Shown: positions 1 to 64,000 of the stretch, piece by piece
Position numbering within the stretch: position 1 is the stretch's first letter
Layout: every line of letters begins with the position of its first letter
Source of the DNA: Octopus bimaculoides
Taxonomy: Eukaryota
Assembly (NCBI RefSeq): GCF_001194135.2
Contig: NC_068995.1
Location: forward strand, 45,464,769-45,528,768
Direction: 5' to 3'
Length of the DNA: 64,000 nt
Notes under the pieces: generated by a model
Told to the model about the DNA's origin: nothing
Database searches by the model: none
What the model saw: only the letters and a program-made list of their open reading frames with translations
Translations under genes and position numbers: made by a program

Positions 1-12209: not shown

Positions 12210-13571
12210 ATATTCTGAAACCAACTTTTATTAACACCAAATCTGCCAAAACAGGTGTATTCACAAACCTATGTGTACGCCAGCTGAAACAATATTTAAA
12301 AGGAGAGAACACCCCCCATGCCCCCCTTCCCCTCCTCCCTAGTTGGCAGCCTCAGGTGGTGGTTAACTACTGCAACACATGGAACTCACAACATTAACTA
12401 AATCAAGTACCTAACAATGAGATCCATACACATCAGAATAATGGGCGGCAATGATGAATATTAATAATAATCATAATAATAATAATGCTTGCTCTGGCCA
12501 TTTGAAGTTGTTCCCCCATAGTTCTCCCTTTTTTTTCTTTTTTTTCTTATATATATATTTTCAATGAGAGGAATGCTAAAGTTAATGAACATGAAATGAA
12601 ATATACAAATGTGACAGAAACAATGTATGAGTGAGTGGTGTATGTGCATGCATAGTTTGGGGGATTGTTTTTTTTTTGTTTTTTTTGGTTGGGGGTATGT
12701 GTTTGTGTGTGAGTGTGTATATATAGATGTATATAAAGATATATATATATCCATATATATACACACCAGTGAGTTGACGGATATTAAGTTACTCAATAAG
12801 ACAAAAAAAAAAAGTGTTCATAACTAAGAATCAGATAAAATTTTAAGTAGTGCTCTATATAATATGCATGTATGTGCATATGCTTTATATATGCATATAT
12901 AAAATACATGTATACACATGAATATACACCAGATAAACTGAGGTCAGTGAGGTCCAACTGACAACTGGTGATGGTGGTGGTGGCGGCAGGGGGGAAAAAA
13001 AAATTAAAAATTAAAATGTGATAAAGAAAATTCCGCCCATGTTTAGGAAATTGCTTTTTTTTCTCTTTTTTTTTTTGCCTTTCCAACTAACAGCTAAGAT
13101 ATAAAAATAGGCCCTCTACTACCATTAGGATCAATAAAATTAGGAAGTGCAAAGGATAGATGCTGAAATACATAGATCACTATAAAGAAAGAAAATGGAT
13201 TGAAAAGAGCAATGTGGGCAGCAGTGTGCAAAGTGGCGGCATTGCCATTATTAACATGTGCCATAAGCTACAAAAACAGCTATTGTACTCCACATTGAAT
13301 ATACAGCTGCCATCCTACATTTCTGCACCACCCACATAGTAGACATGTTGCCTTTTCTTTTGTTTTTTTTCCCCATTTTTATTTTGTTGTTGTAGGCATT
13401 CTTGCCATTCATATTAACTGAATCTGACTGTTGTATCTTTCCAAACCAACCCCTTTTAACTAAATTTGTTTGTTTGTTTGTTTTCTGTCCCATCCCAAAA
13501 AACCACCCAGCCCTTCTTCCTTCCAATTTTGCCAGCTTCTGCCCTGCTAGAGTTGCCATGCAGTGCAGGCC
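12210..13571 (-). other. HNRNPK: Probable hnRNP K 3' UTR
   Basis: Follows the stop codon; AATAAA at 12232-12227 followed by a long U-rich tract (about 12185-12135). A second AATAAA lies at 13383-13378. The cleavage site is inferred. Confidence 0.6.
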
Positions 13572-13599
13572 TCAAAATTTATCTGAATATTTCCGCACA
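13572..13599 (-). CDS. HNRNPK: hnRNP K coding exon 14 (terminal): (S)VRKYSDKF*
   Basis: Acceptor ttttcag; phase fits exon 13; resembles the human C-terminus SVKQYSGKFF. Confidence 0.9.
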
Positions 13600-14673
13600 C
13601 TGAAAACAAAAAGAGGAAAATGATTTACTATCAAAAAGACAATAATGAAATTAAGTCATTTTCATCAATAAATTACAAAGAAGGAAAAAAAAACCTACTA
13701 GAATTTATATAAAACATAACCTGTAATTACAAGAGAGAGGCTGGGATAGTTAATCTAGCCTCTCCACTATTATTGAATACAATAGTACATTTAACTATAT
13801 AAAAGGATGGCAGTAAAGTTTTATGCTAAAAGTGAATTAGTTGAGATTAAAGGGTAGGGAAAATAAAAAAAAAACATTAAGTGCAGTTGATCATGGTATA
13901 GTGTAGGAAGTTTATAAGAGATTAGTCTACATGTTTTAGTGCATTTCCTACTAACTAGGTGGAGCAATGATGTAGATACACAACACAATGAACAGTAAGT
14001 ATAGGCTTTTGGGTTAGAATCAACTAAATAGTTTTAGAATCCTTAGAAGATCTGAGAAACAAATGTGAAAATAACTTCTCCCACAATTTTGTCAACTCTG
14101 TGGGTACTAACAAAAAGTATTTTCATTATGAGCTAAGATTATTCCTATGTTGTAACTAAAAATTCTCCTTTTCCCACGATTACACACAAGTTCAATAAAT
14201 GCTGTCAGTTAATTCAAAGCTATTTGATTTTTCAGGAACATAGGAATATCAGCTCACAATATACAAGCATACATGTCTTTGAAGTTAGCTACTTATATAT
14301 AATCAAGTACATAAAGCAAAACTAAATTAAACAGAAGAGAAAGTGTCTAATGGTACAATACGAAAGGAAGTTTGCAGGAATTGAACCCTTGAACTTTGTA
14401 GTCAAAACATGTTGGTAAATGCAATTACAGTAAATTGTCTATGAATTAGAGCACAACAACATAGTTTTAGAAATCGGATGTTCCAACAACTGGACATCAC
14501 AAAACAACCATTGTTTTGTCATAGTAGCAATAACCAGGTTATAACTAGATACGATTTTTATAATATTCCTAAGAAGTTCGGAAAGAAATCTAGTTGAGTA
14601 ACTACACTGTGGATGTAGTCTCTAGGATTGTGCTAATCTATCAAGTTGTATGTGAAAAGTCATGTTAAATATT

Positions 14674-14761
14674 TTAACCCTTTTGTTACCAAATTTCTGT
14701 TGCAATACGCTGCCTGTTCCATTTAATTTTGAAAATAAGAGATAGTATCAAAAAAGGTTAA
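14674..14761. mobile_element. Short TTAA-flanked MITE, internally deleted copy
   Basis: TTAACCCTTTTGTTACC...ATCAAAAAAGGTTAA; same ends as 27979-28167 and 48726-48935. Confidence 0.55.
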
Positions 14762-15559
14762 AACCAGTCAGAGTTTGTTTGAGAATGGAAATTAACAGAA
14801 AAGCTATTTATGTCTGAACAAAACACAAAAAACTTTCTGTTTAGCCCAGTTGCTAACTTCTTATCTAAATATCCAACACATTAAAATTCTATTAAGCTTT
14901 ACTTATTTTCATTTACCAACTGATGCCAAAGATTCTACAAACTGACACATCTGCCTAGTTTACCAAAACAAATTTTCAAACTGAGTCACCTGTCTGGAAA
15001 CACCTGTAACTCAGTTTCCAAACTACAAAAATATCTCCAACAAAATAAATCAATGCATTTCATTTCTAAATCAACAAGAACTAACTATTTAGCAATAGAA
15101 ACCATTTTCTGGAATATATGAGTAAGAAAAGGGAAATTGTGTTAGAAAATGTGTTTTTTTTTTTAGCATTTATAAGGGCAATGAATGGTATCCCTTTGTG
15201 TTGTCATTTCAACTTTTTGAGTTTGATTAGTCAAAGACTGGGTTGATTTAATGGGTATTATTGTACTCAGTAAACAAAAACAAAAAAAATTCTGAAACAA
15301 GAACCCATTCTGGTTTATAATTTCAAGAAATTTACTTTTCCCTTAAAATCTTGGCTGTTAAGTAAAATAAAATAAAAAAAAACTGTCCTCAAAATGACAT
15401 TTGCTAACAACTGACTGTGGTCAAACTTAAACTGGAAATGAACACTTTCTATTTGGTTGCCATTTACATCCAGGGAAGCAAAAAAACAAAAACCAGGCCG
15501 CTATGAAAGAATGTGCCATATAAGAGTTCCAATGTTGCAGAATTGTTCTTCAGCGAACA

Positions 15560-15780
15560 ACTGTTATTATCCTGGCAGAACCGTTGGCATGCTGGGCAAA
15601 ATGCTTAGTAGCATTTTGTCCGCCTGTCCTTACTTTCTGAGTTCAAATTCCGCTGAGGTTGACTTTGCCTTTCATCCTTTCAGGGTTGATGAAATAAGTA
15701 CCAGTTGTGCACTGGGGTCGATATAATCGACTTAAACCCTACCCCAAAATTTCAGGCTTCGTTTCTACAATACAAAGGAG
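15560..15780 (+). mobile_element. Octopus SINE (intronic)
   Basis: gagttcaaattccgctgaggttgactttgcctttcatcc...ggggtcgatataatcgactt family core, also at about 45100-45420, 52260-52430 and 57630-57790. Confidence 0.8.
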
Positions 15781-16521
15781 TGTTATCCTGCAATTCATGT
15801 AACTTAACATTTCATACTTAAGTTTCCCATCAATGCACAACCACACTGACAGTAGCTGTTGTAGATAATTTTTATTTCAGCTATGTATGTATTTATATTT
15901 CCTGATTAAAATACTTCCTAAAGACCTTAATTAGAATTTATCTCCAGTTTCAACACAAACCTAACACAAAGGGCAACAAATCACAAGACATTTAATCAAC
16001 ACGTGTATTTATTTATTATTAACTTTGTATGTCAAATCAATTATTAGAATATAATAGTTTATACCAAGTACGCATGGGAACTTTCCTAAAATTGAAATCT
16101 AAAATTTAGGAAGAATTCTAAACCGATTCCGACAAGTTGCTTCAGCTTTCACCGTAATTTCAGTCTGTAAACATGTCATGCACATTTAAACATTTCATTA
16201 TTTTACATTAAAAAAATATTAAATAAAAATTAGTTTGTAACATGCCAATCACAGTACCAGTTCTGGATAGTGGTTATAACAATAGTAGTAGTAGTAGTAA
16301 TAATAATAATAATAATAGTAGCAAACAGTAGTAATAGTAGTAGTAATGACAATAGTAGCAGCAGCAGAAACAGTAGCGGAGCTGAAGGTTAGCAAAGCAG
16401 CAGTGGTGGGCAGCCATCAACAAGGGATCCAGGAGGAGGGGTCAATCGAATGAGTGGCAGTTGTGAGGGAGGGGAGAAGAGGACAGGGATGAGCAAGAGC
16501 TGGTGTTGCTGCTACTTACAT

Positions 16522-16597
16522 CCATGGTTCAGGAAGATAATGATTCATTGTTCTCACACTACACAACAACAAAATTCATTAGTCTTCCAGACCATGG
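16522..16597 (-). ncRNA. mir-7: mir-7 precursor hairpin in the last hnRNP K intron
   Basis: 5p arm UGGAAGACUAAUGAAUUUUGUUGUU (16589-16565) has the intact miR-7 seed and 3' end; 3p arm AACAAUGAAUCAUUAUCUUCCU (16552-16531) pairs with it; basal stem CCAUGGUC/GAACCAUGG; host gene matches the known human and fly arrangement. Confidence 0.93.
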
Positions 16598-17552
16598 GTG
16601 CCAAAGGTTAGTTACAAGCCAAATCCCATCACCAATGTCTCATGCACATCATCGATAATAGCCACCAGATGCCACCCAATGCTAACCAAAAAAAAGCCTA
16701 ACCACACCCATTAAACTGGTACCATCAAAATTTTAAACCTAAAGCTACTTTGTGAAAAAGTAATGGCTACAACAAGAACATTAAGCTTTAGAAGAAACAC
16801 TCCCTTACTTCACAATGTAACACAATAACACACATTTAGATTTTAAGAAATAAATTTGATTTACACATCTGTTACTAATTTTTTTATTTTATTTAAAAGA
16901 CATTTAAACTAAAAATTTAGATTCCAATAAAGTTAATAGATTTTCTAACTTTATAAAAAAAGATTTCAATAAAACAATGCTTTGTTTTTTCCTTACATTG
17001 GATAAATGAGAATTTGTAATTCTTGTTACCACTCTTATCTTAGTGCTTGGTTCTTCTAAAGGTGTTCAGATTGAACCCAGACTTCTCTCTCTCTCTCTCT
17101 CTGGCATATATTATACATTTTGCTAGCTTGCTAAATAAAAACTATACTAATTTATGCTGTGTAAAACCTAAATGGACCAACAATTAGACAAAGATGCAAT
17201 TATCAAATTAACCAAATAGCAAATTCCTTTTGATATAATGTATCAATAATCAAAGCTTTCCTACGAGAGGATGGGAAATCAAGTGGCAACCATTCTATAG
17301 AATTAATTCTTCGTGCACTGGATTTACTTTTAGTAAGAAGTAAAAAAGTTTTAGTGTCACTAAAAAAACAGGTTAGTACATGTGAGTAATGGAAGACGAA
17401 GGTACAGATAGCTAATACAATTTCTAATCAAGGCATTAGTGTCTCTTTTGTTTACAACCAACAGAATGCAATGCAATGAGGAATAGAAGAGAGGAAAGAG
17501 GAGAAACAAATATGAAGAAAAAGACCAAGTTTTTGCCTGGCACTCAACTAAC

Positions 17553-17722
17553 CTGCTCTGCAAGAGAAATTGTGCAGCATCAATTTGTTCTTGAGTTCCT
17601 GTGATAGTAATTATCCGATCACTGGAACCAGGAAGGGCTTCATCTATAACCACTTGGGCTCCAGACTGGCGCCGCACATCAGTAATGCGAGTTCCACATC
17701 TGCCAATAATGGCACCAGCAAG
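17553..17722 (-). CDS. HNRNPK: hnRNP K coding exon 13 (KH3): [56 protein letters not shown]
   Basis: 170 nt, tttag/gttagt; strong similarity to hnRNP K KH3. Confidence 0.96.
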
Positions 17723-17833
17723 CTAAATGGAGGGAGAAAGAAAAGGGACAAAATCCAAAATTACACATGATTCTTTTTAAGAGTAGTCTAGCAAAATTTT
17801 TAACTACAGCGAAACTAATGGAATGAAACTTAC

Positions 17834-17908
17834 CTCTTTGGGAATAGTCACTTGTGTGGTTGTAGTCTGTTCCATACCAAACATCATCCCTTGATTTCCC
17901 ATACCACC
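17834..17908 (-). CDS. HNRNPK: hnRNP K coding exon 12: GGMGNQGMMFGMEQTTTTQVTIPKE
   Basis: 75 nt, ttccag/gtaagt; TTQVTIPK is the start of KH3. Confidence 0.95.
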
Positions 17909-17997
17909 CTGGAAGAAAAAAAAAATAGGAAGGTAATAATAATATCTCAAAATATTTTATCTGAATCACCACAAAATTAATAGCTGAAGTAACTTAC

Positions 17998-18080
17998 CAT
18001 ACTGTCTTGGGCAAAGTTTTGCTGGCCACCATAGAAACCTTGGCCACTGTTTCCTCTTGCAGGATTGCCAAACCTGTTAT
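17998..18080 (-). CDS. HNRNPK: hnRNP K coding exon 11: (D)NRFGNPARGNSGQGFYGGQQNFAQDSM
   Basis: 83 nt, tttcag/gtaagt; phase consistent. Confidence 0.88.
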
Positions 18081-18192
18081 CTGAAAGGGGAAGGGGGGGA
18101 AAAAAAGGGAACATTTTAGGAAAATGTTGATGAAAGAGAAAGTAATAATGCTGAAAAAGAGTAGAGTTTGAGAGAGTCTACAATTGACCTAC

Positions 18193-18239
18193 CTCCTCCA
18201 CGCCCGGCACGAGCACCCATGCTGCCATTCATGGCATTC
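18193..18239 (-). CDS. HNRNPK: hnRNP K coding exon 10: (R)NAMNGSMGARAGRGG
   Basis: 47 nt, tttcag/gtaggt; phase consistent; RGG motif. Confidence 0.87.
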
Positions 18240-19113
18240 CTGAAATTATTGAAATATTTGGCCGATTAATATTTTTAAAGTACAGGTTTGAAATAAATGT
18301 GGAACTAGAAATGAAATAATAGCTACAACATGGAACATTATGAGATAATGAGAAACTAATAAAGTATTTACCATGCAGAGAGACAGAGAGAGAGAGAGAG
18401 AGAGAAAGAGAAAGATTTGATGAATTAGATTCAATAAAGAGATTTGCAGAAGACAGAAATATATTTAGTGAGTTAATGCCGTCTGACTCAACAGAATGAA
18501 GATGTTAGAACTGCTTGGTGCAGGAAAAAGATGTGACTACGTTTACCTTGAGGTGAGTGATATCATTAGAAGAGAGTATAATATTGATTTTAATTGTGAA
18601 ATAGGAATTATAATGAGGAAAGAAAACAATAAAACATTCTTCGAATAACATTTAAATCCTAATTAGGACCATCAGTGATACCTCTAGACAGAAATTTGGG
18701 GAGAGCTAAAAAGGGAAGCTAAGCCTATATGCTATTTTGTGCACGTTTGCCTAGGACAAATAACTCAATCCACAATTAGAACACTTAAGGCCACCATCAA
18801 CTCGTAAGTGCACAGCTTCAAGAGAAATTGGGCAAATACTGAATGAAAAGGCAAAAAAATCAACAAGCTTTCGAAATAAACTTAACCACTAAAAGTAATA
18901 AAATGTGATGAAAATTGGATTGTTGAATTTGTTTTGTTTTGTTTAAAATATCATTGATTAGTTTGCAAGTTTTTTTTGTTTGTAGATTGAACTTGGCTAC
19001 AGAATAATTTTGACAAACTTACAAATTGTTCAAGAGGAATAATCTAACGATGGTTGGGGCCCTCTCTAGAGGTATCTCTGCTGCACAGCACTAGTATGAT
19101 AGAGTGTTATTAC

Positions 19114-19290
19114 CTCATTCCTCCAAGTTCTTGCAGGCCATCATCTCTGCCCCCACTGCCACCGCCACCACTGCCATAGGGGAGAGCAGCACCCATGTTG
19201 TTTCTACCTCCAGTTAGGCTAGGTAGTCCACCCCTGCTCATGGAGCCAGACCCTCCCATGCCCATATCTCCCATTCCTCCAGCAGTACCT
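19114..19290 (-). CDS. HNRNPK: hnRNP K coding exon 9, Gly/Met-rich linker: GTAGGMGDMGMGGSGSMSRGGLPSL...GLQELGGM
   Basis: 177 nt, tttcag/gtaata; open and phase consistent. Confidence 0.88.
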
Positions 19291-20198
19291 CTGAAATTTT
19301 CACAATTCAGACTTATTTACAGCAGAATCCAAAAGTTTGGAGTTCAAATTTAAGCATTTCAAAGCATGAAATATAGAGAATGAAAATCATTGTTTATATA
19401 AAAATTGCCAAAAATCAGTGGCCACAAACTAGTTCACATCTACATATAAAAACTATATCATAAACTGATATTACCTTAATATTGATAAGAGTGAAACTTC
19501 ATTAATACTTAACTTACAATAAAGAGAAAACAAAACCTAAGAAAGAAAAAAAACTGGAGCCATTTTAATTTTTCAGAGAATCTAAGTCAATATTCTAAGA
19601 TATAGTATTACTGACACAAACATATGTTTATGTATCTTTAGGAGATTTTGCATTTCTCTAATATGCAAATATCTTATGAATGGTTAGGATAGAGCTAATG
19701 GAAATTAAATCTATGGATCAAAAGCAGTGGTTAAGGAATTATGTTTTGATCAAAGGCTCACTTTGCTAATAGCTTCGTTTATTAACACTACACTTCTTAA
19801 TTACACTAATGAAGTTACTCAGGTGTGATGAAGAACAAATGAATAAAAAAAAGGGAAATAAAAATGATACAATGAAGAAAATACTTCAAATACTTGATGA
19901 AGGGTTAAGAGATGAAATAATGAAATAAATTTTTAAAAATTAACATTTTTGTAGTTTATACATGAAATAAGGACAAGGGAATTATTTCCCTTAATTTTCA
20001 GGCAAGTCAACTAAATGGGTGACTTAATAAATATATGAATTAGGGAATATTTTATGAAGGTATGTTTTTCAAATGCAGCATTTAAATATGAAAAGTGATC
20101 AAAGATCTTAAGCTTCTACATACTACAGTACTTTAAAAACAATGCTATTTATGATAGTATCTTAATTATTAATATATAAACCTGGAAAGTTAACTTAC

Positions 20199-20377
20199 CG
20201 TCCTCTTATCTGTGGGCTCATCAATGGAGAGACACCTCCTCGTGGTGGTGGTGGCGGGGCACCCCTAGGTAGTTTACCACGGCCCCCCTCTGCAATGGTG
20301 TAACCACCATAGTCATGGGCGTAATACTCATCATAATTGTGTGGATCATATGGCTGGTTAACTCCTTTCGGTGGTGC
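20199..20377 (-). CDS. HNRNPK: hnRNP K coding exon 8: APPKGVNQPYDPHNYDEYYAHDYGGY...PPPPPRGGVSPLMSPQIRG(R)
   Basis: 179 nt, ctgtag/gtaagt; P.KG..QPYDP..YDE....YGG motif typical of hnRNP K. Confidence 0.95.
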
Positions 20378-20518
20378 CTACAGAAGATGGAGAGACCATT
20401 ATACACCAACTGTTGCCTGTTCCTCACACCATGTCATTTACTTTACAATGTATTTGAGAAGAGTTCTGAAACATTTACTATAATATATAATGAAAAACGT
20501 AAAAAAATATTGACTTAC

Positions 20519-20647
20519 CATTTCCAAAAGCTCATAAATAACATTAATGCAAGCTATGACCACAGGAGGTCGACCAGAAATTGCCACAACACGATCAGTG
20601 GACTGGGCACAGCAGGTTGAGTACACCTTGATGTTTGCTCCAGTTTT
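20519..20647 (-). CDS. HNRNPK: hnRNP K coding exon 7 (KH2, second half): KTGANIKVYSTCCAQSTDRVVAISGRPPVVIACINVIYELLEM
   Basis: 129 nt, tttcag/gtaagt. Confidence 0.96.
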
Positions 20648-20773
20648 CTGAAACAAATATTTGATATTTATAGAGATATGTAAGAAAAAAAAACTTCAAC
20701 ATTCAAATAGGGTTAAAATGCAAGAGAACAATATAGACACTAAAGAATGAGGAACACAAAGAAAGATACACAC

Positions 20774-20887
20774 CTCTCTCAACTCTTTGATCTTAAAACC
20801 AGCTCTACCAATAATGCAACCAGCCTGGCTCTGGTGAACCAATATTCTTATTTCACAGTCATATTCATCATTGGAGAACTGTTTGTA
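20774..20887 (-). CDS. HNRNPK: hnRNP K coding exon 6 (KH2, first half): YKQFSNDEYDCEIRILVHQSQAGCIIGRAGFKIKELRE
   Basis: 114 nt, ttgcag/gtgtgt; KH2 signature. Confidence 0.96.
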
Positions 20888-20992
20888 CTGCAACAGAGAT
20901 TGAGCCTTAGATTTTTATCTCAATAATAACACAGAAAAGTGAAGCTTCAATATAGACAATATTTTACAAAAGACTACATGAAATATACATAC

Positions 20993-21065
20993 ATCTTCAA
21001 GGGATGGTATAATGTCTGCCAAACAGTCCAATGCTGTATCTATGTCTGCACCAATTGTCAAAATT
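20993..21065 (-). CDS. HNRNPK: hnRNP K coding exon 5 (end of KH1): ILTIGADIDTALDCLADIIPSLED
   Basis: 73 nt, ttacag/gtatgt; resembles human [24 protein letters not shown]. Confidence 0.95.
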
Positions 21066-22626
21066 CTGTAAAATGTAAAAGGGATTTGAAATAATTATAG
21101 CTGTAGAAAACAATGTAACAGTCAAGATGTCTTTTATTTAAAAAAAAAATTAAAAAAATAAAAATACCAATTTACTAGACTGGTATGCAGATTAATAACT
21201 AAGTGCATAATCCATCTGAATGTTCAAATGGATAAAAATAAAATAAAATAAAATAAACTAACTGACTGTCGTACTAAATGTTCACGATATGCTGTGTAGA
21301 TGAATGAACTACAGTTACTTAGTTACTGAAATCTAGTTGTAACCTTTCAGCAGCTATATCATCTAGAGACCTTGGAATTTAGTCCTTACAAACATTGGAG
21401 TTTATTGTTTAACAAATTCATATTATGTAGATATATATATGTATATATAAACCAAACGGTATTTAAGACTCTGAGCTGTGTCACATTTCATATCAAGCTG
21501 TCTATTAAGTGGGAATGGTTAAGTGCAGAAGAAACCCAAAGCTTAGAATGTAATGAATTAAATTACTAGAATATTAGCTTTGATAAATTAGGTCTTTGAC
21601 AGTGATGATGTTTTCCTTTAAGTGACATGAAGCAAGTTCTAATAAATTAGTAAATCTCAAAAGGAAAATAAAATATTTATAAATATACATTAATACTTTT
21701 TTTTTTTTTAATTAAGAAATATAATTAAGCAAGGGGAATTTGGAGTATGAGAATTTAATATTAAAAAAAAAAACCATGAATAAGATGAAACTAAAAATAA
21801 ATAAAAAACCACTAAATACCCAAAGTAATTGTTAGGCTGTTTAAACCCATGCCCTTTCATTTTTAAGCAGAGATCTCCACTGATACAGAACTCAATGACT
21901 TAAGAATAAATATATACAACTATCTTTACAATTCACAGAGCACATACAACTTTTCAAGTGTCATCCACTAACTTGGAGGATAGTAATAATAGCTGCTGGT
22001 TTAACACTTCCATATTAAAAGAAAACTATATTAGAGTTATGATAGACATCTAAATTACAATATGAATTGTATAAAAAAAAAAAAAAGTCAAGTTGTTGAT
22101 CACTTAGTGAATTGCAGTAGAAAATAGAAACCCGTGATGAAAAAGCAAATAAACATTTTTTTTTTTTTTTAATATTTTATTTTTTGAAGCTGTAACAAGG
22201 AACTATTATGAGTATGAAGTACCCAATTTTAGATTTGGTCGTTGACTGGGAATCGTTGGGTGGGATGGACTGAATATTAATACATCTAGCAGGGAGTAAT
22301 GCAGATTCCAAGTTATTGAGCTCTGTATGTGGTTATTTCCCAAGATCCTAACTAGCTAGCTACATTTACTGGGTATAAGAGAGAATATGAGAGAGAGAGA
22401 GAGAGAAAAAGAAATTTAGAGGGTGACAGAAGAGTGGGAAAATAAATTTAAATAGAAGAAAAAAAATAAAGAACTAAAGAGTGAATGACATCAGATAAGT
22501 TTTGAAAGGGTGGGAAGAAAAAAATGTAAAAACAGTGTGGAGAAAAAAGAACTTACAATGGGCTTTTAACATTATGAAACAGTTATTAATAAAATGTGTA
22601 GTAGTACAATGCAGTAGGGTGCATAC

Positions 22627-22670
22627 CGTTCAGGGCCGGTGCAATCGGGCACTGTAACACTTGCTTTGAA
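22627..22670 (-). CDS. HNRNPK: hnRNP K coding exon 4 (KH1): FKASVTVPDCTGPE(R)
   Basis: 44 nt, atgcag/gtatgc; resembles human YNASVSVPDSSGPER. Confidence 0.95.
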
Positions 22671-24033
22671 CTGCATCATGGATGGACGGACGGACGGGCA
22701 GGGATGACGTTCCGTGGGTCAGGGATATTCAGGGTCAACAGACGGGCCATTGGTGGACATGGAAGGGCAAGAAGAATGGGGCAGGCAAGATATATATAAC
22801 AAAGTATTACTACCAGAAATCTTCACAATGGGCATAAAAAAGTAATATAAATGGAATCCATACATTCATTGAACAAGTCAACTTCAACGGGGCTGAAATT
22901 CTGTGGAATAAAAACTGGAGGCATTAGTTAAGACAAACTTGCAGTACTGAGAGATACTTGCAGGGAAAGTCTTGTTTTCCCCTATAACGTTCTGACTAGT
23001 TCTCTTTCTCCTCAATTCAGTTTTTCCCTTCTTAGAGACAGACAGGTTCCCGGGAATGGGTTATAAAAGAGAAAGGAAGCTGCTTTGTTCCTGAGAGAGA
23101 GAGAGAGAGTGAGAGAGAGAAAGAGAGAGGGAAAGTTACATTTCCCTCACACATATCTTCACAATATCAACTGCTGGCTGGTCAAATTCAGCTGCCACTG
23201 ATAAAAAGAACAACAGTGCAAAGCCTTACGTTTCAGATTGGGGGAACATCCCAGTCAACAAGCAGAATTTGAAAAAATTTCTTTTTATAAATAGTTTTTT
23301 TTTTTGTTCCATAGTAATAAAACATTCTTGCATGCATGGTTATGTTCAAAGAAATAATACCTAAAAGGAATAAAGAAGGAGAATTAGCTATAAGTTAAAT
23401 GCACCTCCATCTTTTGTGCAAGATTGGGGTTACTTCTCGACCCCTTTTCAACTCCTGCTTAACGTTTCAAGTTTTTATAATCACTATAGTCGGGTTCAGA
23501 TGCTACATTTATCGACATGCACTGGAAGTCCAGTTTGGGAAAATAGCTATCATCATCAAAAGTTCAGGAGTAAGATCATATNNNNNNNNNNNNNNNNNNN
23601 NNNNNNNNNNNNNNNNNNNNNNNNNNNNNNNNNNNNNNNNNNNNNNNNNNNNNNNNNNNNNNNNNNNNNNNNNNNNNNNNNNNNNNNNNNNNNNNNNNNN
23701 NNNNNNNNNNNNNNNNNNNNNNNNNNNNNNNNNNNNNNNNNNNNNNNNNNNNNNNNNNNNNNNNNNNNNNNNNNNNNNNNNNNNNNNNNNNNNNNNNNNN
23801 NNNNNNNNNNNNNNNNNNNNNNNNNNNNNNNNNNNNNNNNNNNNNNNNNNNNNNNNNNNNNNNNNNNNNNNNNNNNNNNNNNNNNNNNNNNNNNNNNNNN
23901 NNNNNNNNNNNNNNNNNNNNNNNNNNNNNNNNNNNNNNNNNNNNNNNNNNNNNNNNNNNNNNNNNNNNNNNNNNNGAAAATAGCATGTCATGTGGTGTGT
24001 TTTATATACTTATATGTGCACACGCACACACAC

Positions 24034-24080
<47 letters not shown>

Positions 24081-24500
24081 AAATAGTTGTTAGATACAAC
24101 TGTCAAATTTGATGGCCAATTTGGACAATGAAACAAACTAGTCAACCTTCACTACTTTCAAAGTTCATTTTCCGATGAAGGTGAAAATAAAGGATAATCA
24201 TCTCGTTACTTTCAAAGATGAAATATTTACAACAAAATGTGATATATAGTTAGATAGATATATATATATTTCTAATCTCTATTTTAAGACAAAGTTTAAA
24301 AATCACTTGGTACTAATATTTACTGACAAACAACACACCCACCCTCAAGAGAAGAATTAACGTCACCTTCTCATAAAATGGCAACTAGCATCTAGGCAGA
24401 AGCAATGCCTGATTTTGTCTTCATTATTACAAAAACATTAAAAATATAATAAATATGAGAAAAATGGTAACGGAAAAACTGTTTAATTAGAAATACTCAC

Positions 24501-24557
24501 ATGTTCTCTTAATCTTTTAATATTACTGCCACCCTTGCCAATGATAGCTCCAGCATT
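24501..24557 (-). CDS. HNRNPK: hnRNP K coding exon 3 (KH1 GxxG): NAGAIIGKGGSNIKRLREH
   Basis: 57 nt, tttcag/gtgagt. Confidence 0.96.
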
Positions 24558-25022
24558 CTGAAAGACATTTCAAATACAAACTTCGTTATTATTCAACAAG
24601 TGTGAGTGAGAGGGAGTGTGTGTGTGTGTGTGTGTGTGTGTGTTTAGTTAAATTAAAAATCTACTGATATTAATGCAAGCCTACATTTAGGAAAAGAAAA
24701 AATCAAGTTCATTTCCTGCAAAGAAAACTATTCTTAACCTATTCACTTATATCATTTACACTATCACACATTTTAGAAAGATATTTTGAAGCAGCAATTA
24801 TGAGTATTGCTGAAAAGCACAAGAGTAAAAAGAAGTTAAAAGCTAATGCAATAAGTGGTATGGACATATGAAGAAAGGAGACCAATTGCTCAAAATTAGA
24901 AGGGCAAATGTTGCATTTTTTGTCCTATTGGATGTTTTCTGCATTTTAATTGAAGAGAAACTAAAGCAATAATAATAAGACCCAAAATTGAATTTTTTTA
25001 AAAGGTTATTTTGGAAACCTAC

Positions 25023-25126
25023 TTTGCTCTGAAGTAAAATTCTTAACTCAATTTTTGGCCCACTGCCACGAGCTCTCTTCATCGATGAGTCATCATCTTC
25101 TTGTTCTAGTGGCCGCTTCATTATGC
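25023..25126 (-). CDS. HNRNPK: hnRNP K coding exon 2: (G)IMKRPLEQEDDDSSMKRARGSGPKIELRILLQSK (bipartite NLS, start of KH1)
   Basis: 104 nt, caacag/gtaggt; KRP...KR.R NLS and ELRILLQSK as in human hnRNP K. Confidence 0.95.
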
Positions 25127-26546
25127 CTGTTGAAAAATCAATTAAAATGAAAAACAAAAACCCATTAGTCTCATTTGTAATACACAGAAACATATATATA
25201 AAAAGCAACTCCCTAACAAATATTTGGGGGATTTAATTTACAGAAATATTTTTTTCACAAGCCATCCACGTAAGAAAAATTTTACAAACAAATTACTAGA
25301 GTAAATCTTTAGGAAAATGTATATGGAAAAAAAAATGCCTACAATAGCCCCAGCAATCAATCAAAAGGTAAAAAGAGTGCCTTAAAGATTAATAAAGGGT
25401 GGCAACAGGTAAATCAGCCAAGTAGGAAGGTACCTGCTCCTTTTGCGTGAAGATAGAGAAAACTGATAAAATGGCTGCTAAACTCAGCATTCAACACCAA
25501 CTGAACAGACAGCAAACTCAGGAAATAAGACTCAAATGAAAATTCTTTTCATGTAGAACACCAATATCAAATAGGATTCTGGAGAGAGAGAGAGTGTTTT
25601 ACCAAAGCCTTTAACAAAGAGATGAAGATTCAGACTCAACACTTGACACATGAAAAGATAGTATTTTTTTTTCCATCTTTTATCTTTTACTTTGATTCAG
25701 TTATTGGACTGTGGTCATGCTAAAGCACCAGAGTGAAAGGTTTGGTGAAACAAATCAACCCCAGGACTATTTTTAAGTCTCGTGATTATTCCATTGGTCT
25801 CTTTTGCCAAACTGCTAAAAGTAAAGTAACTGCTATGCCTAAAACTAAACTCAGAGATGTATCTAATCTCTTTTGTAACACCTAATCAATGCCAGAGTCG
25901 GCATATGTGTGCACATGCAATTGAACACCAGCTCCTCACACCTAGCAACCACATAATCCAACAGTGTATATCTTTAGCACTAAGATGAAAGCTGGTAAAA
26001 CTAGGAAACCCACACACTGAAGAAATAGAACTAAACTGAAAGTAGACTGGAAAGGAATAACAGGATGATTAAAAAAAAAAAAAGAACAAAAATACCAGAT
26101 TCACAAATAAAAACTCTTGTAAATTTGGGCAAGGAGAAAAAAATAATATAAAACCTAAAAAGACAAAATAACCAGAACCCCATTAACCAACACTAATTTG
26201 CTGGACGAGGAGCAAGAAAATAACAAAACCATTACTACCAGTCCTACTAAAGAGTAACTTAGAATTTATAAATGCCAAAATTTAATAAGAGTCACCCACC
26301 TCTTCAGTGAAATATAATTACTTCAATTTCAGTTAAAATGAAGCATTAAGTGGACTTGTAATATACAACACAGAAATAGCCAGAGGGAAAATAAAATTGT
26401 AGATGTTAAAAGCTGATAAACACAAAGTAAAGAAGAAAAAAATTAAAAAAGATATCACAAAAATAAAATTCATCTGAAAGAAAATACATACCCCAAGGTG
26501 ACCTATTGACCAAAAAGTGATCAGTTAAAACATCATTAGTTTTCAC

Positions 26547-26602
<56 letters not shown>

Positions 26603-27390
26603 CGTGTGTTCAAGTAGGAGTTAAACAAGACTGATGTACTCCCATCATCATCTCTTTTGTTGTATGTAAAGTAAGACAGAGAGGGATGAAAACTGGTTGC
26701 CTGTAGACTTGTTAGACAACATTTCAGGTCTAAAGAGCAGCATGATAGTGATGTAGCCAATGGGACAACTGATGAGGAATGAACCAGCCTGACTAGTAGC
26801 ACTACTTAAATGGTTCTTTACACCCCAATACACCAGTTTTTTGTTGATATTTAGTGGCCTAGCAACAACCAATGAGCACCTGCTCACATCCTCCTAGCTG
26901 TGGAGGAGTAGGCGATACTATCCTGCAAAAGCTTTGTTCAAAAACCAGCCTGTAGGACAGGCTGGTTGGGGAGGATAATTAATAATCTAAATCACAAATG
27001 CTAAAGCAACCATGACATGGGATCATTAGAAAGGGAAGGGATGGAAGCGAATCAACAAGTTAAGCCATAGAAATTCACCAAACACTAATTGATGGCGCAG
27101 CCTGATTTAATTCATTGGTATATTTGAAATTATAATAGCTTATAAATCTAGACATGTACATGTCTCACACTTATAAATAATGGAACATTTTAACAGACAA
27201 AAAAAAATTTTTTTTAATAAAAATGAAACTATAAACATCTACATAAATTATTGACGGCTTTTAAGTATTAAGAGATAGTTTTATAAAATTTGAATATAAA
27301 ATACAAATTTTCTATGATGATATTAATGCTTTCTTATGAAAAATGCTAGTTTAAGTGTACTAAAGAATAATAAAGCAGACTGCTTCTCAC

Positions 27391-27410
27391 CTGGGTCAGC
27401 CATGGTGCCA
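27391..27410 (-). CDS. HNRNPK: Candidate alternative 20-nt microexon with its own ATG (27403-27401): MADP(G)
   Basis: Long pyrimidine tract then ccatag|TGGCACCATGGCTGACCCAG|gtgaga; strong Kozak context; phase 1 matches exon 2. Confidence 0.65.
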
Positions 27411-27757
27411 CTATGGAAGGGGGAGAAATACAGAAGACAATATGTAAAAGGAAAGAAATCAATAAGGAACATGTACTTTATGACACCTGTTGCTGCTGCT
27501 GCTAGTGATACAGACTAGCTACCATGGCAACACTTAGCAACCAATTAAATGGTTTAAACTGGACATTTTGAATATTGTAAAATATTTGCACCAACAATAT
27601 ACAATATAGCTACACCACCCACAATAAATAAAAATTAACATTAAAAAAAGTGTAACCCCACCTACAATTAGAAGGGAAAACCTTAAAGAAATTAACAGGT
27701 GAGGGAGATAGAAAAGAAGGAAGAAAAAAAGGCATGAAAAACTATAACTGAACTCAC

Positions 27758-27773
27758 CTTCTTTCGAGTCCAT
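27758..27773 (-). CDS. HNRNPK: hnRNP K coding exon 1: MDSKE(G); the exon extends 5' as UTR to about 27817 or 27829
   Basis: ACGATGG Kozak context, donor gtgagt, phase 1 fits exon 2; acceptor ttccacag at 27819-27818. Confidence 0.8.
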
Positions 27774-27978
27774 CGTTAATTGATGACCAAAAGTTTCAAT
27801 GAAATCTCTAAGGAGTGCTGTGGAAGCAACTGTTATTGTTGAAAAGAAATTATTTCTTCACTTAACACTTTACCACACCTACAACGAAAGGAAACAAAAC
27901 AATAATGGTGTGTTTAAAGTTAGGAAAAATGGACTAAGATGAAGGAAATGAAAACATTCCCAACACTACTATAGGTAC

Positions 27979-28167
27979 TTTATCCCTTTGTTACCAAATT
28001 CATTTGCTTCAATTAATTTTGAAGATAATGAAGAATTTAGTGGAATAACTGTCTTTACTACACCTGGTGTTTGGAATGTAAATTAGCATGGTGTTTTGAT
28101 GGGAGGTTTTAATAAAGATCACTTATAGTACTGGAAGTCTTGGGCAGGTTAATATCAAAAGGGTTAA
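27979..28167. mobile_element. TTAA-type MITE (piggyBac-like ends)
   Basis: Ends TTATCCCTTTGTTACC...ATCAAAAGGGTTAA; internal similarity to 48726-48935. Confidence 0.6.
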
Positions 28168-28259
28168 ACTGAACTTTCAAAATTACTTTTACTGCTGAGG
28201 AATTAGAATTTTACACAGGATCATATCAATTAATATCCAAAATCTGACGTTTGTTAATA

Positions 28260-28313
<54 letters not shown>

Positions 28314-29379
28314 TAGATAGATAGATAGATATATAGATAGATAGATAGAGATGCACAGGCACAAATTGATATAAGAAGAAAATCTGGACCAACGAAATTA
28401 CTTGTTGCATCAATAGACAAAAATAGGCAGGAATCTTTAATATAGCCACAATACAAAAAAAATCAGACAACAAAAGCAAACAAACTGTTAATGAAAATTA
28501 TGAATTATAAAGCTTAAATAAGGGAGAGAGAAAAAATCTAGCTGTGAACAGTACTTCAAAGAGATATTTAAAGTTTTATTTTGATGACTATACACAAAAA
28601 AGTCATTACTATATTAGCTCAAAATTATATTGTATACAATTATAGTTTACTTTCACTTGTATCCTCATCCTGGAATCTAGCATCACCAGAATGCAGCCAG
28701 AAAAAAAGACAATATCAACCTTATATGGTAGCAACCCTTTAAAGAGAAAAGAAAATATATCTCACCAAGTACAAAATTCACTAACCAGCAATTTAGCTCA
28801 GTAAATTACAATGGATTAACTATAATTTAGAGGGTTAGATGGAGTTGCTTATGTTAAGGTATTATAGTAAAACAACTTTAATACAGGATTTGGAAATCTA
28901 AGAGAATAGTGTACCGTTTTCATTCCTGCATGCTTCAGCTTACGTTTCAAAATATTATATTCAACAATATATTTATATTCAAGCAAGAATATGAAGGCAA
29001 TACTGTTCACGTCTAACAGGGTGCCATAAATTAATCAAAAATATTTCTACATAACTTTAAATCTATGAAATAGAAAACAAACAGTCATCTCTAGAAGTGA
29101 ACGCTAAAAAGGTACGGGATGAGGTGGACGGTGCAAGTTTCAGGAAAGAAAAAAAACGATATATCAGAAATGTTACATCCAAAAGCTGGCCTAAAATATC
29201 TTACAGCACGACAAACTGAAATAAGTATTTATTTTTACAACCAAGATATTTACATCTTTAACACCAACACATCTTAAGAATTAAATTGTATTTAAATTAA
29301 TCTCATGAAATAAAAGTTTTCAGTTGATCAACGCCAGATGTTTTATTAAAAATTCTTTCGGTGAGCGTTCTTTCGGTTT

Positions 29380-29700
29380 ATCTTTTGTTTCAGTACCGTG
29401 GCCACGCTGGGGCACCGCCTTTAAGAACTTTTAGTAGAATGCATCGACCTCAGTATTTAGTTTAAGCCTGGTACTTATTCTATCGATCTATTTCGCCGAA
29501 CGGCTAAGTTACAGGGAAGTAAACACAAAGCTATACACACACATACATACGACAGGCTTCTTTCAGTTTCCGCCTACCAAATCCACTCAAGGCTCTGGTC
29601 GGTCCGAAACTATAGTGGAAGACACCTGCCCAAGATGCCACGCTGTAGGACTGAATTCAGAACCATGTGGTTGAGAAGCAAACTTCTTACTACACAGTTA
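29380..29700 (-). mobile_element. Octopus SINE (intronic)
   Basis: Reverse-orientation tail (tgtttcag...gctggggcaccgcc) and head (gaaccatgtggttgagaagcaaacttcttactacacag). Confidence 0.8.
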
Positions 29701-29989
29701 CCTAAAAGTGAAAAAATATCCTACGCAATCGGGACTGAAATTCTGGGACCAAAAAATTTTCAGAATCATATTCTCCATATTTTTAAACACAGACTACCTC
29801 ACATATCGAAGTCTGCCTTTAAAAACAGGAATCCGAAGAAATTATAAATAAAAAATAAACATGGACACGGGGTTCATGGTGACAAGATACTTTTTCCTAG
29901 GTAGGATGGGGTAAGAGAATATCAGTCAACAAAACCCTGCTCCATTCTAGCAGACCCTAGATAACATTAGATAATCCTTTAGCTTTTGA

Positions 29990-30170
<181 letters not shown>

Positions 30171-31110
30171 CGTAGTTAATGAAGTCGAGTTCCAAAGCTG
30201 TGACCACGTTATCAATAGTGAAATCAATAGAAACTGTTGCATCAGTAATGAAATACTTGCCAAAATCTCATAGCCTTTTTTTTTCTTCTCTGACTCGTAA
30301 ACTAATAATTACCATCCATGGACACGATAAATATTTTTTAAAAGTGAACGACGAATGCTACAAGCAATAAAGTCTGCTTTGTTTACCAAGGTCCGAGTTC
30401 GAACATAGAAGGGGATCGCTCCCATTCCGGGGTTAATCATAAACCACCTTTTAACCCCGATCCATAGCTTATTCCTGTTATTTATGACCCAGTGTACCAA
30501 TTGAGGGAACCCCTTGCCAACATTGTTTCCTATTAATTAAGCCCCAAGTGGGCAGAGTTGAGTAAGAATTGAAACTTAAATGGAGGGCTTAGCAGGCAAG
30601 AAATTGAACAGCAAAGCCCACGTTGCTCGCTACCCTTTCAATAATCACATGAAGCTACACCATCGTGCAACTTCGCCCCAAACGCAATATTTAAATCCGT
30701 CCACACGGATTTTTTAAAGAATAAATATAGGATTCATGATTATATAATCTAATAGCTCAATGTTGAAGTATAACCGACACAAGAAATTAAAAACTTCTTG
30801 TTAAAGCCATAATATATAACAGCAAAAAATAGAAAGACAACCAAATAAAATAATATAATCCATATTCACACAGAATGGAAAAAGACGAGTGTTGTTGAGA
30901 GTGGGTGAGTGCTAGGAGCCCAAAACACAAAAAACCACACCCAATGCACTGTCTGCACAAGGCAGACAATTTAATACACACACACAGAGGATTGGATGCA
31001 TGAGAAAGAAGCAGTATTTTCTTCCCTTGTTCTGCATAAAAGGCCGATATTTTTGATGACAAAGAAATAGGAAGCTGTGACCTTCATGCATTTTCATAAG
31101 CATTACTCAC

Positions 31111-31209
31111 ACGAGAAATAAAACCAAAAGATTACAAAACTCTTGTCTATTTCACCACTTCCACCACGGTGACGAGGTGTAATATAATCAATCAACAGAA
31201 TTAACAAAC
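31111..31209 (-). other. Candidate non-coding 5' UTR exon of hnRNP K
   Basis: Acceptor tttaccctcctgttttag and donor gtgagt; no transcript evidence. Confidence 0.4.
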
Positions 31210-31999
31210 CTAAAACAGGAGGGTAAACGCTAAAATTTACTTCGTCTGCCGTTTTTTCTTTACTTCTAAATTTTACCAATTCCTCAATTTAGAGAAATGC
31301 ACGTTCTTCACACACACACACACACTCTCTCTCTCATGAGCAACGCTGGTTAAACTCAAAAACTCAAACGTTAGTAATGAAATCGAGGCGCGCTATCAAG
31401 AGAAGGTTTACCTTTAGTCCTAGCTTATATGCTTCCTTATATTCAATATCAGAAATTTTGATAGTATCGCTGTCAATAATATATTCAAAATATAACACCG
31501 CCACGGTTTACTAATTCAGTTTGATATAATAAAATAAAAAAAATACAAAGTCAGTGAACTTAGATTCGTTGCCTTTATAATTTCAGCGACCTTTTTTTTT
31601 AAAAAAAAAAGAACATTAATTGTATTACACTTTTAAACCTCCTCACGAACGACACGCCCTTCGAGGTATATAGTTAATAATACTACAATAATAATAGTGG
31701 AGTAGCCGGTTCGTTTGCGTCATTTTATTACACTAGAACACAATACTTAAAAAAAAATAAAAAATAAAAAAAAAAATCAACCTTCGCTGTAACACCTGAC
31801 TTCAACAAGCTGGAGGTAGACTGCTTGGCGCCAGTAATTTTTTTCTTCTTTACACGTAGCTAATGAGTTCGTGATGAAGCAGTTTTCAATTTTGGGAAAC
31901 AAGTCGCTACTGACCTTCACCTTTTATGGCATTAAAATTTGTTTTGATTATTTGATAAATTTCTAGAACCTTTTTCATTGTTCGGTTCTTTGTGCTGCG

Positions 32000-32900
32000 T
32001 TTACTCCGCAACATATCTTTTTAAGAACCAGCCTAAGGTACTGACTGCATGCGGACCGCTAAAAGTGAAATAGGCCCAAAACCAGACGAGAGCCGAGTAG
32101 ACCACTCCACTGAGTCTATAATAATAAGTACAGATAAGTGAAATCTAGCGTTCTCCTATGATTTACTGATATTTAAATCTACTTCGGATGTGGGACACGG
32201 ACGCAGAAACACGAGCATTAACATCCAGTCAGAGGGAGATTGTATGTGTGTCTGTATATATACATATAGACAAGCGTGCAAACGGAGAAAGAGCTAAATA
32301 GGCGAAAAACACTAATATATAATCTATTATTAGCTGAGATTGTGGGTGGTAGGAATGGTTCAGCGGCCAGTAGTTTTTGCAGCAACGAACACTAGGCCAG
32401 AGAATCACTTCTGTAGCAATCTCAAGTAATAAACTGCATCTTTTAAATATATATCCACACACACACATAGTAAAGAAACCGTGAAATGTAAACTAAATTT
32501 TACATTTGCCGCACTCGCTTCACTTTGTTTTATAATTCACGTTAGAAAAGCATGAAGCCCTCAACATCTTGTTGCCTACTTCCAACAGTTGAAAAGCTTT
32601 ATCGAGCGCCGACAAAGACGCAACAGGAAAGTGAAGCGGTTAAAGGTCGGCGTGGTAGGGACGGCGGAAGGGGGTGGCTTTTATTATATAAAGATTAGAA
32701 AAATCCCTACTGTTAGCAGAGAGAAACACGAAGAAATATGGGAGGGAAGTATGGCCGCCATGTGACAGCAAGGCAGAGATAGAGAAAAGTGGTGGTAGGA
32801 GGAGAGAGTGCAGATAGAGAACAGAGGTGGGAGAAAGGAGAGAGAGAGGGGGAGAGAGAGAGAAAGTTTGTGTAGAGATAGAGAGGGGGGGGGCGGAAGA
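32000..32900 (-). promoter_or_regulatory. Probable hnRNP K promoter / first-exon region
   Basis: Locally CpG-rich; YY1-like ATGGCGGC on the minus strand (32761-32754); GA/CT tract at 32790-32890; lies about 5 kb upstream of the first coding exon. Confidence 0.5.
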
Positions 32901-35900
32901 ATACGTGTACATATCAACAAGAAGTTTATACACGAGTACAAAACGTGAAAGCATCTGGATAACAATTAAGATTTATTAATTGAAAATTCAACCAGGGGCC
33001 GCCAAAACATAAGGCAAACATTAAACAGACAGGAAAAAAATCAAAAGATTAATTATTAGCTTTGATGTTCGGCCAAATTTCACCATGTGTGTAGCACCAT
33101 TTTAATGAAGGTTTATAATATATGCTCACACACACACATACATACATATATGTTTTTTTTCTTTTCTTTTCCTATAACGAAACCAGATTTACTAGGAAAA
33201 AAATATACACAAGGAAGCTTATGACATCGAAACTCCGTACTAAATAACTCCACTTACATAATTATCAGCTAAATATATTTCTTACGGATAGCGAGGAGGG
33301 AAGGCAAAAAAGAATAATTAAATACTGCACCTTCAGGTCTGCTATTCAATGAACACAGTATATATATATACATATAAAGACTATCGCGACAGTTCAGTCT
33401 ATATAACTTCCTAGTTCGGATTCATTGAAGTAAAAATTCACTGGTAACATTGCCCAAACACCATCTGGCATCAGAAATAATGTTTGTGAGAGAAAAAAAA
33501 AGATCAGTCTTAATAAGCAGGGTCCCGAGCTAACGAAGGACTACTGCCTTGTGGTCGCTGGACGTTACAAGAAATAGCAGCGAAATCCTCGCATCATACC
33601 TTCTCGTATAGATATGTGAAACACTAGTTCCTGTTACACAAAAACAGTGGAACGTTTACGTTTGGAATGCCTTTGGTCAATAAGGCTGTTCGATAAGCGC
33701 TGACCAGTGAAGTCCAGGCGAATCAACAGACTTGCCTGATTTACATTACAATAGCTTCAGTTCTCTTAGCAAGATCGAACTTGCTCTGCAGTAAAGGCCG
33801 ATGGTGTTACACCACTTAATAACGAAAAACAGTGGGAAAGATATCTGAAAGACATGTGACCATCGCTTATCTGATCGGGATGAAAAACGAGACAACAGTG
33901 GCTTTTATACTTGACCAATAAATACACAGTTTACAGATTTTACACATACACACAGTGCATGGGTTAGTTGTAATAATAAAAAAAAACCCGTATCAATTCA
34001 CGATTGCTTTTATTAACTGTAAATACGATGGGTAGAATGGGGTCTCTCGGGTAACGGTCCTTTCTAATCAAAACTAGTGTTATATATCACAAATCGAACA
34101 AGCCTCTAAGTAGTCGTTGGATTCGCTAGAAACAGCTGCAAAATATCCTTCCGATGATTTCCTATTATCTTTAATAATAATAAAGCATTGACAGAGGGGA
34201 TAATGCAGTCGAGAAAAGACGACGACCATGGCCAGAGATCATCTCGATCAGAGCTGACCTATGGCTATTCCATTAAACACATTTGTGCGCTTCTATATTT
34301 AGCGTTGATGGATAAATGAATAGCCAGTCTTATATGAGAGGAGCAATTTGAAATGCGAACAGGAAAGCTTCCAATAGGATATGGACTGGTGCACTACCTA
34401 CCAATGGGGCCGCAAACCCGGTATAGCAGGACCATTGATAAAAACAGAAAAACTAATCTAGATAACTTACAACTGGCCCATTTATATTGACCATTTAAAA
34501 CTAGCGTCTTATTTATCACTCAACGAAGAAACCGTTCATTTCAATTAATAAACAGAAAAGCACAACTACAGTTTTCTGAAAATTATAGTTTATATTTAAA
34601 GAAACTTTGCAAGGAAAGACTTCCTCCTGTCCCCCCACCTATTTTCTACCAGAGAAAAAAATTTTAAAAGGAGTGTTTTGGGGTGTGTGGGGTACAAAAG
34701 GAATTCTTGCTCGCAAGTCTTTTAATGACATTTTGTGGAAATGTGCTTAAGTGAGTGGAGATTACACAATGAGGTTTCAAACAAACCTTAGGAAAATACT
34801 CAAACTAGGGGACTGGCGGTTGTACGAAGCCTGCTTTGAGTAAGATCGATTCCTCCGAAACTCAAAAACAAATTTCAAAATTCTATCACAATACTTGTAA
34901 TTTACTTCTATGAAAATATATCTGCCAAATTACATTTTAAAAATATGCCATTTTTTTTTTTTTAGAAAGTTATGAAGAAACGAGGCCGGTGGGGCACCAA
35001 TTTGTAATTATGACACACACACATATACATACACGTATATATACACACATACGTATATGCGTGTGCGCACACGCGAATACACAAATATCCTACAAGTTGG
35101 CCGATGGTTCCGAATACAAAAATAAAAAGTAAATACAAGAGACTTTTGTGATTGAAAAATCAAGGAACGATGGCGATAGTGAGAGGCGGTTTACCGATCG
35201 TAGTAATACATGTATAGCAGGAAGACAAATTGGAACAGCCAACCTCCTCTCCCGATACACTAACCACCACTACTACTACTACCACCACCACCACCACGCA
35301 CTCAATGGGACTTATTCCTCTCGCCGCCTAACACACACATCGAAGTGAAGCTATCGGTTCCTCCCCATAAAATCTCTTCAATTAAATTACCAGCGACCAA
35401 AACTATAGCATTACTATGTGATCAAACTGAGGAACTACAAGCCTGACTTAGCAACAAAAACAAATATATATATACACACACGCATACAAATATATATATA
35501 TATATGGTGAAAGCTACAGACTATATTCTGTTGCGTAATAACACATGGTGCAACGGCAAGTAACGCGAGATTGAGGAAGAGAAAAGGACGATTCCCTGAT
35601 CAGTGACAACCGCAATCGGTTTCAGACTAATATTTATATTTTCATTAAAAAGAAAAATTTAGTAAAAACGTAAAGCAACGATATAAATAAATGCAATAAA
35701 AGAAAAGGTGACATAGTAAACGAATGATTCGGGCAGGGTTCTTCAGTGAAGGTTTTTCAAATAAAAAAGATTTTCTTCCAATGATCGGGGGATTTCGGAC
35801 GGAGATAAATGTCGTACGATTACTTCAATGAAGGGTTGATAATGATTTAAAGCATTTAAAAAAATAAAAAAGACAGGATTAAGGGTTTTTTATTTTTTTT

Positions 35901-36039
35901 AGTTTCTATATATCAGATGAGACAATTTTAACCATCGCCTTTCCAGTAGTCACATTTTCATGGAGGAAAACCATTTAACTCATTCTTTTAGCTCTAATAC
36001 ACTTAGGCGCAACCAATATCCTTATACACACACACACAC

Positions 36040-36085
<46 letters not shown>

Positions 36086-36252
36086 AGGGCCTATGCTGGG
36101 TGTGGGTGATTACGTGAAACTACAGAGTGAAATTAATGCGACAGAAACCTAACTGGCCATGTGCTGGTGGGAACTATCAGCGTGTAATATGTGTTAATGA
36201 TATATATATATGGCGATGGTAAAGGATCGCATATATATAAATGTATATATAA

Positions 36253-36311
<59 letters not shown>

Positions 36312-36710
36312 GCACTTCAAATAATTTCCCGAGCGTATATAGTGAAATTGATATAATACACGGAAAACATGGATCAATGGCCAATGCCGTGCGGTTTGCA
36401 GCACAAGACAGAACTAGGCACACATTAATACATATATTAACGATATTCCTTTCTTGCCCGTCAACATACATGTAGGTTCATTTGCAATGTGAATGAAGGG
36501 AAATTAAAAGGAAAATAATAATAAGAAGAAGAAGAAAGAAAACCAACGAGGGGAAAACAAAAGTATAGAGATATTTAACACATTATGCAATGGCGATATT
36601 CAGGAAATATTGCAATCATCGGCACCAACATCAATAATACACAGAATGAGAATTATATATATACATTTATTTATATGGTACTATTTAGTTTGGGCGTACC
36701 ACTACATGGG

Positions 36711-36749
<39 letters not shown>

Positions 36750-36859
36750 GCACATAGGCAGACTTTCTTATAAGATCGGGCAAACCGTGAAATGCACGAG
36801 AACACTTCAAAAGCGGGCGGCGTTTTAGAAAGAAATATAACAGTAAATACAATTGTTGG

Positions 36860-37127
36860 GTTTATATATACACACAAATACATATATATATATATATATA
36901 CATACACACACACACATATATATACACACACACACATATACACACACATATATATACATACACACATACAAATACACATATATATATACATACACACATA
37001 CAAATACACATATATATATACATACACACATACAAATACACATATATACACACATATACATATATATATACATACACACATATACACACACATATACATA
37101 TATATATACATACACACATATACAAAT

Positions 37128-37168
<41 letters not shown>

Positions 37169-37235
37169 CAAATACACATATATATACATACAAACATATA
37201 CAAATACACACACACACACATATATATATATATAT
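36860..37235. repeat. Compound (CA/TA/CATA)n microsatellite with a recurring TACAAATACACATA unit
   Basis: Direct inspection. Confidence 0.95.
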
Positions 37236-37639
37236 GAGGGTACAACAAAAATGCGTTTCAAGAAAGAGTTTTTTCCTGCAAGTCCCTGGGTTTTTTTTTA
37301 CTCCTGAATGTGTGTGTGTATGTGAAATGCATGTATACAAATGTAGAATTAGATCTTTCTCGCTATACATTCATCTTTACACATGATTGTTAAGAAATAA
37401 TACAATATATGCAAAGCCATATATATACATAATCTGTTTAATATGTATTATGTATGCTTTAAATTATACATTATGTTCAACATATATAATGGGTTTTACA
37501 TATGTATATATAAAGCCTCGTTACCTTTCTAAAAAGGAATCAATTTTCCACTGATGAACGGGGAAAACAGAAATGAGATGAGACAGAAAAAGAAGCTGGC
37601 GCCTTAATTTTTCTACAATGCTCAGAATGAAGAATGGAT

Positions 37640-38670
37640 AAAGAAAGCGACAGGAGGGCAAACATTTTTTAAAAAAAAGGAACAAGCTACATACTTCAAA
37701 GTGCAAAGACAGTTGTAGGAATTATAGATTATAGTCTAATATATATAGCTTGCGTCTATGTATGTATGTATATATATCTTGATGAAATGTCAGAGAAAAG
37801 AGAAAAAAACGGGTAAGAGAAATATACAGAGGGAAAAATGAAATGAAACAGGGGAAAGAGACTGGTTGTATATTTCATGTATTTTAAAGATCGCTATAGG
37901 AATTATGGATATATATATCTTGAGTATATTTATATAGTTTTAGTGACAGTGGATTTTCATCGATGAGTTCATGAACCTTGGTTCTTTTCCCTAAAACTAT
38001 ATATTTATATATATTTTACTCTGTAAAGCTCAATTTAGTTTTAATTTTTTATAAATCGATTTTAATTGAGTTTTTACCTGTAATTTTGGATTTTGTCCCT
38101 AATATTATAACTTGAGTATATATATCTTGTGTCTGTGCATGTATATCTTGAGGAAGTGTGAGACAAAATATAAACGGGTAAGAGAAAGATATAGAAGACG
38201 GTAAATGAAATGAAATGAAATGGAAAAAAATACTGGCTACATACTTCAACGTGTTTTACAGACCGCTGTGGGAAATATGGATATATATATATATATTCTA
38301 AAGATATATATATATAGCTTGTATCTGTGAGTGTATGTAACTTGATGAGATATCAGAGAAAAGATGGGGAAAAAAACAGGTAAGAGAAATATATAGAGGA
38401 GGGAAAAATGAAATGAAATGGAAAAAAATACTGGCTACATATTTCAACGTGTATTCCCACAGACCGCTGTGGGAAATATGGATATATATATATATATATA
38501 TTCTAAATATATATATAGCCTGTATCTGTGAGTGTATATAACTTGATGAGATATCAGAGAAAAAAAGGGAAAAACACATATAGAGGAGGGGAAAAATGAA
38601 ATGAAAGGGAAAAAAAAACTGGTTACATACTTCAAATGTGTTTTAAAGACGGCAGTACAAACTGCGGATA
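37640..38670. repeat. Degenerate tandem repeat, unit about 180 bp, about 5 copies
   Basis: Recurring ttgatgagatatcagagaaaa...gggtaagagaaa...aaatgaaatgaaa...ctggctacatacttcaa...gaccgctgtgggaaatatgg near 37780, 38150, 38340 and 38545, with a partial copy at 37680. Confidence 0.8.
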
Positions 38671-41274
38671 TAGGAAAATATCTTATATGTCTGTCTCTCT
38701 CTCCCTCTCTTTTTTGTTTGTTTGTTCCTCACTGTCTGTCTCTATGTATGTAAGTATATATATATAAAGATCTCTGTTGAGTTTGTATTTGTTGAGTCGG
38801 GCCGACTAGATTGAGGACTCCGTACGAGGCGAACGACCTTAGCACGAGTGTGTGTTGGTAAAAGTGTGTCTAAGAAGAAGAAGCAGCAACTGTAAAATGG
38901 CCGAACTGTGGGGAGGATTGACCTGTTTAGCTTGGCCCCTTACCTACTCTACAAATACATCGCCGATCACATAATAATTCTATATACAAATTCAATATTA
39001 TTTTTTTTAAATTAATATTTTTATACATAATTCGCAGAAAATAAATAAAGTTTCAATGAATTTACTGTAGTTTTTTTTTTTAATTTTAAATATTATTCAT
39101 TCGTTTATGGATTATCGTTCGTGGAGGTTTTTTTGAGAACGTGAGAACGTATATGAACCAAGAAATACGGAACTTCTGCTTTTTTCTTTGATATATTTTA
39201 AATTTCATTGAAAATTTTCCACTGAGAAATTTATATTATTTTAAAAAAAGAATAATTATAAATATATATAGATATATATATACACACACACACACACACG
39301 TACGTACGTACGTATATATATATGTATGTATATTATGTGTATAGATATGTACAACTTCCGTTATATTCGCACCGATTCGATTTTATTTATTCTTGTCTCA
39401 AAATCATGTTCAATAACCAATATTGTTTTCTTTTTAATATTTAAGTTCTTTTATCAGTAAAATCCGATTCATAATTATCACCGCCGCAAAATAGTTTTAA
39501 CTCAAAATCTCAAAGAGAGGAGTAGTCGGAGTAGTGTCGAGTGAAGGAGTTGCACTGGATTATTATTCGTTTTATATAGAACGTAAGTGGCCTTAACCAT
39601 CAGTGGCTCGCCATTCGAATGGCCGGTGGAATGTCCAACGAAGACAAACATTCCACTGTATTAACAAGGATGCTCCTACACGACCACTGCCAATATCCTA
39701 GTTCCACTTCAACTCTCTGCCACGTTATCTCCACTGGCTGTAATACCGCTACTACTACGACTACTTGTGGACGAGGTGATGTACAATAGCTAGTTCCATG
39801 TTCTTTAAACAATTTGATGACAATTTCTACCTGCCTTCTTATATATTATATATATCTTTTCTTTTTCCTCTTCTAGTCTGTTTTCGCCTGTTCATGCTTC
39901 GTTATTTATTAAATATTTCTAAGATGTTTGCTCACAGTCAGGACACATGTCCATCACTCTTGTACTGACTTCTATGTAAATGTGACAAATAACTTCCATA
40001 CCTGTTTACATGTGTTGTTTGTTGTTATATACTGTCAAAACCATAACACGGCTAAACTTTTCTTTCTTTTATTGTTGGTTTCATACCTGTTACATGTCAT
40101 GCTATACCTGTGTGATATACACATAATTAACAACTTACCTGATCGGTATTAACAGACACATACTTATACATACACGTGATGTAATATATAGACACACGTG
40201 ACATATAGATATGTTATATATACATGATCTCATACACTGTGACATGATATAATACGCATATACACATGGACATAACATTAGACACACCCAAATGGACATG
40301 GCGTAATATACACACACAAAGCTCGGATATGATGTAATATACACATATGTACATAATATTTATACACATGTACACACACATACGTAATTACATGACGCAC
40401 ACTAAGGGAGACCTACATGTATATAGATAACATTAGCTAAAAGGATTAGCCTCCTGATATAGTAATACATAAACATTTTGCCCGGGTACAGTGACACCTT
40501 TGGTAAAGGGTGATGGATAGCCCAAAGATTTTGATCTTGATTCCTTCTATAATATCTTTGTCACTATCTATGAGTGACCCTTGTATCAATGGAAAAGCAA
40601 AGTTGATTTTAATAGAACGTATTGAAATAGATTTCCAAAAGGCATTTACTACACCATCCCTGTCTGAGTATTATTGCCAATCTTCAATGATATTTGATAT
40701 CGCTTACTCGTGAGGGCTTTTCCCTTTCCTGTCTCTGGCTGTCATGCAACTTATATGATGACCTCACGAAAAATGCACCCAGTACACTCTGTTAGGTGGT
40801 TGGTGTTAGGTGGGTATCCTACTGTAGAAACCGTGTCATGGCTGATACTGGAGCTTGGCACAGTCCCTTGGCTTGCCAAGTTGGATCATTTAACATCCAT
40901 TTTCCATGATGGCATGGGCTGGACAGTTTGATAGGAGCTGGAGAGCTGCACTAGGCTCCAATTGTCTGTTTTGGTATGGCTTCTGTGGATAGATGCCCTT
41001 TCTGATGCCAACCACTTTACAAAGTGTGCTGGGTGCTCTTTATATGGCATCAGTATCTACATGGTGCCTTTTTAATTTCCTTTATCTGGTACAAGTTGCT
41101 TCTAATGTCACCAATAACATATGCGAATGATATAGGTGAAGCTGACAAACCAAACTACTGGAAAACCCACAATCTTATCTTTACTTGTATGACCTCAGTA
41201 TTACAGAAGTGGTTGATTTCTTTAAATTACTGCCAAAAGGTGCAGAGATATTCTCTACAAGTATATGACATTTT

Positions 41275-41980
41275 ACTTGAGAAGACCCAGCAAGCCAACT
41301 GAGACCATAATCTGTGGCCTTTGCCAGGGGTGTAGCCAGCCCACTTATGCATACCTTTCCTTCGTTGGAAGACCTGTTGAGGCAAGTGAAATCGAAATCG
41401 AACCAAATTCAACGACTGGCACCCATGCCAACCTTTCCTTCATTAGACACTAAACTCTGCTTGCAAAGACCTGTTGGGGGCAAGTGAAATCGAAATCGTA
41501 ATTGAACCAAATTCGATGACTGGCACTTGTGCCAGTGGAGCACTAACAGCACCGTCCGAGCGTGATCATTGCCAGAGCAGCTGTCTGGCTTCCGTGCCAG
41601 TGGCACGTAAATAGCACCATTTAAGTGTGATCGTTACCAGTGTCGCCTTACTGGCACTTGTGCCGGTGGCACATGAAAAAAACATTTGAGTGAAGTCGTT
41701 GCCAGTGTCGCTGGACTGGCTCCTTTGCAGGTGTCACATAAAAAACACCGTTTTGAGTGTGGCTGTTGCCAGTATCGCCTGACTGACCCTTGTGCTGGTG
41801 GCATGTAAAAACATCCACTACACTCTTGGAGTGGTTGGCGTTAGGAAGGGCATCCAGCTGTAGAAACTCTGCCAGATCAGATTGGAGCCTGGTGTAGCCA
41901 TCTGGTTTGCCAGTCCTCTGTCAAATCGTCCAACCCATGCTAGCATGGGAAGCAGACGTTAAATGATGATGATGATGATT
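41275..41980 (+). mobile_element. RTE LINE 3' end: last ORF2 codons, 3' UTR and (TGA)n tail
   Basis: LEKTQQAN* then a UTR with internal actggcac/gtgccagt repeats, then taggaagggcatccagctgtagaaa...gttaaatgatgatgatg; the tail recurs at about 40770, 46130, 53050 and 60460. Confidence 0.75.
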
Positions 41981-42668
41981 CATCTTACCTAAGACATCGT
42001 GTAATGGGATTGAATGTGAAGCCATGTAGTTACAGAGTAAATTTCCTATCCATGAAACTGTGACAAAGAGAACATGAAGTACCTTGTCAGGATCTTTTTT
42101 TTTTTTTTTTTTGTGTGTGTGCGTGCATACATTTTTTTTCTTTTTCTTTTTACTCTACAACAAACAAGATTTTACATAAAATTCAAAGACTAGATATAGT
42201 GGTGTAATACTTGAGAAGTTTTGTTGGTTGGTTGTTTTGTTAATGACTAATCAAAAAATTGTCAAGGCAAATATCCCGAAAGAGAGGCGTGAGAACAGAA
42301 TTGTACATGCTGCTGTCAAAAAAATGTGGCTTTTCAGCAGTACAAGACGCTCTATAAAGAATAACAACAAAAAACTTTTTTTTTCTTCCATTTTCCTGTT
42401 TTTTTCTTTTTGTTTCGTTAGCTTGAGAAAATAGTTATTCTTGGACAGGTTTGAATCAGGACATTGCAGAATAACAGGGTGTTGTTGATTTTTATCATGT
42501 TCTAAGTAGCTTGACTTGAAGGACATAATATAGTGTAATTAACAAGGTGTAGGTTGTTGTTTAACCCCTGGCCAAAGTTGTTCCACTCTTGACACTTGAA
42601 TCTTTGTATATTCACTACTTATATACATTGCCCAATGATGATGATGATTATCCTCATCATTTAACGTC

Positions 42669-42860
42669 TTGATCAACCTGTTCACCAAGTACAACACCAC
42701 CATCCCATCCAGTGCTGCAGTTGAGCACCTATTCTCTATAGGTAAAGATATTTTGAGGGCCGGTAACTTTGAGAGGCTGATGTTTATGAAGGGTAACCAG
42801 CATCACATTGAAGTGATGGAGAAGGTTCAGCCAGAGAAGTACATCTTGATCATCATCTAA
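42669..42860 (+). mobile_element. hAT transposase C-terminal dimerization-domain remnant
   Basis: LFTKYNTTIPSSAAVEHLFSIG...NFERLMFMKGN matches the hAT motif KYNTxxPSSAxVERLFS...FExLxxLKxN. Confidence 0.8.
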
Positions 42861-43710
42861 TTTTGGCATGCTCTATGTCCAAGCTACAACATGAAACTTT
42901 CAGCTCTCTAGGTCTGTTTTTAAGGGTTTTAGAACCAAACAAAAAGGCCCCCAAACTGAAGCTGAATTCATATGATAAAAGTTGGTGGTTATCAGTTATC
43001 ATTAGCTTTTTGGTTAGATGTGCCCACCACTGGTCTTCACCTTCTAGAAATGGTAGCTAAATTCCCTCAAACCGGGGTATTAAAAGTCTTGACATAACTA
43101 TCAAGACACTTGGTATGAGACTCTACCATGTATATACAGTGAAAGCCCCTTATTACAATCATAGTTAATGGTCTCAGTTGATTATTATCAAAATTAGTGG
43201 GACATTGTTATTGAAAAGATTTTATCCCTAAATGCTCACAGTAAATAGTTTCCATTGTATATGTGTTCCCTTCCCTTTGCACCTTCTGGCCATACTTGCC
43301 TTTATAATATATCCCTCTCTATAACCCACCTCATCACCCTCACCACTCTCTATCACTAACCACTAACACTACTCTCTTTCCCCCCTCTTCCTTCAATACT
43401 GCCTCTCCTAACAATGTCTACTCTGTTACTTCCTCCACTTCCACATTTCCCATGACTATCAGTCTGTTCTTCTTGTCATACTTCACTCTCTCTCTCTCTC
43501 TCATCACCTTATTTAAATATCCTCTCACTCTATAAGTCCTTCAGTTACAGAGGTCAAGTCCTTTTATGCCCTTAAGTCTTGCAAGTTACAAGATGGCCCC
43601 ATGAAAAATGCACTCGGTACACTGTGAAAAGTGGTTGACACGAGGAAGGGCACCTGGCCATAGAAACCATACCAACACAAGTCTTTGAACATAAATAAAT
43701 AATCTAACCT

Positions 43711-44053
43711 AATGGTTCTTAACCATTTTTTATCTATGGGCCCCTTTTGATAATTATTTTGTTCTAGTGGACCCCCATAGCCATTCGATGTTTTAGAAAA
43801 AGGTATTTTATATATAGTTCTTTCAAAATTCCTGTTTTGTTAGTCACACGTTCCCTTGTATAGGTTGAGATATGTAAAACATTTGAGAAAGAAACCTGGC
43901 TGTTTCTTGCAGAAAATACATCAAAAGCAAAATTTTTTCATGAACCCCTAAAATACTATGGTAGATCTCCAGTTTACTATTTTGCTTGTGTGGTCCCCAC
44001 CAACGTTTTAGATGGACTCCAAGGGTCATATGGACCCCATTTGGGAACAACTG
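43711..44053. mobile_element. hAT-type (Charlie/MER5-like) MITE
   Basis: Degenerate ends (aatggttcttaacc...tttgggaacaactg) of the CAGTGGTTCTTAACC family; related ends at 51865, 52748 and about 58085. Confidence 0.55.
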
Positions 44054-45004
44054 AATTAACTCATGCCACCATGGAAAGCAGGCATTAAATGATGATGATG
44101 TGTGTATGTATATACATGTATACACACTACATGTATTCATCTGAAATAGTAGAAAGAAAAAAAATTCTTTACATTTATGGCTGAGTAATTCTACAACAGA
44201 GCGTGAAATAGTAAAGTCTATGGTTTGTTAAATAAGTTAAATCTATTTTCTTTGGGTGATTTAAATCGTTATTGTTGTAACATATATGTAAAAATGTATA
44301 TCATCTCTACTATAATAATTCATAAAATGCAATTCTCACCATATCAATCTCGGCAACCAGCAGCAGTTAAATCATTGTCTAATGCTAGTCTGTGAAATTA
44401 GAACCATTTTATGCAATCACATTCTATAATTTCCAGACCAATTATGTTTTGCTCTGTAGATTCCATTATTGCTTTTAGTGAAATTTCTAAAGCGATTTAC
44501 TGCTAGATTTGATTACCGTTGAAATGTTTAATGAAAGATTTGACTTCTTCACAAAGTTCTGGATGTTTTATTTTACCAAGCTCAAAGAATCACATAATTA
44601 CTATTCGTATCAAATCATATAATACTTGACTCCATTTCTGGAGACTGGTTTTATGAAGTTGGTACTTGTTTATTTTATTACTAAAAGAAGCAAAAACATG
44701 GTCTGCTTCACATCTCTTACGGTTTCCTTTCATTTGTCGATTATTTAGTTCCATGTTATGTATTGTCTACTCTACATGATGATAATGTTTTACATTTTAA
44801 AAAAGTTTCTACCCGTTTTCCTTCTCGCTCTCTCGTTTTAGTTTTGTCACTGTTGTCTCCCTCATTATTGTCGTCACCATCATGAAATCTTCATCATCCC
44901 TACATGTGTCACCATTATCATTGTCACTACAATCATCATTACTAACAACATGTATGCTTGTGTGTTTGTCCCCTCACCCTCCACTGCTTGACAACTATTC
45001 GTGT

Positions 45005-45420
45005 CTGTGTGGTAAGAAGCTTGCTTCCTAACCTCATGGTCCCAGGTTCAGTCCCACTGCAAGGCCAGTTTTGCTGTTCATTCTCTTAGAGGTCAATATA
45101 ATTAAGAACCAGTCAAGTACCGAGGTTGATTTCATTGGCTTCCCCCCCCCTCATAATTGCTGGCTTTGTGCCAAAATTCGAAAGTATTATAAAGGCAGTG
45201 AGCTGCTCGAATCATTAGCGCACTGGACAAGATGCTTAGCAACATTTCCTTTAGCTCTTGTGTTCTGAGCTCAAGTCTCGCTGAGATTGACTTTAAATTT
45301 TGTCCTTTCTGGGTCGATAAAATATACCAGTTTAGCACTGCAGTTGATGTATCTGGCTAACCACCTACTCCTTTCTTTTCTCCCAATAAAAATTGCTGGC
45401 CTTATACCAAAATTTGAAGC
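45005..45420 (+). mobile_element. Composite Octopus SINE sequence
   Basis: tRNA-like head gtgtggtaagaagcttgcttcc...ggttcagtccc, then two gactttcatcc/ggtcgataaa core copies. Confidence 0.7.
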
Positions 45421-47379
45421 TATTTTTATTATTAATTTGTGTTTTCCATGCTGGCATAGTTTGTATAAAAATAATCGTTGTATAATCACCAGTGTAATAA
45501 CTGTTTCCTTTTTTTTTTTTGTTTTTTTGGATTTTATTTCTGACATTTTCTTTTTCTTCTTTTGGTCTTAAAAATGTTAAAACTGCAAAAGACGGAGAAA
45601 GACACAAAATAGTCTGCAAAACTGATTGCATTGGTAACAGTTGTACAATCAATCAATGTCTGCAATCTCAGCATGTTTAAGACCCTTGCAGACATAGGTA
45701 GAACATAATTTTATTAATGTATGCCATGCCGAAATTCTGACACTGTCATATTAATAGGCTGAAATAATTAATTGGGTCTATTACTTTAACCAATGATTTT
45801 TTTTTTGTTTTGTTTTGTTTTGTGTGTGTGTGTGTGAATTAACAATGATTCAGAACTCTAGGACTGATTCTGTTGTTGATAAAATAAACAACCAACTTCC
45901 GTTACATCTCTGGAATATTTAACATAGTATTTACATGAACTTGTGCAGAATTCTTCACCATGCACCATGTTGTGAATGGAAATTAATGTAATCAGTTCAC
46001 CTAGTTTACAAATTCCAAGCACCCACATATATTTACCAATTCTTACTTTTTTTTTTGTTCTTTTGTTTCCATTTATCTTTTTCTTTCTTTTTAAAACCTT
46101 TTTCCCTGTTTTACAATAATCTTTCATCATCATTTAATGTCTGTTTTCTGTGCCAGCATGAGTTGCATGGTTTGACAGGGGCTGGTAAGCTGGAGAGCTG
46201 CACCAGGCTCCAGTCTGTTTTGACATGATTTCTATAGCTAGATGCCCTTCCTAATACCAACCACTTTACAGTGTGTACTGGGTGCTTTTTATGTGGCACC
46301 AGCATGGGTGTTTTTTTACAAGAAAATTGTATGTTCCTGTTGCTATTTATCTTATAATTTGATTTTTATACCCTCTATTGAAATAAAATCATTTCCCTTT
46401 TTGGTTTTGTTTTGTGTTTTATGTCATTTAGTCTGAGGAGAAAAGGCAGTGCACGTTTCACCTTTCTTCAGAGCCTCCTCGTAATGTGGTGGTAGGATGA
46501 GATGAAGTCATTGGAAACTAGAACTGAATGTTTCTAACAGAGTAGCCTCCACTAAAGGCATCCAAGGTCCGGGTGGTGATGCTAAACTGAGTGATGATAG
46601 AATACACATTACACTCATCCAAGGTGCTCTGCAATAGACTTGAACCTAAAACCATATACTTAAGCAAAATTCTTGATCTCATTGATTGAGGTTGCACATT
46701 TCATTGCTAATGCTCTTTTGGAAAAGACTTGAACATCACACCATTTGAAGAATATTAAAGATATTAAGATTGAAGACAGTTAGTCGTTGTTCCTTCATTT
46801 ACTCACAACCAGGGAAGTGTGATTGCTGTTAGGAGTTAAAACAACTATTATTCAGTCTCTGTTTTAGAAATCTCTTTTATCTTTTCATCTCTGTTCTCTC
46901 TCTCTCTCTCTCTCTCTCATTGCATCTGATAATTTCAGCTCCACAGTTACCATGGAGTACCAACCACTCCAACCATTCCTCTTTTAGAAACCTCTCATCT
47001 TCACAACCTTAATATAAAGGGTCCCTTGAGAATAGTTATGATGATGATAAAGATGTTACGGGGGGGGGGGTTAATTTCTCTTTTCTTTCTCATTTTCTAT
47101 GTTTTCCTTTTTCTCTTTTTTTTTATGGTCCCCTTTCAATTTTCTTTTTATTTCATTCATTCATTCTCTTCCTAATTATTTATTTATTGTCCCCTTTTAT
47201 TCATAACCTAGTTAGACAGGGGAAAAAATATTAATTAATGCTGATCATGGTGGTTTATATTTGACACCTATGATAGAAGCCCTTACCATTAACCCCCAAA
47301 CTGTGTTTAAACCCAATAGAATCCTAAAATTAGGTTCTGGTCTCCAGTGAAGAACTCTATAGGCTCTACCTTGAAAACA

Positions 47380-47520
47380 TTAACCCTTTTGATATCAACT
47401 CACCTGAGGCCACCCCTGGTTCTATGACACAAACTCCCGGTTTTAAAGTGATCCAATTTTAATCTTCCCATCAAAATTTCATGTTAATTCATGTTCCTAA
47501 CTACAGCTTAATAATGGTTT
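47380..47520. mobile_element. Partial TTAA-type MITE, opposite orientation
   Basis: Starts TTAACCCTTTTGATATC; the body is reverse-complementary to the 27979-28167 family. Confidence 0.55.
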
Positions 47521-47889
47521 CACATTTTGACACTCGGCCAGCAATTTCAGTTGATTACAGCAGCCTCAGTGATTAACTGGTACTGATTTTATCGCCCACT
47601 GAAAGAAAGAAAGAACGACAGACAAAAAGCTACTAAGCATTTTGCCTAACACTCTAACATCTCTGGCGGCTTGCTGCCTTTCAGTAGCAGTTATTTTACT
47701 AAATTCTTCATTATTTTTCAAATAGTGATGGTAACAAATGAGTTTATTCCATCTTATTATATCAATCTAACAGAAGTTTTTTTTTTCTATTTTTAAAAAG
47801 AGAAATATAAAAAAAAATAAAGCATGCTCTCCCATCCATTCTTCCTTTGACCACTCACCTGGATTCTTTTTTTTTTTGTATTTAAGCAT

Positions 47890-47981
47890 TTAACATCTTT
47901 TACTTGTTTCAGTCATTGGACTGCAGACATGCTGGATCCCTGGCTTTGAGGGTTTAGTCAAGCACATTGACCTCAGTGCTT

Positions 47982-48017
<36 letters not shown>

Positions 48018-48280
48018 TGCTTTAGAAGACCATTACTTATTCTATTGAGCTCTTTGGCCAAACTGCTACATCACAGGAATGTAAACAAACCAGCACCAAT
48101 TGTCAAGCACTGGTGAGGAGCAAATTCACACACACACACACACACATAACAGGCTTCTTTCTGTTTCCATCTACCAAATCCACTCACAAGGCTTTGGTTA
48201 GCCTGGAGCCTTAGTAGAAGACATTTGCCCAAGGTGCCATGTGGTGGAACTGAACATGGAGCCATGTGGCTGAGAAGAGA
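47890..48280 (-). mobile_element. Octopus SINE
   Basis: Reverse tail tttacttgtttcagtcatt and reverse head ggaactgaac...atgtggctgagaag. Confidence 0.8.
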
Positions 48281-48725
48281 ACTTCTCATCACACATCCAC
48301 ACCTTCAACTGCTTAAGCTAGTAAAATTTAAAGCTTCATCATTCTGGCAGTGTTTTAAAGCTCCAATCAGTTATTATACAGGGTATCCACAAAGTCTGGA
48401 TACATGGGGATTAACACATACTTTAAGAAATTATTATTTCTTATATTTAATTGTTTATGTTATGGTTTTATTTACTCCATGTAGCCAGACTTTGTGGACA
48501 CCCTGTAGATCCATTGAAATCTACTCAATCAATTAATTCCGTTCAGCTCTTTTTCAGCATTGCTAATAGCCAAACAAGTGCCTGGCCGATCTTGGCTCAA
48601 TCTTACAAACTGCCATCTGCTAACCCATGGCTACCTCTACCTTTTGGCAGGTTATGATCTAACATTTTGGACCAAAGGTTTTAACATCTTATCAAGTTAT
48701 AACAAACAGAAGGGCCCTAAGAGGA

Positions 48726-48935
48726 TTAATCCATTTGTTACCATATTTCTGTTGAAACACACAGCCTTTATTTCAGATGATTTTTAAAATAATGAATTTG
48801 GTAAAGCTGGTGTTAAAAGCATAAATTAACATGACACTTCAATGGAACATTTTCAATTTAAATCACTTCAAAATGTGAAGTTTTGTATCAAAGGACCAGG
48901 AGCAGTCTCAGAAGGATTAATGTCAAAAGGGTTAA
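48726..48935. mobile_element. TTAA-type MITE (piggyBac-like ends)
   Basis: TTAATCCATTTGTTACC...GTCAAAAGGGTTAA. Confidence 0.6.
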
Positions 48936-49830
48936 GTGTTTATAAGGGATTTTCAAACTCAAATGTTATTGGTTAGATTTGGAATTTCTTTGCTACAGGC
49001 AGAGAAGCTTCTGTGATGATGCCCAACTTGGTAGAAATGACTATTAAATTTTTCTTAAATCATATCCTGCAGTCTTTTATAAAGGAAGGACACATCGCTA
49101 GGAATTGCTAGATGAGACATTAAAATACTCTATGTGTGTGTGTGTGTGTTATAGACAGTCTAGAACAGTTTTTTGCTATGTTTTTGTAATATATCCAACT
49201 ACCATCACTGAATAATACAGAGCTGGGGCATGGCTGTGTGGGTAAGAAGCTTGCTTGGCAACCAAGTGGTTTTGGGTTCAGTCCTGTCATGTGACACATT
49301 GGGCAAGTGTCTTCTACTGTAGCCTTGTGCCAACCAAAGCTTTATGTATTTCTACATATACAATGAACACAGCTGAAATATTTTTAATTATTGATCTGCT
49401 GGATCACGACTGGCCTACAGCTAAACAACAACTTCACAAATCTCTGTTTATTCATCAAGGAATTCAGCACCATTTGCTATTTGAATAGTAAGTCTATAAT
49501 AATAATTTGGCATTTTTATTTTAGAAAGTTGGAGAATGGAGGTGGTTGTTTGGTTATGGCTGTTGGACACTTGTTGCTATGGAGATGAATCAATTAATTT
49601 GTTCTCAGATTAACATCTCCCCTGCTTTCATATTACAATAATTCCAAATATTTCTCTCTATAGTTAGATCCAAAATAACTGAACAATAGTAATCTAATGG
49701 CTTCTTTGTCAGTTAACGACTATCTAAAGGCTGCAAGTGGGTGCCATTTTTATCTCAAACCTTACTCCAATTAGGCTACACATCACCCAACAAAAATATA
49801 TAAACTTATACAGAATTAATTATGAATTCA

Positions 49831-49900
<70 letters not shown>

Positions 49901-51314
49901 TTATAATGCACAAACTCTTGGAGAGAATATGCCGGTCTCGCTGGGATTGGGTTCCCTGTGTTGGCCACTATCCAATTAGATTAAAATCCTGATTCCTATA
50001 GAGAGATCAAATAGACTTATTGGCATCACTTCCACCACCTCCTTTTACTTGAAGGAGGTGTAGAATGATGGGCCAAATTTGGAATCAACAATATTTGAAC
50101 TCCTAACTTTGAAACATTGCTAGGAATTGCTAGATGAGACATTAAAATACTCTATGTGTGTGTGTGTGTGTTATAGACAGTCTAGAACAGTTTTTTGCTA
50201 TGTTTTTGTGATATAGCCAACTATCATCACTGAATAATACAGAGCTGGGGCATGGCTGTGTGGGTAAGAAGCTTGCTTGGCAACCAAGTGGTTTTGGGTT
50301 CAGTCCTGTCATTTGACACTTTGGGCAAGTGTCTTCTGCTGTAGCCTTGTGCCAACCAAAGCTTTGCCAGTGANNNNNNNNNNACCAAGTGGTTTTGGGT
50401 TCAGTCCTGTCATTTGACACTTTGGGCAAGTGTCTTCTGCTGTAGCCTTGTGCCAACCAAAGCTTTGCCAGTGAATTTGGCTAATGGATATTATATGGAA
50501 GCCTGGTGTGTACATATGTATATTTATGCTTGTGTTTGTCCCTCCCCACTGTCACAACCGATGTTGGTTTGTTTACATCCCCGTAACTTAGCAGTTTGGC
50601 AAAAGCGTTGGATAGAATAAACACTTTGACGTTTCCATTTTTCCTGAATGTCAAACTAATACACCTGGTTTGTTGTTTCTTCACCTGTCTGTGTCTTTTG
50701 TTTTTTTTGTGCTATTTTAAACTCTCTGTGTGTGTGTGTGTGTGTGATCATGACTTTTTATCTTGACATTTCATGCTTAGTTAATATATGGTGATATCAA
50801 AACAAAATTGAAATATCTTTGTATTTCAGATTTTACCTGTAATTAGAGTTGAGATAAAGATTACACCCATCCATCTTCGCTGCTCACTGTTCCTGGGAGG
50901 GTTGTTGGGGTAGAATCCTCAGGCATTTCTTCCATACGGTCCTATCAGAAACAACTATCATTAGACTTGCCAGCAATGTTAGCTTGGACAGGATTTGAAC
51001 TCATAACTAATTACCTCAAAGTATTTTGTCACCAATATTTTACCAATTCTACCATCTACTCCTTATTAACCCAAGGGTTAGTTTAACACTGCACCTTACT
51101 GGCCTGTATGTATTCTTTCTGTGGGTTTGCTCAATGTAGAGCTAATTTGAGATTATAAGAGTAAATTTGTACTTGCCTCAGGACAAAATATACTTCTATT
51201 CACACATGTAACCAGCATAATTTTATTGGTCAAGAAGTCCCTTTTTTTCTTTTCTTTTTCGCCCAATCAAGTGGCAATAAATATAAAGTAGGAAGAAGAA
51301 AAAAATTAGTATAT

Positions 51315-51388
<74 letters not shown>

Positions 51389-51864
51389 ATAATAGTCTTC
51401 ATCATTGTTACCAATGCCACCACCATCATTATTATCATTGACTTTGTTATTGTTTTACTATCCACTTTCCCTGCCGGCATTTGGCATTCATTGGGTTTGC
51501 TATAAACACATAATATATTATTTAACAGCCTGGACAAATGAATACAAGACTTGACCTAGAGAAGCAGGAAATATTTCATAGTTTAGGATCAATAAACGAA
51601 TACACAACTATGGTGATTCAGAAAGAAAGAACGAAACTGGAGTGGCCTTTTAGAAAGAGTTTAGATTGGTTATTGCTTTTCTGGAGCCTCTAACTCTTTT
51701 ATGCCCTCGACACCAACAACAGTAGCATTTGTCTGAGCCCCCCCTCCTCTGTGATTTTCACTACACTTATTTATGGCAAAATTACCTGGAAATACATCAC
51801 TAAATCTGTTCTTCTCTTTAGATATGTGATAACAGCATGTTTTCCTGTGTAGATTAGTTTATAT

Positions 51865-52748
51865 CAGTGGTTCTTAACCATTTTCTTTTAATCTATGGAC
51901 TTCTTTGATTCCTACATTATTTGTATGAACCCTCATAGCCGTTTGATGTTAAAAAAACAATCCTATTTTAGCGTGGAAGGTGTTCATAAGCCATTTAAGA
52001 AACACACAAAAACTGTTAGGTTCACTTCAACATTTAAATTTAATTTGTGTCAAAATATTTTCGTCGCTTTGAGACCGCGACCTGTTCACTGACAAAATTC
52101 TGTGCTGCATCTGAGAAAGTAACAGTTAGTTCATGATATATATGTACGTATGTATGTATGTGTGTGTGTATGTATGCATGTATGTATATATAGTCTTTTT
52201 TTTTTCTCCCTACTATTTTAGTTTTATCATTAAATATTGGTTTCAAATTTTGAGCCAGCGGGTAAGTCAATTACATCAACCAAGTATTCAACTGGTACTT
52301 GTTTTATTGATCCCCAGAAAGACAAAGGGCAAAGTCAACCTTGGCAGAATTTGAACTCAGAACATAAAGACCCAAGATGCCACTAAGCATTTTGCTCGGC
52401 ATGTTAACAGTTGCGCCATCTTGCCGTCTTTTTATCATTAAATATTAGTAGGAATTATATAACAAAATTATTTAAAATATTTTACGGAGATGTACTTGCA
52501 TAGCAAGTGACCTGATCTGAGATCATGTGCTGGAACGAAAACAATTGCAGCATGGAAGGTGTTTATAAGCCATTTAAAATAACACACGAAGACCGTTAGA
52601 TTCACTTCAACATTTAAATTTAATTTGTCAAAAACACCTTCCACGCTGCAATTGTTAAAATATTTTATATATTACAAAAGTATAACCAGTTTTTTGCACA
52701 TAAACTTTAACAACAAAATCTTATATGGGCCCTAGTTAAAAGCCATTG
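51865..52748. mobile_element. hAT-type MITE interrupted by SINE-like insertions
   Basis: Left end cagtggttcttaacc, right end ...ctagttaaaagccattg; SINE core at 52260-52430; paired gcgtggaaggtgttcataagcc segments at about 51970 and 52550. Confidence 0.5.
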
Positions 52749-52999
52749 ATTTGAATGCTCACCGTTTTGTGCCTTGAGAGTTTGCTCTGGCATCTCATCA
52801 CCATAATCTTTATCTTTTTTTACAGCTACTCCCACCCACTCTTATACAATGCAGGGTGGTTGTGTATTTCTTCTATAGCATGGTACCTGTACCTGTCTAT
52901 CATACTTTAGCCCCTCAACACCTAACATAAAGCTACCTCCCCCTCTTTCAAATAAACTCTTACTCAGAGAAGAGGGGGGTCTTTTTCTTGTCCTACAAG

Positions 53000-53220
53000 T
53001 TAGTTGGTAACGTCACTAGTGCAAGTGTCATAAATATAGGTACCCAGTATACATTGTAAAGTGGTTGGTGTCAAGAAGGGCATCCTGCTGTAGAAACCAT
53101 GCCAAAGCTGACATAGGAGCATAACATAGTCCTGTAGCTTGTCAGATTGTATCAAACCATCCAACCTACGACAGCATAGAAAAACAAATGTTAAGTGATG
53201 ATGATGATGATGATGATAAG
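53000..53220 (+). mobile_element. RTE-LINE 3' tail with (TGA)n
   Basis: aagggcatcctgctgtagaaaccatgcc...gttaagtgatgatgatg. Confidence 0.75.
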
Positions 53221-53749
53221 TTAAGACCAATGCCCTGTTTTTTGATGGGAACACTTAGGCCAAACCACATCCTACTACCATGCCGTTGACCTTTAGTTGA
53301 TATGAAATCTTTGAAGAGAGCCTTTTGACCTGTTCAATATTTCAGCCAGGAAACACTTCTGTTTTTAGAAATAGGAACTTTGTGTGTTTCAATCTGTTTG
53401 TTATGGAAATCAGATACATCTACTCAAAATTTCATTACTCTCAACTTTGCTGAGATATGTCAAGTTTATTGAGGCAAAGTGACTTGCAGAAATATCAATT
53501 TTTTAAATATATTTTTTATTTTTATGTTATTTATTAAGTGTTTGTTTTGCTAGATATTCGACATTGTTACTGGAATAACCATGAAATTTAATTTTGCAGT
53601 TAAAGTCTAGTATGGCATTACCTCATGGAAAAAAAAAATGAAATAATGAATCCTTGTCATCATTTAACGTTTGTTTTCCATGCTGACATGGGTTAGATTA
53701 TTTCACAGGAACTGGTAAGCCAGAGAGCTGCATCAGGCTCCAGTTGTTT

Positions 53750-53973
53750 GTTTTGGCTTCGAGCACCACCTTTAGTCAAGCAAATCGACCCCAGGACTTA
53801 TTCTTTGTAAGCCTAGTACTTGTTCTATCGGTCTCTTTTGCCGAACCGGTAAGCTACGGGGACGTAAACACACCACCATCGGTTGTCAAGCGATGTTGGG
53901 GGGACAAACACAGATACACAAACATATACACATACATATATATATATATACATATATACGACGGGCTTCTTTC
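53750..53973 (-). mobile_element. Octopus SINE running into an N gap
   Basis: tagtcaagcaaatcgaccccaggactt...gacgtaaacacacc...tacgacgggcttctttc. Confidence 0.8.
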
Positions 53974-54627
53974 NNNNNNNNNNNNNNNNNNNNNNNNNNN
54001 NNNNNNNNNNNNNNNNNNNNNNNNNNNNNNNNNNNNNNNNNNNNNNNNNNNNNNNNNNNNNNNNNNNNNNNNNNNNNNNNNNNNNNNNNNNNNNNNNNNN
54101 NNNNNNNNNNNNNNNNNNNNNNNNNNNNNNNNNNNNNNNNNNNNNNNNNNNNNNNNNNNNNNNNNNNNNNNNNNNNNNNNNNNNNNNNNNNNNNNNNNNN
54201 NNNNNNNNNNNNNNNNNNNNNNNNNNNNNNNNNNNNNNNNNNNNNNNNNNNNNNNNNNNNNNNNNNNNNNNNNNNNNNNNNNNNNNNNNNNNNNNNNNNN
54301 NNNNNNNNNNNNNNNNNNNNNNNNNNNNNNNNNNNNNNNNNNNNNNNNNNNNNNNNNNNNNNNNNNNNNNNNNNNNNNNNNNNNNNNNNNNNNNNNNNNN
54401 NNNNNNNNNNNNNNNNNNNNNNNNNNNNNNNNNNNNNNNNNNNNNNNNNNNNNNNNNNNNNNNNNNNNNNNNNNNNNNNNNNNNNNNNNNNNNNNNNNNN
54501 NNNNNNNNNNNNNNNNNNNNNNNNNNNNNNNNNNNNNNNNNNNNNNNNNNNNNNNNNNNNNNNNNNNNNNNNNNNNNNNNNNNNNNNNNNNNNNNNNNNN
54601 NNNNNNNNNNNNNNNNNNNNNNNNNNN

Positions 54628-54658
<31 letters not shown>

Positions 54659-56730
54659 GTGTATGTGTATCATATATATATATATATATATATATATAAT
54701 GTGCATGTGTGTATGTATATACACACACACATGTAGATTTCTGTGTTTCTGCTTTTTTCTTCTCTCCAACTAACCATGTATTTCTCTCTCTCATATGTGT
54801 GTGTATAATATATATATATATATANNNNNNNNNNTTTTCTGTGTGTTTGTCCCCAGCTCTTACACCCATTCATTCCTTTTTCTCCTTTTCCTCTTTTGAT
54901 CAACTTCTGTGCACCAACATTTCTCTCTTTCTCTCTCTCTCTCTCAATGTGTATGTGCATCATATATATATATATATATAATGTGCATGTGTGTATGTAT
55001 ATACACACACACATGTAGATTTCTGTGTTTCTGCTTTTTTCTTCTCTCCAACTAACCATGTATTTCTCTCTCTCATATGTGTGTGTATAATATATATATA
55101 TATATATATATGCACACGCACACACACATACATATATGCTCATACACAGATTTCATTGTTTCTGTCTATTTGCCTCTCTTTTACCCCTCCAACTATCCAC
55201 ATCTCTGTCTCTCTTTCTCCTCATTCTTTTTCATGTCAAAATACTCCATATTTATGTATTTCTCTCCCATCATTTCCTGTCTATTGTGAAAACATAACTC
55301 TGCAATATCAAATTGGCTTCCATAATTCCATCTCTGTCGGCCACTTTGCTTTATTATTATCATTATTATTATTATTATTATTATTCTTTTGTTTATTTAT
55401 GTGGTGGGGAGGAGGGTTTCTATCCCAGGACATCTAAAGGAATTGACTTTCCCCAAGGGTTGGGGAAGGATATGGAGAAACAAGAATTTTGTGTATTTTT
55501 GCTATTCTATTTCAGTTACTTAAAAAGTATTTTGAAATTGATCAACGAAAGAAAAATAGGAATTTTATGTGTGTGTGTGTAATGTGTCTATATATGTATA
55601 TGTGCATAAAAGAAAATACAACTGAAAAATGAAATTACTATTTAGAAATTCATTTACATCTGTACATGTGTGTGTGTGTGTGTGAAATCTCAGCTGAAGT
55701 GGGGGAAGGATTGGGCATGAAGAAGATGGATTACTTACACAGGAAATTATGTCATTGAATCATAATGGTTATCTTAAAATTTCAACTCTATTTCCACAAT
55801 ATGGCAATAGGTGGAGAGTGGAGGAAGGGGAACAATAATTGTTTAGTGTCCTGCTCAAAATAACAGTGTGATAATGGATTGATAGAATGGAAGAATGATC
55901 AACGTGTGTACTAGTGGACACAAGGCCATCATGCGGATAACCACTTTTTAGATTGTCTGTTTGCTTATCAACAATACAACTGAAGCAATATACCTCAGGA
56001 GGCTATATTTAATATAGTGGGTCGAAAAATGTTGAGATCCCAGCAATTAGTAGGCAAAACTTCAATGAAGTTGTTTAAAATCGAAAAGAAGGGGAAATAA
56101 CTCTTATCAGATCAGTTGATTGAAACATGCTCATTGCTTTCACCCATTGGCTTACCTCAGTCAATCTGGTTTCATGATGCAAGCCTCTTGTTTAAAGTGA
56201 TCTAAATTAAAACCTTCCATTAAAATTTCATGTTAATTCATATTCCTAATGCCGGCTTAAGTGAATCAAAGGCAATGTATTTCAACAGAATATGGTAACG
56301 TGAATTGTTGCAAAATCATAATAATGGAGATCTCAAAAATTAGATGTGGTGAGTGCAAACAGGTTTTGTATGTGAAATCAGCACCCCAAAATCATGCTGG
56401 AGCAACTATTTTTATGTTTGCCTCAGTTTCTCTGTAAACCAGTGAAATCAAATCCATTGCAATCTGCATTGTTTGTATCTTCCAAAAATTTTGGTTGACT
56501 TTTCTTTTTGTCTTCTTGCTTGTTTTCTCTAGATTTTAGATACTCCTCAGTAGTAGCACTTTGTCTAGCATTTACTTCAGCAATCTCACATAATGTTTCT
56601 CAACTTACTATGTTAGATATGTGGGACTCTGTGAAACCCTTGGTGTTTGTATTTAGCTTACAGAACACTGCCTTAAGATACTTTCCATCAGCCATGTTGA
56701 TATTCATAATGAGCATCACTACATTCCCTC

Positions 56731-56779
<49 letters not shown>

Positions 56780-57469
56780 TATATAATGTGTGTTTACCCT
56801 TGCCTTGAAATCGTGTGATGGTTGTAAACAAAGCAGCATAGCAATACGAATAGTGTTTATTTCTAGTATTCTGTGGAAAATGTGTCTGGCCATAGAGAAA
56901 TATTACCATGCTAGGAAACAGGTGAGGGTTGATGACAGGAAGGACATCCAGCCATGGAAAGCCTGCCTCAGTGAATTTCATTTTCCCTATGCAAACATGG
57001 TAAAGTGAACAGTAAAATAATCATGTTGATGATAAATGAGATGTTTGTGTGTGTGTGTGATTTCCCTTCTCTTATATCATACAAATATTAAATATTAAAA
57101 ACACGTATTTTAATCAAGAATGAAGTATTTGCAAGTGTTGTGTACATTGATTTTTTTTTTTTTGTTCCAAATATGTTATTACACAACCCAGTACTTCAAT
57201 AATTAGAAGTATTGATGTAAGCTTTATACATATATCGAATGTATATATTAGTCATTCATTATCTTTTTGCTTGTTTATTATGAAGAGGAGGAACATTATT
57301 TTACTGTAACAAGCTAATCTTTAGCACCAGTGCTGGAATAGGTTTTGGCAAGAATCTTTCTCTAGCAGAAGTCCTATCCAAGTTGATGATTATCTCTCAT
57401 CTGGTGAGATCGAAACACTTGGTGTTCATCTAGAACAGGGGGTTGGAAAAGTGGTCAAGGGATGTAAAC

Positions 57470-57950
57470 ATATCAACACCGGTTATCAAGTGCTGATGGG
57501 GAGAAAAACATACACACATAGATGTATACGCACACACACACACACACACACACACAACGGGCTTCTTTCAGTTTCCTATTTCTTTACTGCCCACAAGGAG
57601 CTACACACAGAGGGGACAAACAAGGACAGACAAACGGATTAAGTCGATTATATCGACTCCAGTGCGTAACTGGTACTTATTTAATCGACCCCGAAAGGAT
57701 GAAAGGCAAAGTCAACCTCGGCGGAATTTAAACTCAGAACATAATGGCAGACGAAATACCGCTAAGCATTCCGCCCGGTGTGCTAAAGTTTCTGCCAACT
57801 CGGCTTCTTTCAGTTTTTGTCTACCAAATCCACTCACAAGGTTTTGATCGACCTGAGATTATAGTAGAAGACTCTCAAGGTGCCACGCAGCAGAACTGAA
57901 CCCTAAACCATGTGTTTGGGAAGCAAGTTTCGTAGCCTACAGCAATGCCT
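57470..57950 (-). mobile_element. Nested SINEs (one inserted into another)
   Basis: gggcttctttcagtttc at 57560 resumes at about 57805 after an inserted core at 57590-57800. Confidence 0.65.
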
Positions 57951-59009
57951 GCACTTGTATAAAATTGCATAAATTGTATAAGAAAATTTTTTTTAATATT
58001 TTGTGTATTGTAGAAGTATAACCAGTTTATTGGACATAAATTTTAACAGCAAAAAATCTTATGTGGTCCCCAGTTAGGAACCACTGCTCAAACCATTAGG
58101 CTGTAAATTAATCTTGGTCAAAACTGACTTTTGTGGAGGTCAGTAATTGATCAAGGCTAAAGTATTTTCTGACACTAAAAGAGAAACCTGGCCTTTGAAA
58201 TGAGGTTTTCACAATGTTCTGTGGTTACCATATAAGATCTTAAGAGGCTGTTTGATCTAGAATCTCCTTATAATAGGTCTATTCTGCTTTCATTTTATTG
58301 CCATTTTATATACAACATTCCAAGCAGTATTCTTTACATTTATGGATGTGTGAAAAAAAAAAAAAAAAAAAAAACATTTAGGTCTTATCTGTCCATCTTC
58401 TGCCACCAAATTTTACTTCCTACAAACATCATACTGTGGGGCAGTTACTGATGCTGTAGATTTTTGTCTTCTTTGTCCACTCAACAAACACAGTACACAC
58501 TGTCGTAGCTAGGTTCTTTGGCTTAAGGTCACTACCACCACCACCACCACCACCACTAAGTAATTAAGTGGTTATCTCCTGCTCCACAAACAGAAAACAC
58601 ATGCACATCAAAGTTAATGTGAATGTGTGTATGCACTTTGTGCATATGTCTGTGTGTGTGTGTGTGTGCATGTTGATATGTGTACTTCAGTGCCTGTTTA
58701 TACATATATGTATATATGCTTTTGTGTATGCACTTGCATGCATGTAAATATGCATTGTTTGTGTGTGTGTGAGGAAGAGTTAATTTGATAGATAGAATGA
58801 TATATATATAAGCATGCACACATACATACGCATTACACACGCTGCTGAAATGCAATATACATTCAGCCATATAACTAAATGACAAAATTTAGATCTATGA
58901 GATACATGTGTGTGTATCTATATCTATTTATCTCTCTATCTATCTGTGTTTGTGTATACATATACACACACACATATGCATATCTCGTCATTTCATAATT
59001 CTTCTTTAA

Positions 59010-59700
59010 TGCCAATGTAGGTGGACATGTCTTCTTCAGTACAGCGTCTTGCCATTTGTTGCTGTCCCTTGTCAGCTTCTTCTTGGTTCAGAATTCTAAG
59101 ATGAGCATTCACCACTCTTCCCACATCTTTATTCATTTATTTTTTCTCTTCTTCCTCTTCAAGTTCTTTCCACTTTTCAATTGAACCATTTCACACATTT
59201 TTACCTGAGTGCCATCCTTCATACTTGACATATGTCCATACCAGCATGGTCTCCTCTCTTACATACTACAACTGATTCCTCTTGCATCCAGGTTTTCTCT
59301 CAGCTCATTTGTGCTCCATTGTTCATACATGCTAGCATTACACATCCAGTGGAGGGGGCTAGTCTCATTTCTTGTCAACCATTTGTCCATACTCTGCATT
59401 CAGTCCTCATGTTTGGCTATCATGCAATAACACACTTCACACACAAGCGTCCGACTGTCTGCCTGTCACTCAGAGACAGAATCCCTCTGTTACCAACATA
59501 GCTAATAAAACCCTGAACTTTTTTCCATTCCATCCTCATTGTGGCTCTGATAATCTCAGAAGACCTAACACCAATGCTAATTCAGTTACCTCAATAAAAC
59601 ATTTTCTCACCAACATCAAGGGAGCCTTTTGGGTACTTCAGAGAACTCATACCTTGATTCCTCTTTCGTGAATGTTCTTGCTGCTAACTACTTTTATGCA
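59010..59700 (-). mobile_element. Decayed RTE LINE ORF2 C-terminal fragment
   Basis: Minus frames give remnants of GWKKFRELL, GLSLRVKGRLYDACV, RRLRWYGHV.RM and GRGRP.KTWDEVV. Confidence 0.75.
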
Positions 59701-60379
59701 TGAGCTGCACATGACATTTCTCTTCCCTGTCAGCTTCTTTGTGATGCAGCTGCACATGACATTTCTCTTCCTTGTCAGCTTCTTTGTGATGCAACTGCAT
59801 CCTTTGTGCACCTGTAGTTAGTTTACATTGGTTAGTCCATATTACTCTGTAGGGAACATAGGGCCAGTTTCCCCACTTCCTCTGGCATATATGTTCCTCA
59901 CTGGATGGGGCACCAGGCCATCACAGGATTACTCATTTTAACCAACTGAGTGGACTGGAGCAGTGTAAAATGAAGTGCTTTGCTGAAGAACACAATGCAC
60001 CACCTGGTCCAGAAATCAAAACCACAATCTTGCAATCATGAATTCAACACCCTAACCACTAAGCCGTGCACCTCCACCACTTAGTTTACATTGGGTACTT
60101 ATAGAATTTCTTCCCAACTACCTTATGTATAAATATAAAGCATTCATGGCCAAATTATGGCTCACAGAACTTCAGAGTTGCATGCTTAAACTAAAAATAC
60201 CCTTGAATTTTTTTTTAGCAGTGTGGCCCATCTTCCTAATGATGGGCTGTATCTTATGTGGCCCACTTCTGGAAAAAGGCTACCCATGTCTGATATAGAA
60301 TATGACCACTTCCCCAGTCAGCAGTTGTCTCAATTTACTAAAATTTTTGTCTCTGCTAACTTTAATCTGAAGTCTCTCA

Positions 60380-60625
60380 ATTTCTAGGATTTCCATCCAT
60401 CCATGTTTGGTAGTTCTTCAGCAGATCCGGTGCTACATAAAAATCCCCCACTACAACTCTGTAAAGTGTTTGGCGTTAGGAAGGGCATCCAGCTGTAGAA
60501 ACCGTACCAAAACAGATAATGAAACCTGGTGCAGCTCCTGGCCTTCCCTACTTCTGTGGAACTGTCCAACCCATGCCAGCATGGAAGACAGATGTTAAAT
60601 AGTGATGATGATGATGATGATGATT
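60380..60625 (+). mobile_element. RTE-LINE 3' tail with (TGA)n
   Basis: ggcgttaggaagggcatccagctgtagaaacc...gttaaatagtgatgatgatg. Confidence 0.75.
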
Positions 60626-60839
60626 CAGTTACGAGAATTAGGTCACTGACATAGTTCCCATAGACAGGTGGTTTATACAGTTCTATAGAATATATATTGA
60701 TAGATTTTTAACCAACGCTATGCATATACACATAAACACCTTGTTTCATTATATACAGACACAAAGTTTTTTTAAGTATTAGATTCAGCTAAAAGAATTA
60801 GGTTGTTAACACCTGGTTTACATTGCACGAGAGAATGTG

Positions 60840-61250
60840 TATCTTTTTATGTTTTTCTTTTTCAATCATTGGATTGTGGCTATGCTGAAGCACCATCTTG
60901 AAGAATTTTTACTCAGATGAATTGACCAGAGTACCTATATATTTTTTTTGTAAGTCTAGTGCTTATTCTCTTGGTCTCTTTTGCCAAACTGCTAAGTTGT
61001 GAGGATGTAAACACACCAACACTGGTTGTCAAGTAGTGTGGGGGATGACACAGGCATAAAGACAAACACACACACATATACACAACAGCTTTCAGTTTCT
61101 CTCTACCAAGGCTTTGGTTTCTACTCAGAAGCTTTGGTCAGCCTGAGGCTATGGTAGAAAACACCTGCCCAAGATGCCACACAGTGGGACAGTACTCTGA
61201 ACCATGTGGTCAGGAAGCAAGCTTCTTAGCACGTGGCCACACCTACAGAT
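60840..61250 (-). mobile_element. Octopus SINE
   Basis: Same tail, body and head motifs as 47890-48280. Confidence 0.75.
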
Positions 61251-62339
61251 TCCTGTAACCAACTTTATAGGCTTATGCTTAGGTCTGTTATGTCTCCAGA
61301 ATTTAAGTTTGAACTAAACCTGATTTTTGTGTTGTTGAAGTAACTGAGATTACACTGCTCATCTTTTACTATAGCCCCAGGCCAACTAAAACCTTGTAAG
61401 TGGATTTGATGTCATTTCCTATAGCCGCAAGTCAACTCAAACCTTGTGAGTGAAATTGGGTAGAAAGGTAGGTAAAAACTGTACAGAATCCTAGTGGTTG
61501 GATTTAGCATGCAGTTCAAAGATACAGCCTTGTTACAAATTAGGTTAAGGCTTTATGTGTTTGTGGAATACTCAGCTACTTGCATGTTAATCATATGAGC
61601 AGGAAATCCAGTTGATCAAAAAACTGGATACCTGTCACGGGGAATTGACAGAAATCCAACCACACACGCACACACCACTCACACAGGCTCACACACACAC
61701 GTGTGCATATACATAAGCCTGACCAATGAACCACTGGACTGGGTGATAGAAAGGAATTTTTAATTTTTCATTTACTACCATTAAAATATGTTTGCTGTAA
61801 ACTGGTTTCAAAGTTGACTTCACCTTGTGTCGCCCACCACCACCACGCCTTTACCACCACTGCTACTATTACCATCACCACTGTCACAACCACTAGTACC
61901 AATACTGCTGTCACCACCACCACCACCACCATCAATGCATCTGACATAAAGACCACTATACGTTGCAACTACCAACCACCCCTAATACTTCTGCCTGACA
62001 CTCCAACGCTGTGTGATCTACTACCAATCTCACCCACTACCAAAATATTGGAGTGGAAGGAGTAGATGAGTGATGAGGGCAGTGGGGTGGGGTNNNNNNN
62101 NNNNNNNNNNNNNNNNNNNNNNNNNNNNNNNNNNNNNNNNNNNNNNNNNNNNNNNNNNNNNNNNNNNNNNNNNNNNNNNNNNNNNNNNNNNNNNNNNNNN
62201 NNNNNNNNNNNNNNNNNNNNNNNNNNNNNNNNNNNNNNNNNNNNNNNNNNNNNNNNNNNNNNNNNNNNNNNNNNNNNNNNNNNNNNNNNNNNNNNNNNNN
62301 NNNNNNNNNNNNNNNNNNNNNNNCCCCACCCACCACCGG

Positions 62340-62420
62340 CCGTCGTTTGTGCCCCTACGACAGCGCCATCTTCGTATTGGAAACGAATGAGTTTGTTGTA
62401 CAAGTTAGTAGTAGGCCCAC
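62340..62420 (-). promoter_or_regulatory. Small CpG-rich island with YY1-like AAGATGGCG and CCAAT motifs; possible promoter
   Basis: Plus strand gcgccatctt at 62363-62372 and attgg at 62376-62380; directly adjacent to an N gap. Confidence 0.3.
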
Positions 62421-62589
62421 AGAGGAAAAATGCCTGTTCAGTGTTTGTGTGTAGAAGTAAATGTGTGTGTGTATAGGAAAGGTTAAGAAACAAGGAATAT
62501 ACAGTAGAAAATGAGAAGTGGGGTGGGGGGGCAAGCAAAGTTTTGTAATTAGATCATTCCAGCTGAAATATACTGTCCGTCTGTCTCCT

Positions 62590-62883
62590 GTGTATACACA
62601 CATACATATGTACACATACACATACACATGTATCTACACAGGAATACACCTATACATGTATCTACATGCACACAGGTACCTACATGCATGCGTGCACATG
62701 TATCTACGCATGTGCACACACACTTATCTACACACACATGCACGTACATATCTACATACACACACACGTATATGTATATACATATATACCTACAAATGCA
62801 CATATATATATATATATATACACACATATGCACATATACACACACACACACACACATATATACATATATATATNNNNNNNNNN

Positions 62884-62923
<40 letters not shown>

Positions 62924-62950
62924 CACACATGCACATACATATATATTCAT
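62590..62950. repeat. (CA/TA/CATA)n compound microsatellite
   Basis: Direct inspection. Confidence 0.9.
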
Positions 62951-64000
62951 AGATATAAATTATTAAGAATGAGTAAAAATAAACCCAAGCCTACACAGGT
63001 ATAAAACCAAACCATGTGATCTGTCAACTGAATAATTTATGCAGTCGTGTTTTGACATGTTGAAACACGTTATGACAAGAGGATGTTTGGCTCTGGTCTG
63101 GTCCATTTCGATTTGTTTTAAGTTTTGAGAGCAAAACAATAATTATACCAACTCCTTACTTGCAAACTGGCTTCAAATGGCAGAAAGTAGCAGGTCTGTT
63201 GCCTGCAGTTGGCTGACTAGAAAATAAAACATGATTTGTGTGGTTTAGAAATTTACTTTGCAACTGCATAATTTTGCATTCTGTCCCACTGTGCAGCAGT
63301 TTGACTTAGTTCATTTCACCTTACAGTAGAAGGTAATGATTCCTTGTGAGTGAAATTTGATAGGCAGAGACTCTATGTGGGGAAACAGACCCAGGCGTAG
63401 CTTAATGGTTGAGTACTTTGTTTACCAGCCCCATGGTTTTGTATTCAGTCCTATGTAGGACCTTGGATGAGTTCCTTCCTTTATAGTCCCAGGACAATCA
63501 AAGGCTAATGAGTGAATCTGCTGGCCAGAAACTGATAGAAGCTTGTTGTGTGTATGTGTGTGTGACAGAAGCTTGTGTGTTCACACACGCACACATGTAT
63601 TTGTGCTTCTCCAAAATTTGTTGAGCTACAAGCAGTAATGTTGTCATCTCCCTTGTCAACAAATCATTTGCAGGTTGTTTGCCTTCAGAGATATGAGGAA
63701 TAATTGATCCCTTGCTTGAAAAGTGGGTAAGGGTTAGTGACCGGAACAGCATGCACTTTAAAACGATGCGTCAATAATATACCCTTCTAACCCATGCTAG
63801 CATGGTAAAATGGATGTAAAAATGAAATAGAAAGAAAATAATATATATCTACTAAAATCTTTTGAATATGTTACTCAAGTATGGTTGTAATCCAAACGCT
63901 GCAACTAGTAAAAAAATATTACATATGTCATTATCATCATTGTAAAATCCTCTTCTGAATGCTAGCATTGGCCACACAGAATTACTTGAGGCATATTTTC

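What the first reader, a model, noticed from the sequence alone, without database searches (positions are those of the whole stretch)
22814..22931. Strong upstream 3' splice site opening a premature-stop exon
Seen: minus strand ttAACTAATgcctccagtttttattccacag|AATTTCAG..., a branch-like motif about 23 nt before the AG (22902-22901), a better-looking acceptor than the true exon-4 acceptor 230 nt downstream. In frame with exon 3 it reads NFSPVEVDLFNECMDSIYITFLCPL-stop (TGA at 22825-22823). It could be a 230-nt extension of exon 4 or an 87-nt cassette using a weak CTG|GTAGTA donor. Inference: the poison alternative used when the C-rich acceptor is blocked.
Basis: partly seen in the sequence, partly recalled or inferred. 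Interest (0 to 1): 0.7.

Follow-up and report, generated by a model that had tools for sequence, protein, structure and literature searches.

The report
Deeply conserved splicing block in hnRNP K
The splice-acceptor look-alike is real and sits at the edge of a ~360-base non-coding block around a tiny exon of the octopus hnRNP K gene that is almost unchanged between octopuses and cuttlefish/squid, which points to a self-regulating splicing switch, although no RNA using the predicted splice site was found.

Summary
The window is Octopus vulgaris. The gene is hnRNP K, on the minus strand.

By sequence alone the site is ordinary. It ranks 78th of 538 AGs in the gene, and stops are expected in AT-rich intron.

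Conservation makes it special. A block, 22946-22588, starts 46 nt upstream of the candidate exon start and ends 39 nt past exon 4. It is 96.9% identical to the cuttlefish Acanthosepion pharaonis, while coding exons are 74-88% identical. The 140 nt before exon 4 are AG-free and hold the densest cluster of C-triplets in the 64-kb window. C-triplets are the motif bound by hnRNP K-type KH domains.

The predicted junction 24501>22900 is absent from the assembled RNA of 16 runs. One of those runs keeps paths down to ~0.3% of the main path. Only exon 3>exon 4 and unspliced intron are seen.

My verdict: this is a conserved splicing-control module for exon 4, probably feedback through unproductive processing. 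Use of the upstream acceptor itself is unproven. Raw reads and NMD inhibition were not available.

The parts
22588..22946 (-). Core conserved non-coding block enclosing exon 4. A weaker conserved fringe runs out to 22973 and 22546.
   Evidence: Octopus versus Acanthosepion pharaonis locus L001: 10 substitutions and 1 indel in 359 nt (96.9%), with exact runs of 95 and 71 nt. The flanking intron is about 32% identical, i.e. unalignable. Coding exons of the same gene are 74-88% identical. Decapodiform organisms G, H, I and J and octopods K and M hold the same block in RNA contigs.
22923..22930 (-). Branch-point-like motif TAACTAAT (branch A at 22924).
   Evidence: Read directly. It matches the CTRAY consensus and is identical in Sepia. 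It lies 23 nt upstream of the AG.
22901..22922 (-). Pyrimidine tract and CAG of the candidate upstream 3' splice site (AG at 22902-22901).
   Evidence: 14 of 19 pyrimidines, rank 78 of 538 AGs. There is 1 substitution in 46 nt against Sepia. No junction contig ends here in any run.
22671..22900 (-). Candidate 230-nt 5' extension of exon 4. It has stops in all three frames.
   Evidence: Translation. Octopus stops at TGA 22825-22823; Sepia stops four codons later at TAG TAA. Substitutions in the open part are 3 non-synonymous to 1 synonymous, and there is a 1-nt indel, so it is conserved as nucleotides, not as a peptide.
22823..22825 (-). In-frame TGA, 196 nt upstream of the exon 4/5 junction.
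22804..22814 (-). GGTAGTAATAC: a weak donor candidate (CTG|GTAGTA). It also supplies the stops in the Sepia frame and marks the start of the AG-free zone.
   Evidence: Donor score -0.94, rank 101 of 604. It is 100% conserved.
22671..22810 (-). AG-free, C-triplet-rich tract that serves as the pyrimidine tract of the true exon-4 acceptor. It contains CTGAC, a consensus branch motif, about 49 nt upstream of the exon by my hand count.
   Evidence: 8-9 C>=3 patches per 140 nt, against a window mean of 0.74 and a 99th percentile of 4; the top windows on either strand are all here. The 137-139-nt AG-free gap is the longest in the gene. There are 5 substitutions in 143 nt against Sepia, and none falls in a C-triplet.
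22627..22670 (-). Exon 4 (44 nt, FKASVTVPDCTGPER, part of KH1).
   Evidence: tblastn. Junction contigs in all RNA runs. It is 100% identical to Sepia, including synonymous sites.
22606..22679 (-). Predicted hairpin. AUGAUGCAGU (the exon-4 3' splice site) pairs with ACUGCAUUGU in intron 4, and the inner stem covers the 5' splice site.
   Evidence: -25 kcal/mol, z = -2.4, 5 of 200 dinucleotide shuffles fold as well. It coincides with the 95-nt perfectly conserved run. No covariation test is possible because nothing varies.
24501..24557 (-). Exon 3 (NAGAIIGKGGSNIKRLREH), the donor that would feed the candidate acceptor.
   Evidence: Its donor continues only into exon 4 or into unspliced intron in four deep runs.
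23324..23403 (-). Second, smaller conserved block in intron 3: GCTAAT, a pyrimidine tract, TAG|GTATTA, then TGCATGCA.
   Evidence: 82.5% identity over 80 nt against Sepia. The acceptor score is the third best in the gene region. No junction was seen.

Best explanation
The candidate acceptor is the upstream boundary element of a splicing-control module built around the 44-nt exon 4 of hnRNP K.

**Parts of the module, 5' to 3'.**
1. A consensus branch site, pyrimidine tract and CAG (22930-22901).
2. About 90 nt with stops in every frame.
3. A 140-nt AG-free tract carrying 8-9 C-triplets. This tract is also the weak, C-rich pyrimidine tract of the true acceptor.
4. Exon 4, with both of its splice sites inside a predicted hairpin.

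**Proposed mechanism.**
- Poly(C)-binding KH proteins, most plausibly hnRNP K itself, load onto the C-triplets. This sets how well the true acceptor competes with the upstream 3' splice site.
- When the true acceptor loses, the pre-mRNA is processed unproductively in one of two ways. Exon 3 may join 22900, giving a stop after 26 codons, 196 nt before the next junction, which makes the RNA an NMD substrate. Or the upstream site may engage the spliceosome without ligation, so intron 3 stays in and the frame stops after 5 codons.
- Either route lowers hnRNP K output.

**Shown:** the sequence anatomy, the extreme conservation, the C-triplet extreme, the presence of unspliced intron 3 and 4 in RNA assemblies, and the absence of the alternative junction at steady state.

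**Inferred:** protein binding, the direction of the effect, NMD, and feedback.

Within this explanation I rate 'mostly retention or decoy, with rare or no ligation' and 'ligated but removed by NMD' as about equally likely.
For: - **Gene identity.** The gene model is 100% identical to an O. vulgaris hnRNP K-like protein.
- **Conservation between lineages.** The block 22946-22588 is 96.9% identical between octopus and cuttlefish, against 74-88% for coding exons. The same block is present in RNA of decapodiform organisms G-J and octopods K and M.
- **Sharp 5' edge.** In all decapodiforms the block ends at 22946, 16 nt upstream of the branch motif.
- **Conservation within Octopus.** There are 0-1 differences in 481-706 nt where 14-22 are expected.
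- **Substitution type.** All 9 octopus-to-decapodiform substitutions are transitions.
- **C-triplets and AG-free gap.** The C-triplet density is the maximum of the 64-kb window, and the AG-free gap is the longest in the gene.
- **Not coding.** The extension has stops in all frames in both lineages and shows no protein-level constraint.
- **Exon 4.** Its synonymous sites are invariant, and a hairpin holds both splice sites (z = -2.4).
- **Unspliced RNA.** Unspliced contigs cross the exon-4 acceptor at 4-36% of the spliced junction depth. Introns 5-7 have no unspliced contigs in the same runs.
- **Vertebrate parallel.** Frog and eel HNRNPK carry a mutually conserved (z = 28), C-rich, 267- to ~290-nt AG-free block just upstream of the orthologous 44-nt exon.
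- **Literature.** PCBP binding to a C-rich pyrimidine tract controls a cassette exon (PMC5829739). HNRNPK knockdown changes retention of introns that it binds (PMC7026658).
Against: - **No alternative junction.** No contig shows 24501>22900, 22814>22670 or exon-4 skipping in 16 RNA runs from 8 organism labels. This includes a run that keeps paths at ~0.3% of the main path.
- **No matching ORF.** No ORF reads exon 3 into the extension in 5.8 billion proteins.
- **Retention is not specific.** Unspliced signal is also seen for long intron 8 and the 3' end of intron 4, so retention is not clearly specific. Contig depth is a poor measure.
- **Direction of regulation.** Published data have PCBP1 enhancing inclusion through a C-rich tract, and HNRNPK knockdown increasing retention. 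Both suggest activation rather than repression, which would not give negative feedback.
- **No binding or NMD data** exist for cephalopods here.
Confidence: 0.45

Rival explanations
1. The block is a constitutive exon-definition enhancer. A 44-nt exon with a weak C-rich pyrimidine tract, between introns of at least 1.8 kb and 1.56 kb, needs a dense array of intronic enhancers. These would be C-triplets bound by PCBP-type activators, together with a structured exon. The block is conserved because exon 4 must always be included. In this reading the upstream AG is never used and there is no feedback.
For: - Exon 4 is included in every spliced contig, and no alternative partner of exon 3 is seen.
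- PCBP1 enhances exon inclusion through a C-rich tract independently of U2AF65 (PMC5829739).
- HNRNPK knockdown increases retention of bound introns (PMC7026658).
- The 57-nt and 44-nt exon pair and the C-rich AG-free upstream tract recur in an annelid, a frog and an eel.
Against: - It does not explain why conservation extends 276 nt upstream and stops just beyond a perfect branch site, pyrimidine tract and CAG.
- It does not explain why the AT-rich 90 nt between that AG and the C-tract are 94% identical.
- Ordinary constitutive exons of the same gene have unalignable flanks.
Confidence: 0.25
2. The block is conserved for a reason unrelated to splice-site choice, and the acceptor-like motif is a passenger. 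Candidate reasons are a DNA enhancer, G-quadruplex or i-motif-forming DNA (the template strand carries 9 G-triplets), an antisense or independent transcript, or a double-stranded structure for A-to-I editing.
For: - Contigs carry no strand information, so an antisense RNA cannot be excluded.
- The contig 22641-23121 has 2-9 times the depth of the 5' part of intron 3. Simple retention does not explain this.
- There is a local hairpin over exon 4.
Against: - The block is centred on an exon and bounded by splicing signals on the sense strand.
- There is no Rfam match at E<=1, and the global fold z-score is -1.2.
- No A>G (T>C) variant contigs appear in exon 4 or the block, even at a threshold of 1 in 100.
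- Indels of 1 and 4 nt exclude a conserved ORF.
Confidence: 0.12
3. One reading: an 87-nt poison cassette (22900-22814) that uses the CTG|GTAGTA donor and is spliced in as a classic poison exon.
For: - The 3' splice site is good.
- The cassette carries an in-frame TGA in octopus.
- GGTAGTAAT is invariant.
Against: - The donor is weak: score -0.94, rank 101 of 604, against ranks 6-25 for true donors.
- No 22814>22670 joint was found in any run.
- In Sepia the in-frame stops are TAG TAA, which straddle that very donor. A cassette ending at the G before GT would therefore contain no stop. Its length there is 86 nt, so it would act by frameshift instead.
Confidence: 0.05

Closest known systems
Highly conserved or ultraconserved unproductive-splicing elements in SR and hnRNP genes (Lareau 2007; Ni 2007, cited from my own knowledge and through PMC11288931)
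   Same: It is a non-coding stretch inside a splicing-regulator gene that is more conserved than the coding exons. It wraps alternative splice signals whose use gives a premature stop.
   Different: It is found in cephalopods, not vertebrates. The event would be an alternative 3' splice site extension rather than a cassette. The alternative junction has not been observed. The longest perfect run is 95 nt, not the >=200 nt of the strict definition.
PTBP1 exon 11 and hnRNP L exon 6A autoregulation (Wollerton 2004, through PMC11288931; Rossbach 2009 from my own knowledge)
   Same: A cluster of the protein's own binding motif sits in the intron next to a small exon of its own gene. Mis-splicing of that exon gives a frameshift or stop and NMD. 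Exon 4 is 44 nt, so skipping it would also shift the frame.
   Different: No skipping and no poison junction were seen here. Binding of hnRNP K to its own pre-mRNA is untested. One paper states that hnRNP K autoregulation is still an open question (PMC8423707).
Decoy-exon model of intron retention (PMC6097662, PMC7373989)
   Same: A conserved cryptic exon or 3' splice site lies inside a long (>1 kb) intron that is found unspliced in RNA. The decoy is rarely ligated, which matches the missing junction.
   Different: Nuclear detention, dependence on the decoy's splice sites and regulation are all untested. The candidate decoy 5' splice sites are weak.
C-rich polypyrimidine tracts controlled by poly(C)-binding proteins (CDK2 exon 5; PMC5829739)
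   Same: A C-rich tract lies directly upstream of the controlled exon, and KH-domain poly(C) binders are the expected readers.
   Different: That system enhances inclusion of an alternative exon, and hnRNP K had no effect on it. Here the exon looks constitutive and the tract is much longer (140 nt, 8-9 C-triplets).

Membership tests
AS-NMD (unproductive splicing) event in an RNA-binding-protein gene | The alternative junction exists in RNA. | tested here: inconclusive
   The junction is absent from contigs of 16 RNA runs, including one that keeps ~0.3% paths, and from predicted ORFs. However, only assemblies were available, not raw reads, and there was no NMD inhibition.
AS-NMD (unproductive splicing) event in an RNA-binding-protein gene | Use of the site puts a stop codon more than 50-55 nt upstream of a downstream exon junction. 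| tested here: met
   The TGA at 22825-22823 is 196 nt before the exon 4/5 junction. In Sepia the stop is TAG TAA, four codons later.
AS-NMD (unproductive splicing) event in an RNA-binding-protein gene | The isoform rises when NMD is blocked. | not testable with these tools
   No NMD-inhibited cephalopod data are on hand.
AS-NMD (unproductive splicing) event in an RNA-binding-protein gene | The gene's own protein binds near the event and shifts the choice. | not testable with these tools
   Only the motif is shown: 8-9 C-triplets per 140 nt, the maximum for the window.
Ultraconserved element (strict: >=200 nt perfectly identical) | At least 200 nt of perfect identity between distant species. 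| tested here: not met
   The longest exact runs between octopus and Sepia are 95 and 71 nt. Identity is 96.9% over 359 nt.
Decoy-exon-mediated intron retention | The host intron is long and is retained in a measurable share of transcripts. | tested here: inconclusive
   Intron 3 is at least 1.83 kb. Unspliced contigs run at 2-36% of spliced depth, but introns 4 and 8 show them too, and depth is unreliable.
Decoy-exon-mediated intron retention | The decoy's splice sites are needed for retention. | not testable with these tools
   This needs minigene or antisense experiments.
PCBP/hnRNP K-controlled C-rich pyrimidine tract | A C-rich tract lies directly 5' of the exon. | tested here: met
PCBP/hnRNP K-controlled C-rich pyrimidine tract | The exon is alternatively included. 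| tested here: not met
   No exon 3>exon 5 contig was found; exon 3's donor continues only into exon 4 or into intron. This is contig-level evidence only.

The most novel reading that the evidence does not exclude
The block would be the cis-element of an ancient hnRNP K self-regulation circuit.
- A cluster of the protein's own C-triplet motif guards the acceptor of the 44-nt KH1 exon.
- This cluster has been kept almost base-for-base in coleoids since octopods and decapodiforms split, roughly 250-300 million years ago by my own recollection.
- It is mirrored by a separately conserved C-rich AG-free block at the same position in vertebrate HNRNPK (frog and eel), and by a C-rich AG-free tract, with only ~3 C-triplets by my hand count, in an annelid.
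- That would give the first concrete, testable element for hnRNP K autoregulation. It would also be one of the most conserved non-coding elements known in molluscs.
Probability: 0.3. Interest if true: 0.8.

Novelty: new member of a known kind. Interest (0 to 1): 0.6.

Why it matters
Many splicing regulators hold their own level steady through conserved unproductive-splicing elements. For hnRNP K this has been named as an open question (PMC8423707). I found no described element in the searched literature.

The block gives a precise candidate, with three parts that can each be mutated on their own:
- a competing 3' splice site;
- a platform of C-triplets;
- an exon enclosed in a hairpin.

A similarly placed C-rich, AG-free conserved block in frog and eel suggests that the logic may carry over to vertebrates. 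There hnRNP K dosage matters for disease: the papers read here link its mislocalisation to frontotemporal lobar degeneration and to malignancies (PMC8423707), and I recall haploinsufficiency causing Au-Kline syndrome.

The block also shows that invertebrate genomes hold intronic elements more conserved than coding sequence. Such elements could serve as signposts for regulated splicing.

Tried and rejected
1. **Sequence homology to vertebrates and an annelid.** By eye, strings such as ATGGCCC(G/A)TCT looked shared between the octopus tract and the frog, eel and annelid tracts. Local alignment against 300 dinucleotide shuffles gives z of about 0, so this is rejected. Only the architecture is shared. 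Frog against eel gives z = 28.
2. **Structured RNA or a known RNA family.** There is no Rfam match at E<=1. The whole-block fold has z = -1.2. Only the exon-4 hairpin stands out mildly.
3. **A coding extension.** This is rejected by stops in all frames, a 1-nt indel and 3 non-synonymous to 1 synonymous changes.
4. **A-to-I editing.** No variant contigs were found in exon 4 or the block.
5. **Depth-based retention claims.** The 22641-23121 contig is 2-9 times deeper than the 5' part of intron 3. But contig depth is a flat mean, allelic splitting in non-conserved intron can halve depth, and introns 4 and 8 also show unspliced contigs. I therefore use depth only qualitatively.
7. **Raw reads.** No raw-read (2026) runs were offered for these organisms.
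8. **Locus look-ups.** Six of eleven returned nothing.
9. **Ni et al. 2007.** The paper is not held.

Full report
**What the locus is.** tblastn with human hnRNP K (sequence written from memory) placed a KH-domain gene on the minus strand, from about 25120 to 17530. A hand-built model of exons 2-8 is 100% identical to 'heterogeneous nuclear ribonucleoprotein K-like isoform X3 [Octopus vulgaris]'. Exon 3 is 24557-24501 (NAGAIIGKGGSNIKRLREH, phase 0 at both ends). Exon 4 is 22670-22627 (44 nt, FKASVTVPDCTGPER). Exon 5 starts at 21065. RNA contigs confirm the junctions 25023>24557, 24501>22670 and 22627>21065 and the junctions of introns 5-7, all GT-AG. Intron 3 holds an assembly gap (N run 23582-23975).

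**Checking the observation.** Every base is as described:
- TAACTAAT lies at 22930-22923.
- The pyrimidine tract and CAG have their AG at 22902-22901.
- The reading frame gives NFSPVEVDLFNECMDSIYITFLCPL-TGA, with the TGA at 22825-22823.
- CTG|GTAGTA has its GT at 22813-22812.
- The true acceptor is 230 nt downstream.

On sequence alone the site is good but common. A crude score (pyrimidine content, -3 base, branch motif) ranks it 78th of 538 AGs in 11 kb, ahead of the true exon-4 acceptor at 103rd. The candidate cassette donors are weak: ranks 101 and 63 of 604, against 6-25 for the true donors that could be scored. These scoring schemes are my own rough ones, not trained models. An early stop is expected in AT-rich intron.

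**What makes it unusual is conservation.** Close Octopus taxa (coded organisms D and E) differ from the window at 2.3-4.4% of positions in neighbouring intron. Yet they show 0 differences in 481 nt and 1 in 706 nt across 22415-23121 (Poisson P 1e-6 and 6e-9).

I fetched the HNRNPK locus of the cuttlefish Acanthosepion (Sepia) pharaonis (L001). blastn of the octopus gene against it finds the coding exons at 74-88% identity. It finds the stretch 22973-22546 at 93.7% over 430 nt. In the alignment the parts compare as follows:

| Region (window coordinates) | Length | Identity |
|---|---|---|
| Core block, 22946-22588 | 359 nt | 96.9% (10 substitutions, one 1-nt indel) |
| Branch site, tract and AG | 46 nt | 97.8% |
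| Next 87 nt (cassette part) | 87 nt | 94.3% |
| C-rich tract | 143 nt | 96.5% |
| Exon 4 | 44 nt | 100% |
| First 39 nt of intron 4 | 39 nt | 100% |
| Sequence outside the block | - | ~32% (unalignable) |

RNA contigs of further coded organisms show the same block. G, H, I and J carry the Sepia-type differences and Sepia-type exon 3, so they are decapodiforms. K and M are octopods. L has a third pattern. In every decapodiform the match stops at 22946, 16 nt upstream of the branch motif. All nine octopus-decapodiform substitutions are transitions.

The extension is not conserved as protein. Sepia has a 1-nt deletion that changes the frame; its stop is the TAG TAA of GGTAGTAAT. The four substitutions in the open part are 3 non-synonymous and 1 synonymous. 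All three frames are closed in both species.

**Anatomy of the block.**
- The 140 nt before exon 4 (22810-22671) hold 8-9 separate runs of three or more C. The window mean is 0.74 and the 99th percentile is 4. The best windows on either strand of the whole 64 kb are all here.
- The same stretch is the longest AG-free gap in the gene (137-139 nt). It contains a consensus CTGAC about 49 nt (by my hand count) before the exon.
- C-triplets are the known target of hnRNP K and PCBP KH domains (my own knowledge; PMC9701828 abstract).
- A hairpin pairs the exon-4 3' splice site (AUGAUGCAGU) with intron 4 positions +12 to +21, and it buries the 5' splice site. It scores -25 kcal/mol, z = -2.4, with 5 of 200 shuffles folding as well. 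It coincides with the 95-nt perfectly conserved run.
- The block as a whole is not strongly structured (z = -1.2) and matches no Rfam family.

**RNA evidence.** Only Logan contigs were available; no raw-read runs were offered.
- In 16 runs that contain spliced hnRNP K mRNA, the only contigs touching the block are the exon 3-exon 4 and exon 4-exon 5 junction contigs and unspliced contigs. The unspliced contigs run unbroken across 22900 and 22814. The runs are X12, X13, X15, X18, X36 (organism A); X26, X32, X33, X34 (D); X31 (E); X49 (H); X53 (I); X55, X59 (J); X60 (K); X64 (M).
- When only exon 3 was laid, four deep runs showed exactly two continuations of its donor: exon 4 and the unspliced intron. 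That also excludes, at contig level, exon-4 skipping and use of the conserved TAG|GTATTA at 23360.
- Contigs do capture real alternatives. The two partners of exon 8's donor appear at about 1:1.
- Run X15 keeps paths of depth 4.5-190 beside main paths of 1250-1580. In that run, use of 22900 is therefore probably below about 0.3% at steady state.
- A search of 5.8 billion predicted proteins with exons 1-3 plus the extension peptide found no ORF containing it. It found only intron-retention ORFs: intron 2 in an octopus, and the orthologous intron 3 in other spiralians.
- Unspliced contigs at the exon-4 acceptor have 4-36% of the depth of the spliced junction. They have 2-11% at exon 3's donor. 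Short introns 5-7 have none. Intron 8 and the 3' end of intron 4 have some.
- I treat depth as qualitative only.

**Beyond cephalopods.**
- The 57-nt and 44-nt exon pair is conserved in Capitella (L003), the frog Engystomops (L004) and the eel Anguilla (L005).
- Frog and eel share a strongly conserved block (local alignment z = 28). It starts with ATTAAAATGTATT and a long pyrimidine tract about 260-290 nt upstream of the exon. It is C-rich (7 C-triplet patches in the last 140 nt in frog). It has no AG for 267 nt in frog (computed) and about 290 nt in eel (counted by eye). It continues about 85 nt downstream of the exon.
- The octopus tract does not align to the frog, eel or annelid tract better than shuffled controls (z about 0). 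What is shared is the design, not demonstrable sequence homology.
- In vertebrates there is no upstream competing AG. The upstream acceptor is so far a cephalopod feature.

**Interpretation.**
- The position and sharp edges of the block argue for an RNA-level splicing function centred on exon 4. So do the invariant synonymous sites of exon 4, the invariant branch site, tract and CAG at its 5' edge, and the record cluster of poly(C) motifs in a poly(C)-binding protein's own gene.
- The best-fitting model is competition between a strong-looking upstream 3' splice site and a weak C-rich true acceptor, tuned by KH-protein occupancy of the C-triplets, with unproductive outcomes.
- The missing junction means one of two things. 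Either the extended exon is made rarely or is efficiently destroyed, or the upstream site acts as a decoy that holds the intron (as in PMC6097662 and PMC7373989).
- Published effects point towards activation: PCBP1 enhancing inclusion (PMC5829739), and HNRNPK knockdown raising retention of bound introns (PMC7026658). The sign of any feedback is therefore open. A purely constitutive exon-definition role remains a serious rival.
- I found no paper describing an hnRNP K autoregulatory splicing element. One paper explicitly lists it as unknown (PMC8423707). The literature held is open-access only.

**Verdict.** The feature is best filed as a new, deeply conserved member of the class of splicing-regulator control elements, with its mechanism unproven.

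Noticed in passing
window 23324-23403 (minus strand): A second conserved island lies in intron 3 (82.5% identity to Sepia over 80 nt). It holds GCTAAT, a pyrimidine tract and TAG|GTATTA, that is, a 3' splice site abutting a 5'-splice-site-like GT as at a recursive splice site. About 30 nt later comes TGCATGCA, which contains the Rbfox-type GCAUG motif. No junction was seen in contigs.
   Followed up: partly
window 19104-19327 (minus strand): This Gly/Met-rich alternative coding exon (..GTAGGMGDMGMGGSGSMSRGGLPSL..) is 90% identical to Sepia at nucleotide level. Exon 8's donor joins it, or the next exon (NAMNGSMGA..), at about equal contig depth, so inclusion is about 50%. It is absent from isoform X3.
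   Followed up: partly
window 16503-16652 (minus strand): A 150-nt stretch is 93.3% identical to Sepia. It lies downstream of the KH3 exon and is probably the last coding exon or 3' UTR. It is a second near-invariant block in the gene.
   Followed up: no
L002 (Octopus bimaculoides CM046609.1), 2001-3080: The O. bimaculoides 'hnRNP K-like' protein P0004 (71% identical, lacking KH3) is encoded by a single uninterrupted 1080-nt ORF. It looks like an intronless retrocopy-type paralogue. P0003 is a relative of it.
   Followed up: partly
window 23582-23975: There is an assembly gap (394 N) inside intron 3. RNA contigs bridge it with 412 nt (X12 contig 4), so the true intron 3 is about 18 nt longer than drawn.
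   Followed up: partly
window 25126-25140 and 20888-20905 (minus strand): O. bimaculoides isoform X5 (P0121) carries extra residues, DFSTG before IMKRP and AQSLLQ before YKQF. These match alternative upstream acceptors of exons 2 and 6 that are also readable in this window.
   Followed up: no
window 22641-23121 versus 24054-24530: The unspliced contig over the 3' part of intron 3 is 2-9 times deeper than the contig over its 5' part in every run checked (for example X34, 343 against 38). Whole-intron retention does not explain this. Possible causes are allelic splitting of k-mers in the non-conserved part, an internal start, or an antisense RNA.
   Followed up: partly
L004 1463-1850 and L005 6367-6790: Frog and eel HNRNPK share a conserved C-rich block around the orthologous 44-nt exon. 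It has no AG for 267 nt in frog and about 290 nt in eel. It starts with ATTAAAATGTATT and a long pyrimidine tract, which looks like a distant-branch-point acceptor.
   Followed up: partly
window 20150-21100, run X15: Run X15 carries many low-depth contigs with single-base deletions and shifted pseudo-junctions in exons 5-8. These look like sequencing or assembly noise. They are useful here only as a gauge of how rare a path that run's contigs retain.
   Followed up: no

What the first reader, a model, noticed from the sequence alone, without database searches (positions are those of the whole stretch)
27391..27470. 20-nt ATG-bearing microexon: N-terminal switch or translational poison for hnRNP K
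Seen: a roughly 55-nt pyrimidine-rich tract, then ag|TGGCACCATGGCTGACCCAG|gtgaga, between coding exons 1 and 2. Its own ATG (ACCATGG) is in frame with exon 2 and gives MADPG-IMKRP.... If it is included after exon 1, the upstream ATG reads MDSKEVAPWLTQA-stop (TAA at the start of exon 2), an overlapping uORF. Inference: one tiny exon selects between MDSKEG- and MADPG- N-termini next to the NLS, or reduces output through the uORF/NMD.
Basis: partly seen in the sequence, partly recalled or inferred. Interest (0 to 1): 0.75.

Follow-up and report, generated by a model that had tools for sequence, protein, structure and literature searches.

The report
Alternative start exon in octopus hnRNP K
A 20-base segment in the first coding intron of the octopus hnRNP K gene looks like a real, evolutionarily kept alternative start-codon exon that swaps the first five amino acids, but no available transcript shows it being used and it is an ordinary kind of gene feature.

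Summary
On the minus strand, an 81%-pyrimidine tract is followed by ag|TGGCACCATGGCTGACCCAG|gtgaga (27410..27391). This lies between the ATG exon (27878..27758) and exon 2 (25126..25023) of hnRNP K. The window is Octopus bimaculoides.

The signals exceed chance. This is the only AG..GT pair in 64 kb reaching both splice scores (about 0.17 expected). Only 1.4% of similar pairs carry an in-frame ATG with a good start context.

The 20-mer is identical in O. sinensis and O. vulgaris. In Argonauta the ATG, frame and donor are kept, but the acceptor AG is lost. Sepia has no counterpart.

A public O. bimaculoides protein model (UniProt A0A0L8FVP4) already starts MADPGIMKRP.

No accessible transcript or RefSeq/ENA isoform contains the 20 bases. 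Two transcript contigs skip them.

Best reading: an alternative ATG-bearing 5' exon, more likely a first exon than a cassette. The uORF/NMD "poison" idea is untested. This is ordinary biology and modestly interesting.

The parts
38626..38897 (-). Non-coding first exon (E0) of hnRNP K. The region just upstream (38800-39600) has CpG observed/expected of 0.9-2.9, consistent with the main promoter.
   Evidence: Transcript contig L012 (99.6-100% identical to the window) maps 1-272 here. CpG profile.
27758..27878 (-). It is 5'UTR plus ATG 27773 (context TTAACGATGG) and codes MDSKE-G. Donor is AAG|gtgagt.
27421..27655 (-). Conserved non-coding block A, ending about 10 nt before the acceptor. It contains AATTGGTTGCTAAG (27546-27533, inverted CCAAT-like), GTTGCCATGGTAGC (27531-27518, X-box-like palindrome) and CAGGTGTCATAAAGTACA (27489-27472, E-box).
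   Evidence: Alignable to Sepia pharaonis (E 1.5e-10) and to Argonauta (65% over 318 nt, E 1e-24). Four-species alignment. About 99% identical to O. sinensis, against about 92% for the whole aligned region. CpG observed/expected is 0.0.
27456..27464 (-). TATTGATTT, invariant in all four cephalopods. It is branch-point-like (UUGAU), 48 nt before the acceptor AG.
   Evidence: Reading it as a branch point is inference.
27411..27470 (-). Pyrimidine tract (81% Y, includes CTCCCCCTTCC) plus acceptor AG (27412-27411). There is a 63-nt AG-free stretch upstream.
   Evidence: The AG is replaced by AT in Argonauta.
27391..27410 (-). The 20-nt segment TGGCACCATGGCTGACCCAG. ATG is at 27403-27401. It codes M-A-D-P-G(1st base) and ends in phase 1 like E1.
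   Evidence: Identical in O. sinensis (L014 10360) and O. vulgaris (L016 3360). Argonauta has TGACAACATGGATGATCCAA, 15 of 20 positions, with ATG and frame kept. It is the start of UniProt A0A0L8FVP4.
27385..27390 (-). Donor gtgaga (CAG|GTGAGA, 11.9 bits).
   Evidence: GTGAGA is invariant in Argonauta, where it scores 7.9 bits because of A at -1.
26730..27022 (-). Conserved non-coding block B. It contains a near-invariant 37-mer, CATTGGTTGTTGCTAGGCCACTAAATATCAACAAAAA (26874-26838).
   Evidence: Sepia E 2.7e-21. Four-species alignment.
25127..25138 (-). 12-nt upstream extension of exon 2 (ATTTTTCAACAG). It is used through a TG acceptor (25140-25139) and adds DFST.
   Evidence: L012 joins 27758 to 25138. 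RefSeq X1/X2 carry MDSKEDFSTG. It is the only copy of the 12-mer in the window.
25023..25126 (-). Exon 2. It carries the NLS-like KRP...KRAR. The frame-0 stop TAA (25123-25121) overlaps the in-frame ATG (25121-25119) as TAATG.

Best explanation
The 20 bases are the 3' end of a genuine but minor alternative ATG-bearing 5' exon ('exon 1b') of octopod hnRNP K.

The parts under selection are the start codon in a strong initiation context (CACCATGG) and the strong 5' splice site (CAG|GTGAGA). This site joins to exon 2 in the same phase as the canonical exon. The product is hnRNP K beginning MADPG- instead of MDSKEG-, immediately before the N-terminal KRP...KRAR nuclear-localisation motif.

I think it is most likely entered by transcription starting in or just after conserved block A, which would make it an alternative first exon, rather than by splicing from exon 1. 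On that reading it changes mainly the promoter and 5'UTR, and only trivially the protein.

Shown: the sequence signals, their rarity, their conservation, and the existence of a public model using this ATG.

Inferred: that it is transcribed and spliced at all, where transcription starts, and any functional difference.
For: - Donor and acceptor scores are unique in the 64-kb window.
- The in-frame open ATG with R(-3)/G(+4) occurs in only 1.4% of comparable AG..GT pairs.
- The 20-mer and about 300 nt upstream are about 99% identical between O. bimaculoides and O. sinensis, against about 92% for the whole aligned region. The 20-mer is also exact in O. vulgaris.
- In Argonauta hians all 9 critical positions (ATG plus GTGAGA) and the 20-nt spacing are kept in a region of 65% identity. 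Chance for this is about 0.65^9 = 0.02. The acceptor AG is not kept. This pattern fits a first exon better than a cassette.
- An in-frame ATG with a good context is only useful if it is the first AUG, which also favours a first exon.
- Block A directly upstream carries CCAAT-like, X-box-like and E-box motifs conserved as far as Sepia.
- UniProt A0A0L8FVP4 (O. bimaculoides) starts MADPGIMKRP.
Against: - No transcript evidence. L001 and L012 skip the segment.
- None of the RefSeq isoforms on record (O. bimaculoides old X1-X5 and new X1-X2, the latter sequences also carrying O. sinensis accessions), the three O. vulgaris ENA isoforms, or the single Argonauta model starts MADPG.
- No gene with the MADPG product is on record on any contig.
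- The 2015 model may be purely ab initio. If so, it is triggered by the same sequence signals and is not independent evidence.
- Block A is CpG-depleted (observed/expected 0.0), whereas the E0 promoter is CpG-rich. I found no convincing TATA or Inr conserved between Octopus and Argonauta.
- The strong acceptor 20 nt upstream of the donor would be a 2-3% coincidence under the first-exon reading.
- Sepia has block A but no ATG or donor counterpart.
Confidence: 0.42

Rival explanations
1. Cassette microexon. The 20 nt are spliced in between E1 and exon 2. Ribosomes starting at the strong upstream ATG (27773) then read a 13-codon uORF (MDSKEVAPWLTQA) that ends at a TAA overlapping the exon-2 ATG (TAATG). 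Full-length output falls through NMD or translational repression, or shifts to MADPG- (leaky scanning) or MKRP- (reinitiation). hnRNP K binding to the C-rich tract (CTCCCCCTTCC) might provide feedback.
For: - The acceptor is strong (10.6 bits, better than 7 of 12 real exons). A site that strong within 60 nt upstream of a given donor is expected about 2.4% of the time (26 such acceptors per 64 kb strand).
- There is an 81% pyrimidine tract and a 63-nt AG-free zone.
- The branch-point-like TATTGATTT plus pyrimidine run is invariant in four cephalopods.
- Argonauta has another AG 33 nt further upstream. It would give a 53-nt exon of the same length class (2 mod 3).
- The frames are verified.
Against: - The acceptor AG is AT in Argonauta, and the substitute acceptor is weak (3.0 bits).
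- Conservation of an in-frame, good-context ATG is hard to explain downstream of a strong AUG.
- Two transcript contigs and all annotated isoforms skip the segment.
- There is no UGC motif and the exon is not frame-preserving, so it is not the usual regulated neural microexon type.
- There is no data on NMD or hnRNP K binding.
Confidence: 0.2
2. Unused pseudo-exon. A pyrimidine-rich end of a conserved intronic regulatory block happens to be followed by AG, an ATG and a GT. The MADPG protein model is an ab initio artefact.
For: - There is no transcript support in anything accessible.
- RNA-seq-based RefSeq annotation of two species lacks it.
- There is no counterpart in Sepia.
- The conservation in Octopus species may simply reflect block A.
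- The features were noticed post hoc.
Against: - The joint rarity of the signals: about 0.17 expected pairs per window, times 0.014 for the ATG context.
- An out-of-sample test: ATG plus GTGAGA plus spacing are intact in Argonauta at 65% background identity.
Confidence: 0.33

Closest known systems
Alternative first coding exons / alternative promoters giving short alternative N-termini (a general feature of metazoan genes)
   Same: Two upstream exons each carry their own ATG. Both end in the same phase and join a common exon 2. A conserved non-coding block lies directly upstream of the second one.
   Different: No transcription start has been shown. The upstream block is CpG-poor. The exon is preceded by a strong 3' splice site, which a first exon does not need.
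Microexons (27 nt or shorter; the neural SRRM4/eMIC-dependent class; from my own knowledge: Irimia 2014, Torres-Mendez 2019)
   Same: The length is 20 nt. Both splice sites are strong. The upstream intron is highly conserved.
   Different: It is not a multiple of 3. There is no UGC near the acceptor. The acceptor is not conserved in Argonauta. No inclusion evidence exists.
Autoregulatory 'poison' cassette exons coupled to NMD in SR and hnRNP genes (from my own knowledge: Lareau 2007, Ni 2007; the term is used for other RBPs in PMC11829967)
   Same: It lies in an RNA-binding-protein gene. Inclusion would end the upstream reading frame early. It sits next to deeply conserved intronic sequence.
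   Different: The stop falls 13 codons into the ORF, so it acts as a uORF rather than truncating the protein. The exon itself is not conserved beyond octopods. No poison exon of hnRNP K surfaced among the titles and abstracts listed; those papers were not opened.
Overlapping stop-start (UAAUG) termination-reinitiation after short uORFs
   Same: In the cassette configuration, the uORF stop TAA (25123-25121) overlaps the conserved exon-2 ATG (25121-25119).
   Different: The overlap follows trivially from the Met-Lys codons ATGAAG. It is untested.
TG 3' splice sites in U2-type introns (Szafranski et al. 2007, PMC2374985)
   Same: The same intron's alternative acceptor, 12 nt upstream of exon 2, ends in TG. 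It is used in transcript L012 and in RefSeq X1/X2.
   Different: This concerns exon 2, not the 20-nt segment. It matters because exon 1b could join either acceptor (MADPG- or MADPDFSTG-).

Membership tests
hnRNP K orthologue (host gene) | Three KH domains, an N-terminal KRP...KR(A/S)R motif, and the ELRILLQSKNAGAIIGKGG KH1 start | tested here: met
   tblastn with human hnRNP K written from memory. The N-terminal 221-aa model is 100% identical over 98% of its length to a protein named hnRNP K-like; the complete spliced CDS is confirmed by L012, 95-100% identical to the window across 38897..12458, encoding the 435-aa hnRNP K isoform P0140. Pfam KH_1 on record.
Alternative first coding exon | Own ATG, open to a functional donor, in the same phase as the canonical first coding exon | tested here: met
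   Kept in Argonauta.
Alternative first coding exon | A promoter or transcription start immediately upstream | tested here: inconclusive
   The conserved block has CCAAT-like, X-box-like and E-box motifs. However, CpG observed/expected is 0.0 and no conserved TATA or Inr was found. No CAGE or 5'RACE data were available.
Alternative first coding exon | Transcripts that begin in this exon | not testable with these tools
   Only two octopus mRNA contigs were reachable (L001, L012). Both start at E0.
Cassette microexon | Length of 27 nt or less, with functional 3' and 5' splice sites | tested here: met
   20 nt; 10.6 and 11.9 bits. This is in silico only.
Cassette microexon | Both splice sites conserved in related lineages | tested here: not met
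   The AG is AT in Argonauta. Neither site is present in Sepia. Both are kept within the genus Octopus.
Cassette microexon | Junction-supported inclusion between flanking exons | tested here: inconclusive
   Two transcripts and all annotated isoforms skip it. No read-level data were available.
Neural SRRM4-type microexon | Frame-preserving length and a UGC motif close to the acceptor | tested here: not met
   20 nt is not a multiple of 3. There is no TGC in the 60 nt upstream.
Poison exon (AS-NMD) | Inclusion places a stop far upstream of the last exon junction | tested here: met
   The TAA at 25123-25121 lies in the frame of the upstream ATG. This is in silico and applies only if the upstream ATG is used.
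Poison exon (AS-NMD) | Included isoform stabilised when NMD is blocked; autoregulation by the encoded protein | not testable with these tools
   No expression data were available.

The most novel reading that the evidence does not exclude
The segment is a true 20-nt cassette microexon that works as a translational switch in octopod hnRNP K. hnRNP K binds the C-rich tract (CTCCCCCTTCC) in front of it and controls its inclusion. Inclusion converts the canonical start into a 13-codon uORF whose stop overlaps the exon-2 AUG (UAAUG). Output is then throttled or diverted to MADPG- or MKRP- forms. The deeply conserved blocks A and B would be the splicing-control module, shared with cuttlefish.
Probability: 0.1. 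Interest if true: 0.55.

Novelty: new member of a known kind. Interest (0 to 1): 0.27.

Why it matters
If used, the exon gives octopod hnRNP K a second entry point: a different promoter and/or 5' leader, and a 5-residue N-terminal swap next to the NLS. hnRNP K is an abundant RNA-binding regulator, so this would be a handle on tissue-specific or feedback control of it.

The protein change itself is probably trivial. Argonauta would give MDDPS-, so even the Met-Ala versus Met-Asp difference is not conserved.

The practical value is for annotation. It explains why one public O. bimaculoides model starts MADPG while RefSeq models start MDSKE. It also points to two deeply conserved cephalopod non-coding elements in this intron that deserve a functional test.

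Tried and rejected
- Exact look-up of the MADPG version of the 372-aa isoform: not in the collection. A gene with the MADPG 430-aa product (P0248) is on no contig on record.
- Short N-terminal homology search for MADPG fragments: none found. It returned only genomic ORFs of exon 2. These led to contigs of another octopod that stop at an (AT)n repeat 0.8 kb short of the segment.
- Library-wide HMMER search with the 49-aa ORF across the segment: one chance hit to an unrelated repeat protein.
- Exact 20-mer scan of metagenome contigs: three unrelated bacterial coding matches.
- Rfam on the whole window and, permissively, on 26600-27900: nothing. The conserved blocks are therefore not a known RNA family, and there is no mir-7.
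- Hypothesis that Sepia's annotated 33-nt mini-exon is the orthologue of the 20-nt segment: rejected. It follows block B, not block A.
- The O. bimaculoides 'paralogue' P0004 as a comparison: useless, because it is an intronless retrocopy.
- My initial assumption that the window is O. vulgaris: wrong. It is 100% identical to O. bimaculoides CM046615.1.
- Literature: no paper links hnRNP K of cephalopods to a microexon.

Full report
**What is there**

A pyrimidine-rich stretch at 27470..27413 is 81% C+T. Only 0.75% of equally long windows in this 64 kb reach that level. It is followed by ag|TGGCACCATGGCTGACCCAG|gtgaga, with the 20 nt at 27410..27391.

The host gene is an hnRNP K orthologue on the minus strand (tblastn; homology search).

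The window is Octopus bimaculoides. It is 100% identical to GCA_001194135.2 CM046615.1 over all non-N stretches compared. I first took it for O. vulgaris because the proteins are identical.

A transcript contig 95-100% identical to the window across its exons, 100% in the first three (L012), defines the 5' end of the gene:
- a non-coding exon at 38897..38626
- the ATG exon at 27878..27758 (ATG 27773)
- exon 2

- E1+E2 gives MDSKEGIMKRP...
- E1+20 nt+E2 gives MDSKEVAPWLTQA-stop. The TAA (25123-25121) overlaps the in-frame exon-2 ATG as TAATG.
- The segment's own ATG (27403-27401, GGCACCATGG) gives MADPGIMKRP...

**Is it more than chance?**

I scored sites with approximate metazoan splice-site weight matrices written from memory, against the window's base composition.
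- The acceptor scores 10.6 bits, beating 7 of the 12 real exons of this gene.
- The donor scores 11.9 bits, beating 11 of 12.
- On both strands of the whole window, this is the only AG..GT pair 3-60 nt apart that reaches both values.
- From the numbers of such acceptors (26 and 21) and donors (5 and 3), about 0.17 pairs are expected.

Among all 4,487 AG..GT pairs of 15-25 nt in the window, 10.9% hold an ATG that stays open to the donor in the required phase. Only 1.4% also have a purine at -3 and G at +4.

The configuration is therefore very unlikely to be a random pseudo-exon, even allowing generously for post-hoc selection.

**Comparative evidence**

The third homology search and its cluster opened genomic loci for four further species:
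- O. bimaculoides and O. sinensis (L013, L014)
- Argonauta hians (L015)
- O. vulgaris (L016)

Sepia pharaonis (L002) was already in hand.

Within Octopus, the 20-mer and its flanks are identical in O. sinensis and O. vulgaris. The 300 nt ending at the segment are about 99% identical between O. bimaculoides and O. sinensis, against about 92% for the whole aligned region.

In Argonauta the region aligns at 65% over 318 nt. The orthologous 20 nt read TGACAACATGGATGATCCAA|GTGAGA.
- The ATG, the purine(-3)/G(+4) context, the 20-nt spacing, the phase and all six donor bases are kept. It would code MDDPS-IMKRP.
- The acceptor AG has become AT.
- At 65% background identity, nine of nine critical ATG and donor positions surviving has a chance of about 0.02.
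- A weak alternative AG (3.0 bits) 33 nt further upstream would give a 53-nt exon.

In Sepia the upstream block is conserved, but there is no AG, ATG-in-frame or GT counterpart.

**Annotation and transcripts**

One cluster member, UniRef100_A0A0L8FVP4 (O. bimaculoides, 430 aa), begins MADPGIMKRPLEQ. A public gene model of this same genome therefore already uses this ATG and donor. I cannot tell whether that model rests on a transcript or on ab initio prediction.

Everything else on record starts differently:
- MDSKEG: O. vulgaris CAI9733951/2 and the old O. bimaculoides X2.
- MDSKEDFSTG: O. bimaculoides and O. sinensis X1/X2.
- MKRPLEQ: O. vulgaris CAI9733953.1 and the old O. bimaculoides X4.
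- MMDVKEG: Argonauta.

The two octopus mRNA contigs I could reach (L001, L012) go from 27758 straight to exon 2.

These searches for MADPG-bearing sequences found nothing relevant:
- exact look-ups
- a short N-terminal search
- a library-wide search with the ORF across the segment
- a 20-mer scan of metagenomes

The accessible transcript sample is very small. This is therefore weak negative evidence. RefSeq's RNA-seq-based models are a somewhat stronger negative for an abundant isoform.

**What it most likely is**

The conserved parts are the start codon and the 5' splice site, not the 3' splice site. An in-frame, well-placed AUG is only useful if it is the first AUG.

Directly upstream lies a 235-nt block (27655-27421) conserved as far as cuttlefish. 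It has an inverted CCAAT-like box, an X-box-like palindrome and an E-box.

I therefore favour an alternative first coding exon ('exon 1b') spliced to exon 2 in the same phase as E1 (confidence about 0.4).

Against this reading:
- Block A has no CpGs, whereas the E0 promoter is CpG-rich.
- I found no conserved core-promoter element.
- The strong acceptor, the invariant branch-point-like TATTGATTT (27464-27456), the pyrimidine run and the 63-nt AG-free zone all look like a real 3' splice site.

In that model the upstream AUG (also in good context, AACGATGG) would translate a 13-codon uORF. NMD, leaky scanning to MADPG-, or reinitiation at the overlapping TAATG are all possible outcomes. None is tested.

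The remaining probability (about 0.33) is that the segment is never used and the MADPG model is an artefact.

A functional N-terminal 'switch' is doubtful. From general knowledge, Met-Ala and Met-Asp N-termini are processed by different N-terminal acetyltransferases. However, Argonauta's version would be Met-Asp like the canonical one.

**Comparison with known systems, and novelty**

Alternative ATG-bearing 5' exons, microexons, poison exons in RNA-binding-protein genes and uORF switches are all well known. The segment passes the in-silico tests for the first of these. It fails the conservation and motif tests for a classic regulated microexon.

The ATG is already used in a public protein entry. 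I rate it a new member of a known kind, of modest interest.

**Side observations**

Two side observations may be of at least equal interest:
- A GT...TG intron is used by the major O. bimaculoides isoforms at this same exon 2.
- Two non-coding blocks in this intron are conserved across coleoid cephalopods.

Noticed in passing
window 25127-25140 (minus strand): The major annotated O. bimaculoides and O. sinensis isoforms (MDSKEDFSTG...) and transcript contig L012 splice 27758 to 25138. The intron then ends in TG (25140-25139), not AG. This is a non-canonical TG 3' splice site 12 nt upstream of the canonical AG. The same TG is present in O. sinensis, O. vulgaris and another octopod contig (L004).
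   Followed up: partly
window 27421-27655 (block A) and 26730-27022 (block B), minus strand: Two non-coding blocks in hnRNP K intron 1 are conserved between Octopus, Argonauta and Sepia (BLAST E 1.5e-10 and 2.7e-21 against Sepia). Block B holds a near-invariant 37-mer (26874-26838). There is no Rfam match and no coding signal. They are candidate enhancer, promoter or splicing-control elements.
   Followed up: partly
L002 21167-21199 (Sepia pharaonis): The Sepia model CAE1300053.1 includes a 33-nt mini-exon immediately after block B, entered from a donor upstream of the normal ATG. The octopod orthologous stretch (window about 26729-26693) keeps the acceptor but has TT instead of the GT donor.
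   Followed up: partly
L003 10001-11080 (O. bimaculoides CM046609.1): An intronless hnRNP K-like gene (P0004, 359 aa, about 73% identical, no third KH domain) appears to be a processed retrocopy. Related transcripts exist in Logan (P0003).
   Followed up: no
window 20888-20905 and 19113-19291 (minus strand): Further alternative splicing of the gene. An acceptor 18 nt upstream adds AQSLLQ. A 179-nt Gly/Met-rich exon is skipped in the 372-aa isoform.
   Followed up: no
window 12458-38897: No mir-7 was found in the window (gene span 38897..12458, plus flanks): no Rfam match, and no match to the mature miR-7 sequence with up to 3 mismatches. From memory, vertebrate HNRNPK and Drosophila bancal host mir-7. 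The window has N gaps (for example 23582-23975) that could hide something.
   Followed up: partly
window 27326-27472 (minus strand): An upstream ATG at 27472 is in frame with the MADPG ATG without a stop (MFLIDFFPFTYCLLYFSPFHSGTMADPG). A transcript starting upstream of 27472 would carry a 23-residue hydrophobic extension. This ATG is absent in Argonauta.
   Followed up: partly
tool behaviour: The homology search appears to return only proteins between about 1/1.75 and 1.75 times the query length. This hid the 430-441-aa isoforms, including the MADPG model, until a full-length query was used.
   Followed up: yes
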